Virus record (IMG/VR): IMGVR_UViG_3300027896_000011
Location: 103,998-167,997 of that record
Length of the DNA: 64,000 nt
Strand: one strand, 5' to 3'
Origin: a virus
Shown here: positions 1 to 64,000 of the stretch, one piece after another
How positions within the stretch are numbered: position 1 is the first letter of the stretch
How the letters are laid out: the number at the start of each line of letters is the position of its first letter
Position numbers and translations under genes: made by a program
Notes under the pieces: model-generated
Told to the model about the DNA's origin: nothing
The model's input: only the letters and a program-made list of their open reading frames with translations
The model's database searches: none

Positions 1-342
1 TTCTGTGAGCTGTACCCCACAAAAGACATACTCTGCCCCCAATAACCCGATGGAATTGAAACAATTGGTGCAGCGTACACAGTACGCACAACCGCAACAA
101 TATTTGCAGTCACTGCAATTAGTGCAACTCAAACACAATTCACAATACGCACAAATACTGCACTGTAGGCAATTTATACAGTAACCGCACGTGGTACAGT
201 GCAAACAATTGAAACAGTTATTACACAGAATGCATTCTAAACAATTTTTGCATTCAGTGTTATTTGTTATTTTAAGATTAACTTCCTTCGCAAATTTTTG
301 TAACTCTTCTGTGTTTGCTGCGACTATCTGTTCTCTAGTCAT
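1..342 (-). CDS. Cys-rich CxxC-repeat protein (runs off the window edge)
   Basis: ATG at 342; translation MTREQIVAAN...TECKNCLECILCNNCFNCLHCTTCGYCINCLQC... stays open to base 1, with Cys at every third residue. Confidence 0.75.
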   Translation of the reverse strand, partial: MTREQIVAANTEELQKFAKEVNLKITNNTECKNCLECILCNNCFNCLHCTTCGYCINCLQCSICAYCELCLSCTNCSDCKYCCGCAYCVRCTNCFNSIGLLGAEYVFCGVQLTE

Positions 343-520
343 TTGGTTCTCCGTTTTTTGGTTTCTTTGGTTTTTTATCACGAAGTTTTTCCATGCATTT
401 CTTGCAAAAGCTCAAAGGTCTGCCGGTAGAGGGTGAGCAGATCATCTTGTCTCCTGTAAAGTCCTCCTTGCACTCATAACAATGGAAGAGATTTACTGAG
501 GACGGTAACCCTTTTAACAT
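335..520 (-). CDS. small Zn-finger-like hypothetical protein
   Basis: CYEC and CKKC pairs; RBS GGAGG upstream; overlaps the next start. Confidence 0.6.
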   Translation of the reverse strand: MLKGLPSSVNLFHCYECKEDFTGDKMICSPSTGRPLSFCKKCMEKLRDKKPKKPKNGEPND

Positions 521-758
521 TCCCCTACCTCCGGTTTATGTATTTCTTTAGGAGCATTTGTGCTCCTGCCATCAATAACCCGTAGGCTACTGACCCTGTC
601 AGAATCCAAATTATCATGTGGTTCTCCATTGGTTGTCTCCGGTTATCCGCCGGAGAGAATAATGAGAATTACTTACTGTTCATTCTCATACATATTACTT
701 ATCCCCGTTTATCCCTTCTTATTTACACTCTTCCGGCCGGATAGAATATGGATAAAGA

Positions 759-791
759 AAAGGACAGGGGTGCTGTATTCCCCTGTCCTTT
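759..791 (-). terminator. intrinsic terminator hairpin
   Basis: aaaggacagggg/cccctgtccttt stem downstream of the minus-strand operon. Confidence 0.65.
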
Positions 792-821
792 ACTCTTAAT
801 CGGCCGGATAAAGAAGTATTA

Positions 822-1055
822 TTATGATTTTATTTTCTTTGCTGCACCTATATGTTCCCCACGCTCTATAGAGATTGCTAAGCCACTTCCAGTTCGCATT
901 GGCCAATTATGTATATACGCCAACAGATCAGCACGCTCTGGAAGTCGACCATAGTGGCAACACTCGTGCTCCACTACTCCATTGAAGTCATTCCACTCGT
1001 CCTCTGGTCCGGCGGATAGGACCGCAATTTCCTGCTTGCAGATTGCGCATTTCAT
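822..1055 (-). CDS. MKCAIC...IERGEH family small protein
   Basis: Near-duplicate of 23565-23786; ATGA overlap. Confidence 0.75.
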   Translation of the reverse strand: MKCAICKQEIAVLSAGPEDEWNDFNGVVEHECCHYGRLPERADLLAYIHNWPMRTGSGLAISIERGEHIGAAKKIKS

Positions 1056-1303
1056 GGCTTGAACCTCTCAGCCATCCCTTCGTGTAGTCCTCGTTCAATT
1101 ATTTCCGCTACTTGGCCGGATGTAAAAATAGAAGATACTGATCGTAATAATGCCAATACATCAGCACGTTCTTTTTTAACTGCATCTTGCACTAACTGGC
1201 AATTCACATGTGTGATGATGCCTTCCTTTTCTTCATCCCCTGGAGTGGTACAAGCACCAGCCCATGGCAAATCTATATGTTGTTTACAGATTGCGCATTT
1301 CAT
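1052..1303 (-). CDS. MKCAIC...IERG.H family small protein
   Basis: Start MKCAICKQ at 1303; ERADV and IIERGLH motifs. Confidence 0.75.
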   Translation of the reverse strand: MKCAICKQHIDLPWAGACTTPGDEEKEGIITHVNCQLVQDAVKKERADVLALLRSVSSIFTSGQVAEIIERGLHEGMAERFKP

Positions 1304-1488
1304 GGCCTGCTTCTTCTCTCGAAACGCCAAATCACACAGTCGTCTTTGGTTTGCTCGACCAAAACGCATTCTTCTATGGGCGCGCCAGTCTCCATAAGGA
1401 ATGCCCACAGCAGCGCGTTTTGAAATCGCAGGCGCACACCAGATGCCTCCTGCATTAGATTCGTCGTGCAAAGCTCCAGCAACGTCAT
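1300..1488 (-). CDS. hypothetical protein
   Basis: ATGA-coupled ORF in the operon. Confidence 0.5.
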   Translation of the reverse strand: MTLLELCTTNLMQEASGVRLRFQNALLWAFLMETGAPIEECVLVEQTKDDCVIWRFERRSRP

Positions 1489-1573
1489 GGCCTGCACCAC
1501 ACTTCAATCACGACCGTCGCGCAGAATGCAGCGGCAACCAGGGCGAAGCCGAGCGCGGGGCGCGCGTCGTATG

Positions 1574-1753
1574 TCATGGCTTCACCTTTCCCGCTGCGCC
1601 TACGTGCTCGCCGCGCTTCTTCAGCTCGACGTCGCACTCTTCGTGCCCATTCGGCATCACCGTCTCGTGCGCGGAGACAATCCCGTGCTGGCGGATGATC
1701 GCGAGCACTGGCTTCCTGGCAGGCACCGGCTTGCCGCAAATTGCACAATTCAT
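1574..1753 (-). CDS. MNCAIC...RGEHVGAA family small protein (59 aa)
   Basis: Manually translated MNCAICGKPVP...KKRGEHVGAAGKVKP; RBS AAGGAGG. Confidence 0.7.
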   Translation of the reverse strand: MNCAICGKPVPARKPVLAIIRQHGIVSAHETVMPNGHEECDVELKKRGEHVGAAGKVKP

Positions 1754-1787
1754 TGTTCCTCCTTCATGTCCGCATAGTCTGCGCGCT

Positions 1788-2027
1788 TCATGGCTTCATC
1801 TCTGCTGTAGTATATGTCCACAATTTGTAGCGTAAAACGATTGCGTCATCAGTAAGCTCTTTGTCCGGAGTTGAAGAGAGTTCATTTTTAATCGATTTAA
1901 TGAACTCGATCAAATCTTCTAGAGCTTTTAATCGAGTTGTGCCCGTTCCTATTAAATCTAAGTACTTATCATGGGCCGTCCATATTCCTGGTCCATGGTC
2001 AATCAGTTCAATACTCATGGCCGCCAC
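1788..2027 (-). CDS. hypothetical protein
   Basis: ORF coupled in the operon. Confidence 0.55.
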   Translation of the reverse strand: MAAMSIELIDHGPGIWTAHDKYLDLIGTGTTRLKALEDLIEFIKSIKNELSSTPDKELTDDAIVLRYKLWTYTTAEMKP

Positions 2028-2488
2028 GCTATCGTTGCCTCATAGCTTTCATTTGCGCACTCTTTTTCTCTTTCGATGTCTGCATCACTATTTTTCTTTT
2101 GTGCTTCTTGTTTGCGCGTATCTAAGCATTTTACATGACTTCTATGCCCACACTGATTGCAACGATATACTAAGCACTCTATCGCATCAATTGGATGTGA
2201 AGTGTATACCCCTGGACCGGATGGAAATTGATATGACGGGCCAGTAAATCCATTGGCACCGCACTTTTGGCATTTAGCTGAGTGCTCTTCTAGAAGCAGA
2301 GGCACAGTTTCTTCTTTGACTTGCGTCTGAATGCACTCAGGCAGACGTATTGCCCAGCGTGGCTCAGAGGGGTCACGCTCGCGGAGTATTTGATCGAACA
2401 TTTTACACTTTAGTGGTTTGCTAACAAGAAACTGGCAATGCCCACAGGTTTTTTCTTCGCAATTGATGTTAAATGAGATTCTTTTCAT
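2015..2488 (-). CDS. Cys-rich hypothetical protein
   Basis: N-terminal INC..KTCG.C.F motif shared with the 27803 and 27994 ORFs. Confidence 0.65.
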   Translation of the reverse strand: MKRISFNINCEEKTCGHCQFLVSKPLKCKMFDQILRERDPSEPRWAIRLPECIQTQVKEETVPLLLEEHSAKCQKCGANGFTGPSYQFPSGPGVYTSHPIDAIECLVYRCNQCGHRSHVKCLDTRKQEAQKKNSDADIEREKECANESYEATIAWRP

Positions 2489-2687
2489 GTTCTCGTCCTT
2501 TCTATTTCAAAGACTAAGTACCAGCGTTATTGTAATGACGTTGGAAACTTTGGCGAAGGCTCGCACCATTTACGAATAACCATAATCAGCAGTACAAGAG
2601 GCCAAATCAGAAAAGTCTTAATGGCCATCTTTTTTGGGTGTGGTTCAGCCATGTTTTCCTTTCCTAATCCGCCGGAGAATAGAGGAG

Positions 2688-3344
2688 TTATGCTTTTATA
2701 AGTTTACCTTCTCCATCACAACGATAAAGTACATTCGGCTCAATTCCATTTTCTCCTACATACCCTACCGTGATTCTACGTCTTCCACTGTCATACCAGT
2801 CTAATGCTATGACTCCCCTTTCTCCTGCCGCTGCTCGTGAAAAGTATCCTCCTATATTCTTTGAGTGCTCTCCTCCTATATTTATTGAATGCCTTCCTCC
2901 TATATTCTCTGAATAATCTCCTCCTATATTGCCAGCATTTTCTGTATTGAGACTGTAGGCTATAGCTTTATTCTGCCCTCCATGGTTCTTTATGAACTTA
3001 GTAGCCTCATATTGATCACCACAGAATACAACGTTTCCATATGGAAATTTGATCTTATCGCCGTCTATATTTACTACTTTTTGTAAAGACACTTCTACAA
3101 CCAACCATTTTGCGTCTTTATCCCCTGCTAGAAATGCGCCAATACCTTCCCCCCAAAGCAGCCCATGAAGGCCATGCCCACAATATGGTTGTGGGCTCCA
3201 ATCATCACACTTCACCGGACCAGAAGAAGGCCATTGAAAGCTACCGTAATTACTTTGTAAGTTTTGATCACATGTGCGAAGTACTAATGCTTTGCCTCTA
3301 GGCAGCTTATAGGCCGTTTCTTTTTGTGTTTTCTTTTTTGTCAT
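2688..3344 (-). CDS. phage protein, DUF7666-like N-terminal domain plus 8-aa NIGG repeats
   Basis: FQWP..G.V...DW.....CG.GLHG motif; NIGGxxSx repeats; C-terminal YVGENGIEPNVLYR. Confidence 0.7.
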   Translation of the reverse strand: MTKKKTQKETAYKLPRGKALVLRTCDQNLQSNYGSFQWPSSGPVKCDDWSPQPYCGHGLHGLLWGEGIGAFLAGDKDAKWLVVEVSLQKVVNIDGDKIKFPYGNVVFCGDQYEATKFIKNHGGQNKAIAYSLNTENAGNIGGDYSENIGGRHSINIGGEHSKNIGGYFSRAAAGERGVIALDWYDSGRRRITVGYVGENGIEPNVLYRCDGEGKLIKA

Positions 3345-3960
3345 TGTTTTGTCCTTTGATCATTACAAGGGTATTGTTGCTTCATATGATTCTTATCCCT
3401 GTTATACGTTCTTTTTTGCTGATGAAGCTCTACTAAGACTCATCACTCTTTCCCGGCCGGAGAATAGAGGAAGATTGATACGTGGAGAGTATGGTTCTCT
3501 TCCTGTACTTCCCTAATTCTCCCCATACTCTCCCATTTCCTAATCGGCCGGATAAAGGAGAGAGGGATGTTGGGGGTGGGGATTACTGCTCTTCTATATA
3601 CTACCCATATCCAGTTTCTTCTTGTGCGAGGCGTAAATGATTTCATTTTTTCAGAGAGTTGGTCAGGTTTTTTACAATAGAAAGTATTTATCTGGATGAT
3701 GATCAATTTTATAACGCACTTCCAAATTCCTTAATGATATCATATAGTTAAGTCACTTAGATCTGAATCTTAAAATGGTAATTTCTAAGTGCTTAATATT
3801 ATTTGCTTATTAATTGTGTTTGAGCTATTATTTAAAAAGATTTATGAGGCATTTATTATGAGAGCTGAAGGCATATTACCAATCGATTAGGAAAGGGGAG
3901 ACTTTATCAATCTTTTCTTAACCTATTTACACTGGGAGAGGCATCATCAAGGAGGAGCAT

Positions 3961-4155
3961 ATGTACAGAACAACGACACAGAGCAACATCAAACCAATAC
4001 ACAAACATACACTAATGATCATATCACCGGGATATGAGGAACAAGAAACAGTAGCAAGGTGTACAGCATGTGATCACATCATATTAATAGAAGCCGGAGA
4101 AACTGAAGAAGTTAATACTTTCAGTTATTCCCGGTCTAGTGATTATAAAAACTAA
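3961..4155 (+). CDS. hypothetical protein
   Basis: Strong RBS AAGGAGG; CTAC motif. Confidence 0.5.
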   Translation: MYRTTTQSNIKPIHKHTLMIISPGYEEQETVARCTACDHIILIEAGETEEVNTFSYSRSSDYKN

Positions 4156-4283
4156 GATATAATTAGCTGATCATAAATATGAAAGTATTTGTGTGCCCAG
4201 TTAGCTATATCCTGTTGAAAAGAGCCACCCTTATTGACCCAGGGTCGGGAGTATTAGGAACTGTAGATGACTTGACATAACAT

Positions 4284-4389
4284 GTCATGATCTACACAGG
4301 GTAGGAGGTATTAGATATTTTGATTGATCTAACTTAACGAGTCATGATCTACATAGGGTAGTTATTGCTGGGTATTTTATTTGATCTAA
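4284..4389. repeat. two-copy imperfect direct repeat, 57-bp period
   Basis: gtcatgatctaca.agggtag...tatttt..ttgatctaa at 4284 and 4341. Confidence 0.75.
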
Positions 4390-4606
4390 TCCATGCAATA
4401 TTGCCTGATCAATCTGATTAATAAAGTATTTAAGTAATCAAGCAGGTAATCTCGGTATGGTAAAAATTTAGGGTATACACAATATGCCCCCAGCCTCAAC
4501 TGGATATAATACTCTTTATCTATTCCGGCGGAGAAAGAAGGGGAGGATGTGAGGTATAAGGAATGTGTAGAGGGAGTTTGGCACTCAATCAAAAGGGGGA
4601 ATAGAA

Positions 4607-4792
4607 ATGTTCAACAAGGTCAAAGTGTTTCATGCAACCACCCGGAGGAATAGGGAGCTACTAGGAGATGTGATCACTGAGTGGTTAAGGAGCTCTGAAG
4701 AAGAAGTAATAGATTATCAGGTTAGACAAACATCAGATAGAGAGTATCACTGTGTCAGTCTGGTATTTTTTCTAAAAGGACAAAACACATAA
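4607..4792 (+). CDS. small conserved protein resembling a myxobacterial family
   Basis: VKVF.AT...RE.LG..IT.WL...Q.SD.EYHC.S pattern, recognised from memory. Confidence 0.7.
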   Translation: MFNKVKVFHATTRRNRELLGDVITEWLRSSEEEVIDYQVRQTSDREYHCVSLVFFLKGQNT

Positions 4793-4868
4793 GACATTCA
4801 GAACTGAATAGAACAAATGGATTATTCCATTTGTTTTAGCCATCTTTCAGAAATTTTAACATTCTTCG

Positions 4869-4876
4869 GGTATAAG
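4869..4876 (+). promoter_or_regulatory. GGTATAAG promoter element of the Cas7-like gene and array
   Basis: The same motif lies upstream of many genes in the window on the matching strand. Confidence 0.6.
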
Positions 4877-4941
4877 TATAAAAGTAGTAAGGATATTCAA
4901 TTATGAAAGACCTCAACTACGTTTAGACCAAGGAGAGTGAC

Positions 4942-5604
4942 ATGATCAAAGTGGACGTTAAAACAATTGATGTAATAATTCAAGGCAAGCCTGGAAGCCC
5001 ATTAGTTATCCATCAGTTCGGAGAAAAGGTAAAAGAAGAGATACGAAGAAAGCAACAGAAGAAGGCTAAAGCTAAGAAAGATGATCGCCACCCAGAACAA
5101 GAATTTCTAGACGCTCGATACATCAATGATAAAGGACAAGAGTGTGCGCCGATAACAGCATTGAAAAAGTGTATGGTAGCAGCTGGAACGGCTATGGATA
5201 ATCTGACTAAGGTAGCTATTCGGCAGGCATTGTTTGTAATGCCACCAGAAGATACTGCCTCATGGTTGGTGCCGATAAAGACATTGGATGGTAAAGATGC
5301 GGTTGGAGTTATGCGTGAAGACGCTGTGACAATTGGAATTAACACTCGAGGATTAGCCTATCGACCGTGTTATGATCAGTGGCAATTGAAGGTACGGGTA
5401 GAGTATAATCCCAGATTGATATCGAAAGACCAGTTGGAGAGTTTAATAGCGCATGCTGGGTGGGGAGTTGGGTTATGTGAGGGTAGGCCAGAGAGGACGA
5501 GTGCCTTAGGGTGGGGGAGGTTTGATGTAGTCAGTGTTGAAGCTGTTTCAGATGTTCCACCTGGTGGGGTAGAGCATAAGAATAAGATAGAGATTGCGGC
5601 ATAG
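4942..5604 (+). CDS. stand-alone Cas7/RAMP-superfamily RNA-binding protein (Vipr-like)
   Basis: RAMP hallmarks: N-terminal strand IDVIIQG..SPLVIH, P..ALKKCM helix, YRP.Y.QW strand, C-terminal Gly-rich loop AGWGVGLCEGRP...GWGRFDV; RBS AAGGAG. Confidence 0.75.
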   Translation: MIKVDVKTIDVIIQGKPGSPLVIHQFGEKVKEEIRRKQQKKAKAKKDDRHPEQEFLDARYINDKGQECAPITALKKCMVAAGTAMDNLTKVAIRQALFVMPPEDTASWLVPIKTLDGKDAVGVMREDAVTIGINTRGLAYRPCYDQWQLKVRVEYNPRLISKDQLESLIAHAGWGVGLCEGRPERTSALGWGRFDVVSVEAVSDVPPGGVEHKNKIEIAA

Positions 5605-5611
5605 AATAAAA

Positions 5612-6215
5612 GGTATGGCAGGTACGATTGGGTGCTGAGCAGTAATGTGTTGTATTGTTAGGTAAGGCAGGAGAGGTGAAGTGCAGTATTAAGTGGTCGA
5701 GTAAAATTTGGTAAGGCAGGAGAGGTGAGGTCTAGTGTTAAGTGGTCGAGTCTGATAAGGTGATGTGAGACAGGTGAGGTATAGTGTTAAGTGGTCGAGT
5801 CTGATAAGGTTTAGTGAGGCAGGAGTGGTGGGGAGCGATTAAGTGATGTGAGGTCGAGTGAGGCAGGAAAGGTAAAGTCGGGTTTTGTGTTTTCCAGTTG
5901 AGTAAGATTAGGCAGGACTGGTGCGATTGTGTGAGGTATGATCAAGTGATATAAGGTTTGGCAGGAAAGGTGAGATAGAGTCAGATAATGTGTTGTATTG
6001 TTAGGTAAGGCAGGACTGGTGTTATCTAGTGAGATGGAGCATTATGAGGTATGGTTTAGTGCTATAAGGTTTGGCAGGACTGGCGAAGTGAAGTTTTGTG
6101 AGGTACGGTTAAGTAAGGCAGGAATGGTTTAGTGGCGTGGGGTGTGATCTTTGAGATGTAAGATTTGGCAGGTGGAGTGAGGTCCAGTAATATTTAGTGA
6201 AGTGAACCTAGGTAA
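5612..6215 (+). ncRNA. pentamer-periodic guide-like RNA array: 12 units of GGCA+(DRT-NN)8-12
   Basis: GGCAGG (one GACAGG) at 5617,5666,5715,5769,5818,5862,5911,5960,6009,6073,6117,6167. Spacings are 49,49,54,49,44,49,49,49,64,44,50, i.e. 4+5n except one +1 insertion. No ORF >=60 aa. Confidence 0.85.
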
Positions 6216-6220
6216 GGGAA

Positions 6221-6266
6221 TAGGTGTTGATTAAAACCAATTGGTTTTAATCAACACCTATTTTTA
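6221..6266 (+). terminator. perfect palindromic intrinsic terminator closing the array
   Basis: taggtgttgattaaaacc-aatt-ggttttaatcaacaccta followed by a T-run. Confidence 0.85.
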
Positions 6267-6360
6267 TTTAACCCCCTTCCGGCAAATAAGGAGGATAATT
6301 GAGGTATAAGAAACATATGTGAACTTACTCATATATCTTTTGTGTAGTAGAAAGGATAAT

Positions 6361-6897
6361 ATGCCAAAGGGTGATACCAGAGTCTCTCGAGGGTTTAAAC
6401 CCGACCTGTGTGTTCAATGTAGAACTGGGTTAAGACCCAATCAGATTAAGCTATTCGACCCGAAATGTGAGGGTTGCTATCTCAAAAAGAAAAATGGTCT
6501 ACGAACTGGAACTGAACCAATTCCAAAAAGAAGACTCGGAGAGAAGTTCATAGACTATACAAAATTGAAGAAACAAAGAGACGCATTAGCTAGAGCAAAA
6601 AACCCAATAAAGGAGAGGACCATGTTTACAACATTGATACTATCAGCAATTCTATCGGTAACCCCGGCAAATGATGAAGAGTTAAGGTATGGCAATCCAT
6701 TCAACTCAATAACGGTATCGGCGTTCTATATTAATCCGTTTGAAACAACGGAAGAGAGATTAACTAAATTAGAGAAAGAGCTCATTAAGGATATGCCTTT
6801 GTCAGAGACAGAACGTATTGAAATCTATTATCAGGGTATAGCTGAGCAAATAATCTCAGAATTCATTGATACTACAGCAACCTTAGTGAAGTTTTGA
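6361..6897 (+). CDS. hypothetical protein: Zn-finger N-terminus, internal start at 6622 with a signal peptide
   Basis: CVQC/CEGC; internal RBS AAGGAG plus ATG giving MFTTLILSAILS. Confidence 0.6.
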   Translation: MPKGDTRVSRGFKPDLCVQCRTGLRPNQIKLFDPKCEGCYLKKKNGLRTGTEPIPKRRLGEKFIDYTKLKKQRDALARAKNPIKERTMFTTLILSAILSVTPANDEELRYGNPFNSITVSAFYINPFETTEERLTKLEKELIKDMPLSETERIEIYYQGIAEQIISEFIDTTATLVKF

Positions 6898-6906
6898 GGA
6901 GAACAC

Positions 6907-7128
6907 ATGAAGAAGATAAGTAAACGTACCTATGAGAAATTCGTAGCGTTAAATGAGGCAATTGAAAGAGGGCTATTCTGTAACTCTGAATTGGTAGAGG
7001 CGAATAAGGATATAGCTCGCATCTTCAAGACCCTTACCAAAAAAGAAAAGAAGCTTTATGAAGAGAATGCTCAAGGTAGTTTAATCAACTTTGATAAAGA
7101 CACTCTACCAAGGTGTAGAAAGGGGTAA
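6907..7128 (+). CDS. hypothetical protein
   Basis: RBS GAGGAG. Confidence 0.6.
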   Translation: MKKISKRTYEKFVALNEAIERGLFCNSELVEANKDIARIFKTLTKKEKKLYEENAQGSLINFDKDTLPRCRKG

Positions 7129-7129
7129 T

Positions 7130-7534
7130 ATGGGACCATCTATAAAAGAACAAGATGATTGGATATGTTCTATATGTGGACGGAAAAATTATCCAGAATG
7201 GGTTTGTTGTCCATATGATGGAACGAAGTTTGTCCCACCAAAAGTAAAAACAGGTTCTATAAGAGATGAGGACCTTGCACAAATGTTGTTTGAGGTCTTC
7301 TATAATCAGCCTGTTATAGATGATTGGAATGAGTGTACAAGTAGAGTAAAAGAGAGTTGGGTGCGAATTGTTAAGAAGGCTCGTAGTCTGTTAGAAAACA
7401 AAGTCACTATAGAACCTCTCAGCATAAAAGAAGTAGAAGATGTTTACAATGATTGGTTAAAACGTCCTATACACAGTCTCTTAGATTTGATTGAATACGC
7501 TGCAGCAGCACAAAGAGAAAAGTTAACAAAATAA
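7130..7534 (+). CDS. hypothetical protein with N-terminal Zn ribbon
   Basis: WICSICG...CCPYDG. Confidence 0.6.
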   Translation: MGPSIKEQDDWICSICGRKNYPEWVCCPYDGTKFVPPKVKTGSIRDEDLAQMLFEVFYNQPVIDDWNECTSRVKESWVRIVKKARSLLENKVTIEPLSIKEVEDVYNDWLKRPIHSLLDLIEYAAAAQREKLTK

Positions 7535-7599
7535 GCTAAGGAGGTCTATATGTTTGCGTAGGTATATAGACCTCTTAAAGTATCAAGAAAGGACAAAAG

Positions 7600-7926
7600 A
7601 TGAAACTGTTTGAACACTACTTGACACTTTTAGATCGCGATATCGCGACCCTAGAAAAACAACTACAAACCCTATCTAAGATTAAAGCATTACTCACAGC
7701 AGAAACAATAAAGAAAACCACATTCAACTTTGAAGAGGATACTCTACTTAAAGCTTTAATTGACAATAGTATACCTAAAAGCACCACAATAAAGCAATCT
7801 ACAAAAACTACAAAAAAATTCTGTGAGTGTGGTCATGCGCTGCATGGAGCAGAAGGTTGTACTCATCAGCTTGATGAGTTTTCTCGCTGTAATTGTTCTA
7901 AGGTTTTTAATCACACCTCAAGTTGA
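7600..7926 (+). CDS. hypothetical protein
   Basis: RBS; CECGH..H motif. Confidence 0.6.
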   Translation: MKLFEHYLTLLDRDIATLEKQLQTLSKIKALLTAETIKKTTFNFEEDTLLKALIDNSIPKSTTIKQSTKTTKKFCECGHALHGAEGCTHQLDEFSRCNCSKVFNHTSS

Positions 7927-8127
7927 AACAGAGGAAGCATGGACCCGGATGCAAATTTAAAACGACAAAGGCTTCTTCGATCAAAACTTTTAACTCAACC
8001 AGATAACGCCAGATTGGAGATATTTGAAGAATTGTATGAATTGATGGAAGATATGGATGATTGGTTGTCCAACGGTGGGCGTACACCCTATGGTTGGACA
8101 AGCATAGATGATTAGGATAGCACTAAT

Positions 8128-8658
8128 ATGGTGAGCAAAAAATTAGAACAACGTTTAACTGATTGTTGGCAGGCTGAGTATTGTTCTCTTCCATCATGGC
8201 TTTCAGAAGCTGAACGGCAACGCTTAGCTGACCGGGCAATGGAATTAGAACGACAAATGCTCACTACCAGATTCCATACACAAATAGGTCGTCCCTCTAG
8301 GATAGTGCAAAAAAGAAAGCATATCGTAGAGATTCCAAATAACTCAGTAGAACTAATAGCTCTAGCAAATACTAAAGCCGAATCTATATATGAGCATACA
8401 TACCCAAGATGGCGTGCATCAAGAATTAGACGCTTTGTATTTGTTGTTCTAACTAATGTTCCAGCGAAGTCAACTGATGCATCATATGTATGTGATGAGA
8501 AATTAGGTGTAACGCGTGCAGAAGAGATGATGGGACTAATTGATTTTCATAAAAACTTGACAAAGATGGCTAATCGAGAACCTGATAATTACACCTATGC
8601 AGTTGAGTTCGCAAAAACATTAGAAGCAAAATGGCTAGAAAAGGAGGGTGCAAAATGA
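8128..8658 (+). CDS. hypothetical protein
   Basis: 176-aa ORF. Confidence 0.65.
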   Translation: MVSKKLEQRLTDCWQAEYCSLPSWLSEAERQRLADRAMELERQMLTTRFHTQIGRPSRIVQKRKHIVEIPNNSVELIALANTKAESIYEHTYPRWRASRIRRFVFVVLTNVPAKSTDASYVCDEKLGVTRAEEMMGLIDFHKNLTKMANREPDNYTYAVEFAKTLEAKWLEKEGAK

Positions 8659-8855
8659 AGAGCTCGCTAAAAACATTTCTACGTGGGGAGAATCCATTAG
8701 ACGATAGTGGCTATTTTTGTAAACTAAAAGGCAGTCAACTATTGTCAGTAGTTTGTTGTGATGAGTTAACTGGTTGGTTTTTAGATAAAGATGGCAAGTA
8801 CTGGCTCATAGACGTATTAGATGACGGTACAGCCATCACGTACTGTGATACATAG
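8655..8855 (+). CDS. hypothetical protein
   Basis: ATGA overlap; RBS AAGGAGG. Confidence 0.55.
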   Translation: MKSSLKTFLRGENPLDDSGYFCKLKGSQLLSVVCCDELTGWFLDKDGKYWLIDVLDDGTAITYCDT

Positions 8856-8986
8856 TTTCTAGTTATCACAGTACGTATAAAGGCAGCCACATGGCTGCTT
8901 TTAGCCTTCTTATCTATTGCAAGTTTTAGCATTTAGCGGGGATAAGAATACCAGTATGAGGTGTAATTACCTGTGGAGGCAACAGA

Positions 8987-9292
8987 ATGAAGACACTAGC
9001 TGAAGATTTAGCATTAATCGCTCATAAAGCTAAAAATGAATTAAGGCCAAATGTAGAAGAAGAAACTAAATGGACGTTTAATAATCTAATGACAATCGCG
9101 TTATCCTCGGCAGAGTGTGGGTTAAGTAAGGTAGAGACATTGATTGTCTATCCTAAAACCATTACATCTGCTTTGGCTAAGAATGCCATCAATACGAATC
9201 TCATAGATATGTTGGATGAGAATGGTTTCAAGTACCCGTGCATTATTGAGCAGAATGGTGATACCAAAATTGTTTTTCACTTTGAGGAGTAG
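8987..9292 (+). CDS. hypothetical protein
   Basis: RBS GGAGG; GGGATAAG promoter upstream. Confidence 0.65.
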   Translation: MKTLAEDLALIAHKAKNELRPNVEEETKWTFNNLMTIALSSAECGLSKVETLIVYPKTITSALAKNAINTNLIDMLDENGFKYPCIIEQNGDTKIVFHFEE

Positions 9293-9294
9293 AC

Positions 9295-10680
9295 ATGAAG
9301 ATAGACAGTGTCAGATTTCAAGCATTTGCTACTAATAGTAGTTCTGTTCATACTCCTTTTATCCGGACTGATAAAAAGCCGGTAGATTATTTGTTAAGTG
9401 AGGGGTATGAGTTCGGTTGGCAACCATTCATAGCGGCTACTTCTGAAGCGAAGAAGATGTACGCAGCTATGATGTTACAAGAGAATACACGATATTTGGG
9501 TAAGGACATTCAGGAGGCAGTACTTAGGCAGTGGGTAGGACTTGTTCCAGGAGAAGATGATTATATAGACCACCACTCAGTAATAACCCTACCTCGTACA
9601 TTCAAAGGGGAACAAATATCTAAACAATACTTTATGGATTATTTTAAATGGCTTATGCGCCCAGAGATAGCTATTCAGGGGGGCAATGATGACGGTGATG
9701 GTTGTGAAGAGCTTCCTGGGAAACCAGTAGATTTTCGTATTCCAAAATCTGGTTATTTTAATTGCCGGAAAGATGCAAAAGGGTTTTATACTTTATTCAA
9801 TCCGGAAGATGGAACTAAGATACGTATGTCTTTTGATGACAATGTAGATATGAGTAAGTCTACTAATCCGGAACTAGTAGATCTTAAGATCACCGATAGA
9901 TGTCCAAACGGCTGTTCCTATTGCTACCAGAATAGTAAGCCAAATGGTGAACATGCTGCTCGTGATTTGGTGACTACTATATTAGATGTATTAGCTAAGC
10001 TGGAAGTATTTGAAGTGGCATTCGGTGGCGGAGAACCAACAGAACATCCAGACTTTTGGCAGTTTGTTGTCCATGCCCATCGGTTAGGCATCAAACCTAA
10101 TTTTAGTACCCGTAATTTACGATGGCTAGATAATGCATGGAACTTACAGACGTTTAAAAAATGTTGTGGAGCTTTTGCATACTCTGTCGACTCTGTTGGG
10201 GGCGTTCGTACACTCATTAGGGCCATGCATAAATACGAGCTGGAGGATATGGTAACCGTTCAATATATTCCTGAAACAGAAGATGCTGAAATGCTAAAAG
10301 ATGTTATCATCGCTGCTACTGATTACGGCATACCGATTACTTTATTAGGTTTGAAGACAACAGGTCGTGGAAAACTATATACAGCATGTCGTAGTAGTCG
10401 CGCTGGGGTTACAGACGATGATGTAATAGCCGCAGTTAAAGACCATTGGAACATCGGCATAGACACCGCCTTCGCCAATAAATACCAAAAAGCAATTGAA
10501 GAATTAGGTGCAAGCCATTGGAGTTATAATATAAAAGAAGGCGCTCACTCCATGTATATTGATGCGGTCGCAGAACTCACAGGAAAATCTTCGTATTGCG
10601 AAGACCCTTGCCCATTAATAGTATATAACACCATCGAAAACACAGCAAAGCTCATTACTGAAGCTTTTAAAGGTTACTAA
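9295..10680 (+). CDS. radical SAM protein with an N-terminal TNSSS-type phage domain
   Basis: CPNGCSYC (CxxxCxxC), GGGEPTEHP, and FATNSSS at the N-terminus. Confidence 0.85.
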   Translation: MKIDSVRFQAFATNSSSVHTPFIRTDKKPVDYLLSEGYEFGWQPFIAATSEAKKMYAAMMLQENTRYLGKDIQEAVLRQWVGLVPGEDDYIDHHSVITLPRTFKGEQISKQYFMDYFKWLMRPEIAIQGGNDDGDGCEELPGKPVDFRIPKSGYFNCRKDAKGFYTLFNPEDGTKIRMSFDDNVDMSKSTNPELVDLKITDRCPNGCSYCYQNSKPNGEHAARDLVTTILDVLAKLEVFEVAFGGGEPTEHPDFWQFVVHAHRLGIKPNFSTRNLRWLDNAWNLQTFKKCCGAFAYSVDSVGGVRTLIRAMHKYELEDMVTVQYIPETEDAEMLKDVIIAATDYGIPITLLGLKTTGRGKLYTACRSSRAGVTDDDVIAAVKDHWNIGIDTAFANKYQKAIEELGASHWSYNIKEGAHSMYIDAVAELTGKSSYCEDPCPLIVYNTIENTAKLITEAFKGY

Positions 10681-11015
10681 TGGAACAACATATTCTATCT
10701 AAAGTCGTTGATTGCATACTTTGGTGGAGTCAACGTAGAAACAGATTCCCTACCCTTACAGAAGCGTTAAAAGAGTTCGATATTGCCTTTAATAAAGAAC
10801 ATCTAGAACTTGTATGTGGTTGGTGGAATATAGCGCAAGAAGTATACATAGATCACTTTAAGCCAAATACCAATCGTAAGGTGTCTACAAAAGATGATAC
10901 CTCTATCGCTAGACTTATGGCTTCTTTGATCTACTCTGAGTATGAAGGAGAACCGGGTGATATTAAAAAGGGTAAATGTATTAAAAAGGGTATTATGTTT
11001 CCTACTTGGACATAG
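10680..11015 (+). CDS. hypothetical protein
   Basis: Coupled ORF. Confidence 0.55.
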   Translation: MEQHILSKVVDCILWWSQRRNRFPTLTEALKEFDIAFNKEHLELVCGWWNIAQEVYIDHFKPNTNRKVSTKDDTSIARLMASLIYSEYEGEPGDIKKGKCIKKGIMFPTWT

Positions 11016-11110
11016 GTTTGTCTTAGTGTGGTATAATACTTCTATAGTAGAGCTACATTGTAGTAGATGTAGGCAGACATTACCTACAGGCACCATAATA
11101 GGAGCCACTC

Positions 11111-11575
11111 ATGAAAGCATTGACCAGAAAATGTCTATGTGGTGCAGAAATAAGTAACTGGAGAGCTTGCCCTATCCGTGACTGCGGAGCTGAGGCCGTT
11201 TGGTGCCAAGAGTGCGGAGGAGATGAGAAAGCCTCTACAATCATGCGCCAGCACATCTACGCATTACATACGGACACTATAGTGTCTAAGAAAGCTCTAA
11301 TAGCCTTCAGGTCTAAATTATTGATGCGGTATTACAGAGACCTTCCAGACGGTTTCGATACAGGGTACATGGTAGGGTATACTTTTATGCGCAACCCGGA
11401 GTTCATAGGAACCCCAGTTGCTTTACGAGGAGAGATATTGCCCGATACTGAAATAACACAAATATTTAGATGGGTGTTAGTAGAGAAGGGTAGTAATTGG
11501 GAAGGGTACTATGCATTAAGGGCAGATGAGTCTGGCGGAAATCTACCGGTCATACCTGTGGAGCTAAAACTGTGA
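11111..11575 (+). CDS. hypothetical protein with Cys-rich N-terminus
   Basis: RBS GGAG; CxC/CxxC motifs. Confidence 0.6.
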   Translation: MKALTRKCLCGAEISNWRACPIRDCGAEAVWCQECGGDEKASTIMRQHIYALHTDTIVSKKALIAFRSKLLMRYYRDLPDGFDTGYMVGYTFMRNPEFIGTPVALRGEILPDTEITQIFRWVLVEKGSNWEGYYALRADESGGNLPVIPVELKL

Positions 11576-11817
11576 AGTATTGCCGTTCATGCTCATCTGG
11601 AGTAGTACCTGGAACTAGATTGACATTTGATCTGAAGTGCCCAGGCTGTCAGAAAAAGAAAGCTGCAGGTAAAAGAACAGGTCTCGAGCCTATGTCTTTT
11701 AAATTTGGACAAAAGGTTAGATTACCCCCAGACCAATTTGCAGCAAAATGTGCTCGGTTGAAAAAAGTAACAGATAATAAACGTAAAAGATTGATAATGA
11801 ATTATGAGATTAAATGA
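11572..11817 (+). CDS. Zn-finger protein, paralog of the 6361 N-terminus
   Basis: FDLKCPGC.KKK..G.RTG.EP shared motif. Confidence 0.6.
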   Translation: MKYCRSCSSGVVPGTRLTFDLKCPGCQKKKAAGKRTGLEPMSFKFGQKVRLPPDQFAAKCARLKKVTDNKRKRLIMNYEIK

Positions 11818-11941
11818 GGTAGTACACGTTGATTGATTTCTTTGATGAACATCCGTATGTGGGATTGATGGCCATCTTAGTGATGGCCATTTTCTTTATA
11901 GCTGTAGGAGCGTATCTAGACCCCCTAATTGGAGGAAACTG

Positions 11942-12136
11942 ATGTTTACAATTTCAAATGATGAGTTAGCTAAAGCAGAACCAATGAAGGCCGGAGATAA
12001 GATCAAGTGTAAGTGTGGAAAGAAACATGTTATACGTGGGTCTAAAGGGACGGGGGTAATCCTCTACTACAAATGTGGTAAAGACTGTTTCATGGCCGGA
12101 CTAGATGGTAAATCTATATTGGCAGTCAAAACATGA
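11942..12136 (+). CDS. hypothetical protein
   Basis: RBS GGAGG. Confidence 0.6.
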   Translation: MFTISNDELAKAEPMKAGDKIKCKCGKKHVIRGSKGTGVILYYKCGKDCFMAGLDGKSILAVKT

Positions 12137-12240
12137 TTGAGTATTTAATAGCTTTTGGTATTGGGGTGTATATTGGTGTTGGGGTATATGCTGGTGTCAG
12201 TATTGTTTCATGGGCAATACACAGAAAGGATAAGTATTAA

Positions 12241-12522
12241 ATGAAGCCGAGTGAGTTTATATTTAATGATCTGCGTATACCAGAACGTTATTGTGGCGTT
12301 ATCGAAAGATACATCACAGAGCACATGTACCCTGGCTCCTTTTTCAAGGCTGTTCTTTGTAATGATTTAAAGGAGGCGTGTAGTTCGGCAGATGATATAA
12401 ATATTAAATTACTGCCTGTGTATGTTGCCTATTTATACAACTATGCTCCTGCTGGTTGTTGGGGATGCCCGGAGAAATTTGAAGAGTGGCTTGCACAAGG
12501 AAAAGAACAGACAGATGACTAA
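12241..12522 (+). CDS. conserved phage hypothetical protein
   Basis: PGSF..AVL.NDL..A...AD...P..CWG pattern. Confidence 0.7.
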   Translation: MKPSEFIFNDLRIPERYCGVIERYITEHMYPGSFFKAVLCNDLKEACSSADDINIKLLPVYVAYLYNYAPAGCWGCPEKFEEWLAQGKEQTDD

Positions 12523-12868
12523 AGTAAAAAAACAACCATGTATTTCTTGCGGTAAATTAGTAGCAGAACAGACAGTACTAGGGCACAGTCCCTCTTGTTC
12601 TTTATTAAGACAATGGATAGGACCACGAAAGGTAATAGCTACTACTGTGTACAATCTACGTACTGATACAGAATCGGTATATATGCTTCCGGCGAAGAAG
12701 GCAGTTATCTATGCGTACGCACAGAGTAAAGGCGATTGGGCTGTAACCGGATATATGAAGAAGTACGGCAAGGAGATTAAGTGTGGGCCTACTAAGGCAC
12801 ATGCTTGGCTTAAGACATGGTTCCTTGGAGACTTTGCGGCAGTGGAAAAGGTGAAAGGGAAGAAATGA
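12515..12868 (+). CDS. hypothetical protein
   Basis: Coupled ORF. Confidence 0.6.
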   Translation: MTKVKKQPCISCGKLVAEQTVLGHSPSCSLLRQWIGPRKVIATTVYNLRTDTESVYMLPAKKAVIYAYAQSKGDWAVTGYMKKYGKEIKCGPTKAHAWLKTWFLGDFAAVEKVKGKK

Positions 12869-13149
12869 AACAGGAACAGCTCTTCTCTCGATGTTCTAAG
12901 TGTGAGCAAGAAATTCCATATAATAATTACTCAACTACTCATGTTGTTGATCTACATAGGTGTACGTGGTGTGGTCCTTGTTCTCTTTATTATGAACTGA
13001 GTAATAAGGTACATAGAACTCAGTTTGCTAAGTTTATAGATAGAATGAATGCTAGTGGTTTTATGAAATCTGGAGAACATCCAGTAGATACAGCTTTACG
13101 TCTTATATATGATTTAGCATACTATAAAGCTAAAAAAGAAAGACTGTGA
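12865..13149 (+). CDS. hypothetical Zn-finger protein
   Basis: ATGA overlap; CSKC/CGPC. Confidence 0.55.
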   Translation: MKQEQLFSRCSKCEQEIPYNNYSTTHVVDLHRCTWCGPCSLYYELSNKVHRTQFAKFIDRMNASGFMKSGEHPVDTALRLIYDLAYYKAKKERL

Positions 13150-13153
13150 AGGC

Positions 13154-13378
13154 ATGAATTTTGAAGATGCATTAAAAGCAATAAAAAGCGGTAAGAGGGT
13201 TACTAGAGCTACGTGGGAACACAGAGCAGTATTGATACGCCTCTTTATTTTTGAAGAACCATACGCAGCAAACCCACCGGATGTAGTGATAGAGTACGCG
13301 CAAAAAGATGGGCTAGTTGTTCCATGGAGACCTGATCGTGGTGACTTGTTAGCAGAGGACTGGGAATTTGTCTCGTAA
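13154..13378 (+). CDS. DUF2829 / Tad2-like anti-defence protein
   Basis: MNFEDAL.A.K.GKRV.R..W ... VPW.P...DLLAEDW signature. Confidence 0.8.
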   Translation: MNFEDALKAIKSGKRVTRATWEHRAVLIRLFIFEEPYAANPPDVVIEYAQKDGLVVPWRPDRGDLLAEDWEFVS

Positions 13379-13556
13379 CAGAAAGGTAAGCAGTGTTCAA
13401 TTTTCTTCGAAGGCTCGGACCAACAGGCGTATGGGGAGTGGTAGTTGATACTTTCATAGTTGCCTTCATAGTAATTTGCGTCGGGGTTACCCTTCATATC
13501 TGTTATAAGATGGGAGGCATTAAGTGGGACAGCCGAACAAACTTCGGTACCCATAA

Positions 13557-13793
13557 ATGATGTGCCGGAAGCCACAAGTAGGTGCCTGTTCTGTTTGTGG
13601 TAGAGCAGTGCCCAGATACTCCAGCCCAATAGCTAATGGCTGGGTAGATGGGCACCTCTACATCGACGGAGTATTAGAAAAGGTACTGTGCTTTCAGCAT
13701 GAGGTAGAGGATGCATCTAACCCTATACACGGCTGGGACACTCAGTCTATAGGCTGCAGCAGACATATCAGCAAAACCAAAAGAATGAACTAA
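13557..13793 (+). CDS. hypothetical protein
   Basis: ORF with CSVCG. Confidence 0.45.
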   Translation: MMCRKPQVGACSVCGRAVPRYSSPIANGWVDGHLYIDGVLEKVLCFQHEVEDASNPIHGWDTQSIGCSRHISKTKRMN

Positions 13794-14066
13794 TGTAACG
13801 CTACGCAATAACTGATGAAATAAGGGCTGACATCTGGGTATAAGGAAGGTGCTGAGAATTATTCTTGACACCTTCCTTATCCCGGAGCAGTATGGAATCT
13901 ATGATCAGCAGGCAACATATGACTAGCGGCTTAACCCAACAGGGTTGGGCCAAGGCATATGCACGTTCAAACTCTATTTGCCCCTTGTTTCCAACAAATC
14001 CGGAGAGACTAGGGGAAGGCAAAGAGGGTGGCTGAGGAAGAACTAGAAGTAGAAAGAGTTCAACCA

Positions 14067-14092
14067 AGGCCACCTCCAGAGGTGGCTTTTTT
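14067..14092 (+). terminator. terminator of an attenuator-like leader before the tRNA cluster
   Basis: aggccacctc-ca-gaggtggctt followed by a T-run. Confidence 0.75.
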
Positions 14093-14272
14093 AGTTTCGG
14101 AGGTAAGATGGCTAAAAAGAAAAATGAGCAATTGACTAAGGTAGCTGAGGCTATCGTAGAAGCCATTAAGTACGGGCTTACGGGCGAGTCAATAACGAGT
14201 AAACTAATAAAGGAAGTGCCGGGGAAGAAACCATGAAACAAGATGATCATTATAAACGCTCGACGAACCTAT

Positions 14273-14353
14273 CCGCTAGAACAGATATGGTATCGACGGG
14301 CGCTGTAAACGCCTTGCCTTCGGGCACAGGGGGTTCGATTCCCTCCTAGCGGA
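14273..14353 (+). tRNA. tRNA-Tyr(GTA)
   Basis: ccgctag/ctagcgg acceptor; loop ctGTAaa; long variable arm. Confidence 0.85.
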
Positions 14354-14357
14354 CTAT

Positions 14358-14429
14358 GCTGCTCTAACTCAATGGAAGAGGGCCGTCCCTTTAAGTCGGT
14401 GGTTGTGGGTTCGACTCCCACGGGCAGTA
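14358..14429 (+). tRNA. tRNA-Lys(TTT), C33
   Basis: Cloverleaf; loop ccTTTaa. Confidence 0.75.
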
Positions 14430-14460
14430 CAAAAAGATTGACCTGAACTGAAAGGAGAAA

Positions 14461-14835
14461 ATGTCGTATAAAGACCCAGAACATCAACGAGCGTATGCAA
14501 GAAGATGGGTAGCTGATAGGCGTAATGAGTGGTTTAGTAATAAGTGTTGCGTACATTGCGGTTCTAAAGAGTCTTTACAACTAGACCACATTGACCCGTC
14601 ACAAAAAGTAAGTCATAAAATATGGTCTTGGTCCCTTGGGCGAAGAGAAGTAGAGATTGCTAAGTGTCAGGTTTTATGCGAAAGGTGCCATAAGATAAAA
14701 ACACTAGAAGCCCACGTAGCAAAAAGAAAGCACGGAACCATGACTATGCGGAACAATGGCTGTCATTGCGATGAGTGCCGAAGATTTTGGACAGAGTATA
14801 TGAGAGAGTATAGAAGTAAGAGTCGTAAGCTTTGA
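14461..14835 (+). CDS. HNH endonuclease
   Basis: CVHCG..LQLDHIDP...CQVLCERCHKIKT. Confidence 0.85.
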   Translation: MSYKDPEHQRAYARRWVADRRNEWFSNKCCVHCGSKESLQLDHIDPSQKVSHKIWSWSLGRREVEIAKCQVLCERCHKIKTLEAHVAKRKHGTMTMRNNGCHCDECRRFWTEYMREYRSKSRKL

Positions 14836-14891
14836 CGGTGAAGCACAGGTCTCTTAAACCTGCTAACTAGCTTCGAGTGCTAGACGGCTCA
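14820..14891 (+). tRNA. tRNA-Lys(CTT)
   Basis: caggt-ctCTTaa-acctg; gagtcgt/acggctc. Confidence 0.8.
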
Positions 14892-14969
14892 CGAACGAAG
14901 GTCGCTCCTTCGGTTATGTGAAAAGAGAATAGTAAACAATGCGGCGGGTGAAACCACACCCGTCTTTAT

Positions 14970-15042
14970 GCCCCGAAAGCTCTCATGGGATGAGCGCTGC
15001 CCTGAAGAGGTAGAGGGTCCAGATCGTTACTGGAGCGGGGCA
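14970..15042 (+). tRNA. tRNA-Phe(GAA), atypical T-loop
   Basis: ctgcc-ctGAAga-ggtag. Confidence 0.7.
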
Positions 15043-15044
15043 CA

Positions 15045-15211
15045 ACAGAACACCTCCATAAGAACTTAGCAGATGGAAAGTTGACCATCTTTGACGCCCT
15101 GAATTAACAGGAGACGAAAACAGGAACCTAGGCCCTGTAAACTCGTCAAGGCAGCGTGTACACGACTGCAAAGGTAGGCTAACGCTGGAGATATGCCAGT
15201 AGGTGTTCTGT
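15045..15211 (+). ncRNA. unidentified structured RNA
   Basis: 11-bp closing stem acagaacacct/aggtgttctgt enclosing several hairpins. Confidence 0.55.
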
Positions 15212-15375
15212 ATTATCTCTTAGATCACTGCCCGTTGTTGAAAGACATCGATGGTCTATTGCCGGTATGGGAAAGTGGGCTAGTTAACTTCCCGGCACGG
15301 AATGGCTCTCTGTAGGTGACCTAAAGCAAGGGACTGTGAGCCAAGCTTGACACCCCGGAGAGACGGGGGAATTAT

Positions 15376-15447
15376 TGGGGATTAGCACAGTGGTTTAGTG
15401 TAGCGGTCTCTGACACCGTTGACCAAGGTTCGACTCCTTGATCCCAG
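15376..15447 (+). tRNA. tRNA-Gln(CTG)
   Basis: gcggt-ctCTGac-accgt; canonical T arm. Confidence 0.8.
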
Positions 15448-15451
15448 TTAT

Positions 15452-15524
15452 TCCGGTGTGACCTAACGGGATAAGGTATAAGACTTTGACTCTTGGAATA
15501 TTGGTTCAACTCCAGTCACCGGAA
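15452..15524 (+). tRNA. tRNA-Gln(TTG)
   Basis: taaga-ctTTGac-tcttg; tccggtg/caccgga. Confidence 0.85.
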
Positions 15525-15539
15525 CTAGAAAAAGATTAT

Positions 15540-15625
15540 GCAGGGCTGTAGCATGATGCTACTAGTAGGGTGCTCCGTGCACGGGGTCCTATGGTCTCAC
15601 AAGGTAAGAGTCCTTGGCACCTGCA
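15540..15625 (+). ncRNA. tRNA-like RNA with an extended central arm
   Basis: Acceptor-, D- and T-like arms present, but no 7-nt anticodon loop. Confidence 0.45.
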
Positions 15626-15724
15626 CCTTTATATTTCGACACCTTATTTTGTACTCCTTGTTCAAAATAGGCATAAGGTCAGGTTGGTCCCTTTTCCTGA
15701 GTCGATAAAGAAGGGACATCTATT

Positions 15725-15797
15725 GGAGCTGTAGTTTAATCAGTAAAACATTCGCTTGATAAGCGGAAGACAGTTGGGGCAGAGCCAATCAGCTCTA
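15725..15797 (+). tRNA. tRNA-Ile(GAT)
   Basis: ttcgc-ttGATaa-gcgga; atypical T-loop ggcagag. Confidence 0.8.
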
Positions 15798-15807
15798 CTA
15801 AGTTTAT

Positions 15808-15881
15808 GGTGGTTATGGTGTAGCGGCTCTGCACGCCTGTCTGTGAAACAGGAGGTTCGAGATCAACACTCGATAATCACC
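15808..15881 (+). tRNA. tRNA-His(GTG)
   Basis: cctgt-ctGTGaa-acagg; G-1/C73. Confidence 0.85.
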
Positions 15882-15885
15882 CAAG

Positions 15886-16518
15886 ATGAGGAATAAAATT
15901 CCAATATACGTTTATTACCACATAGCGCAGATGAATAACTGGCGGGAGATATATCAAGAACAGGTTGTCTTTTTATTGAACTCGGGGCTGTATGATCTTG
16001 TAGATGAGATTTGTATAGGTGTGCTAGGCAGTGATGCCTTACCGATTCTTCCGCCCATGTTCAAGATGCTTTTTCAACATAGTGACGTGACTTTGGCAGA
16101 GATTCCAACTTTAGAGTCATTACGAGAAAGAGCAATGGTGGAAGACTTTAATGTTTTGTACTTCCATACGAAAGGAGTATCACACCCTGATACTGACTAT
16201 GATTTCATGCGGAAGTGGCGGAAGTACATGGAGGGGTATTGCATTGGAAAGTGGAAAGAGTGTATTACGCATCTTAAAAGGTTTGATACTGTAGGGTGTG
16301 AGTATCATGCAGCCCCGTTTAAGCATTTCAGTGGTAATTTCTGGTGGAGTAAAGCTTCTTACCTTCGTACGCTTCCAAGATTGAAAGATGTACCTCTACA
16401 TGGGTTTGCTGAATCCCGGATGAAAGCAGAGATATGGGTCGGCACTAATCCAAGGGTGAAGATAAAGTGTTTGAGTACGGTTAACGACAGGTCTTTTCCA
16501 CTAGAAACTGGAGAATAA
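15886..16518 (+). CDS. putative glycosyltransferase-like viral protein
   Basis: YFHTKG and HFSGNFWW motifs. Confidence 0.6.
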   Translation: MRNKIPIYVYYHIAQMNNWREIYQEQVVFLLNSGLYDLVDEICIGVLGSDALPILPPMFKMLFQHSDVTLAEIPTLESLRERAMVEDFNVLYFHTKGVSHPDTDYDFMRKWRKYMEGYCIGKWKECITHLKRFDTVGCEYHAAPFKHFSGNFWWSKASYLRTLPRLKDVPLHGFAESRMKAEIWVGTNPRVKIKCLSTVNDRSFPLETGE

Positions 16519-16523
16519 ATAGA

Positions 16524-16656
16524 ATGCTGTAATAACTTCAAGTGACTAAAAGCAAATAGGTGGATACCACGTGTACTTCTGTCATGCGAGTATACGTCCT
16601 TTCGGTCATCAGCCTTGAGTTGCCTATTTTCTCTGGGGGCTGGAAGATTACAGCAT
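16524..16656 (+). ncRNA. long hairpin RNA with an internal bubble
   Basis: atgctgtaat/attacagcat outer stem; aaatagg/cctattt inner stem. Confidence 0.5.
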
Positions 16657-16684
16657 CCTATTTATTCTCCGGAAAATATAATAA

Positions 16685-16756
16685 CTGGGTGTAGGGTAAT
16701 GGTTACCCACTTGCCCTGGGAGCAAGTCTATGCAGGTTCAACTCCTGTCGCCCAGA
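16685..16756 (+). tRNA. tRNA-Pro(TGG), C33
   Basis: cttgc-ccTGGga-gcaag. Confidence 0.8.
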
Positions 16757-16766
16757 CTAATACAAG

Positions 16767-16838
16767 GGGGACGTAGTGATAACGATAGCACTCCACGTTT
16801 GCACCGTGGAAGTCGGAGTTTGATTCTCCGCGTCTCCA
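16767..16838 (+). tRNA. tRNA-Ala(TGC)
   Basis: ccacg-ttTGCac-cgtgg; G3:U70. Confidence 0.9.
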
Positions 16839-16841
16839 CTT

Positions 16842-16936
16842 AGATTGCTCGTGAGCTCACCTGGAGGAAGTCCAATTCCTTTACCAGGTATGCGGTCAGC
16901 CGGTGTAAATTGGACTCAGGCTGGTACAAGCAATCT
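16842..16936 (+). ncRNA. three-way-junction RNA with complementary loops
   Basis: agattgct/agcaatct closing stem; loops agtccaat and attggact. Confidence 0.55.
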
Positions 16937-16981
16937 TTATTTAACGCCGGAAACAAAAGAAGAACAAAGAAAGGTAGGCTA

Positions 16982-17221
16982 ATGGCTAACGGAGAAAACG
17001 TGTGTCCAGTGTGTAAGGGGTCTTTGAAGAAGTCGGATGGTAGAGATTGTACTAATTGTGGCGGGCAATATATGTGGGGAAGTCCTGTTGGTGTTGTTAG
17101 ATTACGAAAAGATGGTACCCCATGTACTCATGAATATACCGGAGCGGTATTAGGTAATTGTTTGCGCGGATACTCTTGTATTCATTGCGGGGACGCATAT
17201 GAAATAGATTCTGGAGATTAG
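16982..17221 (+). CDS. Cys-rich Zn-finger phage protein
   Basis: CPVC, CTNC, CTH, CIHC; C-terminal IDSGD. Confidence 0.7.
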   Translation: MANGENVCPVCKGSLKKSDGRDCTNCGGQYMWGSPVGVVRLRKDGTPCTHEYTGAVLGNCLRGYSCIHCGDAYEIDSGD

Positions 17222-17342
17222 GAGCTGTCAGTCAATACAGCACGGTGGCGTATTGCGAGCCGTTATTATCGTGATACTTACTCCGGAGAAAGTTCCGAGG
17301 GATTACCCGGTCGCCTGGGCTTATGTCCGAAGGACTGGGATT

Positions 17343-17414
17343 GGGTTGTTCATCTAGCGGTAAGGATGTCAGTCTCCAAAATTGATCACGGAAGTTCGAG
17401 TCTTCCACAACCCG
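17343..17414 (+). tRNA. tRNA-Trp(CCA)
   Basis: tcagt-ctCCAaa-attga. Confidence 0.85.
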
Positions 17415-17503
17415 CAATCCCCCTCGCCTGGGAACTGGCTCCCCAGGTTCTCTGTGGCGGCATATATTTATTAGAACCGTCGGAGATTGGAAGAGGGGGT
17501 GTT

Positions 17504-17586
17504 GGATGGTGAATCCGTCAGGGACGAAACCTGTCTTGAAAACAGTGTGAGCCTTATGGCTTGAGTTTCGAGTACTCCGCCATCCT
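17504..17586 (+). tRNA. tRNA-Ser(TGA)
   Basis: Loop ctTGAaa; long variable arm. Confidence 0.75.
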
Positions 17587-17616
17587 CGAGTGTAAATAGA
17601 AAGGAAAACACGAAAT

Positions 17617-18138
17617 ATGTGGCAAAAGATTAGAAGGCATCTACCGAACTGGCTAAAACAAACACTCTATTGGTTGAGGACACGTACGTACAACAAATAC
17701 CATCTACTTGATTGCCGGAGTAAACAAAATGGATATACATGGGGTTGGCAAGACATATGTAGCCGGATAGTATTTGCTAATATGAATATGCTTAAGCTAT
17801 ATGTTGAGCACGAAGCAGATCATATTGATTGGACATCTGATCCAGAACACATACACGCCCGAGCAGAGATGGAAGAGTTATATCAGTGGTGGATGAGAGG
17901 TAGAAAGATTGAACATGATGCATACGATGCATTAATAAACAAAACCTATGGGTTTGAAGGCTGCACTAAGTTAGTATCAGCTAAGGATGGTTTGCAGGGT
18001 CTAGTATTTACTAAGCGTGGAGATTCTGCGTGGGAGGCAGATTGTGATGCTTGTAGTGAGGCGGAAAAAGCATTGACTCAAAAAGATGAGGATATGCTGA
18101 TCAGACTCATTAAGATCAAAAATTATTTGTGGTCATAA
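17617..18138 (+). CDS. conserved phage hypothetical protein
   Basis: 173-aa ORF; ELYQWW and LIRLIKIKNYLWS motifs. Confidence 0.75.
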   Translation: MWQKIRRHLPNWLKQTLYWLRTRTYNKYHLLDCRSKQNGYTWGWQDICSRIVFANMNMLKLYVEHEADHIDWTSDPEHIHARAEMEELYQWWMRGRKIEHDAYDALINKTYGFEGCTKLVSAKDGLQGLVFTKRGDSAWEADCDACSEAEKALTQKDEDMLIRLIKIKNYLWS

Positions 18139-18164
18139 GGCATAGCTGGGCTTCCCCCAGCTAC

Positions 18165-18252
18165 GGAGAGTTGCCGGAGTTTGGTAAGCGGGTCAGGTTG
18201 CTAACCTGAAGCCAACCGAAAGGTTGCAAATGTTCGATTCATTTACTCTCTT
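18165..18252 (+). tRNA. tRNA-Ser(GCT)
   Basis: tcagg-ttGCTaa-cctga; long variable arm. Confidence 0.85.
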
Positions 18253-18345
18253 CAACGGCTTCCCAGCCCTGCGTTGTGGCGGGGCCTCCCACCCTCTCAG
18301 AGGGATGGCAAAGTACACGCCGGGAAAATGGTAAGGGAAGTCTCT

Positions 18346-18416
18346 GGTTACGTCGGCAAGTGGTAAGCCTCCAGTCTGCAAAACTGGCATCGTTGGTTCA
18401 ATTCCAACCGTAACCT
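18346..18416 (+). tRNA. tRNA-Cys(GCA)
   Basis: ccagt-ctGCAaa-actgg; U73. Confidence 0.9.
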
Positions 18417-18430
18417 CGAGCCATACTTAT

Positions 18431-18502
18431 GAGAGAGTGGTGGAAATCTTGGTCCATAACAGGTCGCTCCTGTGATGTCGGTATCAAATCCGACCTCTCT
18501 CT
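18431..18502 (+). ncRNA. tRNA-like RNA with a 5-nt loop in place of the anticodon loop
   Basis: gagagag/ctctctc acceptor; T arm gtcgg/ccgac; acagg-tcgct-cctgt. Confidence 0.55.
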
Positions 18503-18526
18503 TCAATTTGAACAAAAGGAGGAACG

Positions 18527-20041
18527 GTGCACCTTACTGCATGTATGCTCGTCCGGAATGAAGAAAGTATAATAGAGGAGAACATTTTCTTTCATAGAAG
18601 GATGGGTGTTGATCGGTTCTTAATTATGAACCACATCTCTACTGACAATACTCTTTCTATTCTTAACCGGCTTAAAGAAGAGGGCGTAGATATTGTTGTA
18701 TACGAACAAAATAGCCCAAAGTATCTTCAAGCAGAGTGGATGTCTTTTCTCTCTCAAGAAGCACATCGACTTGGTACTGATTGGGTAATTATGATTGATG
18801 CTGATGAATTCTTTTTGCCAAAGAAGCCAACCATTAAGGATTACTTAGCGTCAGTCCCGGAATGTATAGATGTTATCCAGTGTCTTTGGTATAACAACTT
18901 TCCGGTTAAAGGAGTAACACCATTCTATTTGAATACCTATTTCGTTCCCTATCTTTACATGTATAAAGTCATTATGAGGGCAAGTCCCAATAGTGGGGTG
19001 GTTATGGGTAATCATGCTCCTACACATACTGATAGATGTGTAAGAGAACATGATGCACTTAGGGTGATGCATTTTCAGCATCGGGATAAGGCCAGTGTAT
19101 ATGGTAAATATGTTTTAGGAGGGGAGGCTCTGGTAAATTCTAATTTACCTGCTGGTGTAGGTTCTCATTGGAGAGACGGACTTGAAGCTTTTCGGAAAGG
19201 TAAGTTTGAAGAGTTTACAGATTACTTTTTCCATTCTGAGGAGGAGGTACAGGCAGTACCTAGAGTTATTGAGGATGGAACATTAAAGAGGTTGTTTCAG
19301 CATAGAAGCAATCATACTACTAAGTGGTTAGAGATCACATCAATGGTAGGTTGTACCAATAGATGTACGTATTGCCCACAGTCTTTATTTACGGCTAAGT
19401 ACCATAAGATGTATTTAGGGACAGCTTGTACTATGAGCCCAGAGGGACTTTCTTCTATACTAGATAATGTAGACCCTATCACTACTGCTATACATTTTTC
19501 AGGGTTTAATGAGATATTTGCTCATCCTGAAGGGCATGAGCTTATTGCCTTTACCTATGAGCGGGGATTTGATATAGCGCTGTTTTCTACTCTAGTAGGG
19601 TTAACTGAAGATAAGGTTGCGTTTCTAGCTGATAGAGGGGTGGAGTTTTCTTGGGTCAGGCTTCATGAGTTTGATGGACCTAAGTTCAATAAAGAGGATT
19701 TTGAGGCTAAGGCTAAGTTGTTAAGAGAGTCGGTACGTATAAACCGCTTTGAGTGTCAACGTGTAGAACATCCTATCTCTAGAGGTGGTTCCTTATGGGA
19801 GCCCGGATATAACAATAGAGGAATTACGTGTTCAAGGTTTGATTGTAATGTGGTATTACCTAATGGAGAGGTGTACCTCTGTTGTTCTGATTGGGGCCTT
19901 CGTCATTATATAGGTAACCTTCTTACAGATCACTATGACGGTGACTTATTCACGTCTGTTCGTAATTCTTTGAGAGAACAAGGAAGAACTCCAGGTACAG
20001 ATATGTTGTGTAAGCATTGTGAGATGGCAGTGCCTATTTGA
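18527..20041 (+). CDS. GT2-type glycosyltransferase fused to a radical SAM/SPASM domain
   Basis: MLVRNEE...IDADEF (GT2); GCTNRCTYC; VLPNGEVYLCCSDW...CKHCE. Confidence 0.85.
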   Translation: MHLTACMLVRNEESIIEENIFFHRRMGVDRFLIMNHISTDNTLSILNRLKEEGVDIVVYEQNSPKYLQAEWMSFLSQEAHRLGTDWVIMIDADEFFLPKKPTIKDYLASVPECIDVIQCLWYNNFPVKGVTPFYLNTYFVPYLYMYKVIMRASPNSGVVMGNHAPTHTDRCVREHDALRVMHFQHRDKASVYGKYVLGGEALVNSNLPAGVGSHWRDGLEAFRKGKFEEFTDYFFHSEEEVQAVPRVIEDGTLKRLFQHRSNHTTKWLEITSMVGCTNRCTYCPQSLFTAKYHKMYLGTACTMSPEGLSSILDNVDPITTAIHFSGFNEIFAHPEGHELIAFTYERGFDIALFSTLVGLTEDKVAFLADRGVEFSWVRLHEFDGPKFNKEDFEAKAKLLRESVRINRFECQRVEHPISRGGSLWEPGYNNRGITCSRFDCNVVLPNGEVYLCCSDWGLRHYIGNLLTDHYDGDLFTSVRNSLREQGRTPGTDMLCKHCEMAVPI

Positions 20042-20103
20042 TTTAGATAAACCCTTCTATAGAGGGGTCTGGACAGAGGAAGCTAGCGCCTGTTGTCCAG
20101 TTT

Positions 20104-20175
20104 GCAAAGATGGCAGAATGGTTATGCATCACCTTGCCAAGGTGAATTATGCGGGTTCGAATCCCGTTCTTTGCT
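20104..20175 (+). tRNA. tRNA-Gly(GCC)
   Basis: tcacc-ttGCCaa-ggtga. Confidence 0.9.
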
Positions 20176-20253
20176 CCCGCCACGAGAAATCGTGGATAGT
20201 AGATGCTCCTTCCTACGAGGCCGAAATGGCGAAAGTTATAATGGGAGCAATTT

Positions 20254-20324
20254 GCACCATTGGCCTAGAAGCCGGGCGTCAGCCTTCCAAGCTGAATAGA
20301 CGAGGGCAGTACTCGTATGGTGCT
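20254..20324 (+). tRNA. tRNA-Gly(TCC)
   Basis: tcagc-ctTCCaa-gctga; atypical T-loop. Confidence 0.8.
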
Positions 20325-20421
20325 CTATCTGGATGCTCTTGTTGTTTACGTGTGTGGGCCTTTCAATAAGTTTGTACCTTATTGCTGGGTATTATAAACG
20401 GTCACAGCAAGAGCAATACGT

Positions 20422-20492
20422 GCCGTCATATGTTAATGGTAGACGGTTTCCTCGGTAAGGAAGCGGCGGCAGTTCAATTCTGTCTGACGGCT
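20422..20492 (+). tRNA. tRNA-Thr(GGT), C33
   Basis: tttcc-tcGGTaa-ggaag. Confidence 0.8.
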
Positions 20493-20506
20493 CAAAGGAG
20501 AAACAA

Positions 20507-21610
20507 ATGCTTGAATACGAAGGGAAATATGCCAAGTGTAAAGTAATGACGGATAATATAGAAGAGACGGCTGTAACTCAAATTTATGGATTCCTTAATT
20601 CTCCGGCATTTGAAGGGGCTATTATACGTATAATGCCTGACGTTCATGCAGGTGCCGGAGCAGTAGTAGGATTTACTAGTACGTTAACGGATAAAGTAAT
20701 ACCGAATGTTGTTGGAGTCGATATAGGTTGCGGAATAGAAAGTTATCGTTTAGGTAAGGAGGAAGTGAATTTCTTGGCATTAGATAATTTTATTCGTGCA
20801 ACTATACCTAGTGGATTTAACGTGCATGAAAAGGTTATCCCGCATAGGTACGATGGTTTTGTACAACTTGAGGAGATTACCGAACGAACTGAGCAAGATT
20901 ATGGCAGAGTTTTACGCTCTCTAGGTACTCTTGGGGGAGGTAACCATTTCATAGAATTAGGTGTAGACCAATTTGATGACAAGTGGCTAACTATCCATAC
21001 GGGGTCTAGGAATTTTGGACTCAAGGTCGCCACCTACCATCAGCATATAGCTGAGCTGGCTGTTGGTAAACTAAATGGGCTAGCTTGGTTAGAGGGAACT
21101 ATAGCAAAACAATATCTTTCCGATATGAAAGTGGCTCAAGAGTACGCAGCCCGTAATAGAGAGTATATTGTCGATAGAATTCTACAAGGGTTCTTTGGTA
21201 AGAGTATTGGTTACGTAACTAAAGTAGGAAGTGTGCATAACTACATTGACTTCACGGACAATGTGATACGAAAAGGTGCTATAGCGGCACATGAGCATCA
21301 GTTACTCGTTATCCCCTGGAATATGAGGGATGGGTTAATTATTGGCCGGGGCAAGGGAAATGGGGATTGGAATATGTCTGCCCCTCATGGTGCTGGAAGA
21401 ATAATGGGTAGAGGCGCAGCAAAGAAGACTATTCAGTTAGAGGACTTCCAAGAGTCTATGAAGGGTATTTGGTCTAGTTGCATAAGTAAGGACACATTAG
21501 ACGAGTCACCTATGGTATACAAAAATTCGGAGATGATAAAAGAAGCAATAGCTGATACTGTTGAGATCACAAACGTGGTAAAACCTCTTTACAACTTTAA
21601 GGCAAGTTAA
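20507..21610 (+). CDS. rtcB: RtcB RNA ligase
   Basis: MPDVHAG, VGVDIGCG, LGTLGGGNHFIE, HTGSR, HNY, SAPHGAGR, DESPMVYK. Confidence 0.95.
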   Translation: MLEYEGKYAKCKVMTDNIEETAVTQIYGFLNSPAFEGAIIRIMPDVHAGAGAVVGFTSTLTDKVIPNVVGVDIGCGIESYRLGKEEVNFLALDNFIRATIPSGFNVHEKVIPHRYDGFVQLEEITERTEQDYGRVLRSLGTLGGGNHFIELGVDQFDDKWLTIHTGSRNFGLKVATYHQHIAELAVGKLNGLAWLEGTIAKQYLSDMKVAQEYAARNREYIVDRILQGFFGKSIGYVTKVGSVHNYIDFTDNVIRKGAIAAHEHQLLVIPWNMRDGLIIGRGKGNGDWNMSAPHGAGRIMGRGAAKKTIQLEDFQESMKGIWSSCISKDTLDESPMVYKNSEMIKEAIADTVEITNVVKPLYNFKAS

Positions 21611-21619
21611 GGAACAAAA

Positions 21620-21991
21620 ATGGAGTATGAAAAGACCATACTTAACTACCCAAAATTTCTGAAGAAGATTGGTGTATATATTAAGGTACAGACATATGAT
21701 CGAGACGGAGGGCACAAACACCCCAGGCATAGAATAGAGCTACGGGGAGCTCCGCCTAAGATTACAGAGGAAGCGTTGGCGTTTGAGATGCCTTGTGTAA
21801 CGTGTGGTCGAACCATTAGCCCGTTTAGACTCTGTAAGGGTAACAAAAATGGGTTTATTGAATCCCGGCGAAGTAGTACGGCTGGTGTATACTTCGCGGC
21901 TACCTGTCCACTTAATACATCAATAGGCTGCTCTCGTTCTAAACAAGCGGCGGAAGAATATGAAAGAGTAGTTAAAAAGTATCTAGGATGA
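21620..21991 (+). CDS. hypothetical protein
   Basis: ORF with RBS. Confidence 0.6.
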   Translation: MEYEKTILNYPKFLKKIGVYIKVQTYDRDGGHKHPRHRIELRGAPPKITEEALAFEMPCVTCGRTISPFRLCKGNKNGFIESRRSSTAGVYFAATCPLNTSIGCSRSKQAAEEYERVVKKYLG

Positions 21992-22029
21992 TACAGATGT
22001 GCGTACCCGTGCGTATCTTCACGGGTAAT

Positions 22030-22101
22030 GCTTCTAAAACATTGATGGTGATGTGCCAGTTTCGTAAACTGGAAAATGCCGTTCAAGTCGGCATAGAAGC
22101 T
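22030..22101 (+). tRNA. tRNA-Thr(CGT)
   Basis: ccagt-ttCGTaa-actgg. Confidence 0.85.
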
Positions 22102-22102
22102 C

Positions 22103-22174
22103 TGCGGGTTAGACTAGCGGAACAGTCTCAAGGCTCATACCCTTGCCAGCGCAGTTCAACTCTGCGACCCGCAA
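22103..22174 (+). tRNA. tRNA-Met(CAT), initiator-like
   Basis: caagg-ctCATac-ccttg; tgcgggt/acccgca. Confidence 0.8.
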
Positions 22175-22175
22175 C

Positions 22176-22247
22176 GCTCCTCAAGCATTGGTGGCGATGC
22201 ACGGGTTTTGTAAACCCGAGAGAACAGTTCAACTCTGTTGTGGAGCT
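22176..22247 (+). tRNA. tRNA-Thr(TGT)
   Basis: cgggt-ttTGTaa-acccg. Confidence 0.85.
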
Positions 22248-22251
22248 CTAT

Positions 22252-22323
22252 TCTCGGGTGGCTGACTAGCAAAGCAGCGCACTGTTAATGCGTCATATGC
22301 AGGAGCGTAACCTGCCCCGAGAG
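22252..22323 (+). tRNA. tRNA-Asn(GTT)
   Basis: gcgca-ctGTTaa-tgcgt. Confidence 0.8.
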
Positions 22324-22328
22324 CTTAT

Positions 22329-22403
22329 GCGCTCATAGCTCAGTTGGATCAGAGCAATTGATTTCTAATCAATGGGTCGGGAGTTCGAATCTCTCTGAGC
22401 GTA
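22329..22403 (+). tRNA. tRNA-Arg(TCT)
   Basis: attga-ttTCTaa-tcaat; canonical. Confidence 0.9.
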
Positions 22404-22438
22404 CAATAGAAATAAAAGTAATAAACTTAAGGAGGCAT

Positions 22439-22600
22439 ATGAAGCCGGAAAACGTAATAGATCAAATACACAGTATTATAAAAGAGTGTATTGGTTTTGA
22501 TGTGAAAGATGCCTACGTAAAGGACGGCATTATATACGCAATTATTAACTGTCCATTGCAGTACATCACACTGACGTTTACTTTATCAGAGGATCAATGA
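22439..22600 (+). CDS. hypothetical protein
   Basis: RBS AAGGAGG. Confidence 0.55.
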   Translation: MKPENVIDQIHSIIKECIGFDVKDAYVKDGIIYAIINCPLQYITLTFTLSEDQ

Positions 22601-22788
22601 CAAAACGAGAAATACTAGATCGCATGCGTGCGGTGCTCCCATATTGTGGGGCCTATGATAATGTCAAGACAGATCTGCATAAAATGGCCGAAGTAATAGC
22701 TGAACTATTTGATATGCAAAATGATCGTATTGATGATTTAGAGATAGAGGTGGTGCGACAGAAGGCGAAGCAAAAAGGGGAGACATGA
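22597..22788 (+). CDS. hypothetical protein
   Basis: ATGA-coupled. Confidence 0.6.
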   Translation: MTKREILDRMRAVLPYCGAYDNVKTDLHKMAEVIAELFDMQNDRIDDLEIEVVRQKAKQKGET

Positions 22789-22985
22789 ACAAGAATCACA
22801 CACCACAAATAGCAACCCCGGCAAAGCAGAAGCCGCTAGTGGTCAGGGCTGTTACGTGCGGCATATGTCAGTCACCTGCAGATCGCTACGAATGGGGCTT
22901 CGAGTGTCAAGCAAACCCCAACCATTGCGGGGATCTATACTGTGGTATATTTACTGACCTCACTTATCCGGAGAAAGGTAAGTGA
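22785..22985 (+). CDS. hypothetical Zn-finger protein
   Basis: ATGA-coupled; CGIC. Confidence 0.6.
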   Translation: MNKNHTPQIATPAKQKPLVVRAVTCGICQSPADRYEWGFECQANPNHCGDLYCGIFTDLTYPEKGK

Positions 22986-23018
22986 GAAAACCATGAGGAC
23001 GGCGAAGAAGGTGCGGAC

Positions 23019-23219
23019 ATGGTGACGAAATCTAATATCGCGATTATTGCAATGCAAGTAGGAGAGACGGACCCATTTAGCGGTGCTGCCTTGGAGAAAG
23101 CGGTAATCATGATGAGTTTTTGGTGGGGGAACATGCTGACCGGTGTAACCCTGACCCGCGCTGAAGCAGTAGCAGTGGTAACGCGATTGAGAGAGGCACT
23201 CGAAGAACTGGACAGGTGA
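23019..23219 (+). CDS. hypothetical protein
   Basis: ORF in operon. Confidence 0.5.
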   Translation: MVTKSNIAIIAMQVGETDPFSGAALEKAVIMMSFWWGNMLTGVTLTRAEAVAVVTRLREALEELDR

Positions 23220-23223
23220 AACC

Positions 23224-23568
23224 ATGGATGACACAGAATGGGTCAAGTTGAGATTCGGCAATGACTGGGGCCGCAGATACCTGGCCGTTGAGCCGTTGGA
23301 TACTGGGTGTGCCCACTTTAAGCGCGGCATCGTGGCAAAGGAGGGGGAATCAGTCCTGATACGTTGGCCAGACGGCAACGTGGAACATGCGGTCATCACA
23401 AAGATTATGGAGTTGGCGCCGACAAGCCGCGAAGATGTGGGAAGCAGCTATCCCGAAGTGGTCGTGAATCTGCATGGGGGCCGGATACAGATCCCGCTTA
23501 CCCAGGTGGAGGTGCAGCGCAGTTGGGTAGATGCACACACTCCTGGGCGGATGCAGGTGAAGCCGTGA
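23224..23568 (+). CDS. hypothetical protein
   Basis: ORF in operon. Confidence 0.6.
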   Translation: MDDTEWVKLRFGNDWGRRYLAVEPLDTGCAHFKRGIVAKEGESVLIRWPDGNVEHAVITKIMELAPTSREDVGSSYPEVVVNLHGGRIQIPLTQVEVQRSWVDAHTPGRMQVKP

Positions 23569-23786
23569 AGTGCGCAATTTGTCAGCAAGAGGTAGAGGGG
23601 TATTGGCAGGAGTGTGAAGTGAGTGATGGCCAAGAGTTGCATACCAGTTGCATCGACGGCCGACTACCAGAGCGCGCCGATGTGATCGCATATCTGCGTG
23701 CTTGGCCTATGCGAGCCGGAAGCGGGCTAGCAATTTCAATCGAACGCGGTGATCACGTAGGCGCAGCGGGAAAGGAGAAGCCATGA
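23565..23786 (+). CDS. MKCAIC...IERGDH family protein
   Basis: GTG start; paralog of 822-1055. Confidence 0.75.
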   Translation: MKCAICQQEVEGYWQECEVSDGQELHTSCIDGRLPERADVIAYLRAWPMRAGSGLAISIERGDHVGAAGKEKP

Positions 23787-24022
23787 CGTTCAATAGCTCG
23801 GACGCAGAAATGGACCGGCAAGACGACGCGCACGAACACGGCCGCATAGAAGGCTACCTGGAAGGCCGCAAGAAGGAACGCCAGCTTGTGGTGTATTGGG
23901 TACGCAGGTGGGTAGGCGACGTGGATCCAATAGTGATAGCCCGCATGATCGAAAAGGGCGAGCACGCGGGCGAGGGATTCGGCGATTGCTTCCCAGGGTC
24001 GAAACTGAGGATGAAGCCATGA
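23783..24022 (+). CDS. hypothetical protein with the IEKGEH motif
   Basis: ATGA-coupled; ER..V...IEKGEHAG. Confidence 0.65.
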   Translation: MTFNSSDAEMDRQDDAHEHGRIEGYLEGRKKERQLVVYWVRRWVGDVDPIVIARMIEKGEHAGEGFGDCFPGSKLRMKP

Positions 24023-24225
24023 AGGCGGAGATCACTTTGACAGCAGCCAAGTGTCAAGGGAATAACCATGTATATGGCGAAACCTTCCGGTGTAGGTGTG
24101 GAAAGTATCGCTTGAGCTGGGAAGGGCCTAATGCTCCTTGGTCAATTCAAGCGCTTGAGGAATCATTAGACGGACAGCGACAATGCGTTTGGGTAACCAT
24201 AGGACAGCAGGAGGCAAAGCTATGA
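24019..24225 (+). CDS. hypothetical protein
   Basis: ATGA-coupled. Confidence 0.55.
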   Translation: MKAEITLTAAKCQGNNHVYGETFRCRCGKYRLSWEGPNAPWSIQALEESLDGQRQCVWVTIGQQEAKL

Positions 24226-24449
24226 CCCGCGACACCCGCACCGCCCGCAAGGCAGACGCATTACTGAAAATGACCGCAGCACACTCCGACAGCGCTGAGC
24301 GCGCGAAGATTGCAGCGCCATGTACTCACGATAGAGAACCTCCGGTACGTAGCGATTGGGGGCAGTTGTGTTGCTCTAGGTGCGGACGCTATTTGTTTGA
24401 CGATGATTCCATCTGCAGAGACGTAGTTGACGCCGTGACGGGGGAGTGA
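24222..24449 (+). CDS. hypothetical Zn-finger protein
   Basis: ATGA-coupled; CTH...CSRCG. Confidence 0.55.
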   Translation: MTRDTRTARKADALLKMTAAHSDSAERAKIAAPCTHDREPPVRSDWGQLCCSRCGRYLFDDDSICRDVVDAVTGE

Positions 24450-24453
24450 AGTC

Positions 24454-24645
24454 ATGAAGCGCGCGGACTTCGAGGCGATGCAGAAGCGACTGGCTGATGA
24501 GATTGCCCTAAGCGAGAACGAGCTGCGTTTTCTCAGCAAAGAAATCGACCGCGCTGTGAGGAAGGCGCGGAAGGAAGAGCGAATGCGAGCTTGCAAGTAT
24601 TTGACAGGCGTGAGCCGAGACGCCCGGTTGAAGGATTATCGGTGA
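24454..24645 (+). CDS. hypothetical protein
   Basis: RBS GGGGAG. Confidence 0.55.
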   Translation: MKRADFEAMQKRLADEIALSENELRFLSKEIDRAVRKARKEERMRACKYLTGVSRDARLKDYR

Positions 24646-24668
24646 GCCATGAAAACGAAAGGGAACCA

Positions 24669-24998
24669 ATGACCAAACAGAAGACCGCCAAGAACTACGA
24701 CCCGAAGCCCGGAACCTATGTGATCGTGCGCTGCCGCGATGCTGGCGTCCACGCCGGGGAGTTCGTCGCGCACCCCGCCGATAGAACCGTGGTCCTCAAA
24801 AACTCGCGCCGACTGTGGTACTGGAAAGGGGCCGCGTCGCTGTCAGAGTTGGCAGTGTACGGCGCGAAGGATGTCAGCGCGTGCCGTTTCGGTGTGCTCA
24901 TCACTCCGCCGCTCCCACTGCTGGACGCGTGTGAAATCATCGTGTGCCAACCTGCCGCGAAGGGCATGATCGTGCAGTGCCCGGAATGGCGCGCGTGA
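24669..24998 (+). CDS. DUF6948-like phage protein
   Basis: YVIVRC..AGVHAG...L.NSRRLWYWKGAASLSELA. Confidence 0.8.
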   Translation: MTKQKTAKNYDPKPGTYVIVRCRDAGVHAGEFVAHPADRTVVLKNSRRLWYWKGAASLSELAVYGAKDVSACRFGVLITPPLPLLDACEIIVCQPAAKGMIVQCPEWRA

Positions 24999-25273
24999 TT
25001 CCGGTTGCGTTCCCAAGCGCTGCTACAGTGGCGCGATCCGGTGACGGTGCCGGTTACGGTGCCGGTTACGGTGCCGGTGACGGTGCCGGTTACGGTGCCG
25101 GTGACGGTTACGGTGCCGGTTACGGTGCCGGTGACGGTTACGGTGCCGGTTACGGTTACGGTGCCGGTGACGGTTACGGTGCCGGTTACGGTGCCGGTTA
25201 CGGTGCCGGTGACGGTTACGGTGCCGGTTACGGTGCCGGTTACGGTTACGATGCCGGTTACGGTTACGGTTAG
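24995..25273 (+). CDS. Gly-rich (GYG/GAG/GDG) repeat protein
   Basis: GTGA overlap with the DUF6948-like gene, a usual pairing; hexamer repeat in frame. Confidence 0.65.
   Translation: MIPVAFPSAATVARSGDGAGYGAGYGAGDGAGYGAGDGYGAGYGAGDGYGAGYGYGAGDGYGAGYGAGYGAGDGYGAGYGAGYGYDAGYGYG
25040..25270 (+). repeat. hexamer tandem repeat ggt-(gcc/tac/gac)
   Basis: 6-nt period encoding G-X dipeptides. Confidence 0.9.
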
Positions 25274-25396
25274 CACATGACCGCCGCGCTCTTCGTTGTT
25301 GGCTTAAACGCCGTCGATGATCAGTAACTGAACACTAAATACAGGGTGTCTTTACCCACCGCTGGGGCCTCTTAGGGTAGGAGGCCTCAGCATTAT

Positions 25397-25468
25397 CCGA
25401 GCGTAGTTCAGTGGTAGAACGCTATCCTTACACGGTAGATGTCGGAGGTCCAATTCCTTCCGCTCGGA
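25397..25468 (+). tRNA. tRNA-Val(TAC)
   Basis: ctatc-ctTACac-ggtag. Confidence 0.9.
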
Positions 25469-25477
25469 CATTTTTTA

Positions 25478-25506
25478 TTGACTTATATTTTTTTCTTGAG
25501 TAAATT
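25478..25506 (+). promoter_or_regulatory. sigma70-like promoter
   Basis: TTGACT-17 bp-TAAATT. Confidence 0.5.
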
Positions 25507-25591
25507 AGCACTTAGAAAATAGAAAATAGAAAATAGAAGATAGCGCAAATGAGTTAGTCGATTCTAGAAACAATGTAGCAGGAGAAAAGCG

Positions 25592-26428
25592 ATGATTGAA
25601 ACAGTAGTAGGTAGGCCAAAATCTGTACGTTCAAAGGTTAACGTTAGATTTATTGGGTATCTCACCCTATCATTGGCCAAAGAGTGTAAGGCTTGCTTAG
25701 AGGGGCGTCTTGCATTAGAGCAAGATGGCAATAGCAGATCTGAGCTGATCGGTTTGATTAAAATGCTAGATCAGCGTATTCAGGAATTTACTGTTACAGC
25801 AGTGCCTGTAAAGGAACCTGAAAAAGAAGTAGGTAAAACAGTTTGGGAACCGTTGTCTGATCAACCTTTAGAAGAGAAACCAGTTTCTGTTAGGCCGTCT
25901 GTAAAGTTGATTACACGCGATGATATGCCTAATTTTAGTGGTTCTCAGTTACGTGCAATTAAGTCTGCATTGTATGCCGTTGGGCATAGTGAAGCTGTAA
26001 GGGATGCTAGGCTGTCTCCTGGTCTTCCTTTTATTGAACCCTTTGTCATACCCGTAGTTGGTAAACATAGCGTAATTGCGCTAACTACGTTTAGAGATGA
26101 CGATGATATGGGCTGTACAGATTATTATAATTGTACGGTTAATGATGTATTTCTCGGTAAAAACTGTCATATTGAATCTCCTTTAGTATTGAAAGATCCA
26201 ATCGAAGATAGAGAGATGTATTTTTACGATGGCAGTATTCGCGGAGAAAAAGTGAATTGTTACGCCATTCATGCCGTTGATGGAACATTTATTCATTTTT
26301 GGAAATCAAGTATATCTAAAGGAGATAGGATTAACCTTCCCGGTGGAGCAGATTTTGTTGTGCGGGTAAGTGCTAAGGGAGAGGTGTCTTTTGTTCCGAG
26401 TACATCTAGAACAAAAACTGTTTGCTAA
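25592..26428 (+). CDS. hypothetical protein
   Basis: 278-aa ORF; RBS AGGAG. Confidence 0.7.
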   Translation: MIETVVGRPKSVRSKVNVRFIGYLTLSLAKECKACLEGRLALEQDGNSRSELIGLIKMLDQRIQEFTVTAVPVKEPEKEVGKTVWEPLSDQPLEEKPVSVRPSVKLITRDDMPNFSGSQLRAIKSALYAVGHSEAVRDARLSPGLPFIEPFVIPVVGKHSVIALTTFRDDDDMGCTDYYNCTVNDVFLGKNCHIESPLVLKDPIEDREMYFYDGSIRGEKVNCYAIHAVDGTFIHFWKSSISKGDRINLPGGADFVVRVSAKGEVSFVPSTSRTKTVC

Positions 26429-26802
26429 TTGGTGTAGTAGTGGTAGGTCCAATTTGTCCATATTGTGGGCAACCGTCTAATCTTGTAAATGGTAAGATAG
26501 TTTACCCACATAGGCATGATTTATATGATAAGCAGTTTTGGTTGTGTCAGCCTTGCGTTGCTTTTGTTGGGTGTTACCCTCACTCAACTAAACCCTTGGG
26601 TAGTTTAGCTAATGCAGAATTGCGGAAAGAAAGAAGTAAAGTACATGCTGCTTTTGATCTGATTTGGAAGCGTGGGGGTACGCCTAGAAGTAAAGCGTAT
26701 ATATGGCTAGCCAATCAATTAGGATTGCCGGTAGAAGAATGTCATATAGGAATGTTCGATGTGCAGTTATGTAGGAGTGCTTTAACACTACTACGTACTT
26801 AA
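26422..26802 (+). CDS. DUF3268-family zinc-finger protein
   Basis: CPYCG...C..C.AFVGC....KPLG.LANAELR...CHIGMFD. Confidence 0.8.
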   Translation: MLIGVVVVGPICPYCGQPSNLVNGKIVYPHRHDLYDKQFWLCQPCVAFVGCYPHSTKPLGSLANAELRKERSKVHAAFDLIWKRGGTPRSKAYIWLANQLGLPVEECHIGMFDVQLCRSALTLLRT

Positions 26803-26833
26803 TGATACTTTGACTGGGAGAAATCCCGGTCGT

Positions 26834-26906
26834 GCCTGTGAGGTTCCCTGGTGGGAACGCTTGCTTGTCAAGCAAGATTGGGCGAGTTCAATTCTCGTCA
26901 CAGGCG
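26834..26906 (+). tRNA. tRNA-Asp(GTC)
   Basis: cttgc-ttGTCaa-gcaag; G73. Confidence 0.85.
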
Positions 26907-26911
26907 CTATT

Positions 26912-26984
26912 CCTCGTGTAATTCAGTGATTAGAATGCGCGCTTTATAAGCGTGAAGCCGTTGGTTTGAATCCAACCACGAGGA
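26912..26984 (+). tRNA. tRNA-Ile(TAT)
   Basis: cgcgc-ttTATaa-gcgtg; cctcgtg/cacgagg. Confidence 0.85.
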
Positions 26985-26994
26985 CAAATTATTT

Positions 26995-27017
26995 GCGGGC
27001 ATGATGGAATGCAGACA
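26995..27017 (+). pseudogene. 5' fragment of a tRNA-Leu-like gene
   Basis: gcgggca-tg-atggaatgcagaca (acceptor 5' strand plus D arm), followed by the HNH RBS. Confidence 0.5.
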
Positions 27018-27028
27018 ACAAGGAGAAA

Positions 27029-27517
27029 ATGGGAAAGAAGGTAATCCTAAAAGACATTGTTAGACCAGACGCCCGAGTGTACGGGCCGTATTTTAGAAAA
27101 GATGGAAGAAAGCATGTAGTACTTTGGTGGTCTAAGACAAACATGCGAACAGTGTCCTATCCTAAATGGCTTATGGAGCAGAAATTAGGAAGGGAACTAG
27201 ACCCTGATCTAGAGACAATAGATCATATCGACAGGGACCATACAAACAATACTGATGGTAACCTACAGATACTGCCCAGGTCTGTGCACGCAGGTTTGGA
27301 TGCTAAAAGAGCAGTGCCAGCAAAAATGAAATGCCTATGGTGCTCTAAGTCACTTCTTATAAACAGATCGATGTTCAATCATAACAGAAGGCAACATAGA
27401 GCAGGTCCATTCTGTAGTAAGTCTTGTTCCGGAGGTTATGGTGCTTCTGTACGATTTGGTGGGGCAAAGATATTTAGTAGTTGTGTTAAGCTTAAGCATA
27501 CTATGATAGATAAGTAG
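27029..27517 (+). CDS. HNH homing endonuclease
   Basis: LMEQKLGREL..ETIDHIDRDHTNN...NLQIL; C-terminal Zn finger FCSKSC. Confidence 0.85.
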   Translation: MGKKVILKDIVRPDARVYGPYFRKDGRKHVVLWWSKTNMRTVSYPKWLMEQKLGRELDPDLETIDHIDRDHTNNTDGNLQILPRSVHAGLDAKRAVPAKMKCLWCSKSLLINRSMFNHNRRQHRAGPFCSKSCSGGYGASVRFGGAKIFSSCVKLKHTMIDK

Positions 27518-27523
27518 ATCAAT

Positions 27524-27597
27524 GGCGGGCTAGCCCAACTGGAAGAGGCATCGGTTTTAAGCTCCGATCAGTAAGAGTTCAAATCTCTTGCCCGCTA
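27524..27597 (+). tRNA. tRNA-Leu(TAA), short variable loop
   Basis: Loop ttTAAgc; ggcgggc/gcccgct. Confidence 0.75.
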
Positions 27598-27606
27598 CTA
27601 ACTTAT

Positions 27607-27691
27607 GCAACGATGGCGGAACAGGTATACGCACATGCCCTAGAAGCATGCGTCGAAAGACATACGAGTTCGATTCTCGTTCGTTGCACCA
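27607..27691 (+). tRNA. tRNA-Leu(TAG), C33, encoded CCA
   Basis: catgc-ccTAGaa-gcatg; long variable arm. Confidence 0.85.
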
Positions 27692-27705
27692 TCTAACTTA
27701 TTCTT

Positions 27706-27789
27706 GCCGACATGTTGAAACAGGTAGCCAAGCATGTCTCAGAAACATGTGTCTTAAGTGATGTGGGGATTCGACTTCCTCTGTCGGCA
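27706..27789 (+). tRNA. tRNA-Leu(CAG)
   Basis: catgt-ctCAGaa-acatg. Confidence 0.85.
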
Positions 27790-27802
27790 CAAGGAGGTAT
27801 TG

Positions 27803-27997
27803 ATGAAAAGATTGATCAGCAGACAGCATGTAATCAACAGCAATAAGTACAATTGTGGTAACTGCGAGTTTAGGTGCGCCATAGATAAGGTTAACGGTAG
27901 ATCCTTTTGTTTATTTTTTGTGACTGAACTAAATGTCAATGATCTTGTAAAAGTAGAGCGGTCTAAACAATGCAAGATGGCGGAGATAGGTAAATGA
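27803..27997 (+). CDS. Cys-rich small protein (tandem paralog 1)
   Basis: RBS AAGGAGG; MKRLISRQHVIN...CGNCEFRC. Confidence 0.7.
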   Translation: MKRLISRQHVINSNKYNCGNCEFRCAIDKVNGRSFCLFFVTELNVNDLVKVERSKQCKMAEIGK

Positions 27998-28188
27998 AGA
28001 AATTGATCGTAAGGCAACAAGTGATCAATTGTAATAAAGAGACATGTGGTGCATGTGAGTTTAGATGTCTTCCTCCGGGAAATGATTATGAAGGGGACTA
28101 CTGCGACTTTTGGCAGGAGTTTTTATCTCGTAATGGTAAGTTTGTATGCCGATGTTATCAGTGTAAGAATGCAGAAATGAGTAAATAG
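27994..28188 (+). CDS. Cys-rich small protein (tandem paralog 2)
   Basis: MKKLIVRQQVINC..ETCGACEFRC. Confidence 0.7.
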   Translation: MKKLIVRQQVINCNKETCGACEFRCLPPGNDYEGDYCDFWQEFLSRNGKFVCRCYQCKNAEMSK

Positions 28189-28210
28189 AAGGAAGGAGAG
28201 TTTTCTTGTT

Positions 28211-28732
28211 ATGTCCGTTGCAGTATTAGTTTTAGATGCAGACTGGATGCCTCTACGTATAGAGAGCTGGCAGAGGGCTATTTGTGATGTTTTTACCGGC
28301 AAAGTAGAGATACTTGAACATAGCCGGGATAGAACAATCCAAGGGGTAAATAGAACTTATCCCATGCCCGCAGTAGTAAGAGTCCTCCGCCGCTTTAAGA
28401 GAGAACGGCTACGTATTAAATTTAGCCGTTTGAACATCTATGCTCGCGATAAGTTTGAATGCAAATACTGCGGAATACGGTTCATGTCAGAAGACCTAAC
28501 TTTCGACCATGTTCTTCCGCAGTCACAAGGCGGTAAGACGTGCTGGGAAAATATTGTTGCATGCTGTGGGATATGTAATCGACGCAAGGCTAATAGGACG
28601 CCGGAACAAGCAAAAATGAAGTTACTTAGTAAGCCTAAGAAGCCCTCCTATCTACCGGCGATAACGGTAAAGATGGACCTTAGGCATGTGCCGGAAGAGT
28701 GGAAAAATTATTGGGTTACAGATTTAACGTAG
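28211..28732 (+). CDS. HNH endonuclease (McrA-like)
   Basis: FSRLNIYARD...CKYCG...LTFDHVLP...WENIV.CC..CN.RK. Confidence 0.9.
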   Translation: MSVAVLVLDADWMPLRIESWQRAICDVFTGKVEILEHSRDRTIQGVNRTYPMPAVVRVLRRFKRERLRIKFSRLNIYARDKFECKYCGIRFMSEDLTFDHVLPQSQGGKTCWENIVACCGICNRRKANRTPEQAKMKLLSKPKKPSYLPAITVKMDLRHVPEEWKNYWVTDLT

Positions 28733-28737
28733 GAGGA

Positions 28738-29025
28738 ATGGTGATGGGTAATCATCCAAGGGGTTGTAAGAGTCCCGAGTGTCCTGTGTGTTCCGATTAT
28801 ACATTAGGTACGGGGTTTAACGTTGCTTATGCTGCAAGTTTTCCAAACACACCAACATATCCGCAGGTTACGTATATATCGTCAGGTGATATGGATATAT
28901 TGTTAAAAGACTTGGAAATTATAAAAGATGGAATTAACCAAGAAAAGATGTGTAAGTTGTTAGATGAGATACTGAAGAAGTTAAATAAGAAGGTTAAACA
29001 AAAGAAAGCTAAACGAAAGAAATAG
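28738..29025 (+). CDS. hypothetical protein
   Basis: RBS AGGAGG. Confidence 0.55.
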   Translation: MVMGNHPRGCKSPECPVCSDYTLGTGFNVAYAASFPNTPTYPQVTYISSGDMDILLKDLEIIKDGINQEKMCKLLDEILKKLNKKVKQKKAKRKK

Positions 29026-29027
29026 TG

Positions 29028-29069
29028 AAAAGGCTACGTGGGGATAGATCTTCACATAGCCTTTTTTTT
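29028..29069 (+). terminator. intrinsic terminator
   Basis: aaaaggcta.gtg...cac.tagcctttt followed by a T-run. Confidence 0.65.
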
Positions 29070-29120
29070 AGCTATTAAGTCGTAATACCCATTTATCTGT
29101 AAATCTTGTATACTCGCCGC

Positions 29121-29495
29121 ATGCTCATACGACCTAAGATACTTGCTTTAGATCTGGATAACACAACTCTCCTTGATAAACACCCAGAAATGGGTAAGCC
29201 CATAGGCGATATAGTTAAACAACTAGAAGCCCTTAGAGCTGCAGGTTGGGTGGTCGTAATATGGACCGTTAGAGAAGAACCCCAGAAGATTGCGGAGAAA
29301 TTAAAAGCAGAGGGTGTGCCTTTTGATTATATTAATGAGCACCCTTGGCACCATACGCACAGCAGCCGGAAGATATATGCAGATGTATATCTAGATGATA
29401 GGGCTATTAACTTTGACGGAGAAACAAAGGGATTAGCCGAAAAGATCAATAACTTCAAGCCATGGTTTGAACGTAATCCAGTGGGTAAGTATTGA
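29121..29495 (+). CDS. HAD-superfamily hydrolase
   Basis: LDLDNT motif I; WT.R; KIYADVYLDDRA. Confidence 0.8.
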   Translation: MLIRPKILALDLDNTTLLDKHPEMGKPIGDIVKQLEALRAAGWVVVIWTVREEPQKIAEKLKAEGVPFDYINEHPWHHTHSSRKIYADVYLDDRAINFDGETKGLAEKINNFKPWFERNPVGKY

Positions 29496-29544
29496 CTACC
29501 CTTTTATCGAAAAATAGGATACGCTGAACGTACACGGAGGAATT

Positions 29545-30405
29545 ATGTCAAAAGTATCAATACGTCATACTCTACAGGCAACTGCCGGTCTACTTATGAT
29601 TGTCCTACCATTGGCTCTAGACGCTGCCAAAGCATGGCCAAAATTGCGGTATGTGAGCGCAGGACTCGGCTTTCTTGTAACACTGGTTACTAACGCTAAG
29701 GTGGTAGCACTAGCCAGTACTCTCTTAGACTTAATACTGCCAGAGGCAAAAGAAACAAAATCGCCGGAGATAAAAGAGGTAGAATCACCTATTATTGTAA
29801 AAGAAAGCAAGGGGCTAAAGGTTAAAAATAAGGAGGACAGTGGTTACATTGTGCGGGGCGGGCTTCTTCTTTTAATGCTTACCTCTTTAATGTTTATGCT
29901 ATTTATGTTCTCCCCTAAAGCAGCTCATGCGCAAGGTGGGGAGCAAAGGTATGGTGGATGTTTTACGCCTGCTTCTTATGGCCAATTTTGCGTAGGTCCT
30001 CGAGCAGGTGCCTTAATTACACGTTATGATTTTTCGGGAACTATGAATGGAAAGTTCACAGGTGGTTTTAACCCTGGAGTCGGTTATGGCATTGTTCTTC
30101 AGTCTGTGAATGAAATGACGGACTGGAAAAAGATAGAACTTGATTTGTTCTTCTCTACATTAGTCGGCGGTAGTGCTACTACGATACCTAATAATGTATC
30201 CGTTACCGGTCTTCTTACTTTTTTTGATTACATCAGTGTGGGTGTAGGATCTCAATGGACAGAGCAACTCAGTGGCTCTGCTAAGGCCAATATATACATT
30301 ACTGGGGGTTTATCTTTGAATATTGGTGGTTTAACCCCTTCGCAAGTAGCTAAGCGTAAAGCTGCTTTTAGAAAAGAGTTAGAAGCAGCACAGGTAGCAA
30401 AGTAG
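29545..30405 (+). CDS. membrane protein
   Basis: Several hydrophobic segments, then a beta-rich domain; TTGACT-17-TAGGAT promoter at 29492. Confidence 0.7.
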   Translation: MSKVSIRHTLQATAGLLMIVLPLALDAAKAWPKLRYVSAGLGFLVTLVTNAKVVALASTLLDLILPEAKETKSPEIKEVESPIIVKESKGLKVKNKEDSGYIVRGGLLLLMLTSLMFMLFMFSPKAAHAQGGEQRYGGCFTPASYGQFCVGPRAGALITRYDFSGTMNGKFTGGFNPGVGYGIVLQSVNEMTDWKKIELDLFFSTLVGGSATTIPNNVSVTGLLTFFDYISVGVGSQWTEQLSGSAKANIYITGGLSLNIGGLTPSQVAKRKAAFRKELEAAQVAK

Positions 30406-30412
30406 AGGTCTT

Positions 30413-30838
30413 ATGAGTACGTCTAAAATATTATTTATTGTGCTCTATATGTCTTGTATGGGTTTTCTTGCGTGTTTTCTTTTATCTATTAATTGCGTTC
30501 ATACTCCTCCAGTTCCGACACTAATAGACGCAGGTCGTCCTTCCGATGCAGATGTGTTGTATGGTATTACTGCGGATTGCGGTCTGTCTATTGTGGCGCA
30601 ACAAAGAAGCGTGATTATCGATAGTGTTCGTACTTGTCTTGACGCTGCAAACACTGGTGTATGTTTGGTGGAATTGTCTAAGACGGCGTCTAAAGACGCC
30701 ATTGTTTGCGTAGTACAGGATTTTGATATGACTTTGCACCATGATATGGCGCTGGGTATAGCCAATAAGGCTATGAAGGTGGAAGCTGCAGCAGCCTCTG
30801 CCTGGATTAGAGCGGAACAAGTAGGGGTCAGGAGATAA
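30413..30838 (+). CDS. secreted/lipoprotein-like protein
   Basis: Hydrophobic N-terminus; Cys; DAG linker. Confidence 0.65.
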   Translation: MSTSKILFIVLYMSCMGFLACFLLSINCVHTPPVPTLIDAGRPSDADVLYGITADCGLSIVAQQRSVIIDSVRTCLDAANTGVCLVELSKTASKDAIVCVVQDFDMTLHHDMALGIANKAMKVEAAAASAWIRAEQVGVRR

Positions 30839-30840
30839 TT

Positions 30841-31653
30841 ATGTCCCATATAAGTAAGCTACCTCTTGGTAAGAAACCATTCTTACCAAAAGCTAAGGAC
30901 TTACATTTAAAAGCATATATAAACAAGGCGGCTGTTATAACTGCAGCATCTGTACCAGCATCTTTAGATTGGTTATCATTTAGTTGCCCGAATGGGGATA
31001 AGCCTCAACCAGATACTGATGCACTGGGTAATGATGCTGTAGGTAATTGTGTATTTGCAGGACCAGGGCACTTAGTCAATATGGTGCGGGCACAAACTGG
31101 GGGTACTTCTCGAGTAACTAGAGAAGATACTATTGCTGCGTATTCTAAGTATGCTGGGTATGACCCTATCACTGGTGCGAACGATAATGGGTTTTATGTT
31201 CGTGATATGCTTGGTATCTGGCAAAAAGATGGGCTATACGGCACCAAGAACTTAGCGTATGCTTTGGTAAATTGGAGAGACCCAGAAGAGGTGGCTATTG
31301 CCTCTTGGTTAGGCTGTGGAACTATAGGTGGGTATCTTCTTCCTATTGCTTCACAAAGTCAGCAAGACGGGGTTGGTAGACAGCTTTGGTACGTTCCTAC
31401 TGGTGGGTGGCCTGTGAAAGAAGGGCCAGGTACTTGGGGTGGGCATTGTATGTGGCTTAGAGGAACGTCCCCTAGGTTATCTACAGCCAATTCTTGGGGG
31501 ATAGATGTGACTTGGACTACTGATTGGCAAAATCAGTGTTGTGATGAAATGTGGGTAGTTATCGTAGACGCATGGCAACTTACCACCGGTCGGGCTCCAA
31601 ATGGTTTTGCGTATGGGGACTTACTGGCCGATGTTAAGGCGCGTACTACATGA
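30841..31653 (+). CDS. papain-like cysteine peptidase
   Basis: LGNDAVGNCVFA (Cys); GGHC (His); NSWG. Confidence 0.7.
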   Translation: MSHISKLPLGKKPFLPKAKDLHLKAYINKAAVITAASVPASLDWLSFSCPNGDKPQPDTDALGNDAVGNCVFAGPGHLVNMVRAQTGGTSRVTREDTIAAYSKYAGYDPITGANDNGFYVRDMLGIWQKDGLYGTKNLAYALVNWRDPEEVAIASWLGCGTIGGYLLPIASQSQQDGVGRQLWYVPTGGWPVKEGPGTWGGHCMWLRGTSPRLSTANSWGIDVTWTTDWQNQCCDEMWVVIVDAWQLTTGRAPNGFAYGDLLADVKARTT

Positions 31654-31979
31654 ATTGTGAATTAGTGCCTAAAAAAACGGATAAAGAAACAGTGCTAGAA
31701 GGAGTGGGTCTGTGGCAAGTAGGCTTCTCTTATGATGCTTTAGCACTGATTCCCTGGATGAGCGGATTAGTGAAGATACATGATATCTATTGTAATGATC
31801 ATGGAATCTTTTTTATTATCCGCAGTTTAGATAAGACTTCCTGCTTGTGTGTTACAGGAACTATACGAGGCAGTTCACTTAATTCCGTGAAACTGCCTCG
31901 TCAGGCTTTGTGTGTAGCTGTTACCTCTTCTGTGGCTTCCAACGAGCGACCGTATCAATGTCGGCTAGCAAATTGCTAA
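31650..31979 (+). CDS. hypothetical protein
   Basis: ATGA overlap; 3' end overlaps the ParB gene. Confidence 0.4.
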   Translation: MNCELVPKKTDKETVLEGVGLWQVGFSYDALALIPWMSGLVKIHDIYCNDHGIFFIIRSLDKTSCLCVTGTIRGSSLNSVKLPRQALCVAVTSSVASNERPYQCRLANC

Positions 31980-32871
31980 TAGCCGTATGGCATCTTATCA
32001 GGTCTTCGTGATCTAAATCTTTAAGAACGAGTACTGTCTCTTCAGTTAACTCGCCTTTAAGTGTTTTAGCGTGTTCACATAGTTCTCTACTGAGCACAGT
32101 AATTCGGTCGTAGAGGCGTAAGGCTGGATTTACATTGTGCTTGCCTTTATCTCCGGGAGGTAAAGGTTTCTTAGGCCGTTCATTGATTATGCGTATTCGT
32201 TCTTCTGTTTGTTCTTGTGTCTCTGTGAGCATAATCTGTAATTCTATTTTTTGATCATCTTCACTCATACGAGCGAGCAAGTCTGCTTGTCGCTTAGTAA
32301 TTTGTTCATTCTTATAAGCTTGTGCAGCTTCAAGAATCAATTTATCTAAGGCTATTGCTCGCATAACGGTACGGGCACTGACGTTTTGGTCTTTAGCTAC
32401 TGCTTTAATAGCTTCAGTATCTATGTTTTGAGATGGTCCACTTTTACTGGATTTAAATCTTTCGGGGTCTGGAATGTCTCCTTGATCTCGAAGTAGTTGT
32501 TGCTTTTTTACTTCTACTAGTTCTTTTAGAGCTTCATCTCGTTTAGAGGAGCTCAGGTCTTCTCTACCGAAATTTTCACTTATTGATTCCTGGCGTGCGT
32601 CAAGATCATCCAAGTCTTTAACTAGACAAGGAATCTTGTTCATTTTTAGTTTTCTACATGCCTGGAATCTTCTATCTCCGGTTATGTATTCATAACCTTT
32701 TGCCTCTTTCTTTTTACGAACAACGATAGGATTGATTACTCCTGCGCTTTCGATATGGGTACAGAGTTCATCTAGTTTATCGGTGCTAAATTCTCTGGTC
32801 CAGTGGAGGGGGCTTTTACGAATTTTTGCTGTTTCGATTTCTTGATATTTTGGTTGTTTGAGCTTCGGCAT
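31921..32871 (-). CDS. ParB/Srx-domain protein with HTH
   Basis: EL..HI...GVINPIVVR...YEYITGDRRFQAC...ISENFGREDL. Confidence 0.85.
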   Translation of the reverse strand: MPKLKQPKYQEIETAKIRKSPLHWTREFSTDKLDELCTHIESAGVINPIVVRKKKEAKGYEYITGDRRFQACRKLKMNKIPCLVKDLDDLDARQESISENFGREDLSSSKRDEALKELVEVKKQQLLRDQGDIPDPERFKSSKSGPSQNIDTEAIKAVAKDQNVSARTVMRAIALDKLILEAAQAYKNEQITKRQADLLARMSEDDQKIELQIMLTETQEQTEERIRIINERPKKPLPPGDKGKHNVNPALRLYDRITVLSRELCEHAKTLKGELTEETVLVLKDLDHEDLIRCHTAISNLLADIDTVARWKPQKR

Positions 32872-32872
32872 C

Positions 32873-33328
32873 TTATCCTTTCAATGTGGTAACTGTGCCG
32901 CCTATAGGCGTTTCGGCGGTAATGATAACAGAATAGATCATTATCAGACGGTACATATCTTCCTCAGTTTTTGGAAGTAGGATTTTACGTCCTTCGACTT
33001 TTTTGAATTGAATGGGTATACTATAGTTTTTGCATACAAAACAAGTTTGAACTGCTTTCCAGTAAAGACTGTGGGCTATCCAGCCTTTCTTTTTTGCCAT
33101 CGTATCCCAGTTGTCTTGGATATGCGATAGATTAATCAGTTCAGTGACGGTGATAACGCCGTTGGTTGTAGCCCACAGCGCTACCATGTATTCTTCTCCT
33201 TCATGGCGCACTGCCCCTAGTTTATATGGTAAGGGGCCATGACAAGGATGTAGCCAGTCTTTCATTTCTTTTCCTGTCCACTGGCCTTCAGGTTTTATGT
33301 AGTGGTCTTTGATGTATATGGTGCTCAT
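32873..33328 (-). CDS. hypothetical protein
   Basis: RBS AGGAGG; promoter at 33364. Confidence 0.65.
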   Translation of the reverse strand: MSTIYIKDHYIKPEGQWTGKEMKDWLHPCHGPLPYKLGAVRHEGEEYMVALWATTNGVITVTELINLSHIQDNWDTMAKKKGWIAHSLYWKAVQTCFVCKNYSIPIQFKKVEGRKILLPKTEEDMYRLIMIYSVIITAETPIGGTVTTLKG

Positions 33329-33363
33329 GCCCCTCCTGGGTTAACCTCTAGAATCGTGAAACA

Positions 33364-33400
33364 CTTATACCCTGAAAATTTGATCATTTGCGGGTATAAG
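33364..33400. promoter_or_regulatory. back-to-back GGTATAAG promoters
   Basis: CTTATACC at 33364-33371 and GGTATAAG at 33393-33400, between divergent genes. Confidence 0.6.
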
Positions 33401-33537
33401 TTTTTAATCATTACCCTAGGAGTTATGTACGTATTGCGTTACTAAAATATAGAATAATCTATTTGACTCTGCTGATCTAAGGTATATCTTATTATTTGGA
33501 TTGAGGCCGAAAAAGATCAAAAAACAAAGGAGACCGA

Positions 33538-34161
33538 ATGAATTACCGTAAGGATCATATCAAGTTACTTAAAGTATTTGCTGCTGCGCTTCCTAAGAAA
33601 CCAGTACTATCTGTATTGGAACTGTCTAAGGAAGCCTTCTCGGATATCAAAGTTTTGAAGCCTGATACCGATTTGAATCCTGATCGGGCGTGCCGTAATG
33701 CTCTTCGTAAGCCAATAGCACAAAATCATATTGAGATTGTTGATCGAGGGGCATATCGATTGACTACTGAGGGCGCTGCATTTTGTAGAAAGATTGATTC
33801 TTATCCAGTTGCTCCGGATAGTAAGGTTGCGGAGAAGGCTGCAAATAAGATTGAGCATAAGGCTAAGGAGCCTAAAGTGGTTAAGACTGTAGTAGATACT
33901 TCTGTTAAACGTCGTGGTCGTCCACCTAAGAATGCGGCGGTAATTGCAGATGCAGCACCTGCTAAGCGTCGTGGACGTCCACCTAAGGCGAAGCCTATAG
34001 AGGCGGTGGCTGCGCCACAGGTTAAGACAGAAAGTGTTGCACCAGTTCGTAAGCGTAACCTTATTCCTGGATTGAAACCAAAAGAGGAGAAGGTTGAGGC
34101 ACCTGTAGAATCTACGACAACTAAAGCATCAGAAGGAATTGCTCCACAGCTGGGGCTATAG
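33538..34161 (+). CDS. DNA-binding protein: winged-helix-like domain plus two AT-hooks
   Basis: KRRGRPPK twice; RGAYRLT wing. Confidence 0.7.
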   Translation: MNYRKDHIKLLKVFAAALPKKPVLSVLELSKEAFSDIKVLKPDTDLNPDRACRNALRKPIAQNHIEIVDRGAYRLTTEGAAFCRKIDSYPVAPDSKVAEKAANKIEHKAKEPKVVKTVVDTSVKRRGRPPKNAAVIADAAPAKRRGRPPKAKPIEAVAAPQVKTESVAPVRKRNLIPGLKPKEEKVEAPVESTTTKASEGIAPQLGL

Positions 34162-34181
34162 TAATTATTTGAATTGGTATT

Positions 34182-34216
34182 AAGGGCTTCTTTGAAAGAG
34201 GAAGCCCTTTCTTTTT
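34182..34216 (+). terminator. intrinsic terminator
   Basis: aagggcttct/ggaagccctt followed by a T-rich tail. Confidence 0.65.
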
Positions 34217-34226
34217 GGAGGAAACA

Positions 34227-34784
34227 ATGGATGATACGCAGATTAAAATGGCTGCGATGGAAGAATATAGAGCAGCTCTTATTGAGTATATGGACGCGCA
34301 AAAGAAATTAAAAGAGAAGTGGCAGAAGTGTTCAAATAAAGGTACAACTTTTTCACCACCGGAGGCATTACGTTTTCGATTGCCGGATGATCGAAGGAGT
34401 CTTACCCATAAAGTACATTTTATGGTTGATGGAGAAGAGCTGAATATGTACATTCAGCCTTCTTTTTTTGAAAATGGTAAGCTTGGTGAGGTATTTTTAA
34501 AGGCAGATAAGCAAGGGTCTTTTGCCTCTGGTCTGGTAGACGGCTTATCCATCCTCATGTCATTAGCGTTACAATATGGTGTTCCTGCGGAACACATTAT
34601 AGAAAAATTGAAAGGCACCTCTTCTAGTGTTATATCTGTAATGGGTGCTCCAGCTAAGGTGCGGATGCCAAAGAGTATACTGGATTATATAGCTCGTTAC
34701 CTTGAACGAGCTATTAAAATTCAAAACGGAGAGATAGGGATTGGTAAGCTGGAAGAGATAAAGATCGATCAGAACATGGGATAA
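34227..34784 (+). CDS. TSCPD-domain protein (class II RNR C-terminal, NrdJb-like)
   Basis: RLPDDR.SLTHK...GEVF...SLALQYGVP...SILDYIARYL. Confidence 0.8.
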   Translation: MDDTQIKMAAMEEYRAALIEYMDAQKKLKEKWQKCSNKGTTFSPPEALRFRLPDDRRSLTHKVHFMVDGEELNMYIQPSFFENGKLGEVFLKADKQGSFASGLVDGLSILMSLALQYGVPAEHIIEKLKGTSSSVISVMGAPAKVRMPKSILDYIARYLERAIKIQNGEIGIGKLEEIKIDQNMG

Positions 34785-34875
34785 GTATTATAGTCAGAAA
34801 AGTAATGCTGCTTTTCTAGGGTTGACTCAGAGATCAATCTAAGTCAGTCTAAAATTACATAATACGAGGTGTCAC

Positions 34876-35595
34876 ATGGCTCTATCCCTAATAGTGACGG
34901 CAATTTTGGTGTTGTCCCCTGCAAAGGTTGCAGATGTCGCGATTACTTATGCCGGTAGTATTGAGCGACAGTCTAGGGCGCAATCTTTAGATCCTCTTTT
35001 AACAGCCTCACTTATACATGTTGAGACTGGAGGACAGTGGAGCGCTACCATGGTTAGTAAGAGTAATGACTATGGGCTTATGCAGCCTCATGTAAGTCGT
35101 ACTACTAACTCAGAGTACCTAGGGTATGAAGAATTGTTGTTCATTCCGGAAATAAATATTGCAGTAGGCACTAAGATGCTTGCGTACTGGAAGCAATATC
35201 ATAAGCGATGTAAGACACGTCATCATTGGTGGTCCCATTATAAATGGGGAATAAACGTTAAGAATGACTTATATGGGCAAAAAGTAGCTAGTGTGTATGC
35301 GCGGGTTAAACGAATTAAATTGGTAGCGACGGAGGAACATGATTATAGCAATAGAAGGATTGGATGCTTCTGGGAAAGCGACACAGGCGGAAGCGGTAGC
35401 ACAGGAGTTACAGCCCTCAACCGTTATCTCATTCCCGAGGTACGATGGACCGTTTGGGACCGCCATAATGAATCATTTAAAGGAGAATGTGGTCTTTTGC
35501 GACCGGGATACGACGGGAGCCTTGTCGCCATCACAAGACGACGCCGTAGTGTTCCAGGCGCTTATGACTATGGACAAGTACGATGCAGCATCTGA
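34876..35595 (+). CDS. lytic transglycosylase (SLT) with signal peptide
   Basis: LDPLL..SLIHVET...DYGLMQ...NIAVGT. Confidence 0.75.
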   Translation: MALSLIVTAILVLSPAKVADVAITYAGSIERQSRAQSLDPLLTASLIHVETGGQWSATMVSKSNDYGLMQPHVSRTTNSEYLGYEELLFIPEINIAVGTKMLAYWKQYHKRCKTRHHWWSHYKWGINVKNDLYGQKVASVYARVKRIKLVATEEHDYSNRRIGCFWESDTGGSGSTGVTALNRYLIPEVRWTVWDRHNESFKGECGLLRPGYDGSLVAITRRRRSVPGAYDYGQVRCSI

Positions 35596-35977
35596 ATTGA
35601 TAGCATTAGACCGGAAGGGGCAGTTTGTAATACTTGACCGTTATTGGCCTTCTGCTTGTTGTTATGGGGCGGATGATGGATTGGATTTTGGTTCTATGCT
35701 TAGAATCAATTCTTGTTTACCGCCCGCAGACTTGTATGTGTTGCTAGACATATCTGTTGAGAAAGCAGCAGGTAGAAGGCCTAAAGCTCGAGACCGATAT
35801 GAGCGGGATAAAGAAAAGTTGGCTCGTATCAGAGATCGATATCTGTATATGTGGGACTTAATGGTCAATCGAAACGTGGCCGGGTCTATATGGGTAGTAT
35901 TGAACGGCCATTGTGAGGCTAAAGAAATAACACAAAGAATAGTGGGTTACGCTAAAGAAATAACAGAGTATAGGTAG
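35339..35977 (+). CDS. tmk: thymidylate kinase
   Basis: IAIEGLDASGKATQ P-loop; FPRY; ILDRY. Confidence 0.9.
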   Translation: MIIAIEGLDASGKATQAEAVAQELQPSTVISFPRYDGPFGTAIMNHLKENVVFCDRDTTGALSPSQDDAVVFQALMTMDKYDAASELIALDRKGQFVILDRYWPSACCYGADDGLDFGSMLRINSCLPPADLYVLLDISVEKAAGRRPKARDRYERDKEKLARIRDRYLYMWDLMVNRNVAGSIWVVLNGHCEAKEITQRIVGYAKEITEYR

Positions 35978-35978
35978 C

Positions 35979-36014
35979 CGAAGGTCCCCAGTTCTTAATG
36001 AATGGGGACCTTCG
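35979..36014. terminator. bidirectional terminator
   Basis: cgaaggtcccca/tggggaccttcg between convergent genes. Confidence 0.7.
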
Positions 36015-36020
36015 TATCGT

Positions 36021-36530
36021 CTACTTTGTACGAGCTTGTCTTTGTTTTTTATGAGTAGCTAATATTTCCCCTAAAGATACTTCGAGGGGTTTTGCTTCCG
36101 GTCGTTCTGTTTTCTTTGGTACGTTTTCTGGCATAGATGCCTCTGTAATTTCATTTGGAGGAACAAATCCTCTTGGGGCTAACCACGTTCCTATTGTTCG
36201 TATTTTACCGTTTACATAGTCCCATTCTCTAATCACCATTCTTTCTGCTTCTAGAGGATGTGTTCGTATCATTCTATCTATAACTTCCATCATCTCTACG
36301 TCACTTGGTAGCTCTTTTAAATCAAAGATCGGTTCATCATTTCGTGGTTCCGTTAAATCTGAATCTAGTGTTCGCACGCCTCTGCCTAACCCATTGCCCT
36401 TTAGTACAACGGTCCCTACAAGAACTCCTGGGGTAGTGCCACCATTATTGGTTTTGTACGCCTCTACAAATCTAAATCCTGCTCCGACAACTTTACATTT
36501 GATATACTCGAACCCTGGTGTATTACGCAT
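36021..36530 (-). CDS. hypothetical protein
   Basis: RBS AAGGAGG; promoter at 36585. Confidence 0.7.
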   Translation of the reverse strand: MRNTPGFEYIKCKVVGAGFRFVEAYKTNNGGTTPGVLVGTVVLKGNGLGRGVRTLDSDLTEPRNDEPIFDLKELPSDVEMMEVIDRMIRTHPLEAERMVIREWDYVNGKIRTIGTWLAPRGFVPPNEITEASMPENVPKKTERPEAKPLEVSLGEILATHKKQRQARTK

Positions 36531-36612
36531 TCTGCCTCCTTGTATTACGTGGGGAAAAATCTAAAAGAGTTTCTAACTAGTTTCCTTATACCGGACAATT
36601 AAGGAGATTTTC

Positions 36613-37209
36613 ATGGAACAAATTGGAATCGATGAGGCGGGGGTAGGTACTTTGGCAGGTCCGTTGGTCGTAGCTATAGTAGTACTACCTATGGGTAGTT
36701 CTTTGCCCGGAGTTAAAGATTCAAAGAAAATGACAGATGCTACTAGAGAAGCTTTAATAGATTCTATTTATGCTACGGCTGAGGATAGCTTTATCAGTTA
36801 TGCTGAAGTGTATGACATAGACCAGTATGGAGTGTGGAATGCTTGGGACCGCTTGTGCGTCGAACTGGTGATGTACGCACAAAGTAGATTTCCGGACAGA
36901 AAAGTGCTAGTAGATGGAGTACGTAAAGTGCCAGAAGTACATAACACGGTGTCAGTTGTTCACGGAGATAGTAAGCACTTGTGTATTTCCGCAGCATCCG
37001 TGCTAGCAAAGTATGGACAATGTCTACATATGGACATATTACATAAAGTGTACCCCATGTACGGTTTTGATAAACACCGTGGTTACGCTAGTGCGGAGCA
37101 CATAGAAGCCATTAAAGAATATGGAGCGATTTTAAACGTACATAGAAAGAAGTACGTAGAAACTTTAGCAAGCAACAAGAGGTTCAAATTAAAATGGAAG
37201 AAGAAGTGA
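36613..37209 (+). CDS. rnhB: ribonuclease HII
   Basis: GIDEAG.G.LAGP; VKDSKK; ISAASVLAK; YGFDKHRGY. Confidence 0.92.
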   Translation: MEQIGIDEAGVGTLAGPLVVAIVVLPMGSSLPGVKDSKKMTDATREALIDSIYATAEDSFISYAEVYDIDQYGVWNAWDRLCVELVMYAQSRFPDRKVLVDGVRKVPEVHNTVSVVHGDSKHLCISAASVLAKYGQCLHMDILHKVYPMYGFDKHRGYASAEHIEAIKEYGAILNVHRKKYVETLASNKRFKLKWKKK

Positions 37210-37469
37210 ATGAGTTGTTTTCAGTGTGTTGGTTTGAGACGAGAACAGCGTCTAAGTATGTGCTACCTGATATGCGGACTACGGACATAGACTGGCTTTG
37301 TAGTCAGTTGGACGATGATAAAAGCGATACTATAACTGCTATAAACGTGAGCGGTGTAGTCATGATTTTACCTAAGAATATTCTTGTAAAAGCAGGAACA
37401 GGTGCTCGTTGTTTTTGGGAGGCAGGATGCAAAAAGTTAACCCCACCAGGGGAATACCAAAAGGATTAG
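37194..37469 (+). CDS. hypothetical protein
   Basis: ORF in operon. Confidence 0.55.
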   Translation: MEEEVNELFSVCWFETRTASKYVLPDMRTTDIDWLCSQLDDDKSDTITAINVSGVVMILPKNILVKAGTGARCFWEAGCKKLTPPGEYQKD

Positions 37470-37708
37470 AGTGCGTAAATTGTGATGCTTCTTTGAGCAA
37501 CATGGCCAAGGTCAGAAAACTTGATACCATCCTTTTATGTGAGCGGTGTTATGCTATAGCAGACCACCTACTCGAAAAATGTCGTAAAGACTTGGCTAAA
37601 ACGTTAGACGTGTATACTAGAATTCTTGTAGCTGCTGCCATGGAAAAGAGGTTACAATTACCGAATGCCAAAACAAAAGAAAAGGCCCCAATGCCGAGTA
37701 CGGTGTAA
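37427..37708 (+). CDS. Zn-finger hypothetical protein
   Basis: CVNC/CERC. Confidence 0.55.
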   Translation: MQKVNPTRGIPKGLECVNCDASLSNMAKVRKLDTILLCERCYAIADHLLEKCRKDLAKTLDVYTRILVAAAMEKRLQLPNAKTKEKAPMPSTV

Positions 37709-37883
37709 ACATTGTAACGCTGAGTTAGATGTCGATATGGAGCAATACAATGTAGGGGACGAGCTCCTACCCTACGCTGGCGGAGGAAATTATGGGTATT
37801 GCTGGCGGTGTAAGAAAAAAGGGATTATAGTGATCAGTGTACCTAGAAGCCTGCCGAATAAGGCTGTAGGATGGAACCTGTAA
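37665..37883 (+). CDS. Zn-ribbon hypothetical protein
   Basis: CKHC/CWRC. Confidence 0.55.
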   Translation: MPKQKKRPQCRVRCKHCNAELDVDMEQYNVGDELLPYAGGGNYGYCWRCKKKGIIVISVPRSLPNKAVGWNL

Positions 37884-38302
37884 GTAAAGCTAGCGCTACT
37901 ATAAGCAAGGGAGAGCTGATTGCTACGGCACGGCTCCCCTTGTACTCTTTTTTAGCCCCCTTTTTTCCGGAAGCAGATAAAATAGAGTTGTATTACTTTA
38001 AGACTATCCAGCTCAAGTCTTATATCGTTTATGAACATATGGCAGGTAGAGCTTTATCATACTATCTGGATGGTTCAGACCTCTTAATAGATAAACCGGG
38101 AGAGCCGGAAAAGACAATATCAGATCTAAAGTTCATTCATGGTCGTAGCGAGGTTATGCGTGGAAGACAAACGGTATCCGCAGTTTTACTTGCTAAATTG
38201 CACTTCGTTACCCCTACGGTAGACCCATCCTGGCAGTTTAATATTCCGGAAATCTATAAGAAATTCATGATGTTACCTGAGTCAGAAAAAATAAGTACTT
38301 GA
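37871..38302 (+). CDS. hypothetical protein
   Basis: ORF in operon. Confidence 0.55.
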   Translation: MEPVSKASATISKGELIATARLPLYSFLAPFFPEADKIELYYFKTIQLKSYIVYEHMAGRALSYYLDGSDLLIDKPGEPEKTISDLKFIHGRSEVMRGRQTVSAVLLAKLHFVTPTVDPSWQFNIPEIYKKFMMLPESEKIST

Positions 38303-38335
38303 CGAGTACATACGTTGTGTGTATTCTTTGAGGAC

Positions 38336-38617
38336 ATGAGAGAAGCATTACCTCCTACCTCTGCAGATCAAGTACGCCCCCCAATAAAGCCGTGCATCAC
38401 CCAAGATCAACTTGATGAGTATTGGGATCAACGGGGATTGAAGTATCAGATTGACGCCCTACATAGGACTTGTCTGAGCTTTGGAATGAATGTGGCCGTA
38501 GATCGCCCTAAGTTTAGAGGGATGCTCTACAGCCTACTACAGAACTTTTTAGTTCTTGGGCAGTCTAAGCTGGACCCCAAAAAAGAACCATTACCGCGCT
38601 GGCCAAAGGTTAGATAA
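38336..38617 (+). CDS. hypothetical protein
   Basis: TTGACG-17-TATTCT promoter at 38299. Confidence 0.55.
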   Translation: MREALPPTSADQVRPPIKPCITQDQLDEYWDQRGLKYQIDALHRTCLSFGMNVAVDRPKFRGMLYSLLQNFLVLGQSKLDPKKEPLPRWPKVR

Positions 38618-39673
38618 ATGAATACAAAAGATCGAAATACTGTGAGTTTTTCTAAACCACCTGTAGAGGTAATCAAGAGTATGCCTAATAGAAATCTATC
38701 TTCAGAACAACAGGCCCAAAGAGATATGATGGATCAGATCAAGTCTGGAGGTAGACCTGTAGGAGGAGTTCCTCCTGTTAAAATTCCTCCGCTAGATGCA
38801 GAGCCATTGAAGGGTGGAGGCACTATGGCATCTCAAGCAGTCCCTCTTTCAGACCCGAGAAATCCTCTTAGCCCCATATACAGCCCAGAATTAGCGGCTA
38901 TGGCGGCTAAACAAGGTGGTCCATTTACTACGTTGCCAGAAGAAGCTAAGCAAGACCCACGTTTTAGACCAGGCGTGGGTTCTATGATTGCCGAGAATCA
39001 ACCACAGCTAGCTGCACCACCTGCTCCTTCAGCAGAGCGTAAACCTATTTTGCGGGAAGAAACAAAAAGAGATTTAGAGAAGTTAGCTTCTTTCCAGCAA
39101 ACAGCTGAGAATATCCAACAGAAGACATTAGATGAACAAGACAAAAAGATCGAAGAAGAAATTACTAAAGATTCAGCAACGTACTCTACAGAGATAAACG
39201 CTATTCTTAATGATGATGACATTAACCTTCTTAATAATCCGACTCGTCGTAAAGATATAGAAAGCAGGTTGTCCCCTCTTAATATAGAAGACATTTTGAT
39301 CTATGGGGAGTTGAGACAAGAAGTGTCTGTAGTGCCGGGTAAGACTAAATACGAGTTCAGGTCTACTACTGGAGAAGAAGATCTAGCGGTTAAACGTATG
39401 ATGTATGGTGAAACTGGTGGGGATAGATACATGATAGATAAGTTCGGTTTGATGAACTTAGCTTTAGGGTTGGTATCTTTAAATGGTATGGCTCTTCCTT
39501 CTCATCTTAATGATAAAAAGCGTTTTGATGAGACCTTGTTCATTAGGAAGTATGAAGCGTTAATGAAGTTCCCGGTACAGTTATTGGCAGATTTATCTGT
39601 CCAGTATATGTGGTTTGATCAGCGTATACGGAGGTTATTTGTTAAGTCTGCGGAGGCGTTAAAAAACTCTTAG
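38618..39673 (+). CDS. putative tail assembly chaperone (G-like), Pro-rich N-terminus
   Basis: Ends at slippery A AAA AAC with an open -1 frame. Confidence 0.6.
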   Translation: MNTKDRNTVSFSKPPVEVIKSMPNRNLSSEQQAQRDMMDQIKSGGRPVGGVPPVKIPPLDAEPLKGGGTMASQAVPLSDPRNPLSPIYSPELAAMAAKQGGPFTTLPEEAKQDPRFRPGVGSMIAENQPQLAAPPAPSAERKPILREETKRDLEKLASFQQTAENIQQKTLDEQDKKIEEEITKDSATYSTEINAILNDDDINLLNNPTRRKDIESRLSPLNIEDILIYGELRQEVSVVPGKTKYEFRSTTGEEDLAVKRMMYGETGGDRYMIDKFGLMNLALGLVSLNGMALPSHLNDKKRFDETLFIRKYEALMKFPVQLLADLSVQYMWFDQRIRRLFVKSAEALKNS

Positions 39674-40059
39674 CGACTCCACTAGGATGGGCTCGAGCTA
39701 ACTTATTTTATGACAAGCTAGTAGAGCCTCCTACGCCAGGTACTATGTTGGAGTCGCTAATGTTGTTGGTATGGAAATCAAGGCAAGAAATACGGCTGTA
39801 TGAGACAAAGGCAGTAGTTAACGCGATTATGATTGCTGGACAGCCACCTAAAGATGAGCTCAATAAGCTCATGCAAGAAAGCTGGGATGCATATATAGAC
39901 AACATTTATCCATATAGTAAGGGTAAAGCAAAGACTCAAGATCAAAAGGCTATAGAATTTATGAGACAAGAAATCAGTAAAGGACCTTTGAAAGTTACAC
40001 CACTTGAGCCATTAACTAATGCGGGTAAACGTAGGAGAAAGGATATGCGTCATGGGTAG
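39661..40059 (+). CDS. -1 frameshift extension (GT-like)
   Basis: The -1 frame is open from 39661 through the 39745 ORF. Confidence 0.6.
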   Translation, partial: KKLLATPLGWARANLFYDKLVEPPTPGTMLESLMLLVWKSRQEIRLYETKAVVNAIMIAGQPPKDELNKLMQESWDAYIDNIYPYSKGKAKTQDQKAIEFMRQEISKGPLKVTPLEPLTNAGKRRRKDMRHG

Positions 40060-40435
40060 CGTCCGACTATGTCCTGTGTGTGGTTCTGGTAAGGTTTTGG
40101 TTGCCAGAGATATTAAAAGTAGATTAGCGACAACTCCTAATGGGCATTGCAGTTCGTGTAAGTGGGTAGGTCCAGAAAAAGATTTGGTTGTACGTGAATT
40201 AGAATTAGGTCAAGCAGATGAGATTGCAAAATCAGTAGCAGAAGATCTGGTGATGCAATTAGCCATTAAAGCCGGAGTAGGTATAGGAGATGCGATTATT
40301 ACAGCAGGCTTAATAGGTAAAGATGAAAGTAAAGTGTTGGCTCGATTAATACGCACAGCAGTCTTTGCTGCGTATAAAGCAGTGCTTGAAGAGGTAGATA
40401 TGATGCAACAGGAGATTAAACATGATTCGCAATGA
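40052..40435 (+). CDS. Zn-ribbon hypothetical protein
   Basis: CPVCGS/CSSC. Confidence 0.6.
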   Translation: MGSVRLCPVCGSGKVLVARDIKSRLATTPNGHCSSCKWVGPEKDLVVRELELGQADEIAKSVAEDLVMQLAIKAGVGIGDAIITAGLIGKDESKVLARLIRTAVFAAYKAVLEEVDMMQQEIKHDSQ

Positions 40436-40706
40436 AGATGATGTACCGTTTTTACATCGTCCGGAAGAACATGAGGTGGGTGCAGTAGATGAGTTGTACT
40501 GTTGGCTACCTGGTTCTGGAGATAGAGAATGTAATGGTAGTTGTGTGGCGTATGACAACAGGTATCTATCAGATCAGAAATTCACATCCTGTATGGCGCT
40601 GAACACTATACGGTCTATGGGGTTATCTATTGGTAAACAGGCGAATGCAGCTACAGCGCATCTAATTAAAGTTGATGCACCTAAGCCTCCAAAGGTGGGT
40701 CCATGA
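40422..40706 (+). CDS. hypothetical protein
   Basis: Coupled ORF. Confidence 0.6.
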   Translation: MIRNEDDVPFLHRPEEHEVGAVDELYCWLPGSGDRECNGSCVAYDNRYLSDQKFTSCMALNTIRSMGLSIGKQANAATAHLIKVDAPKPPKVGP

Positions 40707-41089
40707 GAATAGTAGGTTTTGCGCAAACAATGCGTCTTGATAGCAGTAATGCACAAGAAGGCTATGAGATCAAACTTCTTTTAGATAGTGGTCTGGAGGC
40801 GACTCTCCCAACTAGTCAAGAGACAGTGTTAGCACTTACTAAGTTGTGGGCAGAGAATAGAAACGCAATATCGAAAATACGCCCTAAGCCTGCTCAAGAA
40901 GTTGAAGACGTACAACACTTTTCTCCCCCTCCACCTATTGATAATGTTGAGGAAGAAACTGTTGTCTTTGGTGGGTCTTCTACAGTGGTGACGGATGAAA
41001 TGGGATACCCAGTGGTACCTCCAAAAGTAGAGAGTATGCCGCGTCCTAGGTTTTTAGATAATGATGATGAGGATGGCAAGCAGGTATGA
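40703..41089 (+). CDS. hypothetical protein
   Basis: ATGA-coupled. Confidence 0.6.
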   Translation: MRIVGFAQTMRLDSSNAQEGYEIKLLLDSGLEATLPTSQETVLALTKLWAENRNAISKIRPKPAQEVEDVQHFSPPPPIDNVEEETVVFGGSSTVVTDEMGYPVVPPKVESMPRPRFLDNDDEDGKQV

Positions 41090-41442
41090 GTGAGAAAGAG
41101 ATGAATACGTTAGTCCTAGAGTATAGTCGAAAACCTATGACTACTAATTACACAGCTACAGTACATGGAGGTTATACGGATGAGGTAACAAAGTCAGTAG
41201 ATTGTACTAGTACGCTCCGTGTATTAACTGAAGTGAAGATTCCAGATATTTTAGAAGTGTTACAGAGTTACATTATCGAGTACCCAGATGCTCGAGTATT
41301 TATGCTGCAAACGCCATATCAGGATAAGTTTACACGAGTATTACCAATGCATGAATTAAGTGACTCTATGAAAGAGCTAATTCGTGATCAGTTACCAGAA
41401 GCGATACGGGCATTTTCGCCCATAATAGTCAAAAAGGAGTAG
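41086..41442 (+). CDS. hypothetical protein
   Basis: ATGA-coupled. Confidence 0.6.
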   Translation: MSEKEMNTLVLEYSRKPMTTNYTATVHGGYTDEVTKSVDCTSTLRVLTEVKIPDILEVLQSYIIEYPDARVFMLQTPYQDKFTRVLPMHELSDSMKELIRDQLPEAIRAFSPIIVKKE

Positions 41443-41445
41443 ACA

Positions 41446-41766
41446 ATGAGCAACCAACGAAATCGATTAATGGAACAACCTAGTGAACCTAATTATAAGA
41501 GTGCAGGTGCTGTTGCCCCACTAGAGCTTTATGTAGTGGGTGATATCACTGATGGTGAGGGGCAGGTTACTCCTTCGCGTGTTGTGTGCCGTATTAAAGG
41601 CACTCAGAAGTTTTTCTTCCCCTTTGTTAAGGGAGTAGAGGAAACCATGAAGTCTGTGGCTCCTTGGCTACAGAAAATACTGGAGGAGAAACTATCTCCT
41701 GAGGGTAGCAAGGCTGCTGTTCCATCAGATATGGATTCGTCAATAGCTACAGGGAGTCCTCTATAA
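41446..41766 (+). CDS. hypothetical protein
   Basis: RBS AAGGAG. Confidence 0.6.
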   Translation: MSNQRNRLMEQPSEPNYKSAGAVAPLELYVVGDITDGEGQVTPSRVVCRIKGTQKFFFPFVKGVEETMKSVAPWLQKILEEKLSPEGSKAAVPSDMDSSIATGSPL

Positions 41767-42104
41767 TGAAGTTATTGGGAGACGGTATATTAGTGTCTTT
41801 AGACCCGGAGAAGGACACTATGGCTTCGGGTTTACTTATTAAACCAGAGACCGCACATGAACATGTCTTTCGTACTGCAAAGGTAGTTCAAGTAGGCCCC
41901 GGCAAATATGTGCCAGGTAAGTCAATACGTCAACCAATGGAAGTGTCTCCTGGGGATGGGGTAGTCTTCATTAAGTTTGTAGCTACTAGTACAGAAACAG
42001 CTAAAGCAATTCAAAAAGAAATTGGTCAAGATCAGGCTATCATCCACCCAGATGACGTATTGCTTGTTTTTGATCATGATAATCATCCGGAGTTTAATCA
42101 ATGA
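41766..42104 (+). CDS. groES: GroES-like co-chaperonin
   Basis: LLGD.ILV....ASGLLI.P...AKVVQVGPG....MEV.PGD.VVF. Confidence 0.8.
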   Translation: MKLLGDGILVSLDPEKDTMASGLLIKPETAHEHVFRTAKVVQVGPGKYVPGKSIRQPMEVSPGDGVVFIKFVATSTETAKAIQKEIGQDQAIIHPDDVLLVFDHDNHPEFNQ

Positions 42105-42358
42105 GGGTAGTGAACGTAGGAGATACTGGAGTTGTTGAGCTCAATTTCATGTGGCTCCCTACGTTCATTAGTCAAAATATACCAATTATGCGAGAGCTTA
42201 AGAGAGATCTAGAGAAAGAATTTATAGGTAAGCAAATAACAGAACATACATTACACGCTATGCATAATTCAGTTATTTTATGGCTTCGTGCAAAGTTTCC
42301 TTTTGAGGGTCTTGATAAGTATTTGCATGCTATTGAAGAGGTAAGGGATGGCCAGTAA
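42101..42358 (+). CDS. hypothetical protein
   Basis: ATGA-coupled. Confidence 0.6.
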   Translation: MRVVNVGDTGVVELNFMWLPTFISQNIPIMRELKRDLEKEFIGKQITEHTLHAMHNSVILWLRAKFPFEGLDKYLHAIEEVRDGQ

Positions 42359-42536
42359 GGGTGTAACAGTACGCTCTAGACTCAATCTTAAGATTGATAA
42401 TGATCTGAAGGACTGGTCTATGGAGTATGCGCGTAAACGAAAGACTACTGTCACTAGTCTTATTTGTGCGTACTTTGCAGACTTAAGAGAAGAAGAACAG
42501 CGTGAAGCAAATGGAGAGCTAGTAGAGCAGATATGA
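42348..42536 (+). CDS. ribbon-helix-helix DNA-binding protein
   Basis: RLNLKID..LK....YA....TTVTSLI. Confidence 0.6.
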   Translation: MASKGVTVRSRLNLKIDNDLKDWSMEYARKRKTTVTSLICAYFADLREEEQREANGELVEQI

Positions 42537-43186
42537 GTGGTCTTGGAGGTACAACCCTACTGCAATTAGCTACCGCACAAGTAGAGTTGCCGGACAATAT
42601 AGATGGTATTGTTGAAAAGGTTAGAGAGATATTAATTAAAGGTAATATCCAGTCTATATCTATCCGGGAAGGGGAACCCATCACATATCAAAGAATGGCT
42701 TCTCCAGATGAAGTGGGGGTAGATCCGTTAGAGGAATGGACCTCAGATATCACATTAAGGGATATGTATCGAAACATAGAGATGGAGGAGTTTGATCTAA
42801 AAGAACAAGGGCTTGTAGGAGCTACTCCTCAGACTATATTGTTCTGGTCTATCTTTTACATAGAGCATGAAAATTTGATTCCAACGTATATGTTGATAAG
42901 TAAAGATAGTGACTTATGGCCCTGGGTCGGCTTGTCTAAAAGACAGGGACGTAAATTAAGTCGATTTATGGGGTTAAAGATAGAGAGAGATGAAACAGTT
43001 CCACCTAGTGCCATTATTTTTTTTGGGGCTAACTATCCAGGTGCGGGTGTTGGAGACGTTAAATTTGCATTGAAAGTAACTGCAGAGGTATCAAATGCAC
43101 AAACTGACAGAAAAGCTATTAGCAGCGGGAGTAATTCCGACTCAGGCGGTAGGTCTATTGAAGTTGTGGAACAGCCTTCCCGATGA
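42533..43186 (+). CDS. hypothetical protein
   Basis: 217-aa ORF. Confidence 0.65.
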   Translation: MSGLGGTTLLQLATAQVELPDNIDGIVEKVREILIKGNIQSISIREGEPITYQRMASPDEVGVDPLEEWTSDITLRDMYRNIEMEEFDLKEQGLVGATPQTILFWSIFYIEHENLIPTYMLISKDSDLWPWVGLSKRQGRKLSRFMGLKIERDETVPPSAIIFFGANYPGAGVGDVKFALKVTAEVSNAQTDRKAISSGSNSDSGGRSIEVVEQPSR

Positions 43187-43595
43187 TATGGCGGAAGACA
43201 TTAAACAGGCTAAGACTCAAGAAGAGCTTCTAAAATTAGTAGATGAGATGGCAGAAGTATTGGAAAAGGAAGAAGAAATACCTGAGCTTAGAGAAACAGA
43301 TCTAGATATTGAGCACACTAGAAAGACAGCTGTCGATGCGGCTATTGACGTTGATGTAGGACAGCATCAAAAATTGTACATAAATTCCCTACTAGGGGTT
43401 GCTAGGAATAACAAGTATGTTTATTTTATTGATTATTCGACACCAATGAAGAGAGCCGAAAGCAATTTGGTGGCCCGGAGAGGGAATATAATACGTATAG
43501 ATCAAAATAGGTATATGGTCGTTTCAGTAGAACCTAGGTATGTAGATGAAGCACTTAAGTACTATGTTCTAACTACGGAGAGTATGAATGCCTAA
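43095..43595 (+). CDS. hypothetical protein
   Basis: RBS GAGGT. Confidence 0.6.
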   Translation: MHKLTEKLLAAGVIPTQAVGLLKLWNSLPDDMAEDIKQAKTQEELLKLVDEMAEVLEKEEEIPELRETDLDIEHTRKTAVDAAIDVDVGQHQKLYINSLLGVARNNKYVYFIDYSTPMKRAESNLVARRGNIIRIDQNRYMVVSVEPRYVDEALKYYVLTTESMNA

Positions 43596-43920
43596 GTGTC
43601 ATGTGTGCCGTGGTTCAGTGAATTCGAATGATTTGATCTGGGTAGGTGATGCCCTTGCCTGCAGCAGTTGCCGAGAATTAAAAAGGGTAAAAGAGGAGAG
43701 TACAATGGCTGAAGAGAACAAGGCTGAGAAATTGATTGCGTCGTTTAGTATTAATGAGATATCAAGAGCTGACGGCACTAAAGACCATAAGTTCACCACT
43801 CAAGTTGGCTTTGGCGCATTTAATATGCAGTGGGAAGCCACCTTTGACCAAGTTCGGGATTTCTTTACTAAGCGCCGGGAAATTGAAAAGAATAAGAAAG
43901 CAAAGTTAACATCAGTTTAG
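43588..43920 (+). CDS. hypothetical protein with N-terminal Zn finger
   Basis: CHVC/CSSC. Confidence 0.55.
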   Translation: MPKCHVCRGSVNSNDLIWVGDALACSSCRELKRVKEESTMAEENKAEKLIASFSINEISRADGTKDHKFTTQVGFGAFNMQWEATFDQVRDFFTKRREIEKNKKAKLTSV

Positions 43921-43928
43921 GAGGGCCA

Positions 43929-44309
43929 ATGGGCTTTAATATCTGCGGTATCTACGAGAAAAGGCCAGCTATGTGTAGGCATTACCCCCAACTTCTTGGT
44001 GAAGGACGTGTCTCTTACATGCCTGCAGGGTGTACCTATTGGTTTGATGGGGAAGGTAGGCGGCATGGAGAGTGCGATCCGTATTGTAGGGCGGCTTGTT
44101 GTCTTGTTGAAAGAGTTGGAGGAGAGCCGGAAGGTGAGAGGTTAGATGGAGCTGCTGGAGGATTGCCCTGTAAACATCTAGTCTGGTCAGATACGCATCC
44201 AAGTTTACGAACAGATACCGTTGATGTAGAAGATAAAGAGGAAGTTGGGGAAGGTCCTAGTGCCCTCCAACAAATACTTCCTCAGGTAAGTAATAAAGAT
44301 AGTGATTGA
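43929..44309 (+). CDS. YkgJ-like Cys-cluster protein
   Basis: CGIYEKRP.MCRHYP; CRAACC. Confidence 0.65.
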   Translation: MGFNICGIYEKRPAMCRHYPQLLGEGRVSYMPAGCTYWFDGEGRRHGECDPYCRAACCLVERVGGEPEGERLDGAAGGLPCKHLVWSDTHPSLRTDTVDVEDKEEVGEGPSALQQILPQVSNKDSD

Positions 44310-44342
44310 GTTAGTTTTAATACATTTTGGAGGAACTTGTGA

Positions 44343-44555
44343 ATGATGAACGTAACTTTGGAAGTGATAAACCAATACACTCAAACACTGGGGACAGTAT
44401 TCCCTGTGTGGAGTGCAATGAGGAACATGTCCGATGCAACAGCGATGACGGTGAACGGAGTGATGACGGAGGTAGTGCAAGGTCTTTCGAGGGAGGTGAA
44501 ATTGTTGCGCTTCCTACGAGAAGAACAAAATCCGGCATATCAAGATCACACGTAA
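44343..44555 (+). CDS. hypothetical protein
   Basis: RBS GGAGG upstream. Confidence 0.45.
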   Translation: MMNVTLEVINQYTQTLGTVFPVWSAMRNMSDATAMTVNGVMTEVVQGLSREVKLLRFLREEQNPAYQDHT

Positions 44556-44810
44556 CCCTTGAACTACAAGAACATATCAAAGACTTGGTAGCCTTTAAAG
44601 GGGCATACCATCAAATACACAGCCGGGTGTTAGAAGTACAAGACGCCGGAAGATTAATGAAGTTAGTAAACTGGTCAGGTACTGCAGCAGTAATGGGTTC
44701 TCTTGAGCTGACTATACACGCTATAGAGAGAACAGTAGATGAACTTAAAGACCTGCTGAAGAGAATTGATGCAGGAGCAATTATTGATAGTGACCTTACC
44801 GGAGGGTAAA

Positions 44811-45305
44811 ATGGCTACGGCTGATAACACTGCTGATAAACTAGTAGGAGTCATAGAGGAAAGTGGCATTGTTACTGTTCTCCGCAATACAGAAGCTTCA
44901 GGTTCCCTTCGTTTACTCTGCCGGGTAAGTGATAAGAAGAGATGGTGTGCTGTATTAGAATATGTTCTGGCTAAAAAAGAAGGATGGACTGAACATATTT
45001 GTCAGCAGTACTTTATGAAGGAAGATCAACTAGTGTACGGTTGGAATCTTATATTAACTTCTGAAGACTTGCCTGCCGCGTATAGTAATGCGTGTAAGTT
45101 ATTTAAAGCCGCAGTTAATGCTGTACAGGCTGGCATAGGTAGAACTAAAAAAGAAAAAGGACGTAAGGAACCAGTAGATAGCATGCCGCTAATAGGAGCA
45201 TCTCCTAGAAGAACCATGCAACTATCTTTTGATCCGAGATTGCCAGGTCCTAGTAAAGGTGGACCTAGTCATAAAGGCGCATTTTCTATTGGAGGAGGCG
45301 GTTAA
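44811..45305 (+). CDS. hypothetical protein
   Basis: RBS GGAGG; ATG at 44811. Confidence 0.65.
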   Translation: MATADNTADKLVGVIEESGIVTVLRNTEASGSLRLLCRVSDKKRWCAVLEYVLAKKEGWTEHICQQYFMKEDQLVYGWNLILTSEDLPAAYSNACKLFKAAVNAVQAGIGRTKKEKGRKEPVDSMPLIGASPRRTMQLSFDPRLPGPSKGGPSHKGAFSIGGGG

Positions 45306-45997
45306 TGCCTTTTCATGGACCGGAGGCTAGCGCTCTATTACGAGAGAGATTAGGTGATCAAGACCTAGGTAAACTTAATGAAAGAGAAGAAGGCGTCATC
45401 AAAGAGAAGATGGCTGCCGTAGATAAGTTCTTCCAATCTAAGATTAGCGCTAGATATAAGCTTGAAATACAGTTCCACGAAAAAAGATCATATAGAGACC
45501 CTTTCATGGGTATCATGTACTTCATGTCTAATGGAGACAAGTTCCATGGCGGTGGGGACAGTAAAGTATATCTTTGTGACGTAGATACTTGTCGGGGTGT
45601 AGTAGTTCCTACAGAGCATTCAGTAGTAGACCTTAATGAGGACCCGGAGCAAAATAAAGCACTTAAAGTAGTGTGTCCTAAGTGCAATAAGATATCATTT
45701 GCTCAAGATCTTTTGGGAGAGCGACTACTTAGATTGAATGTAAATGATTGGGCAACTGCTATTCTTAATAACTTTCGTTATTTGGGAAGTAATGCTGATG
45801 TCCGCTTGATTTTCCACCATTCTGATTTACAACAGCATACTGCTCTAGAAATGGAGAAAGGTGCAGGTGGGGATATAATCAATAAGGCAAGGCGGAATAG
45901 AACTAAAGCGATATACCCCTTAAAAAATATTATCCAAGATACGGCACATGGCGCTGATTTATATGGGCGTTTTCTAGCATTTCTAAAAGGGAGCTAA
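45305..45997 (+). CDS. hypothetical protein
   Basis: 230-aa coupled ORF with Cys pairs. Confidence 0.7.
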   Translation: MPFHGPEASALLRERLGDQDLGKLNEREEGVIKEKMAAVDKFFQSKISARYKLEIQFHEKRSYRDPFMGIMYFMSNGDKFHGGGDSKVYLCDVDTCRGVVVPTEHSVVDLNEDPEQNKALKVVCPKCNKISFAQDLLGERLLRLNVNDWATAILNNFRYLGSNADVRLIFHHSDLQQHTALEMEKGAGGDIINKARRNRTKAIYPLKNIIQDTAHGADLYGRFLAFLKGS

Positions 45998-46182
45998 TAC
46001 AACCGTGTCGTCGAATCCATTCACCAACGACCCTCGCTGTACGTTCCTCTGGCTGGGGTTTCAACCCTGCATCTCCCAGTCGGAGCTCTCTGTTTTACCA
46101 GGTGATCTGAGTGACTTCGTTCGTCCACAGCTGAACAAATAGCTTATACCAGTGATTCTTCATTTTTTGCACAGAGGGTATT

Positions 46183-46542
46183 ATGTCTGAACGTACTTTT
46201 GCAGATCAATTAAAAGAACGCAATGTGTATTTACATGAACTTGCTGTATGGAAAGAACTAGATGAGCATTTATCTAAATTTATGGATAGTGACGCAAATC
46301 CTACTAAACTGGGTATCCGGTCTAAAGGGGATACTCTTGTAGTACCACAATCAATAGTTGGCGGAGTTAGAGCAAGACTGAGTGTAAAAATAGCTGAGGT
46401 AGAGAGATTAATTCAAACCATTGATGGGACAAGGATTGTAGCCGATGAGAAACAAACAGCTGAGGAATCAAAAGAAGCTAAAGAGAAGGGAACACCGAAT
46501 GGGAAAGCGCCAAGACGTAAAGGAGACGCAAATGGGAACTGA
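46183..46542 (+). CDS. hypothetical protein
   Basis: RBS GAGG. Confidence 0.6.
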   Translation: MSERTFADQLKERNVYLHELAVWKELDEHLSKFMDSDANPTKLGIRSKGDTLVVPQSIVGGVRARLSVKIAEVERLIQTIDGTRIVADEKQTAEESKEAKEKGTPNGKAPRRKGDANGN

Positions 46543-47173
46543 TGATGGAGATATGAATAGTTTAAGATTAGCCATATCTCAGTTATATCAGAACCAAATA
46601 GTTATGAAGGAGGGGCTTGACGCTGCTGAGGTTAATCTACGTGCTTTTCAAAAAGTACTTAATGATATTGTAAGCGGTAAACCGAATCGTATTGTTACGA
46701 CGCTTAATGGAGAGCAGGTATATCAGATTAATTGGGAAGAGTATTATAAACTTGTAGACGCTGAAATGGCTGCAATGGCTGCTGCTGTAAAAGAAGCAGA
46801 AGATACTAAGATCAAGACTATTGTAGAAGAGCTCGCTGATGGTACTAAAGTCACTTGGCTAAAAGAAAGAATCACAAATCATATTGCCGGAGAGCAAGTA
46901 GATGCGACTACTATGGCTATTCGTATGCAGAACACTCAAAAGTTTTTTGAAGTGTTAGAAACTGAATTAGATAATGCCAAGCAAGGTAAATCTTTTAGTG
47001 CAGAAAAAATAGCACAGCTCTATCATTTAATTTCCGCCGAAGAAAAGAGAGCAGAAGCGGAGAAACAAGCAACTGAAGATGGAGTAGCTCCTAGTAGTAT
47101 TGGTCATCTTGCAGAAGAACCTGTAGAGAACACAGAAGTAGTGTTCGGTGGAGAACCAAATAATGCCGGTTAA
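46499..47173 (+). CDS. coiled-coil hypothetical protein
   Basis: Long ORF; start uncertain. Confidence 0.6.
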   Translation: MGKRQDVKETQMGTDDGDMNSLRLAISQLYQNQIVMKEGLDAAEVNLRAFQKVLNDIVSGKPNRIVTTLNGEQVYQINWEEYYKLVDAEMAAMAAAVKEAEDTKIKTIVEELADGTKVTWLKERITNHIAGEQVDATTMAIRMQNTQKFFEVLETELDNAKQGKSFSAEKIAQLYHLISAEEKRAEAEKQATEDGVAPSSIGHLAEEPVENTEVVFGGEPNNAG

Positions 47174-47333
47174 ATCAAAGACACCAGTAGTTATTTCTTA
47201 TACAGGACATCCTGCTGCATTCAAAAAGATCAGATGCCCACACTGCCAAGGCTACGCATCTGCAGGACCCCACAACGACAACATTTTTAAATGCGGCCGT
47301 TGTGGGAAGTCCTTCAAGAATACAAAGTTTTAA
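47163..47333 (+). CDS. Zn-ribbon small protein
   Basis: CPHC/CGRC. Confidence 0.55.
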   Translation: MPVKSKTPVVISYTGHPAAFKKIRCPHCQGYASAGPHNDNIFKCGRCGKSFKNTKF

Positions 47334-47341
47334 CGCATCTA

Positions 47342-47370
47342 GTAGATTTCGGCACGGTGCCGAAATCTAC
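47342..47370. terminator. bidirectional terminator
   Basis: gtagatttcggcac-g-gtgccgaaatctac between convergent genes. Confidence 0.75.
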
Positions 47371-47384
47371 CGATTGCGTCATAT

Positions 47385-48728
47385 TTAGAGCTCTGGGTTG
47401 ATGCATTCATCTACAGATTTATCTTGTCGTAGGCCTTTATATCGTGGGAGTTGAAGAGCGTTAGTATCATCTCCAGCGCTAGTATAGAAGCGTTCTTCAT
47501 ATTCTATCTGAACACATTGAGGCCATTTCCAAGTCATCATTGATTCTCGATCAAGGTCTGTTAGCCCTGTACCGACTTCACTGATGTATACTTCTTCTCC
47601 AGCTTCATTGAGTTGATAGAGAGATAGAGTTCCTACTCTCCCTCTATTTTTGCCGGAACCAAAAGAACCCATTGGACGTTCTTTAGTGCTCTCAATGGGA
47701 GAGAAGTAAGCAATGAAGTCATCTTCTTGTGTTGGCTTCAGTTTGAAACAAGAGGCTGGCCTGTCTGGTTTTCCATTGAAGCTGTAACTCTTATCTCCAA
47801 TAATAGCATCTTTATCATAAACTACCCAGCCTTCCCAACCATTAGCTACTGCTGATATTTTGGCTTCTTCTATTGTTCTGAATTGTTGTATTTCTGCACA
47901 ACTGAGGAATTTTCCATTAAGTTTTTGACTATGACGACGATGTTTGAACATATCTGTGAATGTATTCTGCATTGCCCATAGATTATCTTCGTTTGTATTA
48001 ATTGCTTCAAGATGTATTCCATTCATAATGGGAACTCTGAATAGGTAGAACTTTACCCAACCTAATTTGTTCTGCCTTTCTATTGCTTTTGCATTATGGG
48101 CGTTCATTATGGTCTGCAAGAGTTTCATATCTCGTTTAGTATTGCCTTCACCCATATACGCTTCAAAAAGCATTATAGTTTTGCGGGGTATTGGTAGTTC
48201 TGTAATAGCCAGTACAAGGTGCCCGAATTTTTCAGAAACTGAATCCATTCTGCGGGTATATATATTGACATATCCATCCGCGTCTTTATGGGCAATTACG
48301 CACATGCCATTCACTTTGCGGGTATAGAGAAGACGACCGTCTCTATCCAGCTTATTCATTGCCTTATCGCTAATGGTGTTGTTCGGTTTACTGAATGCTA
48401 GATTTTTGGGTAGGCTTTTATTGTGGTCGATTTCACAAATAGTATCTTCCATTAGTGTTTTTCCACTGAGACCTATTTCTACATAACCCTCTTCTGTTTT
48501 CTTTCTAATGGCCCGGTCAAAGATAAATTGAGCATTGTCTTCAGCGGAGACAAAAGTTTTAGTATTTACTTTTCCTTTAGGTTCAATAGCATCAGTAACT
48601 GTGCCGTGTTGTATATGAGTGCCTTCGGCATTAAGGGCACCCCAGATAGTTGTAACTTTATTTTTCTTTACATCGATGATCCAATAACGTTCTTGCCCTC
48701 GTGTTTCTCGTTGACGAAATTCTCTCAT
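47385..48728 (-). CDS. ATP-dependent DNA ligase with a WGR-like N-terminus
   Basis: KVNG motif I; EGWVVY motif IV; FKLKP motif V; OB fold VGTG...PRYKGLR.DK. Confidence 0.85.
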   Translation of the reverse strand: MREFRQRETRGQERYWIIDVKKNKVTTIWGALNAEGTHIQHGTVTDAIEPKGKVNTKTFVSAEDNAQFIFDRAIRKKTEEGYVEIGLSGKTLMEDTICEIDHNKSLPKNLAFSKPNNTISDKAMNKLDRDGRLLYTRKVNGMCVIAHKDADGYVNIYTRRMDSVSEKFGHLVLAITELPIPRKTIMLFEAYMGEGNTKRDMKLLQTIMNAHNAKAIERQNKLGWVKFYLFRVPIMNGIHLEAINTNEDNLWAMQNTFTDMFKHRRHSQKLNGKFLSCAEIQQFRTIEEAKISAVANGWEGWVVYDKDAIIGDKSYSFNGKPDRPASCFKLKPTQEDDFIAYFSPIESTKERPMGSFGSGKNRGRVGTLSLYQLNEAGEEVYISEVGTGLTDLDRESMMTWKWPQCVQIEYEERFYTSAGDDTNALQLPRYKGLRQDKSVDECINPEL

Positions 48729-48876
48729 ACATTTGCCTTTCAAATAAGAGTGGGTAATCAGATTACTTATACCCGGAGAAGAAGGAATATTGCAGTGAGG
48801 TTATGGGCTAAAAAAGAAGCCACCAACCTTGTGGGTTAGTGACTTCTTTAATAAAGTCAGTGATCTCTTCAATAAT

Positions 48877-49977
48877 CTATGGGCAGATCCATTGGACCCC
48901 GTTGTCATACGAATTGGATGGATATACTAATGATACCTTGCAGCTTGGTGTTATCACCGTGCAGGTAGCTTTCATTTTTACTATATCGTTTATCCAATCC
49001 AGATTTCCTTGTAGAGTGTTTATTGCACAATACACAGGGTTGCCTGCTCTGTCATGGGACGCACAATCTAGACTTTGTTCCCATTGCCAGTAACCGTCCC
49101 CTGTTTTAACGTATACTGGTGGACGTGCACAGCACGGTTGCCCTACATTACCGCAAGCTACAACAGTATCCGTAGAGGATACTGTGTCTGGCGGAGAAGC
49201 ATCAGGAGAAGATATACGTCCACCAGTACCTATCATTCCTCCTGTCTCAATATTACCCCCGGTACCTGCAAATCCACCCGTACCTGCAAATCCACCCGTA
49301 CCTGTTGCTCCTCCGACACCAATGGGCAGGTCTTGTATGATTTCCCCTGTGCTACTACAATGGCAACTACACGTATTGCCCATAACAAGGCAATTGCTAC
49401 AGAGTAAGGTGTCTCCCGGATAGTAGAATTTACCGCCGTAGAGGCACCACACTGCCGGAGTGGTGCTTCCACCAACCCCAATAGCTCCTCCGGTGCCTGG
49501 GGTACCCCCTGTACCAGATAGATTGATAGTACCACCCATACCTATGGTTCCACCTGTACCTGTAGATCCACCAGTACCTATGAACTCGAACCCACCCGTA
49601 CCCATTGTTCCTTCGATGCCTGGGTTACCCCCAGTACCAGAGGGATTGATGTTGCCACCTGTACCTGGGGTTCCACCAACCCCAATAGCTCCTCCTGTAC
49701 CTGTGGTACCGCCAGTACCTGGTGTTCCCCCCGTACCTGGTGTACCACCTGTACCTGGTGATTCTACTGTTCCACCAGTACCCATTACATCTACCATACC
49801 TGTGGTTGAGGTTACTGTTGTAATGCCACCAGTGCCGTTACTGATAATTACTCCGGCTGTACCTCTAGTATCAGGGGTATTTCTTACGCTGTTTATTCCA
49901 CCGTCATTGGTGGAGTGAAATCCGGCCGTATCCATCGTACAGCCTGCTAGCATGATCAGACCGATTAGGTGTTTCAT
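48877..49977 (-). CDS. Gly/Thr-rich (GTGG repeat) lipoprotein
   Basis: Lipobox LAGC; GTGG repeats; Cys-rich modules. Confidence 0.8.
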   Translation of the reverse strand: MKHLIGLIMLAGCTMDTAGFHSTNDGGINSVRNTPDTRGTAGVIISNGTGGITTVTSTTGMVDVMGTGGTVESPGTGGTPGTGGTPGTGGTTGTGGAIGVGGTPGTGGNINPSGTGGNPGIEGTMGTGGFEFIGTGGSTGTGGTIGMGGTINLSGTGGTPGTGGAIGVGGSTTPAVWCLYGGKFYYPGDTLLCSNCLVMGNTCSCHCSSTGEIIQDLPIGVGGATGTGGFAGTGGFAGTGGNIETGGMIGTGGRISSPDASPPDTVSSTDTVVACGNVGQPCCARPPVYVKTGDGYWQWEQSLDCASHDRAGNPVYCAINTLQGNLDWINDIVKMKATCTVITPSCKVSLVYPSNSYDNGVQWICP

Positions 49978-50064
49978 GGTGTTCTCCTTATTATTCTTAT
50001 ACCTTTTTAGCAGGCAGTATTTTCACCTATTGCGCTATTTGTATAAATAGTTCATTATCAGCTT

Positions 50065-50313
50065 ATGACAGCACAACAGGCCATTTATATCTCTCTGGCA
50101 AAACCCCAAGGTAAAGAGTATTCTGAGTGCAATATTAATGAGCGTATAGCTGCAATGGCTTCTGAGCTCGAAGAATTTAATAAGTACATGCGCAATTTAC
50201 CACCGGAGAAGGGTGGAGGAGCGCTGGCTCCATTAGAGATGACTCTTATTAGAACGTATCTTGCGTGGAAGCTGAGTAATGTCACGCAGACAGCTAACAG
50301 TATTAAGGATTGA
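50065..50313 (+). CDS. hypothetical protein
   Basis: ORF. Confidence 0.55.
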   Translation: MTAQQAIYISLAKPQGKEYSECNINERIAAMASELEEFNKYMRNLPPEKGGGALAPLEMTLIRTYLAWKLSNVTQTANSIKD

Positions 50314-50323
50314 AGGTGGACAA

Positions 50324-50629
50324 ATGGGTCGAAAAGTAGTTGTAGAAATCAAATGTGATCGATGTGCTCGTACAGAACATTTACCCGCTAATGGTTCTCA
50401 AGTACAAGGGGAAGAGCCTATATTCGAAGGTAGTTTTCAGGGGGTAGCGGTAGAGTTTAAAGATCTGTGTACTTCGTGCAAAGAGATCGTAGCAATGCGG
50501 TGGAATGAAATAGCTAAATCACTACTTAAAGCTTCTCCGCAAAGAAATAGATTAGATAAGTTGGCTAAAATAGAAGCAGCAAAACCTACAGCAAAATTGA
50601 GTCCGCACGGTACCTCCCCGAAGTCCTGA
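50324..50629 (+). CDS. Zn-finger hypothetical protein
   Basis: CDRC...DLCTSC. Confidence 0.6.
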   Translation: MGRKVVVEIKCDRCARTEHLPANGSQVQGEEPIFEGSFQGVAVEFKDLCTSCKEIVAMRWNEIAKSLLKASPQRNRLDKLAKIEAAKPTAKLSPHGTSPKS

Positions 50630-50757
50630 CTCACTTAGCTCTCTCGAGCAGTGGCTCTCACCAAGGGCTGCGTTCCCATGCTCTTCAGGCGTCCCTGTAG
50701 AACAAAGTACTTATACCTTAGCTTCTAGATGTTTTTCGCCATAGGATGGTCTAGAGA

Positions 50758-53700
50758 ATGCCAGTATATAGTGGCCAGACAAGTGGAATGATATCCCAGC
50801 AGAATCAAATGTTTGCTGGGTATGGTTCGTATGCTGGAACATTCTCCCCTGGAGCACCTCCAGGAATGATGAATTACGGGGAACCTAATAGCCAGCAAGG
50901 TCCATATGGTGGGGCATATCCTACATTCCCTACCGCTCAATATGAAGCAGGACAGCATGTATTAGGCGGTATACATGCCGCGTTACCTACTGCTATTGGT
51001 GCTGCTACTTTTGCTGGTGCCTTTCTACCCGGATTTGTTGGAACATCAATAGGTAGATTAGACCCCTTCCAGGCAGCATTAAGTGGGTTTGGCAGAGCTT
51101 CTGGGGTATCCAGGGGTATTGCTGGTATGGGCGTAATGGACTCCATAGGCACTATGGGGGCTAATATAGGGCGTATTGGAGCTGGTGGCGTAGGTAATGT
51201 GTTCCGGGCAGGATTAACAGGAATTGGTGGAGCTGCAGCTGCTTCTTTTTTGCCATTAGCTGGTTTAGCTGCAGTTCAACATGCTACAGGGCAAATGGCT
51301 GAAGGGGCTCAGTTTACTGGGCAGGTACAACGGACTCTTGGGCAGAACTTCCGTTTCTTGAACCCACAATCTCAGACGGGTTATGGATTTAGTAGAGAGC
51401 AGGGGGCTGAGATAGCGGATACTATCCGGACAATGGGGAATAAAGACATAATGTCCTCTCCTCAAGAGATGCTCCGGATAATGAATCAAAGCATTCAGGG
51501 AGGTCTATTCAGGCCGGTACAGGATGCAAAGGCTTTTCAGGAGAAGTTTAAAGAGGTAGTTGCGGCGGTAAAAGAGATAGCAAAGACGTTCAATACTACG
51601 CTCGAGGGGGCTATGCCTTTCTTACAAGAGGGCAGGCGTATGGGGTTCTGGACACCTGCGGATATACAGAGGATGGCAGGGTCTACATTAGGTACTGCCA
51701 AGATTACTGGTTTATCGGTAGCTCAAGTGCAACAGATGCAGCAGCAGGGTGCAGATATGGCTCGTCAGGTAGGGGCTGTAGGGGCTACTGGAGCTAGAGG
51801 GATGACGGGTAGTTTAGGTTTAGTGGGTGGGGCTATTAGAGGTGGGGTTTTGTCTGAGCAAGCACTGTCGGATATGACTGGTGGGTTAACTGGCAGTGAT
51901 GCAATACAGGCATTTGCTGGACAGTTGCAGGCATCAGCGACTAGGTTTTCTGCTTCTGGTACTGGTCGTTGGTTATTGGCTGGATTAGCCGGAAAGGATA
52001 TGAGGCATTTAGATAAGGGAAAGCTTGCTATGTTGGCGTCGGGGCAGATAAGTGCTGGAGATCTTAGAGGTATGGCAGAGAAAAATGTTCAGGGGCGTGG
52101 TGCTGCTTTCCGGATGGGAGAGGAGGAGATGCGTGGTGATTTGTTAGAGATGGGGTTTGAAGGTCAGGCCGGATTTTTAAAGGGATTAGTAGGTGATCGT
52201 CTTTATGGTAAATCTGATATGGATAAGTACGTTACACGTAGGCTTATTCAGCGGTTTACAGGTGGGACATCTAAAGAAGCTGATGCTAAAGCTGAGATGC
52301 TCAGAAATATGGAGCAAACTCTACGGGAGAATAAACAAAATAGTGAGGCTCTTTTTGATCAAAAGGCACGAGATCAAAAAGAATTGATGGATCATTCATA
52401 TGAGGGTCTTAAACGTAAAGTAACTTTGTGGTGGAAGAGTAATATAGATGATCCGTTACAGGAAGTTGGATCTAAGCTTTCTGAGGATATAGGGGATACT
52501 GTAGAGAGTTTTTCAGATAAGTTTTGGGGAAGGTCTCCTAGAGCATTGCGGAATATGGGAATAACCAGTGGTATGGCTAGAGCTATGCGTGCTGGAGCGT
52601 TTGGAGATTTAAAGACAGAACGTAACACATTTGCTTCTAAACAGGAGATGATTGATTTATTTGGTAAACCTCAGTCAGGGGCAGTTCAAGAACGACTTTT
52701 AAGTACTCCTGGGGGGAGAGATAGTGCTAAAGGGTATGCTTTGTTAGATGCAACTTCTGGGTCTTTGAGTGCTGAAAGAGCTAAGGCTCTTGGATACAGT
52801 AGTCAGGATGCTGCCAGTAAAGGATTAGCGACAATATCTGAAGCATGGGGAACTCCCGGTATAATAGATGCACTTGAGGCATCGAAGAGTGAAAGTGCAT
52901 TTTCCAGGGGGGGTGACGTAGTTGCAGCTATGTCGGCTAGTAAGTATGTGTCCGCAGAAGCAAAAAAACAATTTTTAGGTATTACTGCTGCACAGCAGGA
53001 AGCACGTGTAATTGCCTCTGCATCTTTAAATATCAGAAAGAGAGGTAGATTACAAACTTCAGAAGAAGCTGAAAGAGTACGTAAGTCAGTAGGGTTAGGT
53101 TCTGGGCAGGATGATAATACTACGGAACAAAAAATTAATGAGCGTTGGGATACTGCTTTAAATAAGTTAGGGGGCGATTATGTAACTCAAAGCCCAGAAG
53201 AGAGGGGATATGGGTTAAAAGGAATTATTTGGGGTCTAAAAGGAAATGTTCGAGGTGTTTTTGAACAGCTTAATGATTTCGGTTTTGGTAATAATACATT
53301 AGGTAACGATGTATTATTAGGTTCATTTGTTAGAGCTGGAACGAAGGTGGGAACATCTAATCCAAAAGCCGACGTTCATAAGCTTATGACTAGCGAGGAT
53401 GGAGAGCAGTTTAAGGGAATATTAGGGAAATTGGGTAGGGGTGATGTTGAGGAAGCCAGTGTAGAAGCTGCTAAGTTAGCTAGTAAATATTATGGTAAAG
53501 AGGGAGAGGAAGGTAAACATAAGATATTAAATGACATAGCTCATAAGGAAAATATTGAGGCGTATACTGAGTTAGGTAAAATGCAACAAGCTAGGAGTAC
53601 GTTGCAGAGAGATGATACTTTTCAAAAAAGATTGGGACAAGTTAAGTCAAGTTTAGAGAGTCATGGAGATCTTGCGGGGGTAATGGAGGGTCTTACAGGT

Positions 53701-54381
53701 GCTGGGCTTGGAGGTTTGGCGGATTTAATTGGTAAAGGCAATGTTGGTCAAAGTGCTCCAGATATTGTAAATGCGGCAATGGCTGCAGTAGAAGGAGTTA
53801 CTGATCCAAAGCAGTTAGCACGTGCAGCTGCATTGTTAAAAGAATCGGGGGCAGTAGGTGCTGGTTTTATAGAACAGGCAATTGGAGGTAGAGCACATAA
53901 ACTTAGTATTAGTAAGTCACTTAAAGGGCATAGAGGTATAAGTGCTACTGATCTTGATTATGTAGGTAAAAGTTTACTGGGTAGGGAGTTTACTCCTGAT
54001 GAACTTAAAAAATCGTTAGGAAGTAAGGGTGGGGAGTATATTAAACATTTTGTTGCTGGTGAAATAAGTACAAAGCATATAGATGCTCAACAAGGAAAAA
54101 TATTAGAAGAGTTTCTACAAGGTAGAAGACATGGGGATGGAGGAGTATATAGTGCTGTAGATAAAATAACTAAAGCGCATATGGTAGGTGCTTTAGGTGG
54201 TGGTGCTGAAGGGGCAAGAACATTAGCAGGAAGAGGTACTCTTCCTGGTATTCATACGACACTTTTAGATATTCTGTCTGCTGTAAAAAGCGATAAGAAA
54301 GAGCCACCGCAGGGTACTAATGCTGCTAATGGGTTCGATCCTGCGCCTAAAAAGGATTTTTCACCCCTCAAACCTGAGTAA
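50758..54381 (+). CDS. tape-measure-like tail protein
   Basis: 1207 aa, Gly/Ala-rich and helical; precedes baseplate-like genes. Confidence 0.6.
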   Translation: MPVYSGQTSGMISQQNQMFAGYGSYAGTFSPGAPPGMMNYGEPNSQQGPYGGAYPTFPTAQYEAGQHVLGGIHAALPTAIGAATFAGAFLPGFVGTSIGRLDPFQAALSGFGRASGVSRGIAGMGVMDSIGTMGANIGRIGAGGVGNVFRAGLTGIGGAAAASFLPLAGLAAVQHATGQMAEGAQFTGQVQRTLGQNFRFLNPQSQTGYGFSREQGAEIADTIRTMGNKDIMSSPQEMLRIMNQSIQGGLFRPVQDAKAFQEKFKEVVAAVKEIAKTFNTTLEGAMPFLQEGRRMGFWTPADIQRMAGSTLGTAKITGLSVAQVQQMQQQGADMARQVGAVGATGARGMTGSLGLVGGAIRGGVLSEQALSDMTGGLTGSDAIQAFAGQLQASATRFSASGTGRWLLAGLAGKDMRHLDKGKLAMLASGQISAGDLRGMAEKNVQGRGAAFRMGEEEMRGDLLEMGFEGQAGFLKGLVGDRLYGKSDMDKYVTRRLIQRFTGGTSKEADAKAEMLRNMEQTLRENKQNSEALFDQKARDQKELMDHSYEGLKRKVTLWWKSNIDDPLQEVGSKLSEDIGDTVESFSDKFWGRSPRALRNMGITSGMARAMRAGAFGDLKTERNTFASKQEMIDLFGKPQSGAVQERLLSTPGGRDSAKGYALLDATSGSLSAERAKALGYSSQDAASKGLATISEAWGTPGIIDALEASKSESAFSRGGDVVAAMSASKYVSAEAKKQFLGITAAQQEARVIASASLNIRKRGRLQTSEEAERVRKSVGLGSGQDDNTTEQKINERWDTALNKLGGDYVTQSPEERGYGLKGIIWGLKGNVRGVFEQLNDFGFGNNTLGNDVLLGSFVRAGTKVGTSNPKADVHKLMTSEDGEQFKGILGKLGRGDVEEASVEAAKLASKYYGKEGEEGKHKILNDIAHKENIEAYTELGKMQQARSTLQRDDTFQKRLGQVKSSLESHGDLAGVMEGLTGAGLGGLADLIGKGNVGQSAPDIVNAAMAAVEGVTDPKQLARAAALLKESGAVGAGFIEQAIGGRAHKLSISKSLKGHRGISATDLDYVGKSLLGREFTPDELKKSLGSKGGEYIKHFVAGEISTKHIDAQQGKILEEFLQGRRHGDGGVYSAVDKITKAHMVGALGGGAEGARTLAGRGTLPGIHTTLLDILSAVKSDKKEPPQGTNAANGFDPAPKKDFSPLKPE

Positions 54382-54609
54382 ATGAGGAATTGCAATATAA
54401 TGGCAAGAACTGAAGTAGTAAAGAATTACTCATTGGCTAACGGTAGACTGTTTACTGTTATTCTCCGGGATACTATTGTTCCGGAAGACCCATACATCAA
54501 TATGGCCAGAGCTAAAGCATTATCTCTGCGAACAAAAGAACCATATGATGCTGATAGAGTAGATCAAAGTGTAAAGCAGTATCTAATCAAAACGAATATC
54601 ACTGCTTAA
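54382..54609 (+). CDS. hypothetical structural-module protein
   Basis: ORF in operon. Confidence 0.55.
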   Translation: MRNCNIMARTEVVKNYSLANGRLFTVILRDTIVPEDPYINMARAKALSLRTKEPYDADRVDQSVKQYLIKTNITA

Positions 54610-54617
54610 AGGCAATT

Positions 54618-55910
54618 ATGGCTTTTATAGAAATACGTACAGATAGCTTCGCAAATAATCTAAAGGGCCTAAAATATCAAACTAGGCAAGCTGATACTCC
54701 TGTACGTAGACCTTTGCGTGGTATTGAGATCAAGGATGATAGATATGCCACTATTCGTATTCGTAGAGCTGATGGCACTGATATTCCATTAACAGACACT
54801 GGAGCGTTTAATGCCTCAGTATCAGGAACTGCAGCTCCTGCAGGTTCTAATATTCCAGAAAGTGGTCCTGTTTCCTCTAAGTCAGCTACGTCGGTAGTGT
54901 ATTCAAATTTTATTATAGAGAGTATTTTAGATTCCCGGCAAGAGAAGACTCAAATTATGGAGACTTTTGGGGAACCTTATATATTCTTTTTTGGTGAACA
55001 ACCTAGAGTTTTACAAGTCAGTGGTATCCTTTTTAATACACTAGATTTTAATTGGCGTACTGAGTTTTGGGATAATTATGAAAAACGTCTAAGAGGCACT
55101 AAACTAGTAGAGCAAAATGCCAGGATGTACCTTCACTGGGATGATATTATTGTGGAGGGGTATCCGTTAGGTGCTCAGGCATCTGAAGTGGCGGATATGC
55201 CGTATCATGTACGTTTTTCATTTACTCTGTTTGTTACTAATCACACTTATTTAAGTAATATAGAAAGTAATGATTATCCAATGCATATTGGTGCTTCAAA
55301 TCCAGATATGATGGCTGGTATTGCATCAAATCCTAATAATGCTGGTACACTGGATGGAACGGCTGCTACTAAAGGTATAGCTAATTTAACGAATTTGGGG
55401 AAAGCTGCTGGTTTAGCTCTTACAGCAACAGCGTTAGTTGAGGGTATGAATACTATGACTGGTACGAATACTAAGACTAAAACCCCTAGTACAAGTATAA
55501 TGAAGCAAGCTCTAAACCTTGGTCTTTTTTCGGCTAGTATGACGTTTATGAATGTAGTAGCTGAGTACTTTAGTAATAAACGAATAGCGCACCCAAAGAG
55601 AACGTTGAAATGGCGTTCTAAGATAAGTGATAACTTTGATGAGTATATTAAGAATGGTGAGATGGCCACTCAATGGTCTCCGGCATGGGATGAAGACTAT
55701 ATACGTTATATGCAAATTCGACAGCAAACGTTAGATACCTATTATAAGGTTAGCTCTGTAGTTCAGACCACTTTAACTACTACAGGTATAGACCCGATAA
55801 CACTTACAACAAATGTGATCAAGTCTCCTTTTACTGGTAGAGGCCACGTAATGACTACAACTGGAAAGGCTACAGCCAATGTTACTGCGTGGAATACCAC
55901 TAAGCCTTAA
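54618..55910 (+). CDS. putative tail-tube-initiator/baseplate protein
   Basis: QEKTQIMETFGE.YIFFFGE.PR motif; position after the tape measure gene. Confidence 0.5.
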   Translation: MAFIEIRTDSFANNLKGLKYQTRQADTPVRRPLRGIEIKDDRYATIRIRRADGTDIPLTDTGAFNASVSGTAAPAGSNIPESGPVSSKSATSVVYSNFIIESILDSRQEKTQIMETFGEPYIFFFGEQPRVLQVSGILFNTLDFNWRTEFWDNYEKRLRGTKLVEQNARMYLHWDDIIVEGYPLGAQASEVADMPYHVRFSFTLFVTNHTYLSNIESNDYPMHIGASNPDMMAGIASNPNNAGTLDGTAATKGIANLTNLGKAAGLALTATALVEGMNTMTGTNTKTKTPSTSIMKQALNLGLFSASMTFMNVVAEYFSNKRIAHPKRTLKWRSKISDNFDEYIKNGEMATQWSPAWDEDYIRYMQIRQQTLDTYYKVSSVVQTTLTTTGIDPITLTTNVIKSPFTGRGHVMTTTGKATANVTAWNTTKP

Positions 55911-55913
55911 CCA

Positions 55914-58900
55914 ATGTCTATAGGGCACAAACTAGGATTGCGTTTATTTATGGAGGGTATTGAGGTACCCGTCATAAGTGCGCAAATTCAATGTATTGCA
56001 GATGCTACTGCTGCGGCTTCTATTCAGATCATAGCTACAGATAAAGCATTAGAGTTTATGCCCCGCACTATGGTGCACCTATTTTTCTATGATTTTATAG
56101 GTGCTGAAATGTCTGGGGGAGCTGTTACTACAGATCAAATAGAGTTTGATTATAAACAGTATAAACTGTTGTTTATGGGGGAGGTACAAGGATTTTCATT
56201 TGCTAAGTCAGCAGGCAGCAGATCTGTTATGCTTAATTGCGTAGACTTCTCTTGTTATTGGGACACTACTTATCAGTATAACTTCCAAGGGCAATTACTC
56301 GGTGGGCGTAGAGAAGCAGCATTTATAGGTGCTAATGCTAATTTGTTCACTGGGGTGCTTGGTCATGGTGTTGGATTTATTTCAAGATTATTATCAGGAA
56401 AGCCTGTCAGCTTCCCACAATTAGAAGGGTTGCTTGGTGGGATTATCCATGTTCTCGAGGCTATAGGCGGGGCGTATTATGGTGCAGATACATTTAAAGG
56501 TGCTAATGATTTTACTGCTTTAGCTGAACTTAGAATCAAACTACTTCAGCAAATTTGGGCAGCGGAAAAGGACACAAGTACTAAGAATCTTTTTAATCAT
56601 AAAACATTTAATATGTGGATGAACCGGGAGATTGGTGGGTTAGATAAGTTAGTTACTTTCCGGGGCTTAGTTCAGCTTATGCAGAGGTTTATATACCATG
56701 AGGTGTATCCTAACCCTGCAGCGTATTTTGTGCCTGGTGTAGAGGGATTAAAACGTCCAGGTACATCTATAACAGATATAGCTAAAGACCCAAGAACAGC
56801 TGCTTTTTGGGCGGATATGCAAAGAGTAGAAAAATCACGACAAGTAGCACAGTCAGGAATTAATGGAGCTAAAGAGGGGTTAGAGGTACCGAAAGAAACT
56901 ACTCAAGCTCTTCAAGAGATACAAAATATACTGGGAAAAGTAGCTCGTACTGTTCCTAATGTGCCGGGATTAGATCTGGTCAAAAACGTCACTATTATGC
57001 AAGATAGTCTTAAGTCTATTAACACGGCCTTATTTACGGGTAATAATTTCGAGCCAGACCCACAAAAGCTAAATAGTCCAAATGCTGCTGCTGCTAGTGA
57101 TGCATTAATGAGTTTGTATAATGCTTGGTTTACTATGTTTGATTCTAAGATCAAAAATAACATTGTTATTACATACAATAAATTAGATCGGATTAATAAT
57201 CAGTTATACCGTCCAGATATTTGGTTCGGAGCAGCTCCTAGATGTAATGTACTTTTCCCTGAAATGTATGAGTCCTTTCAATGGACTAGAAATTATTTGC
57301 GGGAAATAACTAGATTAGAGTTGCAATTAACACATGAGCTTCTTGGCGATGATGCTTTATTCAATCAACGTAACTATGCCCCTGACGTAGCTGATGTTCG
57401 TAAAGGGATAAAGCTTAGTAGCCGGAAGTTTAATAATTTCATCATGTACCATGAGTTGATGACAGGCATCATCCCTATGTACGAGAAGATGACTCAGGCT
57501 AATTTATTTGCCATGAAGTCTAAGGCTGTGTCTGCTTCCGGTGGTGATAAAGTTAGTTATGCGCAGAGAGCAGTCAATCATCAGTACTTCAAACATAGAT
57601 TTGCAGCAAGACAAATGAATGCGAATGGGCGGTTTAATCCTTGGTTCGTTCCAGGATTCCCTGCAGTCATAATTGATCGACCAATGACTATGAGTGACTT
57701 AGTTGATGCGGCACTTCCTATAGATCAATTATTAGCTAAATTAAAAGAACGTCCTGGGTTTGAAGACGTAACGGGAGACCCTAAGACAGGTACTCCACCT
57801 AGTAGAGCAAAGGTATTGAAAAATCTAGTAGGACCACAATACACGGGTGTTTGTGTTCAGTTAGCGCACTCTTTGTCTCAAGAGGGAGGAACAACTTCTT
57901 ATGCTTTCTCGGAGGCTAGAATACACCGGGAAAGTACAGAGTTCTTAGGAGTTGATAAGATATATACCTCTGTAGGGACCGGAAAGTTTGGTACAAAGCA
58001 TACTGTAGTAGCTTGCTTATCGGATAATATACCTAAGATAAAGGGTAGGGGTCCTTGTCATGGGGTTATTACAAAAGTATCTGAAGATCTTACATCTAAA
58101 TTTAATGGCCAAGAATTCCCAGTATACCCTGGTCCAGGAACGGCAACAGTAGGGGAATTTACAACAGGACCTAGTAACACAGAAGGACAAGTAGGGCCTA
58201 GTAATTTTTATCGAGCACGGAGGGTTACAGAAGAAGTAGAGGTGCGCAAGAAGATAGCCACAACTAGACCAATGGAAGATGCAATAGCTCCTCCATGGAT
58301 ATGGGATGGCTGGAAGAATCTCAAAATTGGAGAAACCTATAAGGAGATGATAGGAACGTACGCTATCACTGATGTTCAGGGTGTAATTTCAACGGAGTTG
58401 GTGGGCAACGCTCTATTGGCGGATAAAGAGTTACAAGCGTTATATGATACTGAGTTAGGGTATCAGACAGGTAGTGGGGCTTATTTAGATAAAGATAATA
58501 CAGGAGACTACCAATCAAGGCCAAGTGTGCCGGCGCAAGATAAAGTAGTTACGAATAGACGTAAAAGGAAAGGTAAGCAACCACCGCCTACTGTGTCTCA
58601 AGAAGCAGCTTCTGGAGAACTCAGTGCTGCAATGATGCTAGCTATAGATACTGATAAAACTATTGAAGCTAGTATTGATTTTCTTGTTCGTGTTTACAGC
58701 ATGGTGCGTACTGGAGGGTTTGATGTAGGTGAGTTTATACGTCAATACACTTGGCGTCCCATAGCCACTATTGATCAGATACTTGGTACTTCAGATCTGA
58801 TTATAGAGGAAGCATATAAAAATAATGGAAAAAATGGAGTCATTCAAGGAACAGAAGGATTCCATAGTAGAGCGTTTGGCAATGTGGCTGGGTTAGAAAA

Positions 58901-59060
58901 TTTAGTAAATGCTTCAGTGCATAAAGTACTAGGGTTATCTGTGGATAAAAATCATGCTACGTTAGTACGATTAGACAATCGAGCTCGAAAGTGGACAGCC
59001 GTAATGGCTTATGCTGACGAACTTGTTGGGGAAAAAGGTTCTAGAGGGCTACTTGGATGA
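55914..59060 (+). CDS. putative baseplate hub protein
   Basis: 1048 aa; LRLFMEGIEVPV...F.GEV...FNPW.VPGFP; synteny. Confidence 0.5.
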   Translation: MSIGHKLGLRLFMEGIEVPVISAQIQCIADATAAASIQIIATDKALEFMPRTMVHLFFYDFIGAEMSGGAVTTDQIEFDYKQYKLLFMGEVQGFSFAKSAGSRSVMLNCVDFSCYWDTTYQYNFQGQLLGGRREAAFIGANANLFTGVLGHGVGFISRLLSGKPVSFPQLEGLLGGIIHVLEAIGGAYYGADTFKGANDFTALAELRIKLLQQIWAAEKDTSTKNLFNHKTFNMWMNREIGGLDKLVTFRGLVQLMQRFIYHEVYPNPAAYFVPGVEGLKRPGTSITDIAKDPRTAAFWADMQRVEKSRQVAQSGINGAKEGLEVPKETTQALQEIQNILGKVARTVPNVPGLDLVKNVTIMQDSLKSINTALFTGNNFEPDPQKLNSPNAAAASDALMSLYNAWFTMFDSKIKNNIVITYNKLDRINNQLYRPDIWFGAAPRCNVLFPEMYESFQWTRNYLREITRLELQLTHELLGDDALFNQRNYAPDVADVRKGIKLSSRKFNNFIMYHELMTGIIPMYEKMTQANLFAMKSKAVSASGGDKVSYAQRAVNHQYFKHRFAARQMNANGRFNPWFVPGFPAVIIDRPMTMSDLVDAALPIDQLLAKLKERPGFEDVTGDPKTGTPPSRAKVLKNLVGPQYTGVCVQLAHSLSQEGGTTSYAFSEARIHRESTEFLGVDKIYTSVGTGKFGTKHTVVACLSDNIPKIKGRGPCHGVITKVSEDLTSKFNGQEFPVYPGPGTATVGEFTTGPSNTEGQVGPSNFYRARRVTEEVEVRKKIATTRPMEDAIAPPWIWDGWKNLKIGETYKEMIGTYAITDVQGVISTELVGNALLADKELQALYDTELGYQTGSGAYLDKDNTGDYQSRPSVPAQDKVVTNRRKRKGKQPPPTVSQEAASGELSAAMMLAIDTDKTIEASIDFLVRVYSMVRTGGFDVGEFIRQYTWRPIATIDQILGTSDLIIEEAYKNNGKNGVIQGTEGFHSRAFGNVAGLENLVNASVHKVLGLSVDKNHATLVRLDNRARKWTAVMAYADELVGEKGSRGLLG

Positions 59061-59074
59061 GGTAGTATACCTAT

Positions 59075-59317
59075 ATGACAAAGATTGGAAGACTCATACC
59101 CTTAGCGGAATTTGAAAAGACTGCAATTACTGCAGCACTTTCAAACTTTCCTCAACTTCGTCAGGGTAGACGACCTATCAGGGTTCATAATGCCTTGGCC
59201 TTAGAGAATCAACGGGATAGAGGAGACCCTAAAGCAGTAGAACTTGATAAGCCGGAAGAACGGGGAGTAGAGTATGAGGCGGGTTCTGGTATGGATACTA
59301 GTATGGGAATACCCTAG
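59075..59317 (+). CDS. small protein with an EFEKxA motif
   Basis: GRLIPLAEFEKTA. Confidence 0.6.
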   Translation: MTKIGRLIPLAEFEKTAITAALSNFPQLRQGRRPIRVHNALALENQRDRGDPKAVELDKPEERGVEYEAGSGMDTSMGIP

Positions 59318-59325
59318 GAGGGGCC

Positions 59326-59574
59326 ATGAGTACCGGAAGATTAATATCTAGAGGTGAGTTTGAGAAAGCTGCGGCACTCGGCATGGACCTACGCCAGAAT
59401 GGGAATGGTGGTGTAAAGAGACCTAATTTTGATACTGAAGACAATAAAGCAGTGTCTTTTGGTCTGCTTAGAAATAGTCAGGCAGTAGGTAAGTTTAACA
59501 ACATTGCTAAACCGCATAATCTAGTTAAGCCTGGACCATCTATTCAACAAGTAGCTCCTATACCTCCCACATGA
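59326..59574 (+). CDS. small protein with an EFEKxA motif
   Basis: GRLISRGEFEKAA. Confidence 0.6.
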   Translation: MSTGRLISRGEFEKAAALGMDLRQNGNGGVKRPNFDTEDNKAVSFGLLRNSQAVGKFNNIAKPHNLVKPGPSIQQVAPIPPT

Positions 59575-60335
59575 ATCCAGTAGAAGACTTTCTTAATTTC
59601 TGCGGCATAGAAAAGGTTGCCGTAGATGATCTGCGTGACATCCAGAGTAAAGAACTCGAGATGTGGCATACATGGAATAATAATGGGCGTACACAAGAAC
59701 ATATGCGCCCATTACTTAATTCTATGCGTCCGTTAATCCAAAAGCATATTAAGCAGTGGAGTAGTGTTCGAGACGTACCACCTGCAGCAATAAAAGCAGA
59801 GTTCACTAATCAGGCAGTAAAAGCACTTGAGAATTTCGATCCGAATAGGGGAGTTAAGCTCTCTACCTTTTTGACCGGCCAAATGAGACAAGCACAGAGG
59901 TTCATTACCACATATCAAAACACTGCCCGTATTCCAGAGAGTCGTGTTTATAGCGTAGGTAAATTGAACAATGCAGAGCAGCAGCTATCAGAGACGCTAG
60001 GAAGACCCCCAACACAATTAGAACTGGCAGATAAGCTTCAGTGGGAACCACGTAAAGTAGGAATACTACAGTCAGAAATAAAGAAAACATATCCAACAAG
60101 TCATTTTGCTTCTGATGCTGCAGCGTATACCCCATCTCGGCAACAAGAGATTTTTAGATTATTGCCGTATGAGCTATCTTCAGATGAACGTGCAGTGTTT
60201 GAACATATTTACGGATTAAATGGTAAACAACAACTTTCACCAGGGGCTATTGCAGTTAAATTGAATATGAGCGCCCCTAAGGTGTCTAGATTAAAAGCGG
60301 CTATAGCTGAAAAATACGAGAAGTATGTCAAATGA
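59571..60335 (+). CDS. sigma70-family RNA polymerase sigma factor
   Basis: KALENFDPNRGVKLSTF (region 2); LGRPPT..ELA (region 3); LSSDER...IA.KLNMS..KVSRL (region 4). Confidence 0.85.
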   Translation: MNPVEDFLNFCGIEKVAVDDLRDIQSKELEMWHTWNNNGRTQEHMRPLLNSMRPLIQKHIKQWSSVRDVPPAAIKAEFTNQAVKALENFDPNRGVKLSTFLTGQMRQAQRFITTYQNTARIPESRVYSVGKLNNAEQQLSETLGRPPTQLELADKLQWEPRKVGILQSEIKKTYPTSHFASDAAAYTPSRQQEIFRLLPYELSSDERAVFEHIYGLNGKQQLSPGAIAVKLNMSAPKVSRLKAAIAEKYEKYVK

Positions 60336-60559
60336 GCACTGAAGACGATCAATTAGCAGCGCGTAATAAGCGTTTAGATGATTTGAAGGCCGCTACAGAT
60401 AACTGGGCGGATAAGGAAATTACTAGGCTAAAAAATGAATCTGCGTTCTTAACCTCAATAATTAAGGGACGTACAGGAGCCGGAAAACTTACGTCTCAAA
60501 ATGTTACTGATTCTACTAAATTAACTGTGACTGCAATTAATCAATTTTTAACAGGTTGA
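60332..60559 (+). CDS. hypothetical protein
   Basis: ATGA-coupled. Confidence 0.6.
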   Translation: MSTEDDQLAARNKRLDDLKAATDNWADKEITRLKNESAFLTSIIKGRTGAGKLTSQNVTDSTKLTVTAINQFLTG

Positions 60560-60570
60560 GGAGAGATCAA

Positions 60571-60840
60571 ATGAGTGACCAGATAAACACATCAGAGAGT
60601 ACTGTTACTTTAGAACCGATTATGATCCGAGATATTGAAAATCTTATTTTATCCAAGCAATTAGTTGAAACTGAAACTAAGTTAGCACAGTTGATGGCAC
60701 AAGAAGTAGATCATAAGAGGCAGTCTCTACAAGCCGTAGAGGCAGCAATTATGATGAAGCTAGAAAAACAAGTAGGACGGAAATTATTAGGGAAGATTGA
60801 ATTGTTAGATAAGGAAGCAGGCCTATGTAGGCTTACTTGA
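60571..60840 (+). CDS. hypothetical protein
   Basis: RBS GAGGAG. Confidence 0.6.
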   Translation: MSDQINTSESTVTLEPIMIRDIENLILSKQLVETETKLAQLMAQEVDHKRQSLQAVEAAIMMKLEKQVGRKLLGKIELLDKEAGLCRLT

Positions 60841-60877
60841 GTAATACCACGGTTATAAGCCGTAGAAACGAGGCGAT

Positions 60878-61285
60878 ATGTCCTCTAGAAAAAAAAGTGA
60901 TACCCCAACTCCTACTACAAATGTCAATACATTTATGGAGCAGGTTTCTGATGAGAGACGTACGCGTTCTGAACAGCAAAACTCTGAAGTACACGATAAA
61001 ATTTGGATGGCATTAGGTGAGTATGGTGTTCAACTTAAGACGGTCACAGGTAAGATGGATCGTATTTATGGAGCATTGGCTATTTTAGTTATTATTTTGG
61101 GCGTAGGTATACCAGTTTGCTACTACGCGCTTAAAGGCGTAATAACGGAAGAGTTAGATAAACGAATACCACTTGTAAGTACTAAATGCTCTTCAGATTT
61201 ACAGAAGAAAGAAGCTAATGCTGTGGCAGTTATTGTGCCCGTAGTTCCTTGTACAATTGTTCCTACAGCGCAAGTTAGTAAATAG
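60878..61285 (+). CDS. single-pass membrane protein
   Basis: IYGALAILVIILGVGIPVCYY segment. Confidence 0.6.
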   Translation: MSSRKKSDTPTPTTNVNTFMEQVSDERRTRSEQQNSEVHDKIWMALGEYGVQLKTVTGKMDRIYGALAILVIILGVGIPVCYYALKGVITEELDKRIPLVSTKCSSDLQKKEANAVAVIVPVVPCTIVPTAQVSK

Positions 61286-61296
61286 GGGGGATATTA

Positions 61297-64000
61297 ATGG
61301 CTGCCCCGATAATGATAGGCGCTGATGAGCTTAAACCCATATTAGGTGCCCCGCTTGAGCCAACGGTTAATACATCTAGTTCGGATGTACAACAAGTACC
61401 GTGCGTTGAAGTAGACTTTAGTATATCTTCTCGGCCGGAAGGTATAGGTACACAAGGTAGTCAGGGATATCAGAGCCTTATAAGGGCAGCAACCATTCCG
61501 CTAATGGTAGGCTCTGATGAGATTAAACCCATATTAGGGGTTCCTCCTGATTTAGTACCTAGTACGTTTTGCTCGAGTGAGCAAGCGTTGAATGCTGAGG
61601 TAGATTCTGATACACCTCCTCAGCCAGGTCCTATAGGACCACAAGGTATTCAGGGGCAACAAGGACTTCAGGGCACTAATCCTGGTGTGCAGGGGGATAT
61701 AGGTGCGCAAGGATTACAGGGGTATTCAGGAGATCAAGGATACCAAGGTAGCCAAGGTATTCAAGGTCTGCAAGGAACTAACCCAGGACCACAAGGTGAT
61801 CAAGGGTTAGAAGGTGCGCAAGGTAATCAAGGATGGCAAGGTAATCAAGGCAACCAAGGCAATCAAGGTTCACAAGGGAATCAAGGTAAACAAGGGCTTC
61901 AAGGGGATGTTGGGGACACCGGAATTCAAGGGGCGGAAGGTACACAAGGAAATCAAGGTGAGCAAGGGGAACAAGGCTTAACTGGACCTCAAGGACGACA
62001 AGGACGGTTAGGCTTTCAAGGCTATCAAGGTGATAAAGGCGATCAAGGTGATCAAGGTTTGCAGGGGTTCCAGGGGGTTCAAGGTAATCAGGGAGCTCAA
62101 GGCAATCAAGGATTACGTGGTAATCAAGGAAACCAGGGGTGGCAAGGAGATCAAGGAAACCAGGGCCTACAAGGAGAGCAAGGGAACCAAGGAAACCAGG
62201 GTCAGCAGGGTGATCAAGGACTACAAGGCAACCAAGGTCTGCAAGGTAATCAAGGCAGTCAGGGGTTGTTGGGTAATCAAGGTGATCAAGGTGTTCAAGG
62301 TAGGCAAGGTAGGTTAGGCTTACAAGGAAATCAAGGTGCCCAAAGTCTACAAGGAAGTCAAGGACAGCAAGGGCAACAAGGTATCCAGGGGCTGCAGGGT
62401 ACTAATCCAGGTGTTCAAGGCATACAAGGCCTACAAGGAGTACAGGGCGCTAGTGGCTACTTAGGCTTAGATGGCCCACAAGGAAATCAAGGACTACAGG
62501 GGTATCAAGGACAACAAGGTAGCCAAGGCGTAGATAATGGACTTAGTCAAGCCCAAGTCCTAGCTAGAATTTCTGTTCGAGGAATAGTTCTTGATTCTAC
62601 TTCTCGTAAACTTCAGTTAGTTCTAGATGCTCCTGAAACAACTAAAGCTCTTCCATTCGTTACTGGGTATACAGATTACAATACTGGATTCGTTTCCGGA
62701 GCTAATAATGGAACCTCTACAGGAACTACACCAGTTGATATCGTTACCTTTCCGACATCTTCAACTACTCGTGAAGTTAAGATGCTGTCAGTATATAATG
62801 CTGACTCGGTTAGTTCTAATGCATCTATTCTTTATTATGATGGCGGAGTAACAAGAATAGTTTGGAGGGGGGCGTTATCCCCAGGAGATTGTCTGCAGTA
62901 CGCAGATACTACTGGTTTCTATGTTATTGATGTTTATGGCCAGATCAAAACGTCAGGTTTAGTTGGAAGTCAAGGTGATCAAGGTGGTCAAGGGGTACAG
63001 GGGAATCAAGGCAATCAAGGTATGGATAATGGGCTTAATCAAGCCCAAGTTTTAGCACGTATTTCTTATCGAGGAATTATACTTGATACAGTTACTCGTA
63101 AAATACAGTTAGTCTTAGATTCCACAGAAACAACTACGGCACTACCCTTCGTTACTGGGTATGTAGATTATGGTGTTGGGTATGTTCCCGGAGCTAGTAA
63201 TGGTAATACTTTTGGAACTACTCCTGTTGATGCTGTCTTGTCTCCAGCATCTTCAGTTGTTCGTGAGGTCAAGATGTTATCGGTGTATAACACCGATTCT
63301 CTTTCCTCTAATGTATCTGTTCTTTATTACGATGGCGGAATAACAAAAATAATTTGGAAGGGAATATTATTTCCGGGGGATTGCCTTCAGTATGCTGATA
63401 CTACTGGGTTTTATGTTACTGATTCTTATGGACAAATTAAGACTTCAGGTTTGATTGGAAGTCAAGGGAATCAAGGATTCCAAGGTAATCAAGGTAATCA
63501 AGGGCAACAAGGTAATCAAGGATTACAGGGCTCTGGTAATCAAGGAAATCAGGGTAACCAAGGATTCCAAGGTAATCAAGGATTACAAGGTAATCAAGGA
63601 TTCCAAGGTAATCAAGGAAATCAGGGTAATCAAGGCAATCAAGGATTACAGGGCAACCAAGGGTATCAAGGAGATAAAGGATTCCAAGGTAATCAAGGTA
63701 ATCAGGGGTTACAAGGAAATCAAGGTAATCAGGGAAACCAGGGTTTACAAGGTAATCAAGGTCTGCAGGGTAATCAAGGCAATCAAGGATTCCAAGGTAA
63801 TCAAGGAAATCAGGGTAATCAAGGCAATCAAGGATTACAGGGCAACCAAGGGTATCAAGGAGATAAAGGATTCCAAGGTAATCAAGGTCTGCAGGGTAAT
63901 CAAGGCAATCAAGGATTCCAAGGTAATCAAGGAAATCAGGGTAATCAAGGCAATCAAGGATTACAGGGCAACCAAGGGTATCAAGGAGATAAAGGATTCC
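61297..64000 (+). CDS. collagen-like (G-X-Q) tail fibre protein (runs off the window edge)
   Basis: ATG at 61297, open frame to the end; long GxQ triplet runs; duplicated globular domain. Confidence 0.8.
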   Translation, partial: MAAPIMIGADELKPILGAPLEPTVNTSSSDVQQVPCVEVDFSISSRPEGIGTQGSQGYQSLIRAATIPLMVGSDEIKPILGVPPDLVPSTFCSSEQALNAEVDSDTPPQPGPIGPQGIQGQQGLQGTNPGVQGDIGAQGLQGYSGDQGYQGSQGIQGLQGTNPGPQGDQGLEGAQGNQGWQGNQGNQGNQGSQGNQGKQGLQGDVGDTGIQGAEGTQGNQGEQGEQGLTGPQGRQGRLGFQGYQGDKGDQGDQGLQGFQGVQGNQGAQGNQGLRGNQGNQGWQGDQGNQGLQGEQGNQGNQGQQGDQGLQGNQGLQGNQGSQGLLGNQGDQGVQGRQGRLGLQGNQGAQSLQGSQGQQGQQGIQGLQGTNPGVQGIQGLQGVQGASGYLGLDGPQGNQGLQGYQGQQGSQGVDNGLSQAQVLARISVRGIVLDSTSRKLQLVLDAPETTKALPFVTGYTDYNTGFVSGANNGTSTGTTPVDIVTFPTSSTTREVKMLSVYNADSVSSNASILYYDGGVTRIVWRGALSPGDCLQYADTTGFYVIDVYGQIKTSGLVGSQGDQGGQGVQGNQGNQGMDNGLNQAQVLARISYRGIILDTVTRKIQLVLDSTETTTALPFVTGYVDYGVGYVPGASNGNTFGTTPVDAVLSPASSVVREVKMLSVYNTDSLSSNVSVLYYDGGITKIIWKGILFPGDCLQYADTTGFYVTDSYGQIKTSGLIGSQGNQGFQGNQGNQGQQGNQGLQGSGNQGNQGNQGFQGNQGLQGNQGFQGNQGNQGNQGNQGLQGNQGYQGDKGFQGNQGNQGLQGNQGNQGNQGLQGNQGLQGNQGNQGFQGNQGNQGNQGNQGLQGNQGYQGDKGFQGNQGLQGNQGNQGFQGNQGNQGNQGNQGLQGNQGYQGDKGF

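What the first reader, a model, noticed from the sequence alone, without database searches (positions are those of the whole stretch)
4869..6266. Candidate phage RNA-guided system: lone Cas7/RAMP-like gene plus a non-CRISPR pentamer-periodic guide array in one transcription unit
SEEN: a GGTATAAG promoter (4869) precedes a 220-aa ORF (4942-5604). Seven nt after its stop a ~600-nt non-coding, C-poor array begins, and a perfect palindromic terminator (6221-6260) closes it. The array parses into 12 units that start with GGCA (5617,5666,5715,5769[GACA],5818,5862,5911,5960,6009,6073,6117,6167). Unit lengths are 44/49/54/64 = 4+5n, with one unit of 50 carrying an extra T. Each unit is a string of pentamers made of a conserved triplet and a variable dinucleotide, e.g. 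unit 7: GGCA gga-CT ggt-GC gat-TG tgt-GA ggt-AT gat-CA agt-GA tat-AA ggt-TT. By hand count, 90 of 110 triplets are (G/A/T)(G/A)T, and 9 of the 20 exceptions are the GGA immediately after GGCA. KNOWN: the protein has RAMP/Cas7 (Csm3-like) hallmarks, including the C-terminal Gly-rich loop, and Cas7 proteins polymerise along guide RNA with fixed periodicity. No cas1/2/3/5/6/8/10 gene is in the window. INFERENCE: each unit is a guide RNA, possibly processed at GGCAGG. One protomer would bind each pentamer, holding the triplet and displaying the dinucleotide, so the target is read non-contiguously. With no nuclease nearby, the output would probably be binding or repression, e.g. against competing phages or host genes. 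This resembles my unverified recollection of reported VIPR-type systems (Cas7-like protein plus GGY/NN repeat RNA); the triplet here is more degenerate (DRT).
Basis: partly seen in the sequence, partly recalled or inferred. Interest (0 to 1): 0.97.

Follow-up and report, generated by a model that had tools for sequence, protein, structure and literature searches.

The report
Phage VIPR system with staggered guide array
A 168-kb uncultured phage carries a VIPR system, a recently described relative of CRISPR made of one small Cas7-like protein and an array of twelve guide RNAs built from 5-base repeats.

Summary

Of 34 homologous loci, 32 carry such a tract beside the gene. The two exceptions are contigs that end within 75 nt after the gene. 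All 29 tracts checked in the viral loci are G-rich on the gene strand. The same GGCAGG junction recurs at spacings of 4 mod 5 in 149 of 204 cases.

This fits the VIPR systems of two 2026 bioRxiv preprints, specifically the "staggered" array architecture and a YNNNG-like degenerate repeat. There is no conserved accessory gene, CRISPR array or cas gene.

The targets remain unknown. One guide (unit 7) matches exactly, in frame, a conserved motif of ORF6N anti-repressor genes in two Lachnospiraceae proviruses. This is a lead, not proof. Novelty: new member of a known kind.

The parts
4869..4876 (+). GGTATAAG promoter-like element upstream of vipr
   Evidence: 13 copies in the window against 2.9 expected. 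A second copy at 6303 precedes the next gene. Function as a promoter is inferred.
4931..4935 (+). Shine-Dalgarno AGGAG, 6 nt before the ATG
   Evidence: Read directly from the sequence.
4942..5604 (+). vipr gene: 220-aa minimal RAMP (Vipr family)
5605..6220 (+). Staggered vrRNA array of 12 units. Starts: 5617, 5666, 5715, 5769, 5818, 5862, 5911, 5960, 6009, 6073, 6117, 6167. Each unit is GGCA (GACA in unit 4) plus 8-12 D-G-T/NN pentamers.
   Evidence: No ORF longer than 44 aa. RNA not structured, z -0.26. No Rfam family.
5911..5959 (+). Unit 7, the only guide with a candidate natural target (an ORF6N anti-repressor motif)
   Evidence: Exact 18/18 xNN matches at L079:4218-4243 and L080:8888-8913.
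6219..6270 (+). Intrinsic terminator closing the unit (20-bp stem, 4-nt loop, T-run)

Best explanation
This is a VIPR (Viral Interference Programmable Repeat) system of an uncultured 168-187-kb, tRNA-rich phage.

The vipr gene (4942-5604) and the array (5605-6220) appear to form one transcription unit, from the GGTATAAG element to the hairpin terminator. By homology with the SUSP1 system, Vipr protomers should polymerise on the RNA, one per 5 nt. Each should sequester a (D)G-T triplet and display the two variable bases. Those bases pair with double-stranded DNA, skipping one target base per repeat, so each unit specifies a 23-35-bp gapped site and represses transcription there.

The array has the "staggered" architecture. 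Every 8-12 repeats, a four-base repeat (GGC-A) shifts the register by one base, which should end one filament and start the next. This gives 12 guides without tails, ribozymes or CRISPR-type repeats.

Shown here: protein homology and fold, array anatomy, the clade-wide gene-array association and its strand orientation. Inferred from the published relatives: RNA binding, DNA targeting, repression, and a role against competing mobile elements.
For: Protein:
- Family profile hits PDB 36pp 'SUSP1 Vipr protein' at E 3.8e-7. hhalign to the Suspvirus Vipr gives 94.6%, E 6.7e-8.
- Residues that contact RNA in SUSP1 map to residues invariant in this family: H17 to H24, R138 to R141 (YRP thumb), D177 to E180, R179 to R182.

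Array:
- Strong 5-nt periodicity, unique in the genome.
- 28 of 29 viral loci and 4 of 5 MAG loci that encode a homologue have a periodic tract abutting the gene. The two exceptions end 75 nt or less after the gene.
- All 29 viral-locus tracts are G-rich on the gene strand.
- GGCAGG junction spacings are 4 mod 5 in 149 of 204 cases across loci. This matches the paper's 1-nt-overlap staggered arrays.
- The RNA is unstructured.
- No self-target in the phage's own genome, as the paper's own-contig controls found for other VIPR clades.
- NN composition fits codon positions 1-2 best, consistent with the wobble-skip rule.
- No CRISPR array and no cas genes.
Against: - Only 32% of the triplets are canonical GGY, against about 82% in Suspvirus vrRNAs.
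- SUSP1 W178, which stacks on G2, is a glycine here, and the G-loop carries a 6-residue insertion.
- There is no 3' tail or pseudoknot and no conserved vap gene.
- No convincing natural target was found for 11 of 12 guides.
- Expression, RNP formation and the skip rule have not been tested for this clade. The paper confirmed only the ribozyme and single-vrRNA architectures by sRNA-seq, not staggered arrays.
Confidence: 0.9

Rival explanations
1. The locus is a decaying or inactive VIPR relic. The protein is intact, but the array has drifted under AT pressure and no longer loads or guides.
For: Canonical GGY in only 32% of repeats and G1 only 51% G. The closer homologues keep G1 at 0.7-1.0. Units 2-4, and units 1 and 8, share duplicated segments. 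No target for 11 of 12 guides.
Against: Positions 2 and 3 stay at 78% G and 81% T, and D-R-T is 79% against 17% expected. Eleven of 12 units keep the exact 4+5n length. All family-invariant residues are present. The promoter-like element, RBS and terminator are intact. The paper reports natural YNNNG and NNNNG variants and internal degeneracy in vrRNAs.
Confidence: 0.06
2. The complex targets RNA, as type III Csm3 backbones do, and not double-stranded DNA.
For: The closest solved folds in the library searched are Csm3, Cmr4 and type VII Cas7 subunits of RNA-targeting complexes.
Against: The characterised Vipr homologue binds dsDNA by triplex and R-loop formation. NN composition fits sense codons better than antisense ones. 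The only candidate target is sense to the mRNA, so the guide could pair with the template DNA strand but not with the transcript.
Confidence: 0.03
3. The periodic tract is unrelated to the protein, for example a satellite, a DNA-level binding array or a replication element.
For: No direct evidence of transcription or binding here.
Against: A tract lies next to the gene in 32 of 34 homologous loci from unrelated contigs, and all 29 tracts checked in the viral loci are G-rich on the gene strand. It is unique in the genome. Its repeat code matches that of experimentally verified vrRNAs.
Confidence: 0.01

Closest known systems
VIPR type II systems (Escherichia phage SUSP1 / Suspvirus; Pseudomonas fulva prophage), bioRxiv 10.64898/2026.04.26.720920 and .720927
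   Same: Homologous Vipr protein with a single RRM, a thumb (YRP) and a G-loop. Pentamer repeats made of a sequestered triplet and a variable dinucleotide. Phage-encoded, with no CRISPR array or cas genes. Guides sit beside the gene on the same strand. No self-targeting.
   Different: In SUSP-type loci each vrRNA is about 100 nt, with 9-16 GGY/NN repeats and a conserved ~40-nt 3' tail (pseudoknot). A vap1 gene follows vipr. Here 12 tail-less units of 8-12 repeats abut one another through a 4-nt GGCA junction. GGY is relaxed to D-G-T. No vap is conserved. W178 is replaced by Gly, and there is a 6-residue G-loop insertion.
VIPR 'staggered vrRNA arrays' and alternative repeat consensus (YNNNG), Fig. 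S18 and Methods of the discovery preprint
   Same: Adjacent vrRNAs overlap by 1 nt, which equals the 4+5n unit lengths here and in 149 of 204 junction spacings of related loci. A degenerate G1 with conserved G2 and Y3 equals YNNNG.
   Different: I could not see the figure or the type assignment, so identity with that clade is inferred from the legend text. That architecture was not among those the paper confirmed by sRNA-seq.
Class 1 CRISPR Cas7 backbones (Csm3/Cmr4, type III; Cas7 of types IV and VII)
   Different: Period of 5 nt with 3 bases sequestered, against 6 nt with 1 base flipped. No Cas5/6/8/10/11 partners, no repeat-spacer array and no adaptation genes. dsDNA binding through a gapped code.

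Membership tests
VIPR system | Protein homologous to characterised Vipr proteins | tested here: met
   Profile against PDB 36pp SUSP1 Vipr: E 3.8e-7. hhalign against Suspvirus Vipr: 94.6%, E 6.7e-8, 135 columns.
VIPR system | SUSP1 residues that hold the GGY triplet (H17, R138, D177, W178, R179) | tested here: met
   Four of five have invariant counterparts: H24, R141, E180 (conservative) and R182. W178 aligns to invariant G181, and a 6-residue insertion follows.
VIPR system | Intergenic tract of GGY/NN (or related) pentamer repeats next to vipr, on the same strand | tested here: met
   The consensus here is D-G-T/NN (YNNNG-like). Homologues have GG(C/T)NN. 32 of 34 loci carry a tract.
VIPR system | Roughly 9-16 repeats per vrRNA | tested here: met
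   8-12 full pentamers per unit plus the GGC-A junction repeat.
VIPR system (type II form) | Invariable ~40-nt 3' tail with hairpin or pseudoknot after each repeat tract | tested here: not met
   Units abut through a 4-nt junction, and there is no significant RNA structure. So this is not a type II-style array. It fits the staggered architecture.
VIPR system | vap accessory gene next to vipr (typical, with six vap families for seven types) | tested here: not met
   No ORF other than vipr is shared among 30 loci within about 3 kb. The downstream ORF 6361-6897 has no family above threshold. It lies after the terminator and has its own GGTATAAG element.
VIPR system | No CRISPR array or cas genes; located on a virus or provirus | tested here: met
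   No Cas1, no Pfam RAMP and no CRISPR-like repeats. The record is an IMG/VR virus, 89% complete.
VIPR system | vrRNA expressed and bound by Vipr; dsDNA recognised by the 1-nt skip rule; transcriptional repression | not testable with these tools
   Indirect evidence only: codon-1/2-like NN composition and one in-frame candidate target.
CRISPR-Cas type III | Cas10 and Cas5-type partners and a repeat-spacer array | tested here: not met
   No CRISPR-like array and no other RAMP in the genome.

The most novel reading that the evidence does not exclude
Two ideas remain open.

1. In this clade, guide boundaries may be set by a register shift alone. A single 4-nt repeat (GGC-A) would break the 5-nt protein filament, so one transcript yields 12 separately acting guide filaments. 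No tail, ribozyme, Cas6-like cut or other processing signal would be needed. The preprint inferred this architecture but did not verify it experimentally.

2. Because only codon positions 1-2 are read, a guide can be aimed at a conserved peptide motif and not at one DNA sequence. Unit 7 matches L-A-W-[D/E]-I-H-D-K-L of ORF6N anti-repressors in proviruses whose proteins are only 45% identical.
Probability: 0.3. Interest if true: 0.6.

Novelty: new member of a known kind. Interest (0 to 1): 0.38.

Why it matters
The locus shows that a VIPR system can be recognised from raw sequence alone. It adds a well-delimited example from a large, low-GC, tRNA-rich uncultured phage: one promoter-like element, one gene, 12 guides and one terminator.

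It is a compact test case for two open points in VIPR biology. The first is how staggered, tail-less arrays are divided into guides. The second is how much degeneracy the G1 position tolerates (G in only 51% of repeats here).

If the unit-7 lead holds, the wobble-skipping code would let a phage silence a whole family of diverged anti-repressor genes with one guide.

Tried and rejected
- Pfam and Rfam gave nothing for the protein or the array.
- Megablast of the locus and tblastn of a large neighbouring protein against cultured phages found no relatives.
- Own genome: no guide scored above shuffled guides under skip 0, 1, 2 or 3.
- Exact xNN searches in viral contigs: guides 9, 3, 12 and 4 gave no hit.
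- Guide 9 in metagenome contigs gave no hit. Its central 18-base seed gave 40 hits whose flanks matched at chance level: best 4 of 6 in 3 hits, with about 1.5 expected.
- Guide 1 gave one hit (L082). The skipped base there falls on codon position 1, so it is probably chance.
- Guide 7's third hit (L081) has no open frame on either strand within 300 nt of the site, so it looks non-coding; the fetched stretch has 30% GC. It is probably chance.
- On the two whole proviruses hit by guide 7, the other 11 guides were at background.
- Host inference failed. RtcB homologues carry no host names. The related record LR796294.1 is not held.
- The second contig with the same protein (L070) is identical, so guide turnover could not be studied.
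- DNA for the 74%-identical homologue's locus was not available.
- The supplementary figures and tables of the preprint are not held, so the VIPR type number could not be assigned.

Full report
**1. Observation**

The tract 5605-6220 has 7% C. Its lag-5 autocorrelation is 0.43 against about 0.26 background, with further peaks at 44, 49 and 54.

A sliding-window periodicity score finds this tract and nothing else in the 64-kb window and in the 168-kb genome. Runs of six or more D-R-T-NN pentamers occur only inside it, with 0-3 such runs in shuffled genomes.

The 12 units start where listed and are 4+5n nt long. The exception is unit 11, which has one extra T. Pentamer positions 1-3 are G .51, G .78 and T .81. 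Positions 4-5 are variable.

D-R-T holds for 88 of 111 triplets against 17% expected. GGA follows GGCA in 9 of 12 units. A 20-bp perfect hairpin plus a T-run closes the tract. GGTATAAG is enriched in the window, with 13 copies against 2.9 expected.

**2. The protein**

Pfam is silent. PHROGs gives only phrog_4652, of unknown function.

The family is very large. There are 687 hits among the 822 candidates scored in the 90%-clustered collection, and 2,020 representative clusters at E <= 1e-3. Almost all are unnamed.

The A1 profile hits one solved protein by sequence, PDB 36pp 'SUSP1 Vipr protein', at E 3.8e-7. I located the Suspvirus VIPR locus (L072). hhalign of A1 against its Vipr gives 94.6% probability and E 6.7e-8.

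SUSP1 residues that grip the GGY triplet map onto residues invariant in this family:
- H17 to H24, in a shared G-x-x-P-x-x-x-H motif.
- R138 to R141, in the YRP thumb.
- D177 to E180.
- R179 to R182.

W178 aligns to an invariant glycine, and a 6-residue insertion follows.

**3. The association**

Of 29 IMG/VR loci encoding a homologue (55-68% identity), 28 have a 5-nt periodic tract abutting the gene. Most are downstream, some are upstream, and two loci have both. The exception ends 75 nt after the gene.

Four of five MAG loci do too (Bryobacteraceae, Lentisphaeria, Methyloceanibacter, Verrucomicrobiota). The fifth contig ends 48 nt after the gene. All 29 viral-locus tracts are G-rich on the gene strand.

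The arrays of these higher-GC homologues are canonical GG(C/T)-NN. They carry the same GGCAGG junction, with spacings of 4 mod 5 in 149 of 204 cases and 0 mod 5 in 35, the latter being in-phase GGC-AG repeats.

My scan also lights up the experimentally verified Suspvirus vrRNA regions, which serves as a positive control.

**4. What it is**

These features match the VIPR systems of bioRxiv 10.64898/2026.04.26.720920. Those systems comprise a minimal RAMP and vrRNAs of alternating GGY/NN. They are mostly viral or proviral, and lack both a CRISPR array and cas genes.

The companion cryo-EM preprint shows three things. One protomer binds each repeat. The GGY triplet is sequestered by two adjacent protomers. 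The NN dinucleotide pairs with DNA while one target base per repeat is skipped. The output is transcriptional repression, and in nature it is aimed at competing phages and satellites.

The paper lists "staggered arrays with overlapping vrRNAs", in which neighbours overlap by 1 nt. That is arithmetically the same as the 4+5n units here: GGC-AG shares its last G with the next GG(A/T)-NN.

The paper also lists alternative repeat consensus forms, including YNNNG. That describes the T-NN-D-G repeat seen here.

No ORF besides vipr is shared among the loci within about 3 kb. The ORF after the terminator has no recognisable family. So this clade appears to lack a vap gene.

I could not see the supplementary figures, so I cannot give the type number.

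**5. Mechanism**

Shown: homology, fold, array anatomy, strand orientation and conservation of the architecture.

Inferred from the relatives:
- Co-transcription of gene and array from the GGTATAAG element to the terminator.
- Polymerisation of Vipr on each unit.
- Display of 8-12 dinucleotides, gapped pairing with dsDNA, and repression.

My own inference: the 4-nt junction breaks the 5-nt register and thereby delimits the guides. The array RNA has no more structure than shuffles (z -0.26), as expected for a protein-coated guide.

**6. Targets**

No guide matches the phage's own genome above shuffled controls under any skip rule. The preprint's own-contig controls for other VIPR clades likewise found no self-targeting.

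NN composition fits codon positions 1-2 in the sense orientation best. The scores are -3.80 bits per NN against -3.92 for genome dinucleotides and -4.14 for antisense. This is weak support for the wobble-skip rule.

Exact xNN searches:
- Guides 9, 3, 12 and 4 found nothing in viral contigs, and guide 9 found nothing in metagenome contigs.
- A guide-9 seed search gave only chance-level extensions.
- Guide 1 gave one out-of-frame hit.
- Guide 7 gave three hits.

Two of the guide-7 hits lie in frame and in sense within homologous ORF6N anti-repressor genes. The two proteins are 45% identical, and both hits fall on the peptide L-A-W-[D/E]-I-H-D-K-L. The genes sit on complete proviruses of Faecalicatena/Eubacterium and Blautia, with 43-44% GC against 42.5% for this phage.

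The homologous site scores 16/18 in C. difficile phage phiCD211 and 13/18 in a Bacillus phage. In the phiCD211 and phi3626 loci fetched, the anti-repressor gene sits beside a Cro/CI-type gene. This is the target class the preprint reports for the P. fulva clade.

Four cautions apply:
- About one chance hit is expected per 18-base pattern.
- The two hits are not independent, because they share one conserved motif.
- The other 11 guides are at background on both proviruses.
- The phage itself appears aquatic. It occurs in a sample that also yields virophages, and its nearest relative is an 'uncultured Caudovirales phage' record.

I rate this lead at about 0.3.

**7. Verdict**

The system is a new member of a published kind (VIPR). 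It combines the staggered array form, a relaxed D-G-T repeat and no accessory gene. It is not a new kind of system.

Noticed in passing
window 14273-27790: A cluster of 23 tRNA genes on the + strand, interleaved with small ORFs and an RtcB RNA ligase (20507-21610, phrog_1075 E 8e-122). This suggests a tRNA repair and supply module.
   Followed up: partly
window, 13 sites (e.g. 4553, 4869, 6303, 13837, 33393, 53935): GGTATAAG occurs 13 times against 2.9 expected.
   Followed up: partly
window 9295-10680: A 461-aa radical SAM protein (PF04055, phrog_16999) a few kb downstream of the VIPR locus.
   Followed up: no
window about 63470-64000 (genome 167470-167997), inside ORF 61297-63999: Repeated 20-mers at spacings that are multiples of 9 nt (36, 45, 81, 108). 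This indicates a coding tandem repeat in a protein of more than 900 aa at the contig end.
   Followed up: no
window 6264-6897: The ORF after the terminator (ATG 6361, 178 aa) has an N-terminal CxxC...CxxC motif and no family. Public gene calls keep only its last 91 aa (6622-6897), which leaves about 350 nt unassigned.
   Followed up: partly
locus of P0002 (74%-identical Vipr; JGI 3300075153; no DNA available): About 1.1 kb with no called gene follows the vipr homologue. Downstream genes include Tad2-like (PF11195) and a weak AcrVA2-like hit, so the system may sit in an anti-defence gene neighbourhood there.
   Followed up: no
L076:2951-5225 (Methyloceanibacter MAG contig): A very long periodic tract of about 2.3 kb follows the vipr homologue. 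It would hold several dozen guides.
   Followed up: no
L079:3870-4727 and L080:8383-9309: ORF6N anti-repressor genes of Lachnospiraceae proviruses share a conserved block (ILSERGYAKLIKIMDTDLAW[D/E]IHDKL). Its codon positions 1-2 match guide 7 exactly.
   Followed up: yes

What the first reader, a model, noticed from the sequence alone, without database searches (positions are those of the whole stretch)
5617..6215. The variable dinucleotides read like codon positions 1-2: a possible wobble-skipping target code
SEEN: dinucleotide strings per unit are U1 AC TG GC GC AA GT AT TA AA; U2 GA GA GC AT GT CG AA TT AA; U3 GA GA CT GT GT CG CT AA GA GA; U4 GA AT GT GT CG CT AA TT GA; U5 GT GG GC TA GA GA CG GA; U6 AA AA CG TT GT CC TG AA TA; U7 CT GC TG GA AT CA GA AA TT; U8 AA GA AG CA AA GT AT TA AA; U9 CT GT CT GA GG AT GA AT TT GC AA TT; U10 CT GA GA TT GA AC TA AA; U11 AT TT GG GG GT CT GA AA TT; U12 GG GA CC AA TT GA GA TA AA. 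Hand counts out of 110 are GA 23, AA 18, AG 1 and TC 0. INFERENCE: this skew matches the first two positions of sense codons. U3 read as NNx codons gives [ED][ED]LVVRL[KN][ED][ED], and U9 gives LVL[ED]G[IM][ED][IM][FL]A[KN][FL]. A guide pairing NN-x-NN-x would ignore synonymous escape mutations. I found no convincing self-target by eye, but the search was not exhaustive. Duplicated blocks inflate the counts.
Basis: inference. Interest (0 to 1): 0.85.

Follow-up and report, generated by a model that had tools for sequence, protein, structure and literature searches.

The report
Phage VIPR guide-RNA array

Summary
Window 5617-6215 holds 12 units that each start with GGCA.

The upstream ORF (4942-5604) belongs to the Vipr family. 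Its profile hits the solved SUSP1 Vipr at E=1.4e-6, its model has a Cas7/Csm3 fold, and the thumb YRP and G-loop residues are kept. All 29 viral relatives carry GGCA-punctuated GGY/NN arrays beside the gene.

This is therefore a VIPR system, as described in bioRxiv 2026.04.26.720920, .720927 and 2026.10.15.759431. Those preprints already report NN-x targeting with the skipped base on the codon wobble position.

Evidence obtained here:
- The NN composition fits sense codon positions 1-2 better than any other phase (+21 bits in the window, +134 bits in relatives).
- No guide matches the phage's own genome.
- Guide U9 matches 22 of 22 specified bases, in frame, in a DUF3846 gene of a phi29-like phage contig. 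The gene lies upstream of that phage's terminal-protein and DNA-polymerase genes.
- This is one hit only. By count alone it could be chance.
- The other five exact NNx scans of viral contigs found nothing. A 10-NN guide (U3) gave 11 in-frame matches in bacterial genomes that look like chance.

The parts
4942..5604 (+). vipr gene (220 aa, P0001): a stand-alone RAMP/Cas7-like protein expected to coat the guide RNA, one protomer per pentamer
   Evidence: phrog_4652, no Pfam family. A profile of 26 homologs hits PDB 36pp_D 'SUSP1 Vipr protein' at E=1.4e-6 over residues 80-189. The AF2 model has pLDDT 79. The top Foldseek matches are Csm3/Cmr4/Cas7-11/type VII Cas7. Y140-R141-P142, E180, R182 and K90 are invariant in the family and align with SUSP1 R138, D177, R179 and K88.
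5617..6215 (+). vrRNA array: 12 units (U1-U12), each the head GGCA followed by 8-12 pentamers D-G-T-N-N. The N-N pairs are the guide positions.
   Evidence: Unit starts are 5617, 5666, 5715, 5769, 5818, 5862, 5911, 5960, 6009, 6073, 6117 and 6167. The array begins 12 nt after the vipr stop codon. As RNA it folds no better than shuffles (z=+0.22). No ORF of 50 aa or more lies on either strand.
6009..6072 (+). Unit U9, the longest guide (12 NN). It has a candidate natural target in a phi29-like phage.
   Evidence: Its first 11 NN, read NNx, match L033 9825-9856 (+) exactly, in frame in ORF 9705-10022 (Pfam DUF3846). The 12th NN does not match.
6219..6262 (+). Intrinsic terminator closing the vipr-array transcription unit
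   Evidence: A 20-bp hairpin followed by a T-run, visible in the sequence.
4811..4840 (+). Terminator-like hairpin after the preceding small ORF. It marks the upstream edge of the unit (inferred).
   Evidence: A 9-bp inverted repeat followed by T's, read directly. The terminator scan did not list it.

Best explanation
The stretch is the guide-RNA array of a phage-borne VIPR (Viral Interference Programmable Repeat) system. The vipr gene and the array are transcribed together and end at the hairpin at 6219-6262.

The transcript yields about 12 vrRNAs of 44-64 nt. Each unit's pentamer register is shifted by -1 relative to the previous one. GGCAG and the next GG-pentamer share a G, which fits the 'staggered, 1-nt overlapping' array type mentioned in the preprint.

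By analogy with the SUSP1 structures, Vipr protomers polymerise along each vrRNA, one per pentamer. They bury the conserved three bases (here D-G-U instead of G-G-Y) and present the two variable bases. Those dinucleotides pair with double-stranded DNA while every third target base is skipped, so each guide reads codon positions 1-2 of a protein-coding target and ignores the wobble base. Binding silences transcription of competing phages or satellites.

Shown here:
- the anatomy of the array;
- Vipr family membership;
- conservation of the GGY frame with hypervariable NN in relatives;
- codon-1-2-like NN composition;
- absence of self-targets;
- one exact in-frame NNx match, in an early-operon gene of a phi29-like phage.

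Inferred from the literature and not tested here: expression, processing, filament formation, the 1-nt skip in this clade, and silencing.
For: Protein:
- profile hit to SUSP1 Vipr at E=1.4e-6;
- Cas7/Csm3 fold;
- the thumb Arg in YRP and the acidic and Arg residues of the G-loop are invariant.

Array:
- pentamer periodicity and the 5n+4 unit rule;
- unique in the genome;
- unstructured as RNA;
- 12 nt downstream of vipr and closed by a terminator.

Comparative:
- All 29 IMG/VR loci encoding a homolog carry clusters of GGCAGG beside the gene.
- 112 unique units give G .89, G .95, C/T .89, N, N.
- No flanking gene is shared with the window, so vipr plus array is the mobile module.

Code:
- NN fit sense codon positions 1-2 by +21 bits over background in the window, with the next phase at -3.
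- The figure is +134 bits in relatives whose NN are not C-depleted.
- 10 of 12 window guides individually prefer that phase.

Target:
- The U9 NNx pattern (22 specified bases) has 0 matches in 596 Gb of genomes and 0 in IMG/VR.
- It has one match in metagenomes. That match lies in a 13.4-kb phi29-like phage contig, in frame in a DUF3846 gene upstream of the terminal-protein and DNA polymerase B genes.
- On that contig, gap 1 gives 22/24 while gaps 0, 2 and 3 and 200 shuffles reach at most about 16.

Literature.
Against: - Strict GGYNN never runs longer than 2 pentamers in the window. The array meets only the relaxed consensus (YNNNG) that the preprint accepts.
- The Trp that stacks on G2 in SUSP1 (W178) aligns with Gly here.
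- There is no structured 3' tail and no conserved accessory (vap) gene.
- Only one of 12 guides has a candidate target. The chance expectation for that pattern is roughly 0.1-0.6 hits per Tb by the codon-frequency product. It could be about three times higher, judging from U3, which gave 11 scattered matches in unrelated proteins in 596 Gb, at least seven of them in long in-phase open frames.
- The other guides do not converge on the same phage or on 10 of its relatives.
- Two long guides from relatives and two forms of U3 gave no exact match in IMG/VR.
- Part of the window's NN skew (AC, CA, CC, TC and AG all low) exceeds what codon usage predicts.
Confidence: 0.88

Rival explanations
1. It is a VIPR-type array, but this tail-less, vap-less clade uses a different reading rule or substrate (another skip length, or RNA rather than dsDNA). 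On this view the U9 match is a coincidence.
For: The 1-nt skip was shown experimentally only for type II systems. Here the G1 position is degenerate and the W178 equivalent is Gly. There is only one candidate target, and its chance expectation is not negligible. The guide polarity looks all-sense, unlike the both-strand targets reported for SUSP1. That would also suit mRNA-like or template-strand-specific recognition.
Against: NN composition fits a period-3 reading with NN on codon positions 1-2 in both the window and 112 related units. On the phage contig only gap 1 gives a match. The preprint reports that all seven types share the pentamer code.
Confidence: 0.08
2. The dinucleotide skew is a property of the RNA itself and carries no codon information. 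Avoidance of C would keep a G-rich RNA unfolded, AG would be avoided because it mimics the GGCAG unit boundary, and purines would be preferred for hybrid stability.
For: The whole array has 7% C. AC, CA, CC and TC are each below the codon-1-2 expectation, and AG is at 0.9% against 4.7%. AG is also depleted in relatives, at 1.2% against 3.3%.
Against: Relatives have normal C in NN (21-23%) yet fit sense codon positions 1-2 by +134 bits, and CG is enriched as codon usage in GC-rich genomes predicts. The published natural targets are coding, with the skip on the wobble position. The two effects can coexist.
Confidence: 0.1
3. It is another kind of repeat RNA: a TIGR-Tas array, a CRISPR array, a CsrA/TRAP-type protein sponge, or iterons.
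For: It is tandem, phage-borne and non-coding. GGCAGGA resembles a CsrA GGA site, and pentamers with GAG/AAG/TAG triplets recall TRAP sites.
Against: - There is no Nop-domain or Cas protein. The neighbouring gene has a RAMP fold and matches Vipr.
- There is no repeat-spacer layout.
- There is no Rfam family.
- In relatives the conserved part is GGY, not GGA or NAG.
Confidence: 0.01

Closest known systems
VIPR systems, type II (Escherichia phage SUSP1, Pseudomonas fulva prophage): bioRxiv 10.64898/2026.04.26.720920 and .720927
   Same: A stand-alone RAMP protein beside non-coding arrays of pentamers, with three conserved and two hypervariable bases. There are 8-12 repeats per guide (published range 9-16). 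The element is phage-borne and has no self-targets. The guide dinucleotides look like codon positions 1-2. The thumb YRP Arg and the G-loop acidic and Arg residues are conserved.
   Different: - The sequence relationship is remote (E=1.4e-6 only with a profile).
- The repeat is D-G-U-N-N, not G-G-Y-N-N.
- Units are about 49 nt, not about 100 nt.
- There is no invariant 3' tail or pseudoknot. Units are separated only by GGCA with a -1 register shift.
- No conserved vap gene was found.
- The W178 equivalent is Gly.
VIPR 'staggered arrays with overlapping vrRNAs' and alternative repeat consensus (NNNGG, YNNNG, NNNNG), mentioned in the same preprint (fig. S17, S18; methods)
   Same: The unit length of 5n+4 means adjacent units overlap by one base (GGCAG and the next GG-pentamer share a G). 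The window's repeat fits YNNNG.
   Different: I could read only the legends, not the figures or the type tables, so I could not assign the type (I-VII) of this clade.
Class 1 CRISPR backbone proteins (Cas7, Csm3, Cmr4)
   Same: The fold is the same: the best structural matches have Foldseek probability about 1.0. The logic is also shared, with a protomer thumb breaking the guide-target duplex periodically.
   Different: There is no CRISPR repeat-spacer array and there are no other cas genes. The periodicity is 5 nt with only 2 pairing bases, instead of 6 nt with 5 pairing bases.
TIGR-Tas (Faure et al. 2025, PMC12045711)
   Same: It is a phage-borne tandem guide array without CRISPR repeats.
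   Different: The Tas proteins carry a Nop domain and tigRNAs are 36 nt with two contiguous spacers. Neither is present here.

Membership tests
VIPR | Vipr protein: sequence relationship to characterised Vipr | tested here: met
   A profile of 26 homologs against PDB sequences finds SUSP1 Vipr (36pp_D) as the only hit, at E=1.4e-6 and 110 aligned residues. With the single sequence the E-value is 0.053.
VIPR | Minimal RAMP fold (one RRM core, thumb, glycine-rich loop) | tested here: met
   The AF2 model has pLDDT 79 and pTM 0.76. There are 39 PDB matches at E<=1e-3, and those listed are Csm3, Cmr4, Cas7-11 or type VII Cas7. The G-rich segment GWGVG..CEGRPE..LGWGRF is invariant.
VIPR | Residues that hold the conserved repeat bases (SUSP1 R138, D177, W178, R179) | tested here: inconclusive
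   R141 (in YRP), E180 and R182 align with R138, D177 and R179 and are invariant in the family. W178 aligns with G181. The H17 equivalent lies outside the aligned range.
VIPR | At least four tandem YNNGG repeats next to vipr (the preprint's strict search criterion) | tested here: not met
   In the window, strict GGYNN runs never exceed 2. Relatives meet the criterion easily.
VIPR | Pentamer repeat of a related consensus (the preprint accepts NNNGG, YNNNG and NNNNG) | tested here: met
   Of 101 pentamers, 80% have G at position 2 and 88% a pyrimidine (T 85, C 3) at position 3, with runs of up to 8 NGYNN. This is the YNNNG form.
VIPR | Conserved triplet with hypervariable NN across related loci | tested here: met
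   In 112 unique units from 28 loci the triplet is G .89, G .95, Y .89, while both N positions use all four bases at .18-.34.
VIPR | Targets read with a 1-nt skip, typically in phase with codons, in competing mobile elements | tested here: inconclusive
   The composition test favours sense codon positions 1-2. There is one exact in-frame match of U9 in a phi29-like phage. The other exact scans were empty or looked like chance.
VIPR | No self-targeting | tested here: met
   On the 168-kb genome the best matches of all 12 guides, at gaps 0-3, equal those of shuffled guides.
VIPR | vrRNAs expressed, processed and bound by Vipr; transcriptional silencing | not testable with these tools
   This needs sRNA-seq, pull-down and reporter assays.
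VIPR | Accessory vap gene (typical but not universal) | tested here: not met
   None of nine neighbouring ORFs of the window has a homolog in the 29 related loci. The downstream ORFs give only sub-threshold HRDC and HMG-box hits.
TIGR-Tas | Nop-domain Tas protein and 36-nt dual-spacer units | tested here: not met
   There is no Pfam Nop domain and the fold is RAMP. Units are 44-64 nt and pentamer-built.
CRISPR-Cas | Direct repeats alternating with unique spacers, plus cas genes | tested here: not met
   Tandem Repeats Finder sees only the U3/U4 duplication. There is no PADLOC hit and no other cas-like gene nearby.

The most novel reading that the evidence does not exclude
This large, uncharacterised Vipr clade has 687 homologs at E<=1e-3. 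It may be a distinct minimal VIPR subtype with these features:
- no vap gene;
- no structured tail;
- GGCA-punctuated units staggered by -1;
- a G-loop without the G2-stacking Trp;
- tolerance of D-G-U repeats.

Its guides may all be of mRNA-sense polarity: a mixture fit gives 100% sense, CI 0.97-1.0, in 87 related guides. That would imply template-strand-specific targeting, or capture of guides from transcripts. It would contrast with the both-strand targets reported for SUSP1. In this phage the system would silence the replication operon of a lytic phi29-like competitor.
Probability: 0.2. Interest if true: 0.55.

Novelty: new member of a known kind. Interest (0 to 1): 0.35.

Why it matters
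That idea is therefore not new.

The locus does add four things:
- a low-GC example in which the 'GGY' is relaxed to D-G-U, which the strict YNNGG search would miss;
- a compact vipr-plus-array module without a tail or accessory gene;
- a concrete candidate target pair (U9 against a DUF3846 gene in a phi29-like phage) that can be tested directly;
- a hint that guides in this clade are all of sense polarity.

Tried and rejected
- Rfam scan of 4500-7000: only sub-threshold hits on the terminator hairpin.
- blastn of the locus against 50,697 phage records: no match.
- PADLOC and Pfam on the Vipr protein: nothing.
- TIGR-Tas, CRISPR, CsrA- or TRAP-type sponge, and coding readings: rejected (see rivals).
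- Self-target search at gaps 0-3 with shuffles: nothing above background.
- Exact NNx scans that found nothing:
  - U9 in IMG/VR and in 596 Gb of genomes;
  - U3 full length and minus its last NN in IMG/VR;
  - two 12-NN guides from relatives in IMG/VR.
- U3 in genomes: 11 hits in unrelated proteins of scattered phyla (an ABC ATPase, ArgR and others). I judged these to be chance.
- Convergence test: the other 11 guides do not hit the U9 target contig or 10 related small phages.
- All-against-all of 84 guides on 0.5 Mb of related DNA: no difference between gaps or from shuffles, apart from the U9 hit.
- Host inference from a radical-SAM protein: only distant hits to phages of unrelated hosts.
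- A second GGCAGG pair at window 51631: no pentamer pattern, so chance.
- Supplementary tables of the preprint are not held, so the VIPR type could not be assigned.
- DNA of the closest relative (P0002, 74% identity) could not be fetched.

Full report
**1. What is there**

The window is the last 64 kb of a 168-kb IMG/VR virus record. The same locus occurs, base for base, on a 187-kb contig of another assembly.

Between the stop codon of a 220-aa ORF (4942-5604) and a 20-bp terminator hairpin (6219-6262) lies a stretch with no ORF. It has 38% G and only 7% C.

Anchoring on the recurring G[GA]CAGG gives 12 units with spacings 49/49/54/49/44/49/49/49/64/44/50. After the 4-nt head GGCA each unit is a whole number of pentamers:
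- position 1: G 52%, A 28%, T 21%;
- position 2: G 80%, A 19%;
- position 3: T 85%, A 13%;
- positions 4-5: variable.

The periodic signal is unique in the genome and confined to one strand. As RNA the array folds no better than shuffles (z=+0.22).

**2. The neighbouring gene**

The 220-aa protein has no Pfam family. It belongs to phrog_4652, whose function is unknown. It has 687 homologs at E<=1e-3, almost all unnamed and from metagenomes.

Several results place it in the Vipr family:
- A single-sequence search of PDB sequences gave one weak hit, 'SUSP1 Vipr protein' (E=0.053).
- A profile of 26 homologs raised that hit to E=1.4e-6 over 110 residues.
- An AlphaFold model (pLDDT 79) matches Csm3, Cmr4, Cas7-11 and type VII Cas7 at the top of the Foldseek list. 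That structure library predates the Vipr entries.
- In the profile alignment the family's invariant Y140-R141-P142, E180, R182 and K90 fall on SUSP1 R138 (thumb, contacts G2), D177 and R179 (G-loop) and K88 (non-target-strand clamp). All four are described as functional contacts in the cryo-EM preprint.
- SUSP1 W178 aligns with a Gly.

**3. What the literature says**

Three 2026 preprints describe VIPR systems. A phage-encoded Vipr RAMP protein coats vrRNAs made of GGY/NN pentamers. The NN pair with dsDNA while one target base in three is skipped. Natural targets are coding sequences of competing phages and satellites, with the skipped base on the wobble position. This prevents escape by synonymous mutation.

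The preprint also mentions 'staggered arrays' whose vrRNAs overlap by 1 nt, and alternative repeat consensus forms including YNNNG.

**4. Comparative test**

A scan of IMG/VR with the family profile returned 29 loci. Every one has a cluster of GGCAGG heads directly beside the homolog, upstream or downstream, with spacings of 5n+4.

Parsed, 112 unique units give G .89, G .95, C/T .89, N, N, with 5-15 pentamers per unit. The frame is therefore conserved and the NN are hypervariable across the clade.

The window's array is an AT-shifted, relaxed version. Strict GGYNN never runs beyond 2 pentamers, but NGYNN runs reach 8.

The 5n+4 rule means GGCAG and the next GG-pentamer share one G. This fits the 'staggered' description, though I could read only the figure legend.

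None of nine neighbouring ORFs of the window recurs in the related loci. The mobile module is vipr plus array, and no shared accessory gene was found.

**5. Is NN a codon 1-2 read-out?**

I built dinucleotide tables for the three sense and three antisense codon phases from long ORFs of the phage.
- The 110 NN fit sense positions 1-2 by +21 bits over the genome background. The next best phase is at -3 bits and antisense 1-2 is at -20 bits.
- Removing duplicated blocks leaves +19 bits, and using interior NN only leaves +15.5 bits.
- Ten of 12 guides individually prefer that phase.
- In the GC-rich relatives, whose NN are not C-depleted, the same model wins by +134 bits.
- A two-component mixture fit puts the sense fraction at 1.0 (bootstrap 0.97-1.0). 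The method recovered simulated fractions of 0.5, 0.75 and 1.0.

The window also shows extra depletion of AC, CA, CC, TC and AG beyond codon usage. AG is low in relatives as well, perhaps because GGY-AG mimics the unit boundary. That last point is inference.

**6. Target searches**

No guide matches its own genome above shuffled controls at any gap.

For the large collections only exact patterns were possible. I scanned U9, the longest guide, with its first 11 NN (22 specified bases) read NNx.
- IMG/VR gave 0 matches.
- 596 Gb of prokaryote genomes gave 0 matches.
- The metagenome collection gave exactly one match.

The match is L033 9825-9856 (+), in frame in ORF 9705-10022, so every skipped base is a codon third position.

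The contig is a 13.4-kb phi29-like podovirus. It encodes a Phi29-type capsid protein, the tail knob gp9, the gp16 packaging ATPase, a terminal-protein-like ORF and a protein-primed DNA polymerase B. The targeted gene is a DUF3846 gene at the head of the block that contains the terminal-protein and polymerase genes.

The guide has the sequence of the coding strand, so it would pair with the template strand. The 12th NN does not match. On that contig only gap 1 scores (22/24), against at most 16 for other gaps and for 200 shuffles.

**7. How much does that one hit prove?**

The product of codon-1-2 frequencies gives 0.1-0.6 expected chance hits per Tb.

An empirical calibrator suggests the true rate is about three times higher. 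U3 (20 specified bases) gave 11 exact hits in 596 Gb. They lie in unrelated proteins of scattered phyla, such as an ABC ATPase and ArgR. At least seven sit in long open frames in phase with the pattern.

By count alone the U9 hit is therefore not significant, and being in frame adds little. What makes it count is that the only hit lies in another phage, which is a small fraction of metagenomic DNA. I put it at roughly 60-80% likely to be a real target.

The remaining tests were negative:
- The other guides do not converge on that phage or on 10 relatives of it.
- The other exact scans of IMG/VR were empty.
- An all-against-all search on 0.5 Mb of related DNA showed nothing beyond the U9 hit.

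**8. Verdict**

It coincides with the published VIPR code, and the locus passes the protein and array tests for that family.
- The locus is a new member of a known kind, in a relaxed, minimal form.
- It is not a new principle, so interest is moderate to low.
- The sense-only polarity of the clade's guides and the candidate phi29-like target are the points worth following up.

Noticed in passing
L002-L030 arrays (units listed); window 5617-6215: Guides of this Vipr clade look uniformly mRNA-sense. A mixture fit gives 100% sense (CI 0.97-1.0) in 87 guides. GA far exceeds TC: 10.9% against 4.1% in relatives, and 23 against 0 in the window. The preprint reports SUSP1 targets on both strands.
   Followed up: partly
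window 5617-6215 and related arrays: AG is strongly depleted among guide dinucleotides: 0.9% against 4.7% expected in the window, and 1.2% against 3.3% in relatives. The only constant pentamer, GGCAG, has AG in the NN slot, so AG may mark the unit boundary.
   Followed up: partly
window 5617-6215, last pentamer of each unit: The last NN of each unit takes only AA, GA, TA or TT, and the last NN of U9 is the one position that does not match the candidate target. The 3'-most pentamer may belong to the boundary signal and not to the guide.
   Followed up: no
contig of P0002 (closest homolog, 74% identity, DNA not available): In the closest relative the vipr gene is followed by a gap of about 1.1 kb with no called gene, which is room for an array. 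Genes with Tad2-like and (weak) AcrVA2-like Pfam hits come next, so the module sits among anti-defence genes.
   Followed up: no
L004 1466-1584, L010 5186-5235 and 5593-5637: Related arrays contain short irregular units of 9-35 nt after a GGCA head. One 15-nt unit is repeated in L004. These do not follow the pentamer rule and may be internal promoters, processing sites or decayed units.
   Followed up: no
window 5666-5817 and 5617-5665 / 5960-6008: U2, U3 and U4 read as variants of one peptide-like string, [DE][DE]-x-V-V-R-L-[KN]. U1 and U8 share their last five NN. This looks like guides against allelic variants of the same site, or in-register recombination, as other first-stage notes proposed.
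   Followed up: partly
window 9295-10680, 18527-20041, 20507-21610, 47385-48743: The phage encodes a radical-SAM protein, a glycosyltransferase fused to radical-SAM/SPASM domains, an RtcB RNA ligase and an ATP-dependent DNA ligase. Its nearest isolate match is only 29.5% identical.
   Followed up: no
L054 803-1258 (-): One chance hit of the U3 pattern falls on the conserved N-terminal helix of an ArgR-like repressor in a Bacteroidaceae MAG. This shows that a 10-NN guide behaves like a degenerate 10-residue peptide motif.
   Followed up: yes
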